The translations under genes and the position numbers were made by a program. A DNA stretch of 64,000 nucleotides, taken from the NCBI GenBank assembly GCA_052327205.1, contig CM126219.1, positions 67,704,001-67,768,000 of the forward strand, written 5' to 3'. Positions within the stretch are counted from its first letter, which is position 1, and every line of letters begins with the position of its first letter. The notes beneath the pieces were generated by a model. It saw nothing but the letters and a program-made list of their open reading frames with translations. It searched no databases and was not told the DNA's origin. Below, piece after piece: positions 1 through 64,000 of the stretch. The stretch is from Somniosus microcephalus. Lineage: Eukaryota.

Positions 1-212
1 ATGTGCTGGACCCATCTTGAAGGACATTAACTTGTGACAATATGCTTGCAAGCTACTGTGGGCATTTTGTGCTTCCTCCAATTATTTTCTAAAAACAGGT
101 CAGTAAAGCAATAGTAAAACACCCAACCATATCATCAGTTATCAAGCAGACACATCACTGCAGTATATCTGTTTCACTGTAATTGTATACACAGCTTTAC
201 TATAACAATTAC

Positions 213-2873
213 AATATAGGAACATGAGTGGGCCATTTAACCCCTAGAGCCTATTCTGTCGTTCAATGAGATCATGGCTGATCTGCGACCCAAATCCATT
301 TACCCGCCTTTGCTCCATATCCCTCAATACTTTTGGTTAACAAAAAAAAAAATCAATCTCAGATTTAAAATTAACAATTGATCTAGCATCGACTGCCATT
401 TGCAGAAGAGAGTGCCACATTTCTACCACCCAGTGTGTGTAGAAGTGTTGCCTAATTTCACTCCTGTAAAGTCTGGCTCTAATTTTTAGATTATGTCCCC
501 TAGTCCTAGACTCCCCAACCAGCAGAAATAGTTTCTCTATCTACCTCATCTGTTCCCCTTAATATCTTGAAAACTTCGATCAAGTCACCTCTTAATCTTC
601 TAAATTCCAGGGAATACAACCCTAGTTTGTGTAATCTCTCCTTGCAATCTAACCCTTGAAGTCCGGGTATCATTATGGTAAACCTACGCTGCACTCCCTC
701 AAAGGCCAATATATCCTTCCTCAGGTGTGGTGCCCAGCACTGCTCAGTGCTCCAGGTGTGGTCTAACCAGGGTTTTGTACAGCTACAGCATAACTTTTGC
801 CCCCTTGTATTCTAGTCCTCTAGATATAAAGGCCAGCATTCCATTAGCCTTTTTAAAAATTATACTCTGTACCTGTTCATGACATTTCAATGATCTATGT
901 ACCTGAACCCCCAAGTCTCTTTGGACCTCCACTGTTTCTAGCTTTTCACCATTTAGAAAGTACCCTGTTCTATCTTTTTTAGGTCCAAAGTGGATGACTT
1001 CATGATTTCAAATAGCAGAGCACTTGGAAAACAGCGACAGGATCGGACAAAGTCAACATGGATTTACAAAAGGTAAATCATGCTTGGCTAATCTACTGGA
1101 ATTTTTTGAGGATAATGACTGGTAGAATAGATAAGGGAGACCCAGTGGATGTGGTGTATTTGGACTTTCAGAAGGCTTTCGATAAGGTCCCACATAAGAG
1201 ATTAGCGTGCAAAGTTAAAGCACATGGGATTGGGGGTAAAGTACTGACTTGGATAGAGAACTGGTTGGCAGACAGGAAGCAAAGAGTTGGAATAAACGGG
1301 TCTTTTTCCCGAGCGGCAGGCAGTGACTACTGGGGTACCACAGGAATCGGTGCTAGGACCCCAGTTATTCACAATATATATTAATGATCTAGATGAGGAA
1401 CTAGATGTAATATCTCCAAGTTTGCAGATGACACAAAGCTGGGTGGGCGTGTGTGCCGTGAGGAGGATGCAGAGAAACTCCAGTATGATTTGGACAGGTT
1501 GGGTGATTGGGCAGATGCATTATAATGTGGATAAATGCGAGATTATCCACTTTGGTGGCAAAAACAGGAAGGCAGCTTATTATCTGAACGGTAATAGATT
1601 GGGAGAAGGGGAAGTGCAACGAGACCTGGGTGTCCTTGTGCACCAGTCGCTGAAGGTAAGCATGCAGGTGCAGCAGGCGGTTAAGGCGGCAAATGGTATG
1701 TTGGCCTTCATAGCGAGAGGATTCGAGTACAGGAGCAAGGATGTCTTGCTGCAGTTGTACAGGGCCTTGGGGAGACCACACCTTGAGTATTGTGTGCAGT
1801 TTTGGTCGCCTTATCTGAGGAAGGATGTTCTTGCCATGGAAGGAGTGCAGCGAAGATTCACCAGACTGATATCTGGGATGGCAGGAATGACGTATGGAGA
1901 GAGATTGGGTCGATTAGGCTTATATTCACTAGAGTTTAGAAGAATGAGAGGGGGTCCTCATTGAAACTTATAAAATTCTAACAGGACTAGATGCAGGAAG
2001 GATGTTCCCAATGGCAGGAGAGTCCAGAACCAGGGGTCACAGGCTAAGGAGTAAGCCATTTAGGACTGAGATGGAGGAATTTCTTCACCCAGAGTGGTGA
2101 ACCTGTGGAATTCTCTAACAGAAGGCAGTTGAGGCCAATTCATTAAATATATTCAAGGAGTTAGATATATTTAAGGCTAAAGGGATCAAGGGATAGGGGG
2201 GGGGGAGAAAGCAGGGACAGGGTATTGAATTTGGATGATCAGCCATGATCTCATTAAATGGCAGAGCAGGCTCGAGGGGCCGAATGGCCTACTCCTGCTC
2301 CTATCTTCTATGTTCACATTTGCCTACACGGAAATCCATTTGTCACAGTTTTGCCCACAATCTATTAAGATCTCTTATTAATTTTATGCTTTCATCTACA
2401 CTGCTGACAATGCTACCTATCTGTGTCATCGGCAAACTTGGCTATGTGACTTTCAATGCCATCATCTAAGTAGTTAATAAATATGGTGAATAGTTGAGGC
2501 CCCAAACACAGATCCCTGTGGGACACCACTAGTCACATCCTGCCAATTTGAGTACCTATCCATTATCCCTACTCTCCGTCTCCTGTTGCTTAGCCAATTT
2601 CCTAACTAGATCAATAGTTTGCCTTCAATTCCATGAGCTTCAACTTTAGCCGACAGTCTCTTATGAGGGACTTTATCAAATGCCTTCTGCAAGTCCATAT
2701 AAATAACATCCATAGACATTCCCCTGTCCACTACTTTAGTCACCTCTTCAAAAGAAATTCAATCAGGTTTGTCAGGCATGACCTACCCTTAACAAATCCA
2801 GGCCGACACTCTCGGATCAGCTGAAAATTTAAGCTGTTCAGTCACGCTATCCTTAATTATAGACTCTAGTAAT
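213..2873 (-). mobile_element. Decayed CR1-type LINE (ORF2 3' part and 3' UTR) in two pieces, ~213-1002 and ~2313-2873, split by a younger CR1 copy
   Basis: ORF 506-709 (-) has CR1 C-terminal motifs (GVQRRFT...[21 protein letters not shown]). The outer sequence resumes seamlessly: ...gatgacttca | catttgcc.... Confidence 0.85.
1003..2314 (+). mobile_element. 5'-truncated CR1/HER1-type LINE, relatively young, nested in the older CR1
   Basis: RT motifs [16 protein letters not shown], GVPQxSVLGP and [13 protein letters not shown], with frameshifts. 3' end gaatggcctactcctgctcctatcttctatgtt. Confidence 0.93.
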
Positions 2874-3349
2874 CTGTTAAAAACTAGATTGTGGCTATTC
2901 AACACTAAAATGAAAGTGTAGTTTTACCTCAATTGTCTGTCATTTTTTTAAAAACGTGAACCTGTCAATTTCTAACTGCATCTGATTGCTTTGAGGAAGC
3001 ATGTGCCTATTTTCATGTTGCTTATCATCATCACACAGATTCCTCCAACTGTGGACTTCTGGGTCACAGGTCAAGTGATGCAAGATAGAAAGTGCCAGTC
3101 TCTCCTCGCGTACACAACTCAGGTAGGTATACAGGTACAGGAGAATTTTAAGACAGTCTAATGTTATTGTGGACAGTGCCTCACTCCAGGAGGGGACACA
3201 ACAATTTATATTTAAACCTAGTGCAATTAAGAAAGTGAAGTGTTTGAAATTCTACTACCCCAAGAGGAGAAATACTCGAAAGCCCAAGTGTCTACTTAAG
3301 TGAAATAAGCCACACACAATCTAGAACAGTTACTAGTACTGGCTCTTAC

Positions 3350-3528
3350 CTGGTCTTTCACACAGTCCACAGTGCCTTTCCGTAAAGGTGTGGCATCATA
3401 GGCTAATTTCTGCCCTGTCTGGGCCACAGTGCACAGCTGGAACTTGATCGTCTCTCCTTTCTGAAGGCAATCGGTTTTATTCGCCAGGCTGACAATGCCA
3501 AAAGGATATACTTCTCCTTTCATAGAGC
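3350..3528 (-). CDS. CSDE1: CSDE1 exon, 179 nt: (G)[59 protein letters not shown]
   Basis: Acceptor CCTTGCAG|GC, donor CAG|GTAAGA. Matches human [24 protein letters not shown]...ECVKDQ. Confidence 0.97.
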
Positions 3529-6500
3529 CTGCAAGGACATACCAACTCCTGAGTACTCACAGCAAAAATATTGGTGAGGCCACACCTGGAATACTGCATG
3601 CAGTTTTGGTTTCCATATTTAAGAAAAGATATACTTGCTCTCGAGGCAGTTCAGAGAAGGTTCACTCGGTTGATTCCGGAGATGAGGGGGTTGACTTATG
3701 AGGAAAGGTTGAGTAGGTTGGGCCTCTACTCATTGGAATTCAGAAGAATGAGAGGCGATCTTATCGAAACATAAGATTGTGAGGGGGCTTGATCGGGTGG
3801 ATGCGGGGAGGATGTTTCCACTGATGGGCGAGACTAGAACTAGGGGGCATAATCTTAGAATAAGGGGCTGCCCTTTCAAAACTGAGATGAGGAGAAACTT
3901 CTTCACTCAGAGGGTAGTAAATCTATGGAATTTGCTACTCCAGAGAGCTGTGGAAGCTGCAACATTAAATAAATTTAAAATGGAGATAGACAGTTTCCTA
4001 GCAGATAAGGGAATTAGGGGTTACGGGGAGCGGGCAGGGAAGTGGACGCGAGTCTAGATTCGGATCAGCCACGATCCTATTGAATGGCGGAGCAGGCCCG
4101 AGGGGCCGTATGGCCTACTCCTGCTCCTACTTCTTATGTTCTTATGTTCTGTTCTTATGTCATCTGCAAAAGCACTACTGCACAATGGCTTGACTTTTGT
4201 GAAGCATGAAATTATCCTACTTTCAGATCCATTTTTGAGCTCCCCAATTGGCTTAGTAGGTAAATGCACTCGAATGTGCTATGGTGCCAAGCCATATAGA
4301 CCAGAATATGTCAGCTCTATTCTCAGGACAACAGTTTTGGAGCTACAATTGCCTTCTGCATCCTGGTCTAGGGAGTGAAAAAAGTGTCAGCGCATTCGCT
4401 TTTCTTGAGCGACGCCCAACTGGAAAGTGCAGGCATTGGGCGAGGACAGAGCAGGGTTGATGTCCTCAGTGAAAGAGCTCATTGAATATTCAGTGTCTAG
4501 GCTCGCACATTAAAAATGGCCACTTGGGCATGGCAAGAGTCAACATCTTTAGGAAGAAAAAGGGGAGAAAATTGGGTAGGGGGAGCAAAATGCCATCGTT
4601 AGCAGAAATAGGAGAAACAAAAACAGACAAGTGTTACTCCAACGAGCTTCATTAATGAGGCAGGAAGAGGTAAGGTACTGCTTCCCAATGAGGTGGCAAC
4701 TTCAAAGCTCGAGTGATCCGAGGGTCCAAGGGGCACCGAGCGCAACTCAGGATGGCAAAATCCTTGCAGGAGATCATTTTCCTGGATCAGTAAATCATGT
4801 ACAGGGTGACTAGAAAAAAAATCTGCACAACTACAGGAAAATGGACAGCCCCATGAATTGAAAATCAATAGCATTTTATTTAGAGAGTTGAGCAGTCATG
4901 TTTGGCCCAAAGCCAAGAAAGACTAATTTTAATGATAAAGGATCTGATTGAGAAGTGCTTATTCACTGAAGGATGCAATTCTACTTTGGGCATTTAACCT
5001 CATTTCTTTACTATTAGAACATTTAGTACTCCAATGTAAATTGATTATTCAAAAATAATGTTCATTTATATAGCAACTTTAATGAAGAAAATCATAAGAT
5101 GCTTCACAGAAGTGTAATCAGAAATGAATGTATTCTGGGGCAAAGATGATGGCAGGTGGGGTGACTAAAGGTTTGGTCAGAGGTGGATTTTAAGGAAAAT
5201 CCTAAAAAGAGGGGGAAGGGTGATGGAGAGGCTTAAGCAAAGTCTGCATCCTAGGTGACCGATGGTCACCATTGGTGGAGGAAGCACAAAAGGTCAGAGT
5301 CAGGGGAACGGTAAGCTTGGTGGGGAGGAGGGTTTGTAGGGCTGCAGGAGGTTAGAGATGGGGAGGGGCAAGTCCATGAAGGGATTTAAACACGAGGGTG
5401 AGAATTATAAATGAGGTGTTGGGGGACCAAAAGCCAATGTAGGTCAGTAAGGACTGGAGCGATAACTCAGCATGACTTGATGCAGGTGTTTTGGATGAGC
5501 TGAAGTTTACACAGGGTGGAGGACAGAAGGCTGACCCAATAGTTGAGTCTGGAGTTGACAAAGGCTTGGTTGAAGGTTTTAACAGCAGGAACAGACCAGA
5601 GATGATTTTTTTTTTTTTTTTTTTTTTAAATTGAGAAAGGCTTTGTTTTTGTAATGTTGTGTTTAATATTTGAATCTTTATTTTAAGGGAATTTGGAGGG
5701 GTAAAGAGGCCAAATTTAATGAGCCAAGAAATGATCTGTTTTTGATTTGAAAACCGAGAACATAGTAAAACAAAAATGATTGACTGTTCATTAACCAGCA
5801 ACCAGGGGGTGAATTAGTTTATAGTAGAACAATACAGATTGATATAGTGGACACCTTAGCAATTTTGCTTTCCTGGACCAAATAGCTCATCATTGGCTCT
5901 GGATTTCCCTCCGATTCACTACCACATATAAAAAGTCCTCTAGTTTGCAGGCACGATTCACACACCAGTTCAGATGTTGCAAAAGAAAGTATAGTTGCAG
6001 TGGTAACAGAAAACTCACCCTCCTCTGTAACCTCAATAAGTCCCTGATACTCTGCCTGCTGTGGATCCACACTGCGTAATGGCCTCATCACTTTACCAGT
6101 ATAGACGGTTGGATACACTTCATCACTGGGACCATTCACTGTAAAATGATAAAACATTTCAAGCTGGGAGGAATAACCTATTGTCACCAGTTATTTTGAT
6201 TATAGACAGCTGACAGCAATACAAGCTGGGAATCTGAAATGGGGAAGAACTACAGGAAACTCTCTTTTATCCGGCACGGACGGGACCGACGTGGTGCCGG
6301 TTCATCAAAAATTCTGGATAACCGAACGCTATAGTAAAAGATATGGAGCTCAAAGCAACAAACCCTGTTGCTTAGCAACAGGTTCAAAACAATGGCCACA
6401 AGTTGCAAGCGTCTCTGTAGCTTAGCAACAGCTGCAGCCACACCCTTGCACAGCAACACATGGAGCAAGGCAAGTAATAAAAGTTACCTGAACCTACTCC

Positions 6501-9500
6501 TGAATTTTGCCGGTTAACCGACATTTCCGGTTATTTAGGGGCCGGTTAATCGAAAGTTTCCTGTACATGTAGCAGTATGAATTTCCCAGGACAGCTCTAG
6601 TTTTAAAACATAAAACACTAACAGGGCAAATGACAGATAAGGGTTCTGCAATCTTCCTTCATAATACTTTGAAGCGAGATGAATCAAAGACTCCATTTGT
6701 ACTTTAATCCTGTTCTTTCTGGAATTAACTCTGGTCCATGTTGAAATGTCTGTCATCCTAAATGATCGCAAGGCCATGTCATCTTGTCTAGTTAAATATC
6801 TTATTACTGTAACAAACAATTCAGATAAAACCTCAATACAACTTAAGTTAAATGGGAATCCAACGTTGTGTCTTAACCTATTTCTTGCTTTTAGACGACT
6901 AAAGAATTCTCCAATCTTTCCTACTTTTACAACACCAGCAAATCACCAGAGTAGATTCTGAATGTAAAATGGAGATTTTCCACTTTGGCACTCCTAGCAC
7001 ACGCTGGAAATGTGCATCAGGAAACTGCACCCCAGCCTGCCAATTACTCTTAATAAATGAAAAAAATTAAGGTGGGGGTTTACAATTCCCCAATAGGTGT
7101 TCGAGAATAGAAGCAGATAATCTTCCCAACAGTATGGATTCATGCCCAACATTAGCTGCCTCAAACAAAACCAAACAATTTTTGGTTTGTCTTTCTAAAA
7201 AAAAAAATTGGTTGGCAAAACTCATTTATAATGGTCACCTGTGCAAATCTACAGGCCCTCATACACCTTATCTTCTTACCAATTGTTCTCCCTCCTAAAG
7301 GCATATAACCTATTACTGTACTGGGTTATAAGCAGGAGGGAACATCCAGTAACAGACCCAAGAGGTAATTGTTCACACACAAGATTTCAATGAGTGTTAG
7401 CAGACTATTTGGGCATCACATTGGAGCCCAATTTTGTCAATAAGGACCTTCAGTCATTTTTATTGTTCATTTAAAAACCGATTGTTTCATTTTTTATTCT
7501 TGGCATCAAAAACCATGATAAAACTGGGGGGTTGGGTGGGAAGTGAGGCCCCACAAAACCAATGTAAGCTCAGAACAATACGTTTTTTTTTAAACACCAC
7601 TAAACTTAAAGAAAATAAGCAAGCAACTAACGAGGCACAGCTAAGCTAAAGAAAACCCAGATAGCGACACATCACAGACACCCCTTTGATAGTCCTCTGC
7701 TGTTCCAACTGTAACAAGTTTCCATGATCACAATGTCAAGCTATTAACAGCAAAATACATTTAATGTTTGTGAATGGAGTGTGCGCTGCAGAATGTTGAC
7801 TGCTAAAATGTATGTTTAAAGTAGCACATCAGCACCATATGGTGAAGCCCAAATATTTTTAAAGACTGACTGAAATATTGAAGAGTTTAATTTTGCAGTA
7901 TGTGCTTATGAACAGTATGCAGAGATCATTATATGCAGTGTTTCCATTTTGTTCATAACATATCTCTAGTCATTATATTCCAGACCTGATATTTGGCAAG
8001 ACAATTAGGAAATTCTAGGGATTCCCCAAATTCAGGAGGAAATCAGTGTTTATTTTTTATTAAGCCCATTTAAATCAAACAACATCTGATTATTTATTAA
8101 TTAAAGTCTGTAAAAACTGATTTTAAAAAGGTCCCATCATCCACTCAAGCATTTTCCCCAGCAGGAATCACTGGGTAGCCATCACAAAGAATAGAATTTC
8201 TCACAGAAGGAAGCCCTCAGCTCAAAGAGCCTTCATAGTCCCATTCCCCTGCCCTTTATCCATACACTTAATTGTTTCCTTTTCAACTTATCCATTTTTA
8301 AAGCTATAACAGATCTTGCTTCCGCCACCATTTCTGGTAGGGCAGGCTATGTCCCTCTAAAAGAACAAATTTCTTCAACTTTTCCCTTTGTTCTTTTGGT
8401 AATCTTAAAAACCAATACCCACTAGTTTTCAGATTTACTTAATCAAAACATCTCAATTTTGAACACCTCTATTAGATCTCCTCTCAATAATCTGCACTCC
8501 AATGAAGAGCCCCAATTTCTCCTCATAACTAAAGCCCCTCATTCCCTGGTGTCTTTCTGCACCCTTGTATTGTCTAGATAGCCTTCCTAAAGTAAGGTAC
8601 TGAAAACTGTGGCCTAACCAACAATTTGTACAGGTTATAACCTCTGCTTGTATACTCACTTCTAATAAAACCCAAGATCCCAATGCTTTTTCTTTAAAAA
8701 AAAAAGTTATCAATTTGTCCTCCCACTTTTAAAGATCTCTGCACCTCAATCTCAAAGACTCTGTTCCTCTACTTTTAAAAAGGAACTGGAACTCAATGTT
8801 CCCCTCTTCCCCAGGAATGCGGAGGGATTCTTTCTGCCAAACAACAGTACAGACTGGGGATTGAACCTGGGGCCTTCCTGCCCTGTACGATTCAACTATT
8901 CAAACTCACTGACTCACGATTGGGACTCAGGAGGAATACTGTACAGTTTACTAAATTGCCCATCTAAACATGGTGGGCGGATTTCAATGCACTGGGCCCA
9001 ATCTTCTGCCCATCCTGTGCCATATCCCTGCCACTAAAATGACAGTTTGTGCATCAAGGCGGCCTCAAATTGCAATGTTACAACTTATAATATTACATTT
9101 TCAGCTGATAAATATTAGCTACCTGATCAAGTCCGACTGTAGAAAACAAGTAGGAATGCTGTGGATTTAGGAAGTGCATGCAGTAATTTACAGCTGGGTG
9201 ATTTACTAGTTTTACCCGGACTGGGTGGTGTAAAGGACACAACTGCTTGTGGAGCAATTGAGTGACCATAATAACGATATCCACAATAGAAGTGTCATTA
9301 TTAAAAGAACTAATTAAACTAGATAGTGAGTACAGTACAATTTGGATAAGTAAATACCAAAAAAGGTAATCCAAAAGTCTTCTATAGGCATATAAATAGT
9401 AAACGGGTAGTAAGAAAAGGGATGGGGCTGATTAGGGACCAAAAGGGAGGCCTACGCATGGAGGCAGAGGGTATGGCTGAGGTGCTAAATGAGTACTTTG

Positions 9501-12500
9501 CATCGGTCTTCACCAAGGAAGATGATGCTGCCATAGACAGAGTGAAGGAGGAGGTAGTGGAGATACTGGATGGGATAAAAATTGATAAAGGGGAGGTACT
9601 GGAAAGGTTGGCTGTACATAAAGTAGTTAAGTCACCAGGAACAGATAGGATGCATCCTCGGACACAAAGGGAAGAAATCGCAGAAGTACTGGCCATAATA
9701 TTCCAATCCTCCTTAGTAACGGGGGTGGTGCCAGAGGACTGGAGAATTGCAAATGTTACACCCTTGTTCAAAAAATGGTGTAAAGATAAACCCAGCAACC
9801 ACGGGCCAGTCAGTTTGGCCTCGGTAGTGGGGAAGCTTTTAGAAACCGTAATCAGGGGCAAAATTAACAGTCACTTGGACAAGTGCGGAATAATTAAAAG
9901 GAAAGCCAGCATGGCTTTGTTAAAGGCAAATTGTGTTTAACCAACTTGATCGAGTTTTTTGATGAGGTAACAGAGGATTGATGAGGGCAATGTGGTTGAC
10001 GTGGCGTACAGGAATTTCCAAAAGGCAATTGACAAAGTGCCACACAATAGGCTTGCCAGCAAAGTTGAAACCCATGGAATGAAAGGGATAGTGGTAGCAT
10101 GGCTATGAAATTGGCTAAGTGACAGGAAACAGTAGTGGTGAACGGTTGTTTTTCAGACTGGAGGAAGGTATACAGTGGTGTTCCCCAGGCGTCGGTTGAA
10201 GGACCATTGCTTTGCTTGATATATATTAATGACCTGGATGTGGGTGTACAGGGCACAATTTCAAAATCTGCAGATGACAAAACTTGGAAGTTTAGTGAAC
10301 AGTGAGGAGGATAGTGATAGACTGGTGGAATGGGCAGACACGTGGCAGATGAAATTCAATGCAGAAAAGTGCAAAGTGATACATTTTGGTAGAAAGAATG
10401 GAGAGGGGAAATATAAACTAAAGGGTCCAATCCTAAAGGGTGCATGAACAGGGAGACCTGGGGGTATGTGTGCACAAATCATTGAAGGTGGCAGGGCAGG
10501 TTGCGAAAGCAGTTAAAAAAAGCTTACAGGATCCTGGGCTTCATGAATAGAGGTATAGAGTACAAAAGCGTGGAAATGATGATGAACCTGTATGAAACAC
10601 TGGTTTGGCCTCAACTGGAGTATTGTGTCCAATTCTGGGCACCGCACTTTAGGAAGGATGAGAAGGCTTTAGAGAGGGTGCAGAAAAGATTTACGAGAAT
10701 GATTCCAGGAATGAGGGACTTCAGTTACATGGACAGACTGGAAAAGCTGGGGTTGTTCTCCTTAGAGCAGAGAAGGTTGAGGGGTCTGGACAGAGTAGAT
10801 GGAGAGAAACTGTCCCCATTGGCAGAAGGGTCAAGAACCAGAGGACACAGATTTAAAGTGATTGGCAGAAGAACCAAAGGCAGCATGGGGGAATTTTTTT
10901 TTTTTTTTTTATTAAAAAACTCAGCAAGTGGTTAAGATCTAGAATGCAATGCCTGAAAGGGTGGTGGAGGCAGACTCAATTACAGCTTTCAAAAGGGAGT
11001 TGGATAAGTACTTGAAGGAAAAAAAATTGCAGGGCTACGGAGAAAGGGTGGGGGAGAGGGACTAGCTGAAGTGCTCTTGCAGGCTCGCCAAGCCGAATGG
11101 CCTTCTTCCGTGCTGTAACCATTCTATGAATTGAAGGATAATTCAAATCCAAGCACAAAATTCCACTGTAGAATCCAGTTCAATTCCAGTGTAGAAATCT
11201 TATTTGAATATTTATGGATCAGTTCCACAAAAGTAACCCATACAATTTCTTTACATCTGTCTGGATTTGAAAAGCAGAAGTGTTGTACAGTGGACCAGGT
11301 CACTTATCCCATTTACACAATACTCTTCATATACACTCACTTGTAGTGGCTTATTTTCCTATTGGTGCTAAAGGCATTAATTAGCACCTTTATTAGCGGA
11401 CAGTAGAAAAATTAAGAAATGTAATGAGCACTTGCGCAAGGTATAATTGGCCTGCTGTCCACTGAATCATATCCCATCATGTTTTGTTAATTATTTGTTT
11501 ATGGGATGTGTGCGTCACTGGCAAGGCCAGCATTTATTGCCCCTCCCTCATTGCCCTGGAGAAGGTGGTGGTGAGCTGCCTTCTTTAACTGCTGCAGTCC
11601 GTGTGCTGAAGGTATTCCCACAGTGCTGTTAGGCAGGGAGTTCCAGGATTTTGACCCAACGTCGATGAAGGATTGGCGATATACTTCTAAATCAGGATGG
11701 TGTGATTTGGAGGGCAACGCTTTAAAAGACAGGATTGCCGAGAAAGCATTCATTTATCACAGTATAACGAGCCTGTCCTGGCTACAATTTTTGCAGTATT
11801 TCTGGGGACAGCTACAGCCGTGGAAAGACCATGAAAACACTAGTCCTGGTAAGGAGGCCAACCACAAGATTTTGGCTTTGCATTTTCTTCTACCACTCAA
11901 GCACCTCATTCAAGTACTCCCTCGTTACATATAATGGAATTTCAACTAAACATACTTAACCCAAATCGTTTAACTCACTAATATAAAGCAATCATTTGCC
12001 TCTCAAAAGTTGGATTCCCATATGTTACTTGGTAGTTATCACATTAGAAGCATGGAGTTATTTCTTAAATCCACAAAGTTCACCTAGCTCTTACCTGTAG
12101 TAATCTTGGCGACTTTCTCAGCACTCACTTTGTTTCCTTTTCCCTTTGACAAACTGTATTCCACAACATCCCCGACATCCAGCTCATCAACATCGCCCGA
12201 GAACTCACTGGGGAACCGCAAGAACATCAGTGTACAAAATGTAACAAGCTCAATAGTTGCAGCACTGCTCAAAGGTTGAAGCGTATACAGCTCGGACATC
12301 CTTGTATTGATTTTGTGCCAAGACCAATATCTCGGAACAGAGATTCAAATATTGGGAAACTAGTAAAGTGTCAGTATGCTGGTTAATATCACACTTCAAT
12401 GTAGCCCCCAACAATTAAAACAGCCATGTTTAAAAACGGGCAGTCGCTTATACCAGCCAAAAAAAAAAACAACCATTAGCATTAGTGTCAATTTTGAAGT

Positions 12501-15500
12501 TTCCGGTTATATAGTGTCTTATATGTGCTCCATTTATTTTGGGAGAAACAGCTGTGCTTACTCATTCGATAAGAAACTTTCTTCAAATTAAGAGGCTATT
12601 CCACAAATAATATTGCATAATTGCCACCAGCTAAATGTCTCACACTAATGGCAATATCTAGGCTTCCTAGATTTCCATAATTCCAGATCACTAACTTAAA
12701 TGTTGGTAGAGATGTCAGAGGTACACAGCCACCGAGGCAGCAACATCCCGTTCTGTATCTGTTGCAACTGTCCGCATTTCAGACGTAGTGTCTGCCTTTC
12801 TGCATTTGTGGATTAAAATCAATGGAGCACCTCAACTTTCCCCTTCCACTACATGATGCAGCTACTCCAGGAATCCAAAGTCTGCTACATGTTGTGTACA
12901 AGAATTCCTGATCTACAAAAACTACTGCCAACATGCAGGAAAGTTTCAATTCCTCTGGAGCAACAGGTAGGGGTAAAGGGAGAATTGAGGAAGAAAAGGG
13001 CTAGCATGAACTGGAAGGGAAATTGGAGTACAGTGCAGTCAGTGATGTGTGTGAAAGGCTAAATTAGATTAATGGTAAGTGTTATTAACTTACTGGTTTC
13101 CCAAGATATTTAAACGGCTTTGCGGCAGGAGGTGGACATCCTAAAGTTTCTCATTACATTGGTTTGGGGGGGGGGGGGCTCTTTTCAAAACAGCCAAAAA
13201 AAAGCTTAAAAGCAGATCTGATAGAAGTATTCAAAATTATGAAGTTAATATCCTGGAATTCCCCAACACCACTGTGGGAGCAACATCACTAGGTGGCATA
13301 CCATCAGCTTCCCAGGGAAACCCACGATGGGCAGAAAATGGGATCTTGCCAGCATCGTCCACAACAGAGAACCCAAAAAAGGAAATAATACTGTCTGGTG
13401 AGTCAGTAACTAGAGGGCATAATTTTACCGGCAAAAGAACAAAGAGGTTAGTATTTTTTGTGTAGGGTGTGGTTACAACATGGATTACCCTACCAGAAAT
13501 TGAGGGGGAGAGAATTCATAGTGGGTTTGAAAAGGAAGTGGATAAATATTTGAAAAAGAAAAAGTAGGGAGATGGGACTAAGCAAATATAGGTCTTTTGT
13601 AAACCCAGCACAGGTGCAAGTGGGCTGAAACGCCCATTTCCATGCTGTGAAACATTATTCGAAGTCTTGTGTACTCATTGGTAGTGACTCACTTTGGTTT
13701 AAGAAAACAAATTACTGTACTTCAATGAAAAAACAGCTCCAAGCATTTAAATAGGCCTACAATGTGGAGTCAATAAGACTGATGCACTGCTGGTGTTGCT
13801 TTGATATGGATAGTTGTACATATCTGATGCCAATTGGAACAGAGAGAGTTCGATACTGGCACAGTTACATTTTAAATTAAAATGTATGTAGCTAGGCCAA
13901 GGTTTTACTGTGTCCTTGATGTCTTACAACCAAATTCATCATCTTATATACAACTTTCAACCTTGCTTCCTGAACAGCAAGTAATATTCGATCTGTCCAC
14001 CCATACACAAACTTCCAGTCAAATATAATGTAATGTTAGGATAATGTCCCAACTTACTGGCAGAGTGGTATAAAGTGGATTCACAGCAGTAAATGCCTCT
14101 ATTTGACTCACTCCCAACCATACCACTGCCTTGAAGGCAAGGCATCATTCATAGGGAAAAGTGAGATGGTGGACAAGTCATCCCAGGCCACTTTTGCTTA
14201 GTGCGTTTCCCATCATCTTGCCCTCAGTTCTGGGGAATGTCTCATCACAATGGCAATCAGGAGGGACACAAATAAAATTAACACCTACAATTTTTGTTGG
14301 TCATGATCTACAATATTTCTTTGTGCAAATTGCAAAATTAGAAAGCAAGCATTAAATTGTTCCCATGTATACAAATGACCCAATTTTTAATACCTAAAAT
14401 AACTCAATTTTGATATGCCTTACATTAAGATCAACCAAGTATCCCATTTCAGTATTGAAATGGATAGAATTGGATGTGCCACATTAAATATGCTCGTTAG
14501 CCAAGGCAGTGCTGCTTTCTATAAACTAAGATGTTCTATTTCCAGGCTCTGCAAATGTATAAATATATTTATGGATTACAATGTAAATATTTAACTGAAA
14601 ATAATTTATAAAGTTGCAGATTGTGAGAATCTTTCAACCTTCATGTGGTTTTCTTTTAAAAAGTGTTAATTAGCACCACTTGAGACCAGATTGTGAAACA
14701 GGATATAGTACATCCAACTAGCTGAGTTACTCCTTGCAAATGCTTGCCTTAAGATAGATACAATTAAGTGTATGGCATTTCAGAAAAGGTACATTTTAAA
14801 AACGCCGAGTAATTCGGGAGGTGGTATTTTGTGCCACCTACGCAAAGTCAGGTGAAAAAAAGTGAGAACTTTTAGGTTTTATATTATTTACTTCAGGATA
14901 TGCAACTCATACTTTGAAACATATTTTGGGTTAGATTTTTCCACTGCAACAGCAAATGCAGAGGAAAATTTGTTGGTTATTGCTCTAGCAGAGGTGCAAG
15001 TCCCCCATCTGTATGGCAGTACTATCAGCAGTTCGTTCTAAAGAAAGATGATGAAATATCTGAAAACTACATCAAAAACAAAAGAAAGGCTCTGAAGCAA
15101 AAGAGCACAGAAGGAAAATGGACAGTCCAAGGTTTCTGAAAGCACAAGTGGGGAATCTCCAGATTGTAACCCAAGCCACTTGCCTGCCTTCCACTCCTCT
15201 CTTCCTCCCCCCTCAAAGAGCCACAATAACTACTGTGGAGAAAAGTTAGAATTTGAATGGGAAAGGGAAGGAAAGAATGCAGTTTTTAGAAGTGTCCTGA
15301 AGTCAATTTGACAAAAGACTAGGCACAAGAGAAAGGCGAGTGCGTTGTGAACACACACTGTGCACAATGATTCTCTCGCTCCTCCCCTTCTTATTGTAGC
15401 AACCAATGATTGGCTGTTAAGAAACTACATTTGAGCCAAAAGAACAAAAACCACCAATTATTCACAGGAGCACTGGATGGAATAGAAGGCCAATCAGAGA

Positions 15501-18500
15501 GACCCATTCCTCTTTGTTTTTCCTCCAAGCATTTCTTGTGCATCGCCAAGTGTTTCTTTCTCCTTGCTTCCAGCCTGTGGTAGTGATGCAAGTAGGTGTG
15601 GGAAAGCCATCAGCAAGCTGCTGCCCACTGCACTGCAGTCCTAGGCATTCCAAATTCTGCATTCCTCCTGCGTTTCACCTGAAAGATAGGCTCCTCTTGC
15701 CTAGCTGCAGGGAGTTGTTCAGGCACTCAAGTATCCATTAACTGATTTAAGAATGACTAAAGCTGAAGGTGGGCCCTAGCTCTTTGCCATGTCCATTTTA
15801 CGAAGCTGCTGTCTTGTTTCAAATCACTCTACGGGAAGGAGAAGATGGAGCTGTCGTACTGTGGAAAGTTTTTTTTTATAAAAGGGGTCTCAAAAAAGTG
15901 CATGGCAGCATGGGTCTAGTCAAGAAACCAGGATTTCTGGTGTACTGCTTTATGGCTGGCTCTCTACTTTAATACCAGCAGAAATGTCAAAAATATACAC
16001 AATGATTACTCCAGCATCAAGTGGAAAAGTAACCTTTAGAAACTTAGCATTCTTCAGATGGCAAAACACTTCTGAAAAATACACAATTCTAATTTGCTTT
16101 AATACAGAACGCAGCCTTGTACTTGAGCTATTTTACTGGCCTCTTATCCAAAACACATTTTAGTGTCATATGTGGAATACCTCATTAGTGACACCATCTA
16201 GTGGCGGATGCCTGACTGCACAGTTCACTTTGCTTCTTCCCATGTTGAACATACAAGTGTTAGATTTTAGGCATGCATTTGTAAAAGGGTCAACAAAAAA
16301 ACAATAGTCTGTTTAGTGGTCATGAACAGGGACAATAATTGCCCATTTGCACTGTCTAAATCCATGGAGTAATTCTCCATACAATAGTGAAATCCCTGTA
16401 GCCAGTAGAGTTTTCATTGCAATACCATGTGGTTGGCCTCACTGAAGGGAGTCTTTGATCTAAACATTTACATCTATCATGGGATGCCAGTGACTACACT
16501 TCCCATATATACACACAAGATCTGACTGTAGAAAAATGCAGCACTGGAAATTCTACGCAGAGAAGCAAAAAGTAACACCAACCTATTTCAGTAAAATGCA
16601 CACCCAATCCAGACACTCAAAACTTGCCAAGAAAGGTCATGCTTAGGGCTTCTGGACAAAGTAAGCAAATAGTGAACAATGATTTGGATTTCAGACTCAT
16701 TAAGTATGAACTTCTCCAGATGACTACATTCCACACTATTCTGTAAATACAGTGCAAAAGTCAAATATGTGGCTCACCTGTAGTGGAAGAAGATTTCTTG
16801 ATCATGTTGAGAAGTTTCTATGAAGCCAAAGTTATCCTTCAATGCTGCCACATAGCCTACAAGTCTCTTGGCATTGGGGTTACGATTTAGAATTTTGATT
16901 GACACTGCACTCTGTAGACCAGTTCTTTTAACTTCACAAATGCTAAATTCAATCTATATGAAAGATTAGAGAAAAAATTAGTACCTTTAAGCAAGAATTT
17001 TTTATTTTTTGAATTGACTATTTATTTCCATGTAAGCAATGTGGCTTTATAAAAACTAGCACTGCTATACCAATGGAAACACACACTTGCCTAGGTATAG
17101 AATCGCAACAAGTCAGACAGATAACTCAAGAAAGTTATTTTTCCGTTGAAACTTCAGATACATCACATATATGATAAGTCTGGTAGGTGACCGTAACCAG
17201 CTTGTGAATTGGTCACTGAAATGCATCACACTGCATGATCAGCCAAAGATGGTCTTTTTGTTGGCTATAAAGGGCTTGCATGAAACACCTTTGGGGAGCC
17301 TCAGCCCGCTCAGGCAGGATGTGGGAGTACAATTTTACTGAACATTTTTGTGGGCTAAGGCCCATGAAAATGAGTTAGGTTTTGACAGCCATTGTGGGAG
17401 CAAATGGATGCATCTTCAAATAGTTTTCTGAAGCCACATCACAAAACCGCTCACAACAATGCGACAGTTCAGTGAGTTTATCGTATCAGTAGCTGCGCCA
17501 TACAGACCAGGTCGGGGTCAGTGGTGCCCAAAATGGAAAAAGCATCACTGTCTGTAGCACAAGCATCTCAGAACACAAAATTCACTAAAAGATATAGATT
17601 TAGTAGACTGCATAACCAAAATACATGACAGAAACTGCAGGGCAGGAAAGAAAAGAAATGAATTATCATGTTTTGCAGTAGAGGCAGGCCTACATTACTA
17701 GGAACCAATAACACGGTCTTCATTATTATATGAGCCTCACTTAAGTGCCAAGCATAGTATCATTCCAACTCCTGTCAGTTATTAGTTGGAGAGAAATCCC
17801 AATGAGTCCTAAAGTATTATAGAACAATTTAACTGGTGTTTTTGCGTTAACAAAAATTAATTGGTTTATCACAATCAGCAAAATGCAGGTATTCCCTATA
17901 GGAGACGGCTATAACTCACTCATGGATATTTCTACAAGACAAATAACTACCATATACAGCCTATTTCAACTAGACCAGCTGATCAAATTGGTACTTACAA
18001 GTAAATGCATTAAGAGGTTGAACTTTCTCAAAAGGAAGTTTGTGGTATTGGATTAGTGCAAACTTTAAAGGCCCCCACTGGCACATCTTCATCCATAATG
18101 GTCTGGATTTCAATCTTATCCCTGCCCACTGCCAGTAATATTATCACCAAAGAATATTTTTGCAGGGCACGTGCAAGTTGCATTTGCACCAGCATCCTTT
18201 CCACCCAAAACGTTTGTGGCAGCACAGCACTCCACAGAGCGAGAATGAACAACAGAAGCTGGGAACTTCAGTTGGGAACCAATGTTCTAAAATCTCCATC
18301 ATACAAAGATAGAATGGGCAGGTACAAAAACTGAGTAACCACAGAAGTGTACAGGACAGAGGGAACCCATTTGGTCCATCGTGTCTGTGTCGGCTTTTTA
18401 CCAGAGCAATCAAAAACGAATTCACTGCTCTGATCACTCTCCACCGCCTTGGATTTTTCTCTGCTTCAAAAATGTATCAGTTATTTCCTTAAAGGTCTCT

Positions 18501-21500
18501 GCTTCAATTACTCCCTCCCTGTGGCAAAGCATTCTATGTTCCAACAATTCAATGTAAAGAAGTTTCTCCTAACCTCTCTCCTCACTATTGTGGCAATTGT
18601 AAATTGATAACCCTCATTACAAATTCAGGTTTGCTGTAACTAGAAAATTCTTTAGTGTCAGTTGCTCCCTCAAGTGGTCCATCTTGCTTTTATGGAAGTT
18701 GACTCACTGTCCTGTATCTACAGTAGTATCCCGTTGCGATCTGGATTGGAACCTCAAACCTTTTGCATGTTTCTTCAGTCTCTCAGTAGGTGGAATGAGT
18801 CAAACTGGACAAAGTGAATTTGGTTTGATAGACAAGCTGTTTTATTCCACAGCAAGGCGAAACATACAGAGCAATAGGTATGATCAGTCACTTGGTTCAC
18901 TCAGTACAACTTATATGTGCATAATGATACAAAATAAAGGAGACGCGAGGCTACCGCCACTGAGGCTTTTAACTTTGAGAATAATGCTTTTATTCTTAAC
19001 CTACAGCCCAGAGCAGAACCACTCTCCATGCAGTCCAGTCTTTCCCAACCTTTCACTGCCTGTTCATGTATAAATCATAGAACTGATACAGCACAGAAGG
19101 CGGCCATTTGGCCCGTCGAGCCCATGCCAGCTCTCTGCAAGAGCACTTCAGTTAGTCCCACTCCCCCGCCCTTTCCCCGTAGCCACACAAATTTCTCTTT
19201 CAGATACCTATCCAACTCCCTTTTGAAAGCCACGATTGAATCTGCCTCCACCACCCTTTCAGGCAGTGTATTCCAGATCCTAACCACTCGCTGCGTAAAA
19301 ATCTTTTTCCTACGTCGCCTTTGGTTCTTTTGCCAATCATCTTAAATCTGTGTCCTCTGGTTCGTGACCCTTCTGCCAATGGGAACAGTTTCTCTCTATC
19401 TACTCTGTCCAGACCACTCACGATTTTGAACACTTCTATCAAATCTCCTCTCAATCTTCTCTGCTCCAAGGAGAACAACCCCAGCTTCTCCAGTCTATCA
19501 ATGCAACTGAAGTCCCTCATTCCTGGAATCATTCTCGTAAATCTTTTCTGCACCTTCTCGAAGGCCTTCACATCCTTCCTAAAGTGCGGTGCCCAGAATT
19601 GGACACAGTACTCCAGTTGGGGCCAAACCAGTGTTTTATAAAGGTTCATCATAATTTCCACACTTTTGTGCTCTCTACCTCCATTTATGAAGCCCAGGAT
19701 CCCATAAGCCTTTTTAAGTGCTTTCGCAACCTGCCCTGCCACCTTCAACGATTTGTGCACATATACCCCCAGGTCTCTCTGTTCGTGTACCCCCCTTCAG
19801 GATTGTACCCTTTAGTTTATATTTCCTCTCTTTCTTTCTACCAAAATGTATCACTTCACACTTTTCTGCCTTGAATTTCATCTGCCACATGTCCACCCAT
19901 TCCGTACGAAAAACTGTTCACCACTACTGTCTCCTGTCACTTTGTATCCAATTCTGTATCCTTGCTGCCACTATCCCATTTATTCCATGGGCCATCTTCC
20001 AAAAATCTGACTGCCTCCTTTAGTGTCTATGTTCAATTCTTAAAAGCCATTCGCTATCAAAAAGCCTGCCGCTCTCAGACCGATAAGTCATAGGGTTTTC
20101 CAACACTATGGCAAGAGATGTCTTTCTGAATACTCAAACTAATGAATTGCTTGTTTGGTCTCTTGGAAAAACAACTTCCAATTCGCATCCTAAACATCTC
20201 TCGTCCAAGTGCTCCATTAAAAGAAATTGGAGAGGATGCACATTGTTTTTAAAAACTCAGCATTAAAAGTAACTTATTCCAATTCCTTTGTGGAAAATGG
20301 TTAAAAATTCTAGAAATATGAAATCCAGACCAACCTTTCCCTATTCACCAGCAAATCCATCATAATTTTAAAGGTCTTCTCTGTCTATAATGAACTAATG
20401 GAAGTGGTCAGTAATTAAAGGCCCCTCATAACTAGTTTGCTTTCTAAGATATCAATCACCCCAGTGAACCCACGATGTATCCTAAAGTCCTTTTTATAAT
20501 GAGACACCAAAAACAAAGTACTGTAAACTAACCATCGCCTTATAACATTTATTAGCTCTTTACTCCTGTAAGGTTTTCCCTTCCTACATTACAACAGTGA
20601 CTACACTTCAAAAGTACTTCATTGAATGTAAAGCACTTTGGGACGTCCCGAGGTCATGAAAGTGGCTGTATAAACACAAGTGTTTCTTTCTCTTTCTTTG
20701 AGTTTTATAATAAATACCATTGGCCATTATGGTTTTATCTGCACTCGCAGGGATTAACTATTTGAACCCGTGTCATTCATTCTTTTCAATGTCTGCAGAA
20801 ATAAAAGAATGTAAATTTTCAATTAATGCCCTCATTTTAAGTAAGTTTTTAAAACTACTGGGCAGCACAATGCAGGTTTGATCCTAACCTACAGTCATGA
20901 CCTTAGCTGCTTTACAATTGGAAAAGGGAGAAAATGGCTGGTGCACACCAACCCGCAATCCATCAAAACTGGCAGGGGTCTTACATTAGGGTAAAAATCA
21001 GAGAAACGAAGGGAGATTTCCATTCCAATATAATAGTGTAAATTTCACTTCATTCCTCCCCCCACCCCCCTCCAAACAAGGATGAATTGCAATCCAGAGG
21101 GCCAAATAGTGCTCTCCAGCCATATTACAGGGTGACGAGCACATTAAAGCAGACATACTAATTCTGTAGTCTTTGGAAATGCAACAATGTATGCCAGGAC
21201 CAATATCTATTATATATGAAAACTGCCGAGTGGGTCACAACAGTCCATTTCAAAATATATTGAAAATTCCTGTCATACAACTTTAGTGGGAAAACCCATT
21301 TATTGAAGTATAACTTATTTGCACCACCCGTTACATCTGTAGATGGTATTATCATAGACGTGTTAAATTTCAAATCTGTCATGCAACATTAGGTTTAAAA
21401 ACCAAAATCAGAACGTGACATTGTAAAGGAATTACTGGCGTCATCCTGCAGCTCCATAGCATGGCCACATGGTGGCTCTGCACCAGCTTCTCAATTCGCA

Positions 21501-24500
21501 GGGCTTATGTTGTGCCTGAGCTGCATGGAGTCTCCTTGGCCCCAAGGCAAGAGAATATTGCAATAGATGCCATTCAACGCCACCAACACCCACCCCCACC
21601 ACAGAAAACCTGAACGCCACCTGAAATTTTATTCCCCCTCACTCCCAGCCACCATGGGTTCTCATCTCCCCATTTTTGCCACACTAACCAACCACTACAC
21701 AACTCGGCCGCCCGCCCTCTCCCCAACTGGCTGCTATTGGCCTTGGCTGCAGGCCCACTATGCACCTTGCCATCACCCCGGTCCTCGTAGCCCCCCCAAC
21801 CCCCACCATGGACCTCAGCGGCTTTACTCCTCGGATACACTCCCACTCCACTGATTCCCCGTACTGCCAAAAGAGCTCAGCCACTCAAAATCTCAACTGA
21901 CTGATGGCCTGCCAGTGTGCTAGCTATCTTCTCGGGCTGCAACACTACGCCTAAACCCCCCACCCCAACAGAAGGTCTTTCACCCTAACCCGGCTATTTT
22001 CATGTGCTAGCCCCCTTCTTCCAAAGAACGTGCCAGGACACCCCGCCATAATGAAGTGTCTTGAGCTTCATTGCTCTCCACTCTTATGGGCTTTCTGGGT
22101 ACAGGGGGGGGCGCTGTACTGTCAGAGATGCAGTCTATCGTATGAGACCACAGAGACCCCATCGACCCCGTTAAGAGGACATAAAAGATCCTATGGCACT
22201 ATTGAAGGGCAGGAGAGCTCTTTCGGTGTCCTGCATAATAGTTATCCCTCCCCTCAACCATCACTAAAAATAGGGTCTGCTGTAAAATAATTGATAGAGC
22301 TTGACTGCCATAATTAGTAAACAATCCCATTATTGTTGGGTTTTCTCATCTAGCAATTCCCATGATCCTTTGGTTCTCGGTCACCCCCTCCCCACCTCCT
22401 ACTTTCCCTTTCCACTTTCCCTACCTTAGTCCAGTTATCCTTCAGTCCTCTAACCACCCTGGAATTGAATACTGCACTTAGGCTTGACTTCCCATGTGCA
22501 ATGCCACAGGAGATGGGCTAGTATTTTTCTATTAATGAAGATATCAAAATTAAGTACATTAGGGAGGCAAGAGTTACGACCATCATGTGATTACTATAAC
22601 CTACAGCATACACATTCTACAATCAAGTACTGCAATAAGAGGCACTGCCAATTCTTCAGAAGTATTTAGCTACAATACAAACCCGAATTGTGGACCACCA
22701 CTACATTTTGGGCTGGTTGCAGTTCAAAATGTAATAATGGCTTTAATAATTTAATAGAGATGGTCATTTTACCTTCAGTAGCAATTGAAAAATTGTACTG
22801 GTAAGACTAGGAATCACCCACACAAGTTTACCTTATCACCAAGCTGTGGAATTGCACACCCTTCCAGGTCTTTTATATGGTATGGTACGGTCATTCTTAT
22901 CCCAGTCTCCTCATATGCAAGGATTCCCTCTTCGGCATCCTAAAGAGTGACAAAACGGGACAAGTTCAGCAACAGTGGAAGCCACTCCGACACAACCCTA
23001 CATGTTGTTAACTGGACCAGAGTTGGCAAAATTGTCTTCATTGTGGGATTCTCTGGTTCCTAAAAAAATTCAACTATGTTCATCAAAAGTGATGTGTAAC
23101 AAAAATCCACATGCATATATTTTTAATTCAGTTATTAAACTAACATGCAAAGTTTTTTCCAATCAATTTCAAACATGTCACCATTAAAAAATACAAATTC
23201 TGTAAAGATCATTCCCCCTCCAACAATACTTTGCAATATTTAATACATTTTGTCTTGTTGAAAACAATACTATATTGTAAGTGGTGCTCACTTACAATTT
23301 CTCCAGTAATCGGTGAATAGCATATATACATTTAAGGGGAAGCTAGAGAAGTATGAGGGAGAAATGAAGAGGGATATGTTGATAGGATTAGATGAAGTAG
23401 GGTGGGAGGAGAAATAACAGCAGAAAATGCTGGAAACACTCAGCAGGTCCAGCATTTTCTGTTATTTCAGATTTCCAGCATCCGCAGTATTTTGCTATTG
23501 TATTAGGGTGGGAGGAGGCTTGTGTGGAGCATAAACACGGACAGACCGGTTGGGATGAATGGCATGTTTGTTTCTGCACTGTAAATTCTATGCAGTCAAG
23601 TGTTGAACACGCAGTGATTTTACCATCACAAGATTACACGAGGAAGGTCATTTGACCTAATATTAGCTCATTCATCCGAAACAGGCTCGAGGGGCTGAAT
23701 GGCCTCCTCCTGTCCCGATATTTAGATAGAGTAGAGTAAATAAAGAGAAATTGTTTCCAATGGCTGAAGGGTTGATAACCAGAGGGCAGAGATTTAAAGG
23801 CGATTGGCAAAAGAACCAGAGGCGACATGAGGAAAAACTTTATGCAACAAGTGGTGAGGATTTGGAATGCACTGCCTGAGGGTGGTGGATACAGATTCAA
23901 TAGTAGCCTTCAAAACAGAATTGGATAAAAAGACTTGAAGGAGAAAGAATGGCAGGGATATGATGAGAGAGAAGGCGAGTGGGACTATGGATTGCTCTTC
24001 GAAAGAGCTGGCACAGGCTCAGTGGGCATGGCCTCCTGTGCTGTACGATTCTATAATCTATGATTCTACGTTCCATAAAGAAAAATCTACACGGCAGTAT
24101 CTAACTTTCTTAAAGGATTTTCAACTTCACTACTCAATCTGAAAGTCAATTCCATGTGTTGATTATTGTGTGAACAACTTCTATACTATTATAAAATTTG
24201 CCTTTATTTTTGAATCCTACTTGGTTTTGGTGTCTGGTCTGACAAAAAGGCCATCAACCAGAAACATTAACTGTGCTTCTCCCTCCACAGATGCCACCTA
24301 ACCTACGGAGTATTTCCAGCATTTTCTGTTTCTATTTCAGATTTCCAGCATCCGCAGTATTTTGATTCTGTATTGGTTTAGGTGTCAGCTGTCTCTCCTC
24401 TCCTTTTTATTCAGAAAATGTTTCCAGTAATTTGTGAAGGTAGTATAGTTGTTTTAATACCAGGATGCTAGTACAGGAAACTTTGTTATCCGGAGGCTAA

Positions 24501-27500
24501 ATGTCCAGCAAGCGCGAGCCACCAGCAAAAATCAGGAGCCGTTTTGTTAGGTTTTTTTTCTTCGTGGCTTTTCCCCCCCCCCCCCCCAACAATCAGGCTC
24601 TGCAAAGTCTCTGTAGCTTAGCAACAGCTTCAGAGAGACGCTTCCAAGGTACGGGCCGACTGTTTAGAAGCTGTTGCTAAGCAAGTGTTTGTTGTCAGAT
24701 GGAGATGAAAAGCCCCGTATGCTTCAACATTAACGCTGGTGTGTCCGGCAGTTGAGGGAACGGCAACAGCTCGGTCCCGTCGGCGCCGGATAGCACAAAG
24801 TTTCCTGTACTCGTTGATATCCACAACTTTCCTGGTTAACATCTTGATTTCCAAAAAGGAGTATATCCGAGAACATTACTTTGTATCCATATTGTTGAGT
24901 TGAGGAAATCCTCATTTGTCACATTTCATGCCCCTGTATTTTCTCCCTATTGTTTACAGTTATATGTCCTTTTCAGTATTCCATGTAAACGTTCAATATT
25001 CTCTCACTCCAGGTAGGCAGATCGGCATCCCAAGACATTTTCTTTACGACACACATTGCTATCCACTTTCCTGAGCAAAGAATCCTCATTAACTACAATC
25101 TCTGACCTACAGACATCATAGCCCAGGATGTCCCCAACTACCATTTCTTCAGAAACCTTATTGAACATCTGCAATGTTGGAGTGCCTAGTAATGTTATTG
25201 TAATCTTTTGTAGTTAACACAGGTTTACTTGCTTCTTTTGCCAGCCTTAATCCATCCAATTCTACCCACATTTCCTTGGCGTCAGCCATGACTCAATGGG
25301 TAGCACTCTCGCTGCTCAGTCAGAAGGCTGTGGGTTCAAGTTCCACTCAATACTTGAGCACAAAAATCTAGGCTGACACTCCAGTACCGTGCTGAGGGAA
25401 TGCTGCACTGTCAGAGGTGCCGTCTTTTGAATGAGACATTAAACAGAGGCCTCGTCTGCTCTCAGATGGATGTTAAAGATCCCATGGCACTATTTCGAAG
25501 AGCAGGGGAGTTCTCCAGCAGTGTCCTGGTCAATATATACCCCTCAACCAACACCTAAAACAGATTATCTGGTCATCGTCACATTGCTGTTTGTGGAAGC
25601 TTGCTGTGCGCATTTCCTACATCACAACAGTGAAAAGTACTACACTTGAAAAGTATTTCATTGGCTGTAAAGCACTTTGGGACATCCTGAGTTTGTCTTT
25701 CTTTCAGCCCTTGTCTGTATCCTGACCACCCTATCCCTGGTTGTAATGGTTTCTACCTCCATCCCCTGATGGCTCACTCTCAAGGTCTCACATTAGTCCA
25801 ATCATTTCAGCGACCTGTGGTGACTGACTTACTGAGTCTAATGTTATTAATAATCCCCTCACTTTTTCCTACTCTTGTAATTTACAGCATTTTGCTCTCT
25901 GAGCAAAACACTTCCTTTGAACTTACTGATTAGCAGACAGTTTTCTCAAGTCTTCCTTTATATCTGGCTTTCTTGTTCATAAACATTCCAAAATGTAAAT
26001 AGACCACAGCCTCAATCTTAGACTCATGTTAGTCTCACTTTTAGTCTCATTTCTCTAGTTTGACCCATTTTAAATGTACTTTTTCAGTCTTTTAGTTGAT
26101 AACTTTGTTCTAAAAGTTCCCTTTTAATTCACTTCCCTCAGGTATCCTTTTAATTTTGACTTGTCTGTTTGGCCGCTTTCGCCATCTATATCTCTGGTGT
26201 TCTTTCATCGTAGCTTTTCGCCACTCCTTGCCTTTAACATTAAATGCCATTTGGAAAAACCTAATACTATTCATCCCTTTTTGAAACTCACGCTCTTCAA
26301 GGCTTTGGGGAGGGGAACTCACTGAAATAATCTACTGTACAAAACTTCCATTTTATCTTTCCTTTTAAACTAATGTGGACATCATATTGTAACTGCATGG
26401 AATGATTTGCCAGTAGGCAAGGCATTCACAGCCAGCCAAAATTGAGCAAAACTGAAAAATGTCCCACTCTATACATTACAAATAGCATTTTATGATCTTC
26501 TTTAGAAGACGGTTATAAAACAGCTCATCATAGGTATACATTACAGTTCTGTAATCAGCTGCTATTCTATATAATGGGAACATAGGTACAAGGCCATTCA
26601 GTCCTTGAGCCCATTCAATGAGATCATAGCTAATCTCGATCTTAACTCCATCTACCCGCTTTGGTTCCGTAACCCTTAAAACCATGCCTAACAATCTGTA
26701 CAAGAGTTTTCCAGTTTTCTACTACCCTGTGAAGAAGTGCTTCCCGACGTCACCCCTGAATGGCCTGGCTCTAACTTTAAGGTTATGCCCCCTTGTTCTG
26801 GACCCCCACTACCAGAGGAAATGGTTTCTCAGCTCCTTTAATCATCTTAATCAGCTCAATTAGATCACCCCTTAATCTTTTATACTCAAGGGAATACAAG
26901 TCCTCAATTTAATCCTTTTAGCCCCAGTATCAGTCTTGTGGATTTGCACTGCTCCCCCGCCAAGGCCAATATATCCTTCCGGAGGTGTGGTGCCCAGAAC
27001 CGAACGCAGTACTCTAAATGGGGTTTCACCAGAGCTTTATATGACTTACATAACTTCTACTCCTTGATGTTCCAGTTTCCTGGAGATAAAGGCCAACATT
27101 CCATTAGCCTGACCTGTCCAGTATCTTTCACTGACTTCTATACCTGGACCCCTAAATATCTCTGCTCCACCACAGTTTCTAGCTTTGCACCATTTAGAAA
27201 ATACTCTGATCAATCTTTCTCGGGTCTAAAGTGGATGGCGATCGAGTCCCTGCTTTTGATAAACTTGTAATGCCACAGTTGTGCATGCACATGTCTTCAT
27301 ATCTGGAGTCAAATTTAATGTATTGCACCATACCACATTGCTTTTAACTCAAGAGGAATTAGGACACATTCAAATCTTGATCACACTACACAACCTTAAA
27401 ACATATTTGCGCTATTGGACATCCAACAAGTAGAGAAAGTACTCAATACTTCTGAATGAAATGCAAGTATTCTACATTTCTGCTATACTGTACGTCATGC

Positions 27501-30500
27501 TATTAGTGAATCACATAAGAAGTACACTCCATTATTTCAGAGCAAATCTTTAGTAATTACATGAACAGAGGCAGATACTAAATTTTAACCATCTAGCAAT
27601 ACTGAATTTGCTGCAGCTATTCTATCGCTGCACTCTATTAATGATACCATATACAGGCTGAGACACCCCACATTATCCTCAAGAAACAACTGAAAGGTAT
27701 CGCCACCACAGTAAACTAAATTCATGCAAGTCACACCTAAAGATGGAAATATATACCACTGCTGCTAGATTTCACGTGGTGTATTTATTATGCAAGGTGG
27801 TCAGTACAACCCCCCCCCCCTCCCCCACTAAGAGCTGCTGTATATAAACAACAAATATACCCCAGAAAAAGTTCGGCATCTCAAGTTTAAATTTCGTCAT
27901 TACAAGTTGCACATCTGGATGGCTCAATAATCCAAATGGAAATATCTAAATCAAGTTCCTGAATTCTAAGCACCTTACCTCAAATCTAAGTTTACCTTGC
28001 CTCATAGAAAGAGCACTTGTTAAATATAAAGCAACTTGCTAACTCCACTATCCCCAATACAGGAAAATAGGCAACACCTTCAAGAGGTGACTGGATTAAC
28101 CAGATACTCAGCACTCAAGCTTTGATAAATTCCATCCACCATTTATAGAAAATTACAATGCCATTTCAAAAACAGCAAAGAAACAATGCTAAGGAAAACG
28201 AATACTGGGATCAGACCCGGCCAGCGGTTCAATTTACACTCATTTGCTTCTGCCCATTTAATAGAAAATTTACATAGCATGTGCAGAATTGGAATCTTGA
28301 ACCAGGTGATCCTGCAAGGAGCTAAGTTAGCGTGCGTGTTGGAATGCTAAGATCACTGAAGCATCCCTGGGTCAAATGGTCCTCTACTGATGTCAGCTAG
28401 CTTTCTCAGTTTTAATTCAGACTGCCATATCTGCGCTGAAAAGACTGTAAAAGCCACTCAAACTGGCAAACTGCAGGACAGTCTGAGCAGCTTCGCAGCA
28501 GCACCACACGTTGGCATCCTGTCTCAGGCATGGAAGCCAATTCAGAAGAAAGCACAAAAATGTTACTATTGGCCCAGCTCAAACAACAGATGGGATATTA
28601 ACTTTTAACTTTGGCCTCGTGTTATCCAAGTCCACGTAGAGAACACATAGCTAGGAATTCTACTGCAAACCCAAGTAAAACAGAATTTATGACCACATTC
28701 ACCCATGTCAGTTTTTTGTGCCCGAAGAAAACAGCTTTTCTAGGCTCAATTTAATGCAACAAAATTCTTCATTGTGAAGAATGTGAATTAGGCGTTAAGC
28801 AGATTATCATTTGTCTCGTTTCACCTTGCACACGACATTTATAGGTTATGCAGAAACTATAAACTTAAGGCATATTTCTATAAAGTTTATTAAAGTAGTT
28901 AGGCAGAACGCAATCCACAAATATCACAACGTGCACTTAGGATAAGCAAAATGAGAAACTCATTTAAGCCAATAAATAGTTCACAGCAAGGCCCTACAAT
29001 TCATTATTTAGAAATCTGAAAATGCCCATTCAAGAATTTAGGGTTTTCGCAGGGAGGATTCAATTAACTTCACTACAAATATTAAAATCAGTACCCCTGT
29101 CAAACCATGCCAAAACCCCAGTTGCCACTTACACCAAAGCATCACACCCCAAACGTACCCAATCATGAAAAGCAACATGCATTTTACTGAAGTGACAAAC
29201 AGGATTTGAAAGGATTCCCATACCTTTTCTTTTTTCTGAACAAGCAAAGATAACACACAAGAAAAGAAAGAGAATAATTTTAAATAGAGCCAAAGTCAAA
29301 AGACTAGATGGAAAAGAAAAAAATAAGGCACCTTTTGAGGGCAAGCTTGCAGTTGGTAAAATAGTCAAGAGATCCAATTCAAAGATCAAAATCATTTTTC
29401 CCAGAAGCTTAACCTTTTTTCCCTTCCCTGCAGCCAAAAAAAAATTCAGCTCCATGACTCCCTCCCCCAAGCCAATCAGTCCAAGGTACCTAGAGACAAG
29501 CTCAAGTGGCAAGAGAAAATCAATTGGCAGAATGGTACAGAAACAAGGTTTTGAGGGGAAAGGACGACATTAAAAATGACAACTGATCACTTGAGCATCA
29601 ATAGCCCACACCGATCACTAGGGTATTATGCCATGAGCTCCATAGCACCCCTCATTTCCTTCTTCCATCCCCAACTTCAATCTTCAGAAACACACATTTT
29701 CTTAGTCATACAAAGAGGTTTGCAATGTTGATTTTCATCTGCACTCTCAGACCAAGTAAATGCAGGGCAGCGTAATGTCATAGCACAGTAATGTACTCTA
29801 AACTACACCAGGGAGTAGTGGACAGAAGGTTACAACCATGATTATTACATACACTCATTTCCAGTGTGGTGTTGAGCAGAGTCTAGGAGTTTTACCCATT
29901 GGGGATAATAATTGTTGGCAATCCCAGAGTATCCCTGTGCATCTGCCAGTGGCGGCTTAAGGCAGCAGTGAGAGGTCGGCGAGAGGCTGCGTACACAGTG
30001 ACAGAGGTCGGCAAGAGGCCGCGTACAGAGAGAGAGAGGTCGGCAAGAGGCCGTGTACATACATTTCAGCTAGGGAATAGCGAGAGGATGCAGCAAGTGT
30101 AAATAGCGTCGGAAGAGGTGACAAAAAATTGGAAAGCCTGCAATCAGTTTTCATGGGCATCTACATCACTAAGATTGATACTGTTCAATCACCTCTGCTG
30201 CATCCCCCCCCCCACACACACACACTAAGCCAAGTCTCTCAATTAGGTTCCCCCTGCCATAGTGCTGAACCCACGCCTTTTGCCAGTTGTTATATCTATG
30301 TACATGGAGGGATTCTAGATTTATAAAACACACCAATGCATTTTTTTTTTTTTTTAAATAAGCAGAACACCTTAGTCTACTAAAGCACTCCACTTACTGC
30401 ATACCAGTTTGCTCCAGTGATTTCCAATACCCCGATTTTGAAGACCGAACCAAATGATCAGAATCATCTGACGAAGGGTCATCAACTTGAAACAGTAACT

Positions 30501-33500
30501 TTGTTTCTCTCCACAGATGCTGCCTGACATGGAGTATTTCCAGCATTTTCTGTTTTGATTAGAATCAGTGTACCTTCAAAAGGTCAAGTATGCTGACAAA
30601 AAGCAGAGAATGCTGAAAGGTAGGTTACACCAGGGGCCACAGCAAATTGTTCCACTGTGATTACATAGAAACATAGAAGATAGGAGCAGGAGTAGGCCAT
30701 TCGGCCCCTCGAGCCTGCTCCGCCATTCAATGTGATCATGGCTGATCATCCAAATTCAGTACCCTGTCCCTGCCTTCTCCCCATATCCCTTTAGCCTTAA
30801 GAAATATATCTAACTCCTTCTTGAATATATTTAATGAATTGGCCTCAACTGCCTTCTGTGGTAGAGAATTCCACAGGTTCACCACTCTCAGGGTGAAGAA
30901 ATTCCTCCTCATCTCAGTCCTAAATGGCTTACCCCTTATCCTTAGACTGTGACCCCTGGTTCTGGACTCACCCGCCATTCGGAACAGCCTTCCTGCATCT
31001 AGTCTGTCTAGTCCCGTTAGAATTTTATAAGTTTCAATGAGATCCCCTCTCATTCTTCTAAACTCTAGCGAATATAAGCCTAAATCGACCCAATCTCTCT
31101 CCATACGTCATTCCTGCCATCCCAGGTATCAGTCTGGTGATTCTTCGCTGCACTCCCTCCATGGCAAGAACATCCTCAGATAAGGTGACCAAAACTGCAC
31201 ACAATACTCAAGGTGTAGTCTCACCAAGGCCCTGCACAACTGCAGCAAGACATCCTTGTTCCTGTACTCGAACCCTCTCACTATGAAAGCCAGCATACCA
31301 TTTGCCTTCTTAACCGCCTGCTGCACCTGCATGCTTACCTTCAGCGACTGGTGCACAAGGACACCCAGGCCTTGTTGCACTTCCCCTTTTCCCAATCTAT
31401 TGCCGTTCAGATAATAATCTGCCTTCCTGTTTTTGCCACCAAAGTGGATAACCTCGCATTTATCCACATTATACTGCACCTGCCCAATCGCCCAACTTGT
31501 CCAAATCGTACTGGAGTTTCTCTGCATCCTCCTCACAGCACACACGCCCACCCAGCTTTGTGTCGTCTGCAAACTTGGAGATATTGCATCTAGTTCCCTC
31601 GTCTAGATCATTAATATATATTGTGAATAACTGGGGTCCTAGCACCAATCCCTGCGGTACGCCACTAGTCACTGCCTTCCACTCAGAAAAAGACCCGTTT
31701 ATTCCAACTCTTTGCTTCCTGTCTGCCAACCAGTTTTCTTTCCAAGTCAGTACCTTACCCCCAATCCCACGTGCTTTAACTTTGCACGCTAATCTCTTAT
31801 GCGGGACCTTATCGAAAGCCTTCTGAAAGTCCAAATACACCACATCCACTGGTTCTCCCTTATCTATTCTACCAGTTACATCCATTAGAATGTAGAATTC
31901 TCTGCCATGGAAAGGATATGGGGAACGAGGCGAGTGGGATTAGATTACTTGTGGAGGGAGCACTGGTGTAGACTTGATCGATCATTTGACCCTTCTACGT
32001 CATGCATTCCCATCTCAGTTGGGTTGTTTGTGGAAGTGCCCAAAGTAGAGATGCTTAAGAAAAGTAGGTTGAAGAGAGGTCAGCCTGCAAACAATTCTTG
32101 GCCACCAAATTATAGCGTAGTAATCAGAGACTCAACTACAGAATGGTACGTGGTGCAGGACCAAAAGAACGCAGAGTTTATCAATTAAGAATTATGCATA
32201 TTTACATTTCACAAATTAGTCAACTTTAGTTAAACAAAATCAGCAAGACAAATAGAAATTTTGAAGATTCAGAACCACATTAGAGTCAGACTATTATTGC
32301 ATTTACTATTATTCCTACCCAACAAGGTTTTCTATCATTTTACTGATCACTGTACAAAAAAAGGGAACAGTTGCAATCCAGCCTACACAGACTAAAAACT
32401 GCTATTCCTTAGCAAGTGGCAAGTTAATATAAAGGCAGCATGCTAGAGATAGCAACCTACACACTTTATATTTGGGGAGCAGAACCAAAATGTAGGGAAG
32501 TAGCTGCCCTCAAAAGGATGCCACATCAGGAATTAATTTAGAGGTTTTTATTATTAAAACCCAGAGATAATTTTTCAGCAAATTCATTTTACACTAGTCA
32601 TAACCACTTGCCCAGTTTAAACTGCTCGTGTCTGATAGGGGATAAAGCCTAAATTCTGTGATCAAGTTAAGGGCCTTCAAGACGCTTCTACTTTCCCAGT
32701 CCAGATACATGATAAAGTTCCCTATACTCTGCCCTGGTAATGTGCCTCAATTCTAATTTAGAAGTGAATGTTATTTCTGAAGCCAGCCATTCTTATGGAC
32801 CTATGAACAAGATTCCCAACAGATGTCAACCATCAATCGCCATACCTCCCACTAGGAAACTGAACTGCTAACTCATTTCCAACATTCCACTAGTGCATAA
32901 ACTGGAAGAGATCAGTATCATGGCATTCAGGCCCTACCCAGAAAGAAGTGAGCAAATCTAAGACAGCACATTTAACAAGTCTTTCATAGAATCTTACAGC
33001 ACAGATGAAGGCCATTCGGCTAGTCATGTGCGTACTAGCACTTTGAAAGAGCAGTCGTGCTTAGTCCCACACCCCTGCTTTTTGTCTGTAACCCTGCAAG
33101 TTCAAGTATCTGTCTAACTCCCTTTATGGAATCAACTTTCACCACCTTTTCAGGTAGAGCGTTCCAGATCCGAACAACTCAAATTATTTCTTCTCATCTC
33201 CCCTGTAGATCTTTTGCCAATGATTTTAAATTCATGACCTTTGGTTATTGACCCACTCACCAGAGGGAACAGCCTTTCTTTATGTACCCATCATCTTGAA
33301 CAACTCAATTAAGTCACCTTCAACGTTCTCTAAGCTGTGTGGCCGTGCAGCGCTCAAGGTGCCACGCAGCCGGCTTTTAAACAGCAAAACCGCGTATGCG
33401 CAGAATTTTGAATGACCCGCGCAGCTCATTAATATGCGGGCTAACAAGAGAAGTTAAAGATAGTATTGGTCAAAGGAAGAGGCTTATAATGTTGCAAAAA

Positions 33501-36500
33501 AGTAGCAAGCCTGAGGATTGGGAGGATTTTAGAATTCAGCAAAGGAGGACCAAGAAATTGATAAAGGGAAAATAGAAAGAGTAAACTAGCGAGAGACATA
33601 AAAACAGACTGTAAAAGCTTCTATAGGTATGTAAAAAGGAAAAGATTAGCAAAAGTAAGTCCCTTACAGGCTGAGACAGGAGAAATTATACAGGCTGATG
33701 CAGGAGAAATGATAATGGGGAATAAGGAAATGGCAGAGAAATTGAACAAATACTTTGGGCTGAATTTTGCCGGCGTCAGAGTGCGGGTTTGGAGGCGGGT
33801 CCGCTGTCAAAATCAAAATGATTGACAGTGGGTTGGAAACCCGCTGCAAACCCACCTCCATGTAAGTTTCCAAAGTGTCGGGTCAGCGATTTCAGAACAG
33901 ACCCAACGCCAAGCGGCAGGGGAGACATTTAAGATACTTAACTGCTTGTTAAGTGCTTGTTTACTACTATTTTGCCAGCCTATTTCTACCACATTTTTAA
34001 CAGGGTTCACGTCAGGTAAGGTGGTCAGGTTCTCTAGGTCTCCCCATTGCTGTGAATAGGTGACAACTGCAAAAGTGGTATGAAAGCTACCACGTCACAG
34101 CTGGTCACATTCCAATGTCAGAAGCTTGAGCCTTCAGGACTTGGAAGACACTTTTGAGCTGTATGCAGTTTGGAAGTGTTTGGAGTAAACTCTCCATCCA
34201 CTGTCACCTCCTTGGAGCAAGCGCTTTCATTATTGACAGGTCACTTCTCTATCATCTCAGCTTCAGCTGCCATCTATTCCAGCAACATCGATGTCCTTGA
34301 AAAAACCTTGGTCCTCTGAATCCCTCCACGATCAACCCAAACACAGGACACACAGCATCAGCACCCGACAACATTGCTGCCCAGGAGGGCAGCGATGGCA
34401 TCACCATGGCTAGATTTACTTCACTTGACGCTGTACACCCTGGCTGCCACATGATGCACCAGGTTAACCCCACACCATCACCATAAAGCATTCCTACAAT
34501 GACCAAGCTATTCCTTTCACAATCACCATTGCGGGGGGTACCGTTATGTCTCACTATTCACTGCAACTCACTAAGACCCTTTCAAAGGTGAGCACAGATC
34601 TGTAAAATAAGGCAAAGTGTTGAAAATAAAGATTTCAATGTCTGACAACACATTAGAGAAAATTTACATGAACATTGCATAAGACACCCAGGTGCCTACC
34701 CTTGTGTGTTAGTTGGTATGATTGCACTAGTGAGAGGGTGAGGGGTGGCTAGTGAGATGGGGAAGTGATAATGTAGATAGAGAGGGATGGGTGAGGGTGC
34801 AAGGTAAGTTGGGGTGAGTAAGGATGTGCAGGAGTAGGGTAGGGAAGGCAGAGTGATGGGATGTGATGAGTGGCACAGCAGGTGAGGTTGAGTGTGGCTT
34901 TGCAGTTTCGTAATCTAAGATCATTGAAAGGTTTGTGCCACTGCAGCCAGGTACTCCTGACGACATCCCTGCTTTTTCCCTCCTGTGCAATGTGCAACCA
35001 GGCTGCGTTGGTGTCCTGGGGAGGTCTACTCCACCCGTGGAAGGGAGGAGAACCTCCCTGCGTGCTGTGACTCCCTCCATAAGCATATGGAGGGAGTCAC
35101 GAGAGCGCCTAGGTGCAGCCGTGCACCTTTGTGCAGTGCTAGTCAGTGTTTGCAGCACCTCAACGCTGCAGAACACAGACAGCACAACTGTCAAAATAAA
35201 TGCGGCCATGGTCCCTTTAAGGAAGTCGGCTGATGACACATCAAATGATGTCATCAGACCCGCTTCCTTCCAATTGGCTGGGAATCCCGCAGGGCGGGCT
35301 TAACAAGCCCCTTAACGGAAAATCCTTTTTACAGAGCAGCTGCAGCGGGACTGGAACCCACCAACCACCTGTCCCGCCACCACTGGCAAAATCGTGGCCT
35401 GTGTGTCTGTCTTCATGGAAGAAGACGCAAAAAACTTTTCGTAAATAGTGGAGAACCAAGGCTCTAGCGAGAATGAGGAACTGAAAGAAATTAGTAAAAA
35501 AAATAGTACGAGAGAAATTAATGGACTGAAAGCCAATAAATCCCCATGACCTGATGGCCTACATCCTAGGGTTTTGAAAGAGGTGGCTAGAGATAGTCAA
35601 TGGTTGTTATTTTCCAAAATTCCATAGATTCTAGAACAGTTCCTGCGGATTGCAAGGTAGCAAATGTAGCCGCACTATTTAAGAAAGGAGGGAAGAGAGA
35701 AAACGGGGAACTACAGACCAGATAGTTTGACATCAGTAGCAGGGAAAATGCTAGAATTTATTATTAAGGACGTGGTAACAGGGCACTTAAAAAATAACAG
35801 GATTGGGCAGAGTCAGATTTATGAAAGGTAAATTGTGTTTTGACGAATCAGTTTTGAAGTTTTAACTAGCAGAATAGATAAGGGGGGGAAGCAGAGGATG
35901 CGGTGTATTTGGATTTTCAGAAGGCATTCGATAAAGGTGCCACACAAGGTTATTAAACAAAACTAGGGCTCATGGGATGGGGGCAATATACTAGCATGGA
36001 TTAAGGATTGGCTAACAGACAGAAAACAGAGTAGGAATAAACTGGTCATTTTTGGGTTGGCAGGCTGTAACTAGTGGGGTGCCGCAAGGTCAGTGATTGG
36101 GCCTCCGCTATTCATAATCTACAAGAAACTAGTTTAAACAGCACCTAATTATCCGAAATTCTCTAATAACCGGCAAAATTCTGGAGTAGGTTGAGGCTTC
36201 CGTATACTGTATATTTGTTGCCGTGTAACCAGGGCCCCTGCACCTGGGTCTGTGGAACGGGGCTCTCGTACCATGGGCCATTGTCACTCCATGTCCCTTC
36301 TTTGTTATCCGGAATTCTTAATCAACCGGCACCATCCCGGTCCCGTCGGTGCCGGATACCAAAGAGTTTCCTGTATATCAATGATTTGGATGAGGGGACC
36401 AAATGTAATATATCCAAGTTTGCTAATGATACAAAGCTAGTTGGGAATTTAAGTTGCGAGGAGGATGCAAAGAGGCTTCAAGGGGATATAAACAGGCTAA

Positions 36501-39500
36501 GTGAGTGGGAAAGAACATGGTACATTAACTTGAATATAATGTGGAAAAATGTGAAGTTATCCACTTGGTAGGAAAAAAAAAAAAATAGAAAAGCAGAGTA
36601 CTTTTCAAATGGAGAGAGATTGAGAAATGTTGGTGTTCAGAGGGACCTGGGTGTCCTTGTAGACAAATTACTGAAAGTTAACATGCAGGTACTGCATGCA
36701 ATTAGGAAAGCAAATGGTATGTTGTACTCAAATCCTCTTGTAATAAAGGCCAAGAGTAAAGGCGTCTTACTGCAATTATATAGGGCCCTGGTGAGACCAC
36801 ACCTGGAGTATTGTGTACAGTCTATATTCTCTAGAGTTAAGAATGAGAGGTGATCTCATTGAGACATACAAAATTCTTACAGGGCTCGACAGGGTAGATG
36901 CAGGGAGGATGTTGCCCCTGGCTGGAGAGTCTCGAACCAGGGGTCACAGTCTCAGAATAAGGGGTCGGCCATTTAGGACTGAGATGAGGAGACATTTTTT
37001 CACTCAGAGGGTGGTGAATCTTTGGAATCCTCTACCCCAGAGGGCAGTGCAGGCTCAGTCGTTGAGTATATTCAAGACAGAGATCGATAGATTTTTTTAG
37101 ACATTAAGGGAATCAAGAGATATGGGGATAGTGCAGGAAAGTGGAGTTGAGGTAGAAGATCAGCCATGATCATATTGAATGACTGAGCAGGCCTGAGGGG
37201 GCAAATGGCCGACTCCTGCTCCTATTTCTTATGTTCTTAAAGGGGCCACTGGTCACCTCTTAACCTTCTCTATTCCATTCTTTGATCAGGTTAACTAGAG
37301 ATGGAACCCTACATTGCTCCAGAGATAATTCCAACATCTTGGTTAATATTTCTAAAGCAGCCACAATATTTATATTGCAATCAGTTCAGATAAAGAAGTT
37401 ATCAATTTTCTCTAAAAATTAAACATGCTATGGTATTGAGTTACAAAAGGGCATCTCAAAATTACCACACAACCAATCTCCCAAGCTACAGTTTTTAAAG
37501 GCAGCCAAACACCAAAAAAGTTCATTAGCCCAAGGATAAATGTTTGGAAAGAGTCTCAAATTTTTCTTTAATTAACAAACTGAAGAAACTGTCATCTTTC
37601 GTGTCTGGGATTACATTCCTCCAATTCAGATTACCTTTTCTTTACCCTTGGCTGGGCTGGTGGATTTAGATATTGAACCAGTAGCTTCTTTCTCCACCAT
37701 CCCAAAGTAACGCTGCTCAGATTGCGTGTGAAAGGACACAGTCCCTTTTGGAAGTTTTTTAATACGAATTGCATGGTTCCTCTGTGCTGAAAGTACATCC
37801 TTTAGAAGGAAAAAAAATACATTTTAAATTACTGATTGATAAAAGCCAATACCCAATACATAGGCTACCAAGAAAAAGACTTGCCATGACTCTTGTGTAT
37901 ATATATGATCTATATTTGGATACTAAAAATTTAATGTTTTGACATCATAGGCAAAATATCCAAATTTTAAAGAAAAACCAATGTGAAGACCAGCCTCTAG
38001 CTAGGATTAGAAAATTGGCTTTAAATTGCTCATCTTCTGTATCTACTCTATGACTGGAAGTAACAAAACTGTGGGCGTCACACTCATCCAGAAACGGAAA
38101 CATGGTGTATCAGTATTTTGTGCCATAAAATTTGATACTGCTAGTTGAAACCACTGTGGAAACAAGAAACATTAAATATTTATTGCAAAGTTATAATTTT
38201 GTGGGTGGTTGGGGGGAAGAAAGAGAAATTCTCATTCTTCTCCAGCACTCCCTGCACTATTCCTCAAAGGCAGGCAGACCCTATCTACCCCAATGATGCT
38301 TTGCTGGGAGGAGGCCAAATGTGCATGAAGCAACCTGGCCTCCAATCTTCCGTTCCTTGAGGAGAGCTTCTTCCCCTCCCCCAACAACTCATTTCGGGAT
38401 CAGAATTCAGCACAGAAAATTTTCAAGGGATTCATACTCTGTACATCAAAAGCAAAACACTACAAGACTTTATATTTTTAAACATACTTCAAACTGTGCA
38501 TACAAGAATCTTGAAGTAATGCTGTCACTTGACCCTGGTTGTAAATGTATCAACATAACAAGTGTGTATCTAATAACTTGTCAAAGTCAGATATTTCAAA
38601 CTTTCATTTACTTAGTTTGTGATTTTCTACCCCGCCTCCCAGTTTCCTTCCTTCACCAAAGGACTCGGTTTGCTGAACAGTTCCATCGGCCACTCTGTCT
38701 CTTTCAGATACCTCACACAAGTGGCCACTCTTCACGTTTAATCAACCATCAGATTGGTTCAGTTGGCAGCACTCACCTCTGGGGCAATATGTTGCGAGTT
38801 GAAGTCCCACACCAGGATTGAGCACATAAGATAGGCTGACACTTCAGGAGGGAATGCAGTACTGAGGGAGTGCTGCATTGTCAGAGGCTAAATTAAAGCC
38901 CTGTCTACCTGTTCGGGTGGATACAAAAGATCCTACAGCACTATTCTGCATGTACCACAGCCAATATTCCTTCACCAACCAACATCAAAATTAAACCAAG
39001 TATATCTCAACTGCTGTTTCTGGGATTTTGCTGTACACAAACAACTGTTCGCCTACAGCAACTGCAGCTAAACTAACCCATTGGATGTGAAGTGCTATAT
39101 AAAATTAATTAATTTGTAGACACAATGTTGACTTCACAGAGGCCAACTGTAGTGCCTTTACCACAACCCCAGGTGAGAGCAATGAACCAGGGATCAGAGA
39201 TCCAGTGTATGGTTCCTTTATCAACTCAGTCATTGGAAAAGCTGCCAATCAGTATTTAGACACATAACAAAAGCATCCAATATATAAATTGAAGCACTTA
39301 CAGGGACAACTGTGAACTCAACTTCATCTGAGATGTGGAGCTGGAGACTATCCATGATCTCACTAAAGTGGAAGAACATTCGAGCATCTCGATCTACACA
39401 TTTAATGAAACCAAAACCATCTCTCATGGCTGCAATCACACCCTACAGAGAAAAGAGAATCTGTAAATCTGCAGAAAAAAAAGGAATTTAGAAATCCTAA

Positions 39501-42500
39501 TGCAGATGTTTTCACTGATCTTTAGGCATCTTTGGCAATTAGTTTAACAAAATGTTTTATCATAGATATTCTGAATCATAATCTATACTCCTGCTCCCAA
39601 CTCCACGTCTCTGTCATCTCACCATCTGTTACTGCCTTACCTCCCCTTCTGAAACTACTACGAGCTCTCAAGGCCATCAACATCTAGTCACATCTGAACA
39701 GGATACTTGCATTAAACCCAGTTGTTTAAGGTTAAATGGTGCGATCAGCTTACCATTTCTCTGGTTTCTCCAGTCAACTCAAAAGAATCGGTCAGGATTT
39801 CAATATTTGTAGCACGTTCCAATTTGTCACGTCGATCAGTGGAGATATTAAACCTGACATGGTCACCTTCTAATAGTGTCACCTTGGATCTCGTGTCCTT
39901 ATCTCCAAAGGGAAGTTCTTTGGAAATGGCAAAGTTTACTTTGATGCGTCCTGGCAAAGGGTCAGTCTGCAAAAAGAAAGTGCAACCTTCAGTTGGTAAA
40001 GTGATTGTTCCGTCAACTGTTGATAATTCAAAGTTTTTTTGCACTAGCAAAAAAAATCCAATAATTTGAATGAATCAACTTTGAATTCACCATTTGTACA
40101 AGTACAATTGGCTCCAGGGCAAAACCATCCCCTTCCAATATCAGTCCAGAGTAGGGTTATGAATGTTCTCCTCCACTTATAGACCTTTATCAATATTACT
40201 AAAATGCTTGTAGTTTCAGTTTATATCATCTGTTTGCAACTAGTTGATCTCTCATGGCCAGACAAAAGGATACATTATTATATGTATAAACATGTACTGC
40301 AATGCATTTCCTGCTACTTCATTGCATGCTTGTACCACATAGCTTTATTAATTTTCAAACAGAAATGTTGACATCTCCCATGCCAATTTATATTCGATTT
40401 GTAACCCAAGTAATATATTTTTGAAAGGAATTTTGTAAACCTCCCCTCCCACCTAGGATAGTGTCAACCATTGTGAGGTCACTCCTGGTTAGTAATGTGG
40501 TTACCAAAAGCTACTTTACAGTCACATTATTCCACAGACCATAGCATTCAAAACCATTAATGGTGGTTACCACAGAAATTGTCACCAGGGACTAGGTGAG
40601 CCATGACTGGACAACCTGAAATGTCAAATTACAACCTCCCCACTGCCATTACTAACATTAATCCAGAGCCAAACCCAACAGTCAAGTCAGTGACAAACTT
40701 TACCAGTAGCCAATAAGATTGCTACAAAAGCAACATGAAGGATGGTCATTTGATTACTATTAGCCAGCAGATTGCTCAAGAGTCATGGTGAAGAGTACAA
40801 GTACATAATGGTGTTTGACCTTTATGTACTTGTACTTAAAATGATTATTGTTGCATACTATTTCAGCGTGGTCCTGACTTTCTCCATTTGTATTTTTGCT
40901 TCGAGATTCTTCTCCTAACCTCACGTATTGTAACTATTTATGCAATTCAAACTTTTTTTTGAAGCTTAAACTTTAAATTGTTATACAATTCCCTCCAACC
41001 ATGGTTTTGGCCACTGATTTATGAATAATAAATAAAATATCAAATTAGATATGTTGGACAAAATAGACAATTTGCCACTCTTCAGCCAGAGAAAGAGAAC
41101 ACTTACTTATTTCTGCAGATTATTCAATCCTACAGGCAAAACTCCAAGCAATACTGCCAACATAACTTTGTACATCTATCTTTCAATAACCATGGGAAAG
41201 TCGGTATTAGGCTGCTGTGTCAGCTGTGGCTCAGTTGGTAGCACACTCGCCTTGGAGTCAAAAGGTTGTGGGTTCAAGTCCCACTTGAGCACATAAATCT
41301 AAGTGGACACTCCAGTGCAGTGCTGAGGGATGAGATGTTAAACCGAGCCCCCGTCTGCTCTCAGGTGGACGTAAAAGATCCCATGTCACTATTTTGAAGA
41401 GGAGATGGGGAATTATCCCTGGTGTCCTGGCCAATATTTATCCCTCAATCAACACAAGAAAAACAGTTTATCTGGTCATTATCACATTGCTGTTTGTGGG
41501 AGCGTGCCGTGAGCAAATTGGCTGCCACGTTTCCTACATTACAACAGTGACAACACTTCAAAAAGTACTTCATTGGTTAAGCGCTTGGAGACATTTGGTT
41601 GTCGTGAAAGGCACTATATAAATGGAAGTCTTTCTTTACCTGGGTTTTACTGGATACTTTTGGAATAACTTTGGTGACAGTTCCATCAAACTGTTCAATA
41701 CTAACGTCCTCAAATATAACAGTTCCTTGGGGTAACAGTTTCACTTCAGTGGCAACTTCTTTTCCCTAGAAAGACAAAAGCATTAGCTACCAGACTGTAT
41801 ATTGTACTTTTTACTAAAGCAGTTATTTTAGAAGTTTTCTAATTGAAAGCACTCATGAACATTGTTTTTATTCATCATGTACATAACTATGCAGCCAGAT
41901 TTAGAAAAAAAGTTCAGAAAAATATCAGTTATCGTGGTCATTTTCTAGAAAACTCATTCCCCAATAACTAAGTGCCCATACATGGGAAGCAGCTCACTTG
42001 TATTCAGTGGCTGCAACAGAAAACCCACTGAAATTGGGAATTGCTGCGTGTACGTTGAAATCAGACATCCCCATCCTACCACTTCAGGGTGGTTTTAACA
42101 GCAAGAGCCTGCAAACAATTTTTGAAGTAATTGTGTACTGCAGAACCCAAACCCTTAAAATTCTAAGTAGGTTAACACGCTAACACTTACAAAAGTTGAA
42201 TTACAGCTGCAATTGTCCGTGCCGTAACAACTGTAGGTCCGATAGTGTTTGCACTATACTGTTCTACTTCACACTACTCCAACCTCAAGAAAAAGAATGC
42301 TAATCACTCAATAATCTGTTCACCTGTAGATGTTAGTTCTGAGAAGACTGGTAGGACCTCATGAAGGAAAGCAGATGTATTGTGCTGTTCATTATAATAT
42401 TTCTACACAGTCTCAACCATATCCCAAAGTTGGGAAATACAAAAGTTGCGTTTGAAAGGAATTACAATCTAATGATTTTACTGAGGAAATAAACTGCCAA

Positions 42501-45500
42501 GTGGAAAGAAGATGCGATCGTAATTTCTAAGTGTTTCTGAAATCTGCCATGTCCATCATTCAGAATGGGTTAACATATCCAGGATACACAGACTGATCAC
42601 TGCAGGGTTCTACATTAACTTTACAGCCAAATACAAGGCATGGAATTAGTCACACCAATCTTCTCTAGCACCATCAATTCTGACAAGTCCATGCAGTCTT
42701 CCCAACCTACGGCGTTACTATGATGGACGGTGGAGGTTTTTTTCCCTTCCCTACAGAATCGAGACCCACAATCTCATCAAGCAGCAATTTGAGTGCGCCT
42801 ATATACACTGAAAGTCAGGTTATCTTGATGGTGGAAGGGATATCACAGCCAAGCTCAATTCCATTCAACTCAAATATTAAACATGGTACGTAGTCCAACA
42901 AGTATCACTGGAATGCAATGATAGGGAAATGTGGCTGATTTTTCTCCCTCCCAGCTTTCTAGGAAACAGAGGCTTAATGGTGCAGCCACTCATACCAACT
43001 AACTTAGCATAGGCAGAGTTATCAGATTTTTCAGGTTTATGGCTCAGCATGACATTGTATATAATGTATATACCAGCAGAACTAAGGAAGCTGACCACAG
43101 ATTATATATGCAGTTCTAGATTTTTTTAAAGAAAGGTCTAAAACCCAAGTTTAAAAGAAAATGAAGTCTATATCATGAATAAAAAAAGAGACATCTTTCT
43201 CTTCCACACACTAGATGTCACTATTCCCAAAACAGGAACAGCATCAGTGGATTCCTCTACCACATGATAAAAGGGCTGTGTAACCAGTGGCCAAACCTCT
43301 GAAAATTGACAACAGTAATACTTAGAAATGTATTACACCAAGTTACAATTCTGCAAAGATCTACCTAGAATTTTACAACACAAATAGGCCATTTGGCCCA
43401 ACAGGTCTGTGCCGGTGTTTATACTCCACACAAGCCTTCACCCACCTTACTGCATCTCATCCTATCAACATATCCTTCTGCCTCGTGTACTTATATAGCT
43501 TTCCTTTAAATTCACTTCTGATTTAAACTTTACTTGAAGGACTGGTAATTACAAATTTCAAATTTTATTAGAGGGCACAAGACAAACTCAGGTAGGTTAC
43601 CTGCAGAACGCATGGCAAATTTTGCTAGCTAAATTAAAAAGGCCCAATGTGGGGGAAAAAGGTACAAGGCCAGAAATAATTTATCTTAGGGTATTGAAGA
43701 AATGGCAGAGATTTTGAGTGATGCCCTGGTAAATATTTTCAACAGCTTACTCAGAATCAGCATAGTGCAGGATTAGAGAAAAGCATATGTGGTGCCCTTA
43801 CTTAAAAAGGCATCCATGTCAAATCCTGGAAAATGTAGACCATAGTTACATGGATGCAACCAAGAGTTATTGCTGAGAGGGCACCACACTAGCTAAATGA
43901 GCAGACACTCAGCTCCTTGCATTTCTTGCATTTTGATACACACTTCCTGAAACAAATTTCATTAATTATCCTCCCACAGGACATGGCTACATTGCTTACA
44001 TTTCGTTCTTTAATAGTAAATTCCACATCATCGCCTGGTTGCAAGGTTTCCAGGTTTCCCTTGAATTCACTATAGTGGAAGAAGATCTCTTTCACAAGGT
44101 CACCTCTTTCAATGAATCCAAATGCTTCCTATAAAGATTAAAGAATTAACATTAACAGTATCCTGAAATGTATTTCTATGTCCATACACATAATAAGGTC
44201 CAAGTAGTAGATTACCAAGTGTGTACAAGGTGGTATTTTTCTGATCCAGTTGCTCAGTTCAGATTTTTACGTTAACTTTAGTGCAGGTTAGCTTAAAACA
44301 TGCAGCATTCTGCCTTTCCATATTAACTGCATACCACTGACAACCAATTTTCCACTGTACAAAAACTTTGACCCAATTCAATGTAAAGACAGTTCATTCA
44401 GAAAAGTGGTTTGTGAAATTTGATGAGGCTGCATATACCTATTCTGGGTCTCTTTGGCACAGACCACTACATTTCTCCTTTCAAAGTTCAGGGCACTGAG
44501 ATGGGGCTAGTGGAAACTCAATTATGATTCTGATAATATAGTCGAGGCCAAGAACAGAAACCTTTATCATATCATTCAGTGCCAGACTATTTACTCAAAT
44601 CTAAGAACATTTAGAATACCACATCAATCCAGTCCTTGAGCTGCTTCTCAAAATAGAAAGACAGAGAAATTGAGTGGATAACTTAGTTAAAGGAAGGACT
44701 TGTTTTTGAAGATTCTGATAATTAAAGTTCAACCGTCCTTACATTTTTTTTTTATTTTAAAAAGAGAACCAAGAATCGAATGGAATTCCTCCACTATTCT
44801 GCCCCAGTAATTGGAGGCCAGACAAAACACCAATGGAGATTTGCCAGCTTTCCAAATCTCTCTCTCCAAGGTAATGAACAGTCCAAAGAGGAAACATACC
44901 TTCATGGCACAAACTACACCTTGACACCGACCCTGTTTCTTCTTCACCAGCACAATGTTGTGAGCATTTACAGCACCAGTACTAAGAAACAAAAACATTT
45001 GTAGTTAGTTATACAAATTACTGTAATCTGATTTGCACTAAGCTAAAAATTTAGTTCAGAAGCACAAATGCATCCAATAGGTCAATATACAGGAAAGTTA
45101 AATTATAAAACAGACTTTCTACAAGCAACCTGCCAGCTAAACTAATGTGGAAGCATTTCATACAATATTCCATTTGCAGTTATCGAATTTTGTTATATAT
45201 ACACACAGTCTTTCAAGAGGTTTATTAATACTGCCTTCCCGATTCTTTGAATGTAGTTCAACCTTCACATACAATGGCCCATCATCCAAAAAAGAAAAAC
45301 AATAGGTCACCACCCATTAAGAATTTGGCACCATACAAGCACCATTTCCACCATGTGCATTTTGCCATCTCTAGGGCATAAACAAGGTCTCTTTCTGGAA
45401 TCACACCGTAACCTTTTTTAAAGAAGCAACAGCAGATAGGCCAAGCTGTACATACAAAAAGGAAGTTGCATAGCAGATACGGAACCCAAGAAGCTGTACA

Positions 45501-48500
45501 TGTGAAGGCTGAGCTGCTGTACAAGGATCAGGAATACTATATATACACACATATATATAGCGAGACCCTGAGAGTTGATGCAGAGATGAACACAGCAACA
45601 ACAAAGTCACCTCAACATTGTTACTCTGCAGACAATAGCAAGATAAACCTTGATTCACAAGACATGTAGTGCACACTCCAAAGTTCCTTGGTGGTTCCTG
45701 ACCACTTAAATGAATGAAATAGTCTACAAACTATTTAAGCCAATCTCATGAAAAAGAGTTACTTATTGCATCACCAAATGAAGCTACCCAGACTGGCAAC
45801 ACCTTTGGTTCCAGTTACCTAGAATGCAAATGCTGTAATCAATTAAGTGTACGGGCTCCTTTAAAGGGAGTGTGGCAACAATTTCCTGACAAATGAAATG
45901 GTCGCAATATTAAGCACAAACTTTAGATTTAGTTTTCTAATGCCATATACTATACTAAACTAAATAAGGTGGGTCTATCAGAATGCTAACCCAAAGTGGC
46001 AAAATAAGACAATTAGAAGTATGGCAAGAGATTTAATATTGCAAGAAGTCATTGGCTCAAGTGTCTAGTATAAATAAACTGTTGCAAAATAAAATTCAAA
46101 ACTGGCCTACTTTTCAGTTACTAGAAACTACAGGTTTTGGTAATGCGAATGCTTTATTGACATAAGTACCGATGCACATAAAAGTTAGGTGCAAAACCAT
46201 TTTGTTATGGTGGGACCATTTGGACAGACTCTGACCGGTGAACATTTTCATGGGGGAGTGGGGAAAAATTGAACTAACCAGACCATTCAGATCTTGTCAC
46301 GGCTTATAAGCCTAGGTCCACATACTTTAGGTATACGGGGCCTGAAGGTGGATATCCCATCCTGTGAGCGAGGTGCTAATCACCAGGGTAAGACAAGGTA
46401 GAGTAACTATAACCTATACAGTGCATTTGTCTCATGACCATTTTAGTGTAATAGCTGCCTCTGCTTTGGGGGGGGGGGGGGGGGGGGTTGTTACCATACT
46501 GAAAAAAATAGCAGAGAGGACAAAACAGTTTCTCTGTTGAGAATGACTTCTTTAGGCTAGGAATGTAGAAGCTAATTCGAGTGCCTCAACTGCCCTCAGG
46601 TCACCCTCCAGCTACCTGAAACCCAGGAGCATTCCTCTGCAATGAAACAAGACCCCTATCAAAGAGCTGCCCTCCTTCAGTGCATCTGATATGCATGCTA
46701 TGACAACACAGTGAGCCACTGAAACTACCAAGGCTCCAGGTTATCTTGCTAGAATCCCCTTTGTTGAAAGAGATCATAATTGTGCTGTAGAACACAAGTG
46801 TCTCAAACAGAATCCGATTAACCAGCCTCAGAATGGCAATTAAAGGCAAGTCCTCAGTTGTGGTCACTGTTCTCCAAGACCAGTGCCATCCTTCACTTTG
46901 CCTAGAGCAGTCTTTAGGAATTTGATATGGATAATGTCCACACTGTTAATTAGGCAATAGAGCAGTCCACTTTCTCCCATAAAACTGATTTATTAAGGCC
47001 TTCAAACTGTACAACATGCCAACAGCTTATCCAACCTCCATGCAGCAGGATCTTTATTACAGACTTATTGAGTTAGACATCAATTCAATACAATTTTTAA
47101 ATAGATAGCGGACACCTGGGCAAGCTGCTCACTACCGAGTTCCTTCCTCTGCAACTCTTGCCATCCACTGCCCCTTGCCCCCGGTCTCCTCTCCCTCAGT
47201 GCTCATGATCCACTGCTCTTAATAGCTGGCACATTTTAGCTTAATCTACAAGGCCAAGCAATCCACTCCACAGCATGCTGCTCACCCTCGTCCTGCACTT
47301 CAACTGGTTGCTTGTGGACTTTACGGTCACCAGGACTATGCGGCTCTGCTGGACCACCCTAGACTCCTTGGATTCTGTGACTCTGCTTTGCTACATAAAA
47401 ATACTGTTAAAGCCAGCAATTCCAGACCACAGTGCCCACCCCACATCTTGCAGCCTTGTCCTCCACATTGATGCTTCTTTGACCTCGAGTCTTTGTTCAC
47501 ACCCGATCTCCTTAACCTCCCTGCCACAAGGAGTCTGCTGTTCCACCAGATCACCCAGATGCCCCTCCATAAAAAGGTACCCGCTTTATCCAAGAACATT
47601 TCCTGGGGTCAATTTGATTGGCTTCTGGGCTTTGGTTAGAAGTCTGCTGGAACCGGCGCTGAACTCCACTATTCCTGCTGGCTTCTGGGCTTTAAATGCT
47701 CCTAGTCTTCTGCCGAGACTACATTCGCCAACAGACTGTTTCTAAATGAAATACCACGACTGGCCTCCAGAAGCTCAGTTTCTGTTTCTCCACTGGGACA
47801 CCACCCATTGCTGCTCTGGCCCGGATCTGTTCCTGCTTTTCAGGACAATTCTGCTAAACAATGTTCACTCTGCTGCTACCCGTGGCTGCAGATGCTGCCT
47901 TTTCCCACTGCCACTTCTCTTATCGCTTCTTGCTGGACTGAATTTGGACCAGATCCTCATCCTGGATGTTCCTTTCTACTCAACCTTTGTATTTGCTGGT
48001 CTCATTTATTTTTCCCCCAACCTGTCTGCATGCTTAGCTCCTAGGTTTCACTCCCACTGCTTCTCTGGCTTAGCACCTGAAGCCAAGACACTTCTGCTGG
48101 ACCCTTGGATCAGCCTCTACTGACTCCTGGTTAACTCTCTTACTCCTCCTTCAACAGCAACAACTTGCACATATATAGCACCTTTAAATATAGAAATCTT
48201 TGAAACCTCCAACTTAGCTGATATTCTGCTTCTCTATCTGTTCTTGGGTCCATTTTCTCTCAGACTCCGAATCTGAACCTCTATCATTGAATGGTGGCTG
48301 CTCCCATCTCCCCATCCCACCTATAGGTGGACTTAATGCCACTGCAGCTTCCTGTCCCCCAGACTTCAATTCTGGACAGATTCATATTCTCTCCACCCTG
48401 TTCAATTCTGAACTGCTACCCATTTTGTCTAGTTTCCACCATGTCTTTAGAATTCCCCTTTGGTCCATTCACACCTTGGCCGTCACTCCAGCCCACTATT

Positions 48501-51500
48501 TCTAGTTCCATTTTTTTTGGACCCCTTTCCTCATCTTCCTCTCATCCAGCCATGCCACCTTTCATCTCCCTCTCCACCCAGCCCCCAGTATTTTACCCTT
48601 CCAATCCTTTACCCCCACCGATCACTACTCTGCAGCCCATCTTCTCTCCTGCTGCTATCCAAGGCCTGAATCCTCTTGAATTAGCCCCAGGATACCTGTG
48701 CCCCTCTTGGAAATCTCCGACAGACCCAACTTGGTACCCATCACTGCCTCTTAGTGTAACAATCCCAAATGCCCAGTCCTCTGCTCTCTGGCCATCTCTC
48801 CTCCTCACTGGTCAACCACTCCCAACACTTCTCTCAATCCCTCAGCACACAGTAACGACCCCTTCCTATTTGCCTCCACAATGTTTGCTTACTGTGAACA
48901 AGCCCCTTGCCAACTACGGTCTGAATTATTTTAAACTGCCATCCTGGCACCGAAACATAGCTCATGGGCTTCCCCCAACCCAGCAGGTTCCATTTGTTGT
49001 CACGGGCACTGCTCAAAATGCCACGGAAACAGCACAGTTCTTACCTGCAAGTCACACCCTGGCCTCACCCTCTCTTCATCTGGCACATCCCACACACCTT
49101 TTATTTAAGATAATCTTCCATTCCCTTAGTTGCTGCATCGAGCACCTCCTCATCCTCAGATTTCAATTTGCACCTCAACTACCTAGCCCCCTCTTCACTG
49201 AATTCATCTCCCATGCTCCTTCACCCTTCATATAACCTTCCCTACCCACGTCCTCAGCTCACCCCATTAATCTCACCGCCATCTATATCTGCACAGGTCA
49301 CTAGAAAGCTGTCAGCAATGGAAGCCCTGGCAGAGCCAGCTGCAACAGCTCTACAGACATCCTGGTTGAGATCAGCTAACTTGAGCACAGACCAGATAAT
49401 CAAACTAGAGATCTTCCAGGTCTGTATGGCTCAGCTATGCATTGGATAAACTCCAGGCCATTGGATTTTCAGTTTTTGTGGACCCTCAGGGATATCATCA
49501 TCTTGGCCCAAGAGGTTGGCTATACAGAGGAAATTGGTAACTTCTGACTGGTCACTTCAGTGAATTTGGCTCTTCAAAATGCAATTCCACCACAATCTGC
49601 TCTAATCATTTTCTGCTTTTAAAAAGTAATTTTGTAAAAGGCCACATCGTGGTCAGATGGCAAACCTACAGTACTCAGACGAGGCGCTCCAAGAAATCTT
49701 CATTACTTTAAATGTTGGGGAATTGATTTTCCTGTCAAAGAATTTTTTTTTTTTTTTTTTTTAAAAACACAAACTTGTGTTACAGTGCAGAAATGGAGTA
49801 CCACGTAACTAGTGATAAACTAGCTGAAGTGCCTTCATGTGGAAAGGGCCGATTGCATGCGCAAGTGTCCAAAATATTGTCATCACCAATTCTGGCAATA
49901 CTTATTTAACAACAGCAGCATCTTCATCTCCACATACTTTTCTTGACAATTTTCACTTACTGGCAGAGAGTTTTTAATGTTACAATTATCTCCTTTTTCT
50001 CTTCCTTCCCACTACAACTTTAAATCCTTCCTCTCCCATAAACTGATTAATTTTTAAACTATGGCAACAAATGGATGTCATAAAAAACTAAGATTTCTAA
50101 AAAATCTTAGAATTTTGTAGTTAAATAATTAAAATTCTCTATTTGACTGCCAATGTAATTTCCATAGCAGACTGATTAATGTAAGTATTTTCTGTTCATG
50201 TTACCGCACAGAAGGATTATAGAAAATTATTCCAATGTTTTAGATACTTCTGGCAAGGTAAATTTTGTTGGTGCGCTACAGCATAAATACTTGGTCCCTC
50301 ATTTAGGCAAGCAATTCAATGACTAAACTAGTACGTACATTAATGAAAATACACATGCCATCTATTCAGGATATTAATAGCTTCATCAGGGCTTAGGACT
50401 TCAACATTTTGTTGCTGTTTTGCTGGAATTTTCATCAAGCAACATGGTCCAATCACACAAAGTTTAGCAAGATTTGAATCACCAAGGTGGCCATACATAC
50501 TGTTTATTGGTTTCCATGGAAAAAGAAACTTTATCTCCGGTTTCAAGTTGGACATTTCCATCAACATCTTCAGGGGTGTATGTCAGATAAAATACTTCCT
50601 AAACCACCAAAAAGTCATCAGTTAGCTTTTAAATGAAGTTCACATTCCTTAGTACAATTATGTACAGTAAATTAAAAACTTCCTTTAGCTTAAATGTTTG
50701 TGTATGCAATAATGTACCACCAGCTTCCTGCTAAAACGGTCAAGATAGAGAAAAGCACTTAAATGCCAAGTTTCTAAAGAGGATTGATATAACTTGTAGC
50801 TATTTGCCATTAGCACTATTCAGCTAGTTGTAATAAATACAACACCATTACAATTGAAGACACTGATATACAGCCCTAATTATTCAGACTTTAGCCTATA
50901 TTAAGAGGCTTCCTGTTTAAAGATGGTTGCTATAAACAGCCTTGAAGACAGTTTTGCTGGCCCTACAGTACCAAATTAGCAGATAGATAGTGGTACATAA
51001 ACAGTTACGGTCTGGAAAATCTGAAAACTCAAACATGCAGGCAAAACACTAGATAGCAATTTTAAAAAGGTTAACAAATGTTAAAACAGTAACATAAAAA
51101 TACCAATTACAGGTGCACAAGACCTGCTGCACAGATTAGACATTATATTTCAAACATCTGGCCCATCATTTTTAAAATTTAAAAAACCCAATGTTTTGAA
51201 TTTCTCAGTGAAACAGTGACATTTCTCTATAACTAGCCAGTGGGAAAAATGCATGGCCAATTAAAATTAACTTGCAGGAGGGAAGGAATCTACTTTCCCA
51301 TAATTTATTGCCATCAGTTGGCAACAGCTCAGATTGGAACACTGCATTGGGAATTTCAAGTACAGGCTAATAACTTTCTAAAGTATTTACTCAAAGTTAT
51401 CTTTTTCACCAATTCCATTTAAAATCTAACAGTTTACACATGGCTCATGGTGGCAAGAGTGTTGTCAATCTTACTCAAATGCAGGGAATATCAGCTGAGC

Positions 51501-54500
51501 CCAATCCTGTCCTCACCCAATGTTTATGCGGATACATTTCTAGTCCTGGACAATCAGAAGGAACCTGGATCAATTCCCCCAAACCCAGGGCCATTGAAGT
51601 CAATTCCAGCACCACTACTGGTGCCCAGCTGAGATCAGTTAATTCAGCACTGGTCACAGATCAAACCTTGCACTTTTCTAGTCTCTATAGCTCAGCTATT
51701 CAATTAATAAACAACCATTGGGGATGCCTAGAACGCTAGGCATGCAGCAATTATTGCTTCTTTCAAGTACAACAGAAGAATCGCTATAAATATTCTTCCT
51801 TCCTAATTTTTCATACCCATCGAACCAAGTACTATACATACCATCTGACTAAGCAGTCAACGTGCTTGAATGCCAGTCTTGAACCAGCCACTAGAATATT
51901 TTTACATTCCCTCACCACCTTCTATGCCACCTCCACCAAAGCAGCACAGCAGAGATCAAGAGGTTAGTATGTGGAGATTAAGAGGGGGCAAGAGACGCAA
52001 ACATTTATAGGCCAATTACATAGTTTGCATCAATGTAAACTATGCAGTGCAATTCAGATGGGAAGTCACCCAATAAATAGTCTCAACACTGAAGATGGTG
52101 TGAAGCAAAGTTTAACAAATTACCAGAAGGTCCACTGGAGTACTTGAAACATTTTGAACTTAATTTTTGTTTATTAACAGACAATAATAAAATTAAGCAG
52201 AATTTGGATGCAAATGCAAAGTTCCCATTTTCCCTAATCACAGCACTAAAAAGAGGCAGCAGGATAGCAGGTCTGCTAGTCTTCTGCTGTAAACAGGTAC
52301 TAGCCTCGAACTGGTACACATAGTAAGACACTTAAAACAAATGGGAGTGGGTTTGATGAGGGTAAATGGGTTGGATGACACTGTTCCACCGTCAACGAAA
52401 AAGGTATCTGACTTCCCCCACTCAAAACCATCCAAATCTATCTGTAAATTCTTGCATCTTGGTGGGTAAAGAAAAAATGTTAGCTGTGCAGAAATGGACA
52501 TTAACCACATGCTCAACATATTACACAGATTTATAAAAAGTGTTATAAATTTCCTCAAAAGGTCAGTCTCCCATATACACTTGGGTTTAGCGCTAAACGT
52601 GCCAATTAAATGTTTTACACACTCGGGTAGATAGCTGCTTCCTTTAGAACATGCTTCAATGGCAACCCAGTATTGGGAGGAAAATTAATTCAGCTAAGAG
52701 GGGAGAAGGGCAAAATAGCATATGGTAGACATTTTAAAGAAACAGAATTACTGCGGTAACATTTCTTTGAGAAAGGCTCGGTGCTAGAGTGTTCCAAAGC
52801 AATACCCAGATAAGAAGAAAAACTATAAAAACAGACGCCAAGTAGCCCAGTGGCTCGGTGTTGGCAGAATGCAATTCCCCACAATAATCTCTGGGAAGGG
52901 TACAGAACAAATGAAAATATTCAAAGGGCAGATGCATTTGCACCACTCAATTGAGTGACAATTTAATAGCATTACATTTACAGAAGGTCGAGGAACAGGT
53001 CACCTATCCACCTGGGTGAAGAAATGGTGCAAGAAACAGAGGTAGGAGATTGAGGCCAGCTGCCAAGATTCCTCTTCTCCCATAGTTTGTCCAACCAAAC
53101 TAAGTAGTGCTCCTTAGTCTGGGTATGACAGGAGCAGCTCCAAAAGCTGTCAGAAATGGTGCAGCCCTCAGCTGGGAAGATATTTAACTAGAATACAGCA
53201 CTTCCTACTGGCGAGGGGCGCTCAATCGACAGACCTACAAACAAAACACCTCCCTTAAAAAAGGGGCCAAAAATGGTCCAGTTTAGTCCACATAGTTCAA
53301 TGAAAGCAAGCTGCCTTACAACAATCCATTTTTTTCTATGATTGTTTCCAGGAAAGCCTCAGGTGGATGAAAGTAGAGCCTCTGCAGAGCAAGACTGGTT
53401 TAATAGAACTTTGAGCCTACCCTAGGTAAAGGCTCAAGGTCTTCTTGCATGCTGGTCTACAAGGCCACAAGACTGCATTCTGTATGCAGAAATAGCTGCA
53501 ACAATAAAGGGCAGCTTTCTATTGCATTTCAACACCATAAGCTGGATACCAATAAGCATGGAAAGGACCTTTCAAATCCCACCATAGAAGAACTCCATTT
53601 ATAAGCCAAGATGCCTTTCAAGGGATATACCAGGATTCTCGCTCTGCCATTCTTCCACCCCCTTCCCCAACAGAAGACAAGAGTAAGATAACCTTAGGTC
53701 TTCCTTCAACGTTACAAAAATCTAAACAGCCAACATATGCACCCTATTAGAACGAATAGGTTTCAAGACGTCAAAGACAAACAGGACAAGAAAACTTACA
53801 ATCCATTTTCTTTGGCGCTTACCTAAACAAATAATTAAATGGTTCCATCAAAAAAAATAGGTCTATAACTAATGTTACCCAAACATTTTCTTTTAAATAA
53901 ACAAAAAATATATTCAGTCTTAATTTTATAGAGATCAGGATGTTAGGACTGTTGGAATTTTAGACAAATTGAGAAGTAATTCAGGAGAAGGCTGTAGCAA
54001 CACTGAACTAACACCAGAGACCACACTAAAATACTCTAAACATTCTAGTCCTAATGGTCACTGAAGCACCAATGTACATTGTGAGGAGAGGGTGGTGCAG
54101 CACTAATTCACTACTCTGATAACAATGTGGTAGAGATTTGGAAGTTATGGGAGGTACTGAGGAGACCAAGAACTTCTCCACAAGAGACAAAAAGAAGCTG
54201 CTTTCACACGGTCCCCTGCCAGTTCTAAGCAGCAGGAAGCAGTTCATCCACAGGATGTTACAGGTCATGCAAGGTCAAGGCTTGGGGATGGGTAGGAATA
54301 TAAAGGATGAATAACCCTTAAAGTATCTCCATGAACAAACTAAAGTAAAACATTAACTGTGCACAATGCTTTTAGAGTACAAACCCAACTTCGTTTTCTC
54401 CGTACCCCACTCCCCAAAGTTTCCCAAGGGCTAGGCCAACTGCAGACAACCTACTTCCAGATTAATGTTCTACCACTCACTCAATCAACTGCACAGTAGT

Positions 54501-57500
54501 GATACCCTGGCATTTTCCCCACCTCCACTTCACTACAAGGAAACACCTGGTTTCTTCTCCATACCCTCCCCACAGCAAAAAGCTGAATGCAGAACTCGTG
54601 CTGTGTGGAATTATGGGTATAAATGCATCCCACACTAATATTCCAACATGCTGCATCACCACACTGCTTTAGTGCACAATGCTTTTCAATTTCCACTAAA
54701 AAACAAATGGACCCCAACCTCTCGGGCAGTACTGTGCCTGAAGTTACAATTCACTGCAAAGCATCCAAAAGTAGGATATTCCACTGTGTTGGTAAATATT
54801 GTCTTGGTGCCATTAGGTAGACACAAGAGCTGGCTGACCACAGACAAATGAAGTGCAGAACCAGCCCAACTGCCTTCAACTCTAATCGATTTATTGCTAT
54901 GCTACTGAAAGCTCCAACTTGAAGCATGCTGCAATACCTTCTCAATCAATCGAGCAGATGCTGCAACTGGAAAATTGACGTTACTGAGAGACAGCATAGA
55001 ACCCCGTCTACCCTCAAAGTAACCTGTCCACAAACACCTTTCAGGGGACTGCAATACTAAACAACTACTAAATATAAATGTCATATCACTTTTAGCAACA
55101 TAGCCAACCTGACAAAGGTGCTGGGCCAGTGACTGGCATCAAATTCCCCTGCAATTGTGAGATGGCATTTTACATTTAGTCTCATTGTTACAGTCCCTAA
55201 TATACGCCACGTCCGAAGCATGCGAGTTAGTTATAAAGCAGGAAAAAAACTGGGTCCTGAACTCCATTACCAACATGGAGATCAGTCAATGCCCTATATC
55301 TGTGAATTAGGTGGCCATTGTAGCCTGCTGCACAAACTCACTAGCTGTGTCTGGACATTATGGCACATCCTCAATGCTACCTCCATCATTGGCAGGATTA
55401 GGAACAGGTCATACTCTAGTTTGAAGATACTGTAGTGGGCAAATAGCGGGCATCTGTTCTAAGAGTGCGGAGATTGAACCGACAGCCTTTTTCCAAATGG
55501 ACTTGTCCAGAGTCCTCAATAAAAAGGAGCAAATCCCAAGGATTTTGACAACCAAATTTGTACTCCTCAATGTTTCATCACGGAAACAGGCAGTTAACTC
55601 TCATGAAAGTCCAAGAAATGAACAAAGGAAATGCTGCCTCAACAATCGCAATCTAATGATGTCCTCCCCTTAAAAAGGGGTTTCCACTTGTTCACTCCTC
55701 TCAAACACATCATAAAGTGCAGTATAATCTATCAAAGGGCACTCAAGAAATTTGTAGTTGGAAATTTTAAAACTGGTACTTGGCAAAGAACGGAAATTTC
55801 ACAAAAAAACCATGGAGGTGAAATTTAAAACAAAGGAAAAAAACAAAACTGAATGTGATGCTGTCGGCAGGTGATTTATTTACAGGAATAGCATCACATG
55901 GTTACTCTATGCAGGGCATAATCATACTTCGAAAAGGGATGGATTTAAAAAAGGTATGCCGCAGTGAATTCACTCATGGGATTGCTGGACTTTTTCATGG
56001 TATGTGGAGGATAATGCAGAAAAGAAATTATTCCAGGAAAATGCAAAGCATTCAAGGAGAAACAGCAAATACCCATTACCAAAATGTCAAGGCGGCCAAT
56101 TTTGCCCTTGTTGCAAAATGACAGCAAAATAACTCCAGCAGTTGAACAGCCAATATTCAGCTCACTGAAGTCCAGTTAGTTGCCCATTTCTACCATGTAA
56201 CTGGCCAGGAATCTTTGATGGGTCTAATACCAAATCCTGAAGCACAACAAACAAACACCTATTGCAGTTACTTCCCTACACAGTTTCAGGTGGAGTCAAT
56301 ACAATATGGTTTCAGAAACCTCTTCCCTGACTAAATTAAAGTTATTCATGTTGCTGAAATTTATCAGCTTGTAGTTAGTTAAGGTTATATCCATTTACTT
56401 ATCTCATGGCCAACAGTGGCCCACGTGTCAAAACTTCTTTTAAGATGAGTTATTAGAGGTGGAGCATTCTCGATTACTTTTTAAAGAGAGGTTCTCCACA
56501 AAACAATCCACGAAAGTAATATCCTTGTTGGGGGGGGGGGGGGGGGGGGGGGGGGGAAATCCTTCCTCTGGCAAAGAAACCAATTCATTGCTTGCTGTGG
56601 AAATCAACCACAATATAAAAAGGAAGTCCTGTGATGAGCAAGTGTGGAATTCAAAGTTTCAGAAATCCCATTTTCTACAATAGGGATACTGCCGTACGTT
56701 GAAATGTTAAAGCATTTTTACATAATGCATTGCTGATGTTTTTGTTCAAGTTAGTCACTGCACAAGAGACCAACCTCTTAGTTGAGATGAGTGCAGGCAA
56801 TAGACTGATCTACAGCTGACACAATCTTGAAATCATGTGTAAAAGCAAGCCAACATCACTAAAATGCACTTTACAATTACCGTGGCTACCTCTGATAACC
56901 AGAACAAGAGAACTCTGCATCAGATACTCAATCCTTAGATTAGAACAAGGCAAATGAATGTGTTCCAAGAGGGTCAGGATTGGAAGTATACAGATTTAAG
57001 GTTTATAGAAGCCAACCATTCACTCTGAACAACTGGCAATCTTTTCCAAGTACATAATTTTGATCTGTTTTCCCACTGAGTTGGCAGCAGATTCTTCCCA
57101 CCATTCTTGCTCCTAAAAATCAGACAACAGGGGTTAAAGTGGAATTGTCCTCAGCCATAGAAGGTCTGCTCCTTGAAACCTTTCTATTGCTTAGAGAAAA
57201 ATGTAAAGTTTTGCCATAGCTTTGTCCTGTGTACTTCTCTTCAAGGACAGCTTAGGCCAGAAAATCTGTCCAATAACCCAAGGCAGGAGCCATTTCAGCA
57301 CAAAAGAATGGAACACAAGCCCTAGTGATAATAGCATCACATGCTGTCAGATCATGCATCTTCTTTCACACAAGGGTCAGGTGTCATCAGCCATGTGCGT
57401 CTCTGGTATCCAGGAATTCTTATGTCCATTTTGACCCTCTATGTACTGCATATTTGCATAAACAAATACCTTTCCCTTAAACCAATACAGGGTGATATCT

Positions 57501-58253
57501 TGGAGCTTGTTGATGAGGCTCCATCTGCAGGTAAAGATGCTGAAATCAATGTTCGTAAGGTTCTGTAAGGATCCAGTTTTTTTTCTCCAGGGACTGAAAC
57601 AAGCATTTGCATTAAACTACAAAAAGGTGGCAAATCTTCCAACTGTATTAAAGATCATGCACAGCACACACTGAAGGAATGTAGCTTGAGCCACACAGTT
57701 TCTGCAGTGGTAGAACCTGGTTGATACCTCAAAGCCACATTTGGACATTTCCATGCTTTTGCCAAACAAAACGGATCTTTTTGCTTCATTATGTACATTG
57801 TGAAACTACAGTCTTTAAAAAACAAAAGTTTAGAAAAAGCTAAACTACTTATAATTAAACAAAGTTTACCCCACACAGGAGTGTTTTACAATGACCTTTC
57901 TTCAAACACTACCCAACTGACAGAGGCCAAAATTAGCACTCAGCAAAGCTAAGAGTAAAAGGACCAAGGTTAATGGGGGGGGGGGGGGGGGGGGTATGGA
58001 ATTTAATTTGGGATGGGAGGTTACCCACAACATAGGAGCCATCTAATTTAAAACAATCTGGCTGACGTATGCATGCATGCCTAAACTCAAGTGCCTGTAT
58101 GGGCGACCTACCTGAAGATCATTTATTACCTGGAAAGACAAAATCCAATCTTACCCCATTGCGTTCATAGCACACACTGCCTGAAGTCTGACCAGGAGAT
58201 GAAGGTTTCAGCCCAGATTTGTTCTCAAGGTTAAGGGGAGCAGCACAGACAAC
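3350..58253 (-). CDS. CSDE1: CSDE1/UNR cold shock domain-containing protein E1, partial multi-exon gene (13 constitutive-type internal exons plus a candidate microexon; 5' and 3' exons outside window)
   Basis: Exons translate colinearly to CSDE1, with repeated CSD motifs (FGFI...FFHxS, GDxVEF). All have AG/GT boundaries and matching phases, and the joined reading frame is open. Confidence 0.98.
3571..4160 (+). mobile_element. CR1-type LINE 3' fragment
   Basis: Encodes [12 protein letters not shown]...RMRGDLIET. Has a 3' UTR stem region and a (ttcttatg)n tail. Confidence 0.92.
4240..4576 (+). mobile_element. LF-SINE-like ancient SINE, near full length, diverged
   Basis: Blocks resembling the recalled LF-SINE consensus occur in order: gccatatagaccag, ctacaattgcc, ctagggag, ctggaaagtgc, gtctaggctc, aatggccacttggg, ggggagaaaattgg. 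Confidence 0.6.
5060..5580 (-). mobile_element. L2-clade LINE 3' fragment
   Basis: The minus-strand translation ...[18 protein letters not shown] matches the L2 ORF2 C-terminal [18 protein letters not shown] motif. A tail-like gctatataaatgaac lies at the left end. Confidence 0.7.
6019..6138 (-). CDS. CSDE1: CSDE1 exon, 120 nt: (V)[39 protein letters not shown](G)
   Basis: Acceptor TTTTACAG|TG, donor G|GTGAGT. Matches human [19 protein letters not shown]. Confidence 0.96.
6253..6563. mobile_element. Tc1/mariner-superfamily (pogo/Tigger-like) MITE, copy 1
   Basis: TA|CAGGAAACT ... AGTTTCCTG|TA: terminal inverted repeats with a TA duplication. Related copies at 24474 and 36122. Confidence 0.85.
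7278..8900 (-). mobile_element. LF-SINE-like element in three colinear pieces (~7278-7440, ~8140-8185, ~8781-8900) interrupted by two insertions
   Basis: 3', middle and 5' LF-SINE-like blocks appear in the correct order (ccaattgttctccctcc; ccagcaggaatcactgggtagc; cagactggggattgaacctggggccttcctg). Confidence 0.5.
8186..8780 (-). mobile_element. Decayed CR1 LINE 3' fragment
   Basis: The minus strand gives [14 protein letters not shown] and other CR1 C-terminal remnants. Confidence 0.7.
9355..11128 (+). mobile_element. 5'-truncated CR1 LINE (ORF2 fragment with frameshifts and 3' UTR)
   Basis: Motifs [29 protein letters not shown] and [16 protein letters not shown]. Tail ccattctatga. Confidence 0.93.
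11490..11720 (-). mobile_element. 3' end of a different non-LTR retrotransposon family; a second, more decayed piece at ~13255-13385 (+)
   Basis: The minus strand reads ...[14 protein letters not shown]... followed by a 3' UTR (aataaatgctggccttgccagtgacgcacacatccc). Similar blocks recur at 13255-13385. Family not assigned. Confidence 0.6.
12095..12207 (-). CDS. CSDE1: CSDE1 exon, 113 nt: (S)[37 protein letters not shown]
   Basis: Acceptor CCCCAG|T, donor G|GTAAGA. Phases 2 and 1 fit the neighbouring exons. Confidence 0.96.
13205..13650 (+). mobile_element. Decayed CR1 3' fragment with an internal insertion
   Basis: gatctgatagaagtattcaaaattatga ... gagtcagtaactagagggcataat resembles the CR1 C-terminus DLIEVFKIM...SxTRGH. 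Confidence 0.6.
16189..16206 (-). promoter_or_regulatory. Candidate CTCF site
   Basis: Minus strand CGCCACTAGATGGTGTCA matches the CTCF core CCASYAGRKGGYR. Motif match only. Confidence 0.45.
16778..16953 (-). CDS. CSDE1: CSDE1 exon, 176 nt: [58 protein letters not shown](S)
   Basis: Acceptor CATATAG|ATT, donor AG|GTGAGC. CSD motifs FGFI and FFHY present. Confidence 0.96.
18335..18625 (-). mobile_element. Decayed CR1 3' end
   Basis: Resembles the reverse complement of the CR1 3' UTR (ccatttggtccatcgtgtctgtgtcggct; ggcaaagcattctatgttccaac). Confidence 0.6.
19075..19900 (-). mobile_element. CR1 LINE 3' fragment, closely related to the 9355-11128 copy and in opposite orientation
   Basis: ORF 19200-19760 (-) [10 protein letters not shown]...[16 protein letters not shown]...[13 protein letters not shown]. 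Confidence 0.93.
20578..20700 (+). mobile_element. SacSINE1-like SINE 3' tail fragment
   Basis: ttcctacattacaacagtgactacacttcaaaagtacttcattg...(tctt)n, essentially the same tail as the 41217 and 25279 copies. Confidence 0.8.
22095..22275 (+). mobile_element. SacSINE1-like SINE internal (Deu-domain) fragment
   Basis: gctgtactgtcagag...taaaagatcctatggcactattgaagggcaggagag...ggtgtcctg matches the body of the full copies. Confidence 0.7.
22832..22939 (-). CDS. CSDE1: CSDE1 exon, 108 nt: [36 protein letters not shown]
   Basis: Acceptor CTTTAG|GAT, donor AAG|GTAAAC. Aligns with human EAEDGIIAYDDCGVKLTIAFQAKDVEGSTSPQIGDK (36 codons). Confidence 0.94.
23280..24070 (+). mobile_element. Cluster of CR1 3' fragments (~23280-23590, ~23683-23720, ~23722-24070)
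   Basis: CR1 3' UTR motifs (gaatggcctcctcctgt; tggcctcctgtgctgtacgattctat) and short ATTCT-type tails. Confidence 0.75.
23412..23503. mobile_element. Penelope-like element terminal fragment with a 5' inversion, inserted in CR1
   Basis: Flanked by the perfect 14-bp repeat tagggtgggaggag (23398-23411 and 23504-23517). Internal inverted arms aaataacagcagaaaatgctgg / ccagcattttctgttattt. Confidence 0.75.
24235..24372 (+). mobile_element. Penelope-like element terminal fragment
   Basis: ctccacagatgc...tttccagcattttctgtttctatttcagatttccagcatccgcagtatttt. Flanking 14-bp repeat ttggttttggtgtc / ttggtttaggtgtc. Confidence 0.75.
24474..24807. mobile_element. Tc1/mariner-superfamily MITE, copy 2
   Basis: TA|CAGGAAACTTTG ... 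CAAAGTTTCCTG|TA. Shares subterminal and internal blocks with copy 1. Confidence 0.85.
25279..25705 (+). mobile_element. tRNA-headed DeuSINE (SacSINE1-like), near full length
   Basis: Pol III A box (tgactcaatggg) and B box (ggttcaagttc), Deu-domain body, (tctt)n tail. Confidence 0.85.
26575..27290 (-). mobile_element. Decayed CR1 3' fragment, similar to the 213-1002 piece
   Basis: Shared blocks such as ccattcaatgagatcat, ggtgtggtgcccag and ccatttagaaa. Confidence 0.8.
29224..29235 (-). CDS. CSDE1: Candidate CSDE1 12-nt microexon encoding KKEK (phase 0-0)
   Basis: Minus strand reads ...TTCTCTTTCTTTTCTTGTGTGTTATCTTTGCTTGTTCAG|AAAAAAGAAAAG|GTATGG. In frame between flanking phase-0 exons, with UGC just upstream and UGCAUG downstream. 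Confidence 0.75.
29971..30059. repeat. 32-bp minisatellite, ~2.8 copies
   Basis: Unit agaggtcggc(g/a)agaggc(t/c)g(c/t)gtaca... starts at 29971, 30003 and 30035. Confidence 0.9.
30467..30555 (+). mobile_element. Penelope-like element terminal fragment with a minimal hammerhead-ribozyme core
   Basis: CTGACGA (30468-30474) ... GAAAC (30489-30493), then ctccacagatgctgcctga...ttccagcattttctg. Flanking repeat tgatcagaatca / tgattagaatca. Confidence 0.72.
30662..31885 (-). mobile_element. 5'-truncated young CR1 LINE, same subfamily as 1003-2314
   Basis: Motifs [26 protein letters not shown] and ISKFADDTK. Tail (ttctatgt)n seen as catagaaacatagaa at the left end. Confidence 0.94.
32985..33320 (-). 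mobile_element. Old CR1 3' fragment, continuing at ~37252-37280 beyond a nested stack
   Basis: catagaatcttacagcacag...ggccattcggc is a CR1 3' end. ...aattaagtcacctt resumes as gtcacctcttaaccttctctattcc. Confidence 0.7.
33757..35399. mobile_element. PIF/Harbinger-type DNA transposon deletion derivative with a Myb/SANT-like accessory protein remnant
   Basis: Imperfect TIRs GGGCTGAATTTTGCCGG / CTGGCAAAATCGTGGCC and 3-bp flanks ttt/tgt. Minus-strand remnants APRxSxDSLxxLxEGVxARREVL and [18 protein letters not shown] resemble Harbinger Myb/SANT-like proteins. Confidence 0.75.
36122..36373. mobile_element. Tc1/mariner-superfamily MITE, copy 3, inserted at a TA inside the CR1 RT region
   Basis: TA|CAAGAAACT ... 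AGTTTCCTG|TA. Its right end is the reverse complement of the left end of copy 1. Confidence 0.82.
37635..37799 (-). CDS. CSDE1: CSDE1 exon, 165 nt: [55 protein letters not shown]
   Basis: Acceptor TTCTAAAG|GAT, donor AAG|GTAATC. 55 codons, as in human [19 protein letters not shown]...KGKEK. Confidence 0.96.
38752..39105 (+). mobile_element. Diverged SacSINE1-like SINE
   Basis: tggttcagttggcagcac head, gcagtactgagggagtgctgcattgtcagagg body, gtgctatataaa tail. Confidence 0.75.
39302..39442 (-). CDS. CSDE1: CSDE1 exon, 141 nt: [47 protein letters not shown]
   Basis: Acceptor CTGTAG|GGT, donor CCT|GTAAGT. Canonical CSD motifs present. Confidence 0.97.
39754..39966 (-). CDS. CSDE1: CSDE1 exon, 213 nt: [71 protein letters not shown]
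   Basis: Acceptor TTTGCAG|ACT, donor ATG|GTAAGC. 71 codons, as in human. Confidence 0.97.
41217..41637 (+). mobile_element. tRNA-headed DeuSINE (SacSINE1-like), full length, tail abutting a CSDE1 splice donor
   Basis: A box TGGCTCAGTTGG (41227-41238), B box GGTTCAAGTCC (41271-41281), Deu body, tail ...atataaatggaagtctttcttt. Confidence 0.9.
41640..41765 (-). CDS. CSDE1: CSDE1 exon, 126 nt: [42 protein letters not shown]
   Basis: Acceptor TTTCTAG|GGA, donor CAG|GTAAAG. Matches human [36 protein letters not shown]. Confidence 0.96.
42740..43060 (-). mobile_element. LF-SINE-like relic
   Basis: gggatatcacagccaagctc, ggctgatttttctccctccc and tatggctcagca match the reverse complement of recalled LF-SINE blocks. 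Confidence 0.55.
43365..43860. mobile_element. Two decayed CR1 fragments (~43365-43510 minus 3' end; ~43620-43860 plus)
   Basis: ggccatttggcccaacaggtctgtgccggtgttt is a CR1 3' UTR. cttagggtattgaagaaatggc...gattagagaaaagcatatgtggtgccc resembles the VLKE..DWRxAxVxP region. Confidence 0.6.
44000..44128 (-). CDS. CSDE1: CSDE1 exon, 129 nt: [43 protein letters not shown]
   Basis: Acceptor TATAG|GAA, donor AAT|GTAAGC. Contains the CSD RNP-1/RNP-2-like motifs FGFI and FFHYS. Confidence 0.97.
44900..44981 (-). CDS. CSDE1: CSDE1 exon, 82 nt: (H)[27 protein letters not shown]
   Basis: Acceptor TTCTTAG|T, donor AAG|GTATGT. The phase 2 start completes CA+T=His. Confidence 0.96.
47100..49250 (+). mobile_element. 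Probable highly decayed L2-like LINE region (C/T-rich)
   Basis: Strong pyrimidine skew with faint ORF2 motifs (ccttgccaactacgg ~ LANYR; ccacggaaacagca ~ STETA). No intact frame. Confidence 0.4.
49325..49440 (-). mobile_element. LF-SINE-like 5' fragment
   Basis: The reverse complement reads gctgagccatacagacctggaag...tggtctgtgctcaagttagctgatctcaaccagg, close to the recalled LF-SINE core. Confidence 0.7.
50501..50598 (-). CDS. CSDE1: CSDE1 exon, 98 nt: [32 protein letters not shown](H)
   Basis: Acceptor TTTAG|GAA, donor CA|GTATGT. Near-identical to human [23 protein letters not shown]. Not shown in this frame in the ORF track. Confidence 0.96.
51476..51700 (-). mobile_element. LF-SINE-like relic
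   Basis: gagcccaatcctgtcctcaccca ... cccagctgagatcagttaattcagcac ... tatagctcagc. Confidence 0.65.
56530..56556. repeat. G27 homopolymer (others: G20 at 46468-46487 and 57975-57994, G13 at 13166-13178, G11 at 61260-61270)
   Basis: Directly visible. Exact lengths may carry sequencing error. Confidence 0.9.
58155..58253 (-). CDS. CSDE1: CSDE1 exon, 99 nt, phase 0-0: [33 protein letters not shown] (orthologue of the 31-aa alternatively spliced mammalian UNR exon)
   Basis: Acceptor TGTCCAG|GTT, donor GGG|GTAAGA. Matches human [31 protein letters not shown] with 2 extra residues. Confidence 0.95.
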
Positions 58254-60895
58254 CTGGACATACCATGACATAACAAAGAATAATGTCAGGAGGGTACATG
58301 AAGGCTTTCCAGGGGTTGACAATGCCACTGGTCCAAGGCCCCAGGTCTCTCTATTTTTGGGTTTAGACCAGCAGAAAATATTCCTCCAATGTCTTATGAA
58401 TTGGTGGAAAAATGGTGACCTTCTGTTATAGTACCAGATTTCTGCCCCTGGGTATCCCAGTCATACTACAGCACTTATGGTGTCTAGCAGCAGTAATTCG
58501 GTACTGAAACAGTAATATCAGACCTGCAATGGTCCAACAACCTGAATATGTTGGCAGCGTCTGTTTCCAAACCACTACATCCAACTTTTCAACCCCTGAT
58601 TTCCAGATGATTTGTTGGCAAAAAAGTTCTCTTAAAAAGGTCAGTGGTTGCCAAGAAACTTAGTTGTTGAAGACACCAACAGTAAACAATTTGCAGACAC
58701 TGTTCTATTAAAGAAAGGTAGCTTACTCACCAATAGGTATAGTTTCCTTCAATCATGAAAATAAGTTATCCTCCACATACCATGGGAAATATCAAGTGAT
58801 ACAATGGGATAATCACTAGTCATCTGTCCCTTCAAGAGATTTACCCTGGATTATGCAACTTCCCTTCCACACCCAGATATATGCAGGAAACCTCTTTCCA
58901 ATCCCCTCCACCAAAAGTCTGCTTTCACTTAATTTCAAGAAAGGTATGTACATTCCATGGTGTTAAGATATCCAGAACAGGTCAGATCTTTGAGCTTCTT
59001 AAAACCAGGACCATAAAAAGTATCAAAATGGAAAGCTATATACAAAAGTACCCCATTATTGAAGCAAGGTCTGGGTTTGGGGGGAGAAGGGTCAGGGAAG
59101 AGGAGAGAGACAAGGAACAGTATGTAGAGTACAACTTCAAAATAAAATGGAATTTATAAAAAAGAGTAAATAGACTTTTAATTTGTTGTCATCCTCCACA
59201 AACCACGCATACCTCAGAGAAAGCAAGTCAGAAAGACCTTACTAGTTAGATTCTGACAGGCTAACCATCCTGTCAAACTAATATCCCCATTAGCAGCCAA
59301 ATCACAGCATTTGCAGACGGTATGAAGATTATGCCACTGGGGTCCACACTGCAATCCATATTGACTTTTTTTTTTTTTTTGAGTAATAAAGGTAGAATGT
59401 TATGAAGCCACCTAGAATTCAGACACCGCAGTTAGCAGGAATTCAAGAGTTAGCGCAAGCACAGCTGTCCGCTGTCCTCATCCCAACAAAAAGGCACTAA
59501 AACAGGTCGTTCACTCACCCTGCTGGCAGATACTCAAGCCACAAGAATGACAGTTTCCCACATTAGATACTGTCCCATAGCTAATGAATATACAGATCCA
59601 AACCCACACTAGTGCTACTCTTCTCTGCCCCCCATCATAATTTTAGTAAAGTAGATTACCCATTCAACTCCACTAATGGAGTGCAGAGTGCAGATTATAA
59701 TTCTTGTGCATCACAATGGAACAGTGTTCCACACCCTTTTGTAAACACTGCAGGCAACAAGACCTTAGGGACTGCACACATGACGAGCTCTTCTTGGCCT
59801 GCTACCAAAAATGAGAAATCTTTTCTATTCACTCAGTGGTGGATTAACTGAATGCCATATCTGTAACTGTGGATCAGTTAGTTAATGTCATTTTGACTAG
59901 CCAAAGAGTCAGGGAAAGGACAGTACAACATACAAAACATTCCTGCCTGTTGAAAAGCCCGTCTCCTGAAAAGGAGGGGAGGTCCAAGAACAATTAGAAT
60001 TAACCAGATTCCCTTCTCCTTTACCCCAATAACCTAGAATTAGAACACATGTAATCGCTCCACCTGGATGATCGTCTGATGAATTAGAACATGCAGGAAT
60101 TTATCCCCCATCAAAAAGAGACTTTTTTCAGGGAATACGATCAATCAGATTTTGGAGGGCCCTTTTGTAAGGGTACATCATTCACCTGCTTGTGTGTTTG
60201 GCTAGCTACTGGGTTGCCAGCACTGACATCCAATCTCAAAAATCCTGAAGGGGCACCATTCCTCTTGATTTAACAAAATTCAACCACTGCAGTGCTAGCC
60301 ATCCACACAAGACCAACTGACCTTGCAACAGGGTTGAAAATACTCGACACCCAACCAAGACAAACAGAACAAAGAAACCATGGTCTTTCCCTACAAGTTC
60401 CCCAAATGTCATCTTCATCCAGTTGGGGATCCGTGGAGATAGTTGTACCATTAAAAGCCCACCAATAGATCTGTAGCTTTTCTACCACTGACAATCTTAC
60501 ACCAATGTCGTACCCATCCTGGATGATTGAGTGTAATTTAGTCGCAGTGGTCTTAAACCAACATATATGAGACAACCAATATGGTTGTTAGCACTAGCCT
60601 GAGCCCCAGTACTCTTATGGTCTGATGAGCAGGGTTCCACTTCCAAGAATCTGGAATTTCGATTCCAACTTAAAGCAATACCTTCGTTAACTCATTATCT
60701 GACACATGTCCAGGTTTGGTAATAGGTCTGGGCAGTTCTCCTAGTTCCTTTCTCAACTCAGTATGTGTTCTCACTAAGCAGCTATTCACAAATGAGTGAA
60801 CATGACTTCAATTTCTCCTGTTCACTTTATAGCATAGGAATAAAAGTTGACATGAGGTGGGGTGGTGAAAGGAGAAGAGGGGATAAAAAGTGCAT

Positions 60896-60987
60896 GAGAG
60901 AAAGAGAGAAAGAGAGCGAGAGAGAGAGAGAGAGAGAAAAAAAAAGAAAGAGAAAGAAAGAGAGAGAAAGAGAGAGAGAGAAAGAGA
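60896..60987. repeat. Compound (GA)n/(GAAA)n polypurine microsatellite
   Basis: Directly visible. Reads as a (UC)n tract in the CSDE1 pre-mRNA. Confidence 0.95.
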
Positions 60988-63900
60988 CATTTTGATAGAC
61001 CCTCAAAAAAGAGTACCACCATCAAGCTTTCCTTGCTCTGGTACTCTCCGGTCAAATCGATTGCAACATTTACCATGCAATCTCCCTCCCTTTCTCCCCA
61101 CCCAGGTCTCTGGTGGGCCAGTCAGGATGATGACTATGAGGCTACCTTACTATTGTGTCCAGTTGGTGGTCTTTTGCATGACAATTGTGCTTTAGTCTTA
61201 AGCGGGGTTGCCCTCTGAGACAGAGAGCAGCCTCTGTTTCACACAGGGCAAATTTGAGAGGGGGGGGGGGAAAAGAGGAAAGAGAGGCAGAAAGATTGGG
61301 TAGAGAATATCTGTACAAAATAGAAACTAATAAAAAGCTTGGGGCAACTGAAGGGCAATTCAATTGGAAAAATACATTGATTTTTATTTTAATCTGTGCA
61401 TGCCTGTAGAACAGGCAGGCCCAAATGCCAGGACTGTACAGATCCCATGCATCTGCAGACTGTACATCTACACAGCATTCTCAAGAAGAAAGACTGGGTC
61501 TGTAATGTCTAACCCAGTTGGGCCACTAGTATAAGCAATATGCCTAGCACACAGAAAAGGATAAGCAAAACAGAGCTCCCACCCTTGGTTAGGAAGCCCA
61601 TCTGTAAACGTTTTATTACTGACAGCAACAAGCCCTCCATAACGTACAAGCATGGCAGAGTCATATACCTGAATGCTGTGACAGAGTCCCCACAGTTAAT
61701 ATGGTCCAAAAGTCTAATGAATAGCAAATTACTTTGTTTTCAAAGAAGGTGATTGACTGTTTGAGGCACAGCGTTCTTCTCTTCCTGACCTACCCATGTT
61801 TTTCTTACAAATTAAATAAGGAGCATAGACCAGAAATATTGGGCTTGACACTCACCGATTGGGTCATGGAAGAATTTAATCATTGCTTTGGGAATGTCAG
61901 TCGCATAACCACACTCCTCCCGAGCCACCATTAGTTCACAATCAGTGACATCGCAACCACCTAAAAGCGAGAGCTGTTTCCCTGAAGGCGTTTGAATTTC
62001 TAGATACACTTACCTGATGAGATCTTCACTACTGAAGTACAGATTTGCATTCTGGCACAGAATTTATGCCAGCATTTGACCACCACACTGGTTTTCTGTG
62101 CAGATTCTAGGTCTTCCGTTTATTTCCATGGCTATTAGAACTGCCTCCTCTTGAAACAGTAAAAGTTCTAAAAATTCCAAGATTCTCAAATGTGTTTTTT
62201 TTTAATTGAGAAAACTGATTGAAGGGCCAAGGCCTTTAGTGCAGGGCACCCAAAGTTAAAAAAACGTAAAATTAAGTAGTGGTATTAAGGCAGCACCAAG
62301 CTTGAGTTTTTCCAAAAGATTGTAGACACGAGAAAACCGAAGCCAAGAAGTTCCATTCTGCTGTGGTCCCGGAAAGGAATGAATTAGAGCATGATACAGT
62401 GCAATGAGTTTTGATTTCAAAATAGTGAGAATGCAGGAACAGGTGTATGAGGAACAAAACAGGATGATCCAGAGCAGCACGAATTCAGTGCGCATTTCAT
62501 AGGTGAAAGGAACATCACCAAGCAGGAAGGTACTAGAAGAGCTTCTACAGATACAACAGCAAAATTCCAAACTGAGAGTGAAGAGCCCGCTTTGGACAAA
62601 GCGCTGCTTGGTATGAAAAAGAAAACAGCTTCTTGCATTCACCTTGAAGAATGCAACTGTAGTTCTATTTACGATCAGAGAACGACGAGAGATAAGAATG
62701 TGAATAGATGGAGGACTGAGTGGAACCGAAGGGTAAGCAGCTTGTGAATCCAATAAGTTGTGTCTGAAGGACTGAAACTCTCAACATCTTACTGAAGGTT
62801 GTGTACATTGGAAACGAATGGAGAGCACATATAGGGTTGGTGAGTAGAGATCATTCACATGGAGCAGCTGAATAGCTGGAGAGGGGAGAGGGAATGTTCC
62901 CTGGGGAACCAGAGTCGATGGAAAGGTTCAGTGCATCAGTAGATTGTCAATTCTCTGACTTTTCTTTCAACTCAGCCCTGTTCTCACTCCTACTTTGGTC
63001 TTTTAACAGTTGCATTTTATTTTGAAGCTAAACTTTGGGTTAAAGTTAGGGGCTCCATAAAAAAAGTTGATACTCAAACTCACTAAAGAATTTAGCCAAA
63101 GACAAAACAGGGAGGGGGAAAACAATCTTGTCGTACCAAGCATGATTTCACAGGACCAAAACTGGGTGGACAAAATATACAACATGGCAGAGGAGGGGAA
63201 TGGCATGTGATGCAAGACAAAGGAACACTTACCACCCCTCCCCCCATTGTTTCCTTAGATTAGTTGAACTGGTACGCAGACTGATGCTAGTGACACTTAG
63301 CCCATACGTGCAAGAGCAGGAAGAGAAAGTGCAACAGGGTCATTTCTGATGTTGCCACTTCCATAAATGCCATCATCTCCTCTACTTTGCAAGGCTATTT
63401 TTGGACCTTCTGTAGAAGTTTACACAGCCATCACGATTTGAGAGTTTGGAAACAGAGCAGTCACTGGTCAAGGCATGTCACCCTCTAGGTTTCAGAACAT
63501 ATGTAGATCTCAAAGGGCTTGGTACATGTGAAATCCCAGTACAACTGAAGACTACAAAGTCTCAAACTTGGATTAACAGCCAAAGCCCGACACATGACAA
63601 TTACTTTCAGTACCACCACGTGGGAGATGCGGACAAGGTGATCTCTCAAAGGGGCAGGAATTCAAACCTCAACATTCCATGTGGGATTTACTGGTTTAAG
63701 GGGCTACCAATGGTATGTGGAGAACAAAGAATTTAAAGCAGCAACCTTCCCCCACCCCACAGCTTTCGAAAGTGTTAACAGTTTGGGATTTGAAAAAGAT
63801 CAGGCTTGCTGCATGCTTTCATGGTAAAAACTCAAACTGACTTCATCAGTTACTTCAATAGCTATTGAAAAAGTGAAGTTAGATTTATTTTGTAGAGTCA

Positions 63901-64000
63901 GGACTGTAGTTTTACAGAATAGCCACTGTAAACATTTTATGGAGAAAATATACTTATTTACCAAGTTATAAAAAGAAAAAGGATCGTTCACAAGTCACAA

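What the first reader, a model, noticed from the sequence alone, without database searches (positions are those of the whole stretch)
29100..29290. Hidden 12-nt in-frame CSDE1 microexon (KKEK) with a neural-microexon cis-code
Seen: on the minus strand a long polypyrimidine tract ending TCTTTGCTTGTTCAG is followed by AAA AAA GAA AAG (29235-29224) and the donor GTATGG. Both flanking exons (ending 37635, starting 22939) are phase 0, so inclusion gives ...[17 protein letters not shown]..., a denser lysine cluster in an inter-domain linker (after the equivalent of human K452). A UGC sits about 10 nt upstream of the AG. TGCATG lies 43-48 nt downstream (29176-29181), and another GCATG at 29106-29110. 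Established: upstream UGC motifs are the SRRM3/4 (nSR100) signature, and downstream UGCAUG is the RBFOX enhancer position for neural microexons. Inference: this is a neuron- or muscle-regulated isoform switch in a translational regulator. It is absent from the canonical human protein as I recall it and invisible to the ORF track. I have an unverified recollection of a similar basic tetrapeptide in some teleost csde1 isoforms.
Basis: partly seen in the sequence, partly recalled or inferred. Interest (0 to 1): 0.78.

Follow-up and report, generated by a model that had tools for sequence, protein, structure and literature searches.

The report
Ancient four-residue microexon in shark CSDE1
A 12-base stretch inside a shark gene for the RNA-binding protein CSDE1 matches a tiny optional exon already listed for other sharks, bony fishes and amphibians; it would add four mostly basic amino acids to a predicted flexible loop, likely in some tissues only, and is probably not the neuron-only switch first proposed.

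Summary
The exon is very likely real and is already catalogued; the neural SRRM3/4 reading is doubtful. The AG-12 nt-GT unit and its motifs are at the stated places. Database isoforms carry KKEK or a variant at exactly this junction in 4 of 12 shark species, chimaera, bichirs, gar, paddlefish, teleosts, coelacanth, caecilians and frogs (133 of 438 scorable proteins). A published table holds the inferred zebrafish counterpart (11 of 12 bases identical, 203 brain junction reads). It was absent from all 26 sauropsid, 27 batoid and 16 salamander proteins listed, and has no mouse partner in that paper. The zebrafish event I infer to be this exon is classed as alternative but not neural, and shifts only -1.2 PSI in srrm3/4 mutants. 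The insert lies in the flexible beta1-beta2 loop of non-canonical domain ncCSD6, not in an inter-domain linker. Junction reads from this species were not seen; the read tables were swamped by repeats. Best reading: an ancient, likely RBFOX-enhanced cassette exon that tunes loop charge. No earlier scan note on it.

The parts
29224..29235 (-). 12-nt phase-0 cassette microexon encoding KKEK
   Evidence: Sequence; same insert in shark and chimaera isoforms; zebrafish counterpart with 203 junction reads
29236..29303 (-). 3' splice site with extended polypyrimidine tract; AG-free zone of 66 nt
   Evidence: Longest AG-free zone (others 16-43 nt) and highest 50-nt pyrimidine fraction (0.76) of 8 acceptors tested; highest predicted unpaired fraction, 0.68 against 0.35-0.53
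29293..29299 (-). Candidate distal branch point (TTGACTT, A at about -61)
   Evidence: Pattern match only; inferred
29244..29246 (-). UGC at -11 to -9 (SRRM3/4-type position; also within a YGCY MBNL-type motif)
   Evidence: the motif is common (37 of 110 acceptor-like sites)
29218..29223 (-). 5' splice site GTATGG
   Evidence: 6 of 9 matches to the consensus, like the flanking exons
29176..29181 (-). TGCATG, RBFOX-type site 43 nt downstream
29106..29110 (-). Second GCATG, 114 nt downstream
   Evidence: 2 or more GCATG occur in 1.5% of random 150-nt windows
37635..37799 (-). Upstream CSDE1 exon: end of CSD5, beta1 of ncCSD6 and start of the loop
22832..22939 (-). Downstream CSDE1 exon: beta2 onward of ncCSD6
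   Evidence: covered by same-species RNA reads and by a spliced contig

Best explanation
This 12-base unit between AG and GT is very likely an optional exon of shark CSDE1, inherited, by inference, from the ancestor of jawed vertebrates, that would add KKEK to the predicted disordered beta1-beta2 loop of domain ncCSD6 and is likely switched on in some tissues by RBFOX-type proteins rather than by SRRM3/4. Shown: the sequence anatomy, orthologous isoforms with and without the insert in the same species, junction reads for the zebrafish counterpart, and the loop position in the model. Inferred: the exon is too short for normal exon definition and is skipped by default; the long pyrimidine tract and distal branch point give the spliceosome room; RBFOX bound at +43 and +114 raises inclusion where RBFOX is abundant (muscle, heart, part of brain). 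Inferred effect: loop net charge rises from 0 to +2 a few residues after an invariant S/T-P-x-K/R site, without changing the fold. This would fine-tune RNA or partner contacts, or phosphorylation of the loop, rather than switch the protein on or off.
For: Insert at this junction in 133 of 438 scorable proteins across cartilaginous fishes, ray-finned fishes, coelacanth and amphibians, with both forms in one species (Mustelus 5 with, 4 without; Callorhinchus 4 of 11; gar 5 of 9). Lineage-specific variants (KKET, KKDK, KKVK, KKGK, KKER) argue against a mapping artefact. Zebrafish brain table: 12-nt exon with 203 reads and a 15-nt exon with 28 reads in one intron, matching teleost KKDK and GKV(V)EK. 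Zebrafish events of 12 and 15 nt numbered just before the csde1 event are non-neural and srrm3/4-insensitive. TGCATG within 100 nt downstream occurs at 2 of 13 donors of this gene, the microexon and the cassette exon at 58256-58155. RBFOX downstream of microexons promotes inclusion in brain, muscle and heart (PMC4317164, passages). Loop position: alignment to Drosophila CSD456, AlphaFold strands 443-449 and 476-482 with pLDDT under 50 at 454-472 and the insert at 468-471, and this loop is flexible in the crystal (PMC7383231, passages).
Against: No junction read from this species was seen. No tissue PSI was obtained for any species, so muscle or heart inclusion is not shown. RBFOX dependence is untested, and TGCATG alone is weak (8.8% of random 250-nt windows). 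Conservation of the flanking motifs was not shown: another species' DNA contig over 28605-29383 differs at 41 of 779 bases, like the other intron pieces. The acceptor also looks like a textbook SRRM3/4 target. The link of DreEX0024476 to csde1 is inferred from ID order and length. The whole-protein model is of modest quality (mean pLDDT 65, pTM 0.34). 8 of 12 shark species listed showed no insert, though only some of their isoforms were listed.
Confidence: 0.5

Rival explanations
1. One reading: a neuron-specific microexon switched on by SRRM3/4 through the UGC at -11, helped by RBFOX.
For: UGC at -11, 66-nt AG-free zone, distal candidate branch point and unpaired acceptor match features reported for neural microexons (PMC12871342 and 10.1101/2024.09.17.613571, passages). 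The zebrafish counterpart is spliced in brain.
Against: Not among the 246 zebrafish neural microexons. Inferred ortholog has lowest dPSI -1.17 over three mutant comparisons, where 191 of 243 neural microexons fall below -15. UGC is common (37 of 110). Caveats: low inclusion in larvae would hide an effect, the ID match is inferred, and the shark could differ from zebrafish.
Confidence: 0.25
2. A real but weakly regulated exon, included at low or broad levels, whose product is nearly neutral because it lands in a disordered loop.
For: Not found in any of 27 batoid, 16 salamander or 26 sauropsid proteins listed. The third residue varies freely. The same junction takes many other inserts (5-31 aa) in different lineages. 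203 reads over 23 brain samples may be a low share, but the denominator was not seen.
Against: Retained in cartilaginous fishes, ray-finned fishes, coelacanth and two amphibian orders with 11 of 12 bases identical between shark and zebrafish; splice signals and RBFOX-type motifs are intact.
Confidence: 0.22
3. A chance AG-12-GT match or an alignment artefact, since the last 9 bases plus GTA repeat the end of the upstream exon.
For: 12 consecutive identical bases around the two donors; no junction read seen in this species.
Against: Isoforms in many species carry inserts that differ from the upstream exon end; a dedicated microexon caller reports the zebrafish exon with a single intronic match and P about 7e-7.
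Confidence: 0.03

Closest known systems
Annotated CSDE1 isoforms with this insert (e.g. Mustelus asterias XP_078098570.1, Scyliorhinus canicula XP_038675871.1, Callorhinchus milii XP_007899816.1)
   Same: Identical KKEK insert at the identical junction, alongside isoforms without it.
   Different: These are computed models without tissue or function data; whether this species' own annotation has the exon was not checked.
Zebrafish 12-nt microexon chr8:22527303-22527315 (danRer11; PMC7821500 Additional file 4), probably VastDB DreEX0024476
   Same: 12 nt, minus strand at the csde1 locus, 11 of 12 bases identical, encodes KKDK.
   Different: Followed by a second 15-nt microexon for which no counterpart was found in this shark intron. 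The table names no gene; the csde1 assignment is inferred from position and peptide.
SRRM3/4 (eMIC)-dependent neural microexons
   Same: 3-27 nt, in frame, UGC near the AG, long pyrimidine tract, distal branch point.
   Different: The inferred zebrafish ortholog is neither neural-enriched nor srrm3/4-sensitive, and no mouse partner was found.
RBFOX-enhanced muscle/brain microexons (Li et al., PMC4317164; Snap23 microexon, PMC12064062, abstract only)
   Same: Short in-frame cassette with UGCAUG just downstream.
   Different: RBFOX binding and tissue pattern are untested here; no QKI motif within 250 nt downstream, unlike Snap23.

Membership tests
Alternatively spliced in-frame microexon | 3-27 nt, multiple of 3, AG/GT-bounded, phase-compatible flanking exons | tested here: met
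Alternatively spliced in-frame microexon | Inclusion and skipping forms both exist in orthologs | tested here: met
Alternatively spliced in-frame microexon | Inclusion junction seen in this species' RNA | tested here: inconclusive
   only 15 of 752 joints and 24 of 3242 loose ends were shown, all at repeats; the upstream exon lay outside the laid stretch
SRRM3/4-dependent neural microexon | UGC between branch point and AG; extended pyrimidine tract; distal branch point | tested here: met
   (branch point by pattern only)
SRRM3/4-dependent neural microexon | Neural-enriched inclusion | tested here: not met
   For the zebrafish ortholog only: absent from 708 neural exons, grouped 'AS'. The ID match is inferred; shark tissues were not tested
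SRRM3/4-dependent neural microexon | Inclusion falls when srrm3/4 are lost | tested here: not met
   Inferred zebrafish ortholog, lowest dPSI -1.17; baseline PSI not seen
SRRM3/4-dependent neural microexon | Response of the shark sequence itself to SRRM3/4 | not testable with these tools
   Needs a minigene
RBFOX-enhanced cassette exon | (U)GCAUG in the proximal downstream intron and none upstream | tested here: met
   +43 and +114; none in 200 nt upstream
RBFOX-enhanced cassette exon | Motif conserved across species | tested here: inconclusive
   A relative's contig spans the site but base-level differences there were not shown
RBFOX-enhanced cassette exon | RBFOX binding and dependence; muscle, heart or brain enrichment | not testable with these tools
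   Run tissues are not given; needs CLIP, knockdown or a minigene

The most novel reading that the evidence does not exclude
An ancestral jawed-vertebrate splice switch, lost in amniotes and probably again in rays and salamanders, creates a K-K/R-x-K/R motif resembling a nuclear import signal (present in 131 of 133 loops with the insert, 0 of 275 without) beside an invariant S/T-P-x-K/R kinase-type site (438 of 438) in the signature loop of a non-canonical cold-shock domain. It would give fish and amphibians a tissue-specific CSDE1 with altered location or RNA contacts, and it looks like an SRRM3/4 target without obeying SRRM3/4.
Probability: 0.1. Interest if true: 0.6.

Novelty: already known. 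Interest (0 to 1): 0.25.

Why it matters
Modestly. CSDE1 is a translational regulator linked to autism and intellectual disability (review PMC8670310, passages). The loop that marks its non-canonical domains turns out to be a splice-variable site in non-amniote vertebrates. The exon is also a useful test case for what a UGC-bearing acceptor needs in order to obey SRRM3/4, since it has the architecture but its inferred zebrafish ortholog does not respond. Humans appear to lack it, which limits medical relevance. The exon is in databases, but I found no paper that discusses it (searches; passages checked in two of the hits).

Tried and rejected
(1) Same-species RNA reads on 22700-29700 (runs X23, X24, X1, X20): intron repeats filled the tables and no row at the exon junction was shown. 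This is no evidence either way. (2) Hints not used as evidence: X24 depth averages 3.5 over 12 non-repeat bins I chose downstream of the microexon and 0.37 over the 2 bins upstream, and one X1 contig ends exactly at 29235. The tool warns that dips are no finding, and one downstream bin is also 0. (3) The run search listed no holder on record as RNA; no evidence. (4) A second microexon like those of teleosts, coelacanth or whale shark, or the 31-aa skate insert: no match in this intron. (5) Supplements with no 'csde1': PMC12626420 (12 of 13 files searched), PMC9303857 (18 of 18, the listed sheets being retina lists and GO tables), PMC13281805 (archive cut, so uninformative). (6) Mouse: no chr3 row among 2,987 microexons at the Csde1 position, which I recalled from memory. 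(7) A published Microcaecilia tissue set lists no brain while its RefSeq isoforms carry the insert; I cannot tie the two, so this is not counted. (8) NOVA, QKI, MBNL and GU-rich motifs are not enriched downstream. (9) The nuclear-signal idea is kept only as the novel case: the motif count follows almost automatically from the insert, the last lysine codon is also constrained by the splice donor, and one shark has KKET. (10) Earlier scan notes: none nearby and none holding both words. Supplements of bioRxiv preprints were not seen and could hold tissue data.

Full report
Observation. The minus strand reads ...TTGTTCAG, then AAA AAA GAA AAG at 29235-29224, then GTATGG. The flanking exons 37799-37635 and 22939-22832 are phase 0 with AG/GT ends, and tblastn of shark isoforms places them in a CSDE1 gene running from at least 58256 to 3350. 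TGC is at -11, TGCATG at +43 and GCATG at +114. Against seven other acceptors of the gene, this one has the longest AG-free zone (66 nt; others 16-43), the highest 50-nt pyrimidine fraction (0.76) and the highest predicted unpaired fraction (0.68; others 0.35-0.53). It is the only one of 10 short AG..GT[AG][AT]G candidates in the gene body with both motifs. Each motif alone is common: TGC at 37 of 110 acceptor-like sites, TGCATG in 3.5% of 100-nt windows.

Orthologous isoforms. Three protein searches (best 120 listed of 1094, 1046 and 373 hits) and two cluster look-ups gave 451 proteins. The junction could be scored in 438; 13 could not. Of the 438, 133 carry a KKxK-type insert, 275 carry none and 30 carry another insert. 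The set is biased, since one search's query contained the insert and large clusters were listed only in part. By lineage, with species assigned by me from the listings: present in Mustelus (5 of 9), Scyliorhinus canicula (2 of 3), Heptranchias (KKET, 2 of 3) and Rhincodon (2 of 2), that is 4 of 12 shark species; Callorhinchus 4 of 11; Polypterus 3 of 5; Erpetoichthys 2 of 6; gar 5 of 9; paddlefish 6 of 9; many teleosts (KKDK, KKEK); Latimeria 1 of 10; two of three caecilians (KKVK, KKGK); several frogs. Not seen in 27 batoid, 16 salamander, 12 Acipenser or 26 bird, turtle, crocodile and snake proteins (only 15 of the 526 members of the bird-led cluster were listed). No full-length mammalian protein was retrieved. 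That NCBI builds such models from spliced RNA reads is my recall and comes from no call.

RNA evidence from zebrafish. Additional file 4 of PMC7821500 (supplement rows and passages seen) lists, from 23 brain samples, a 12-nt exon at chr8:22527303-22527315 with 203 junction reads and a 15-nt exon with 28 reads in the same intron. The 12-nt exon differs from the shark exon at one base (compared by eye) and encodes KKDK. The table gives no gene name; I assign it to csde1 from the position of a named csde1 event on chr8 near 22.51 Mb in another assembly and from the peptides. Neither exon is among the paper's 402 mouse-zebrafish pairs, and the mouse table has no chr3 row at the recalled Csde1 position. 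Loss in amniotes is therefore likely but not shown on genomes.

Regulation. The list of 708 neural exons holds one csde1 entry, a 289-nt exon, DreEX0024480. The source data for Fig. 1F hold DreEX0024476 (12 nt) and DreEX0024477 (15 nt), both grouped 'AS' and not 'MIC_Neural', with dPSI of -1.17 and +1.93. These are the lowest values over three mutant comparisons, while 191 of 243 neural microexons fall below -15. That these IDs are the csde1 pair is an inference from their numbering and lengths, and no paper text names them. Low baseline inclusion in larvae could also hide an effect. The acceptor does match the reported architecture of neural microexons (passages), so the neural reading keeps some weight. 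For RBFOX: TGCATG within 100 nt downstream occurs at 2 of 13 donors examined (some placed approximately), the microexon and the exon at 58256-58155, which is itself present in some Mustelus isoforms and absent in others. A third cassette exon, 39442-39302, lacks the motif. RBFOX downstream of microexons promotes inclusion in brain, muscle and heart (PMC4317164, passages).

RNA from this species. Two raw-read RNA runs under the same species label as the best DNA holder, one contig set guessed to be RNA and one contig set of unrecorded kind from another organism were laid on 22700-29700. The downstream exon is transcribed from the expected strand (depth about 70 in X24, 3 in X23). Repeats filled the tables of joints and loose ends, the upstream exon was outside the stretch, and no junction row was shown. 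Inclusion in this species is thus neither shown nor excluded.

Protein position. The Mustelus isoform P0310 has the insert at 468-471. It aligns to Drosophila CSD456 (6y6e) over 278-526, with the insert in a gap between two conserved strands. AlphaFold with a 40-sequence alignment gives strands at 443-449 and 476-482 and pLDDT under 50 at 454-472 (mean 65.4, pTM 0.34). PMC7383231 (passages) describes an extended beta1-beta2 loop found only in non-canonical CSDs, with weak or absent density in ncCSD6, and reports that ncCSD6 does not bind RNA by itself. So the insert lengthens that loop. Net charge over the loop goes from 0 to +2, and all 438 scorable proteins have S/T-P-x-K/R just upstream; reading this as a CDK-type site, and K-K/R-x-K/R as a nuclear-signal-type motif, rests on recalled consensus motifs.

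Verdict. A very likely real, ancient cassette microexon, already present in RefSeq isoforms and a published microexon table, and not discussed in any paper my searches reached. It is built like a tissue-regulated microexon, but it should not be filed as an SRRM3/4 neural microexon, because two defining features fail in the inferred zebrafish ortholog. Probability that the exon is real, about 0.95; the RBFOX-type, not neuron-only reading, about 0.5. Interest 0.25.

Noticed in passing
window 37629-37643 and 29218-29232 (- strand): The last 9 bases of the microexon plus GTA are identical to the end of the upstream exon plus GTA. The zebrafish 15-nt exon (GKVEK) also resembles the upstream exon's end (GKEK). 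The microexons may have arisen by copying that exon end, or may converge on a purine-rich end.
   Followed up: partly
Junction between window exons 37635 and 22939, in related proteins: The same junction is a hotspot for other inserts: a second microexon in bony fishes (GKVVEK, VKVDK, SKVDK, NKPDK), 7 more residues in whale shark, 16 more in a spadefoot frog, and a 31-aa insert in two skates. The whale-shark, chimaera, teleost and skate inserts were searched in this intron without a match.
   Followed up: partly
window 58155-58256 (- strand), TGCATG at 58077: Another cassette exon (33 aa; present in Mustelus P0012, absent in P0014) has a TGCATG within 100 nt downstream. It may correspond to the alternative 'exon 5' of mammalian UNR (recalled).
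   Followed up: partly
window 39302-39442 (- strand): This 47-aa exon, encoding most of CSD5 with its FGF and FFHF RNA-binding motifs, is missing from several shark isoform models (P0004, P0005, P0011, P0012, P0014, P0017). If real, skipping removes a canonical RNA-binding domain in frame, a larger change than the microexon.
   Followed up: no
window 50494-50499 (- strand): At the boundary taken from tblastn (50500) the next bases are TATGTA, not GT; the true donor is probably shifted by a base. Not resolved.
   Followed up: no
window 30663-31878, 35776-37239, 19070-19991, 9909-11132, 210-2803: Introns hold several decayed repeats with reverse-transcriptase-like open frames, probably LINE fragments (label recalled).
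   Followed up: no
zebrafish csde1, PMC12626424 supplementary file 1: A 289-nt csde1 exon (DreEX0024480) is neural-enriched (dPSI +43.9) with no human ortholog; a shark counterpart was not looked for.
   Followed up: no
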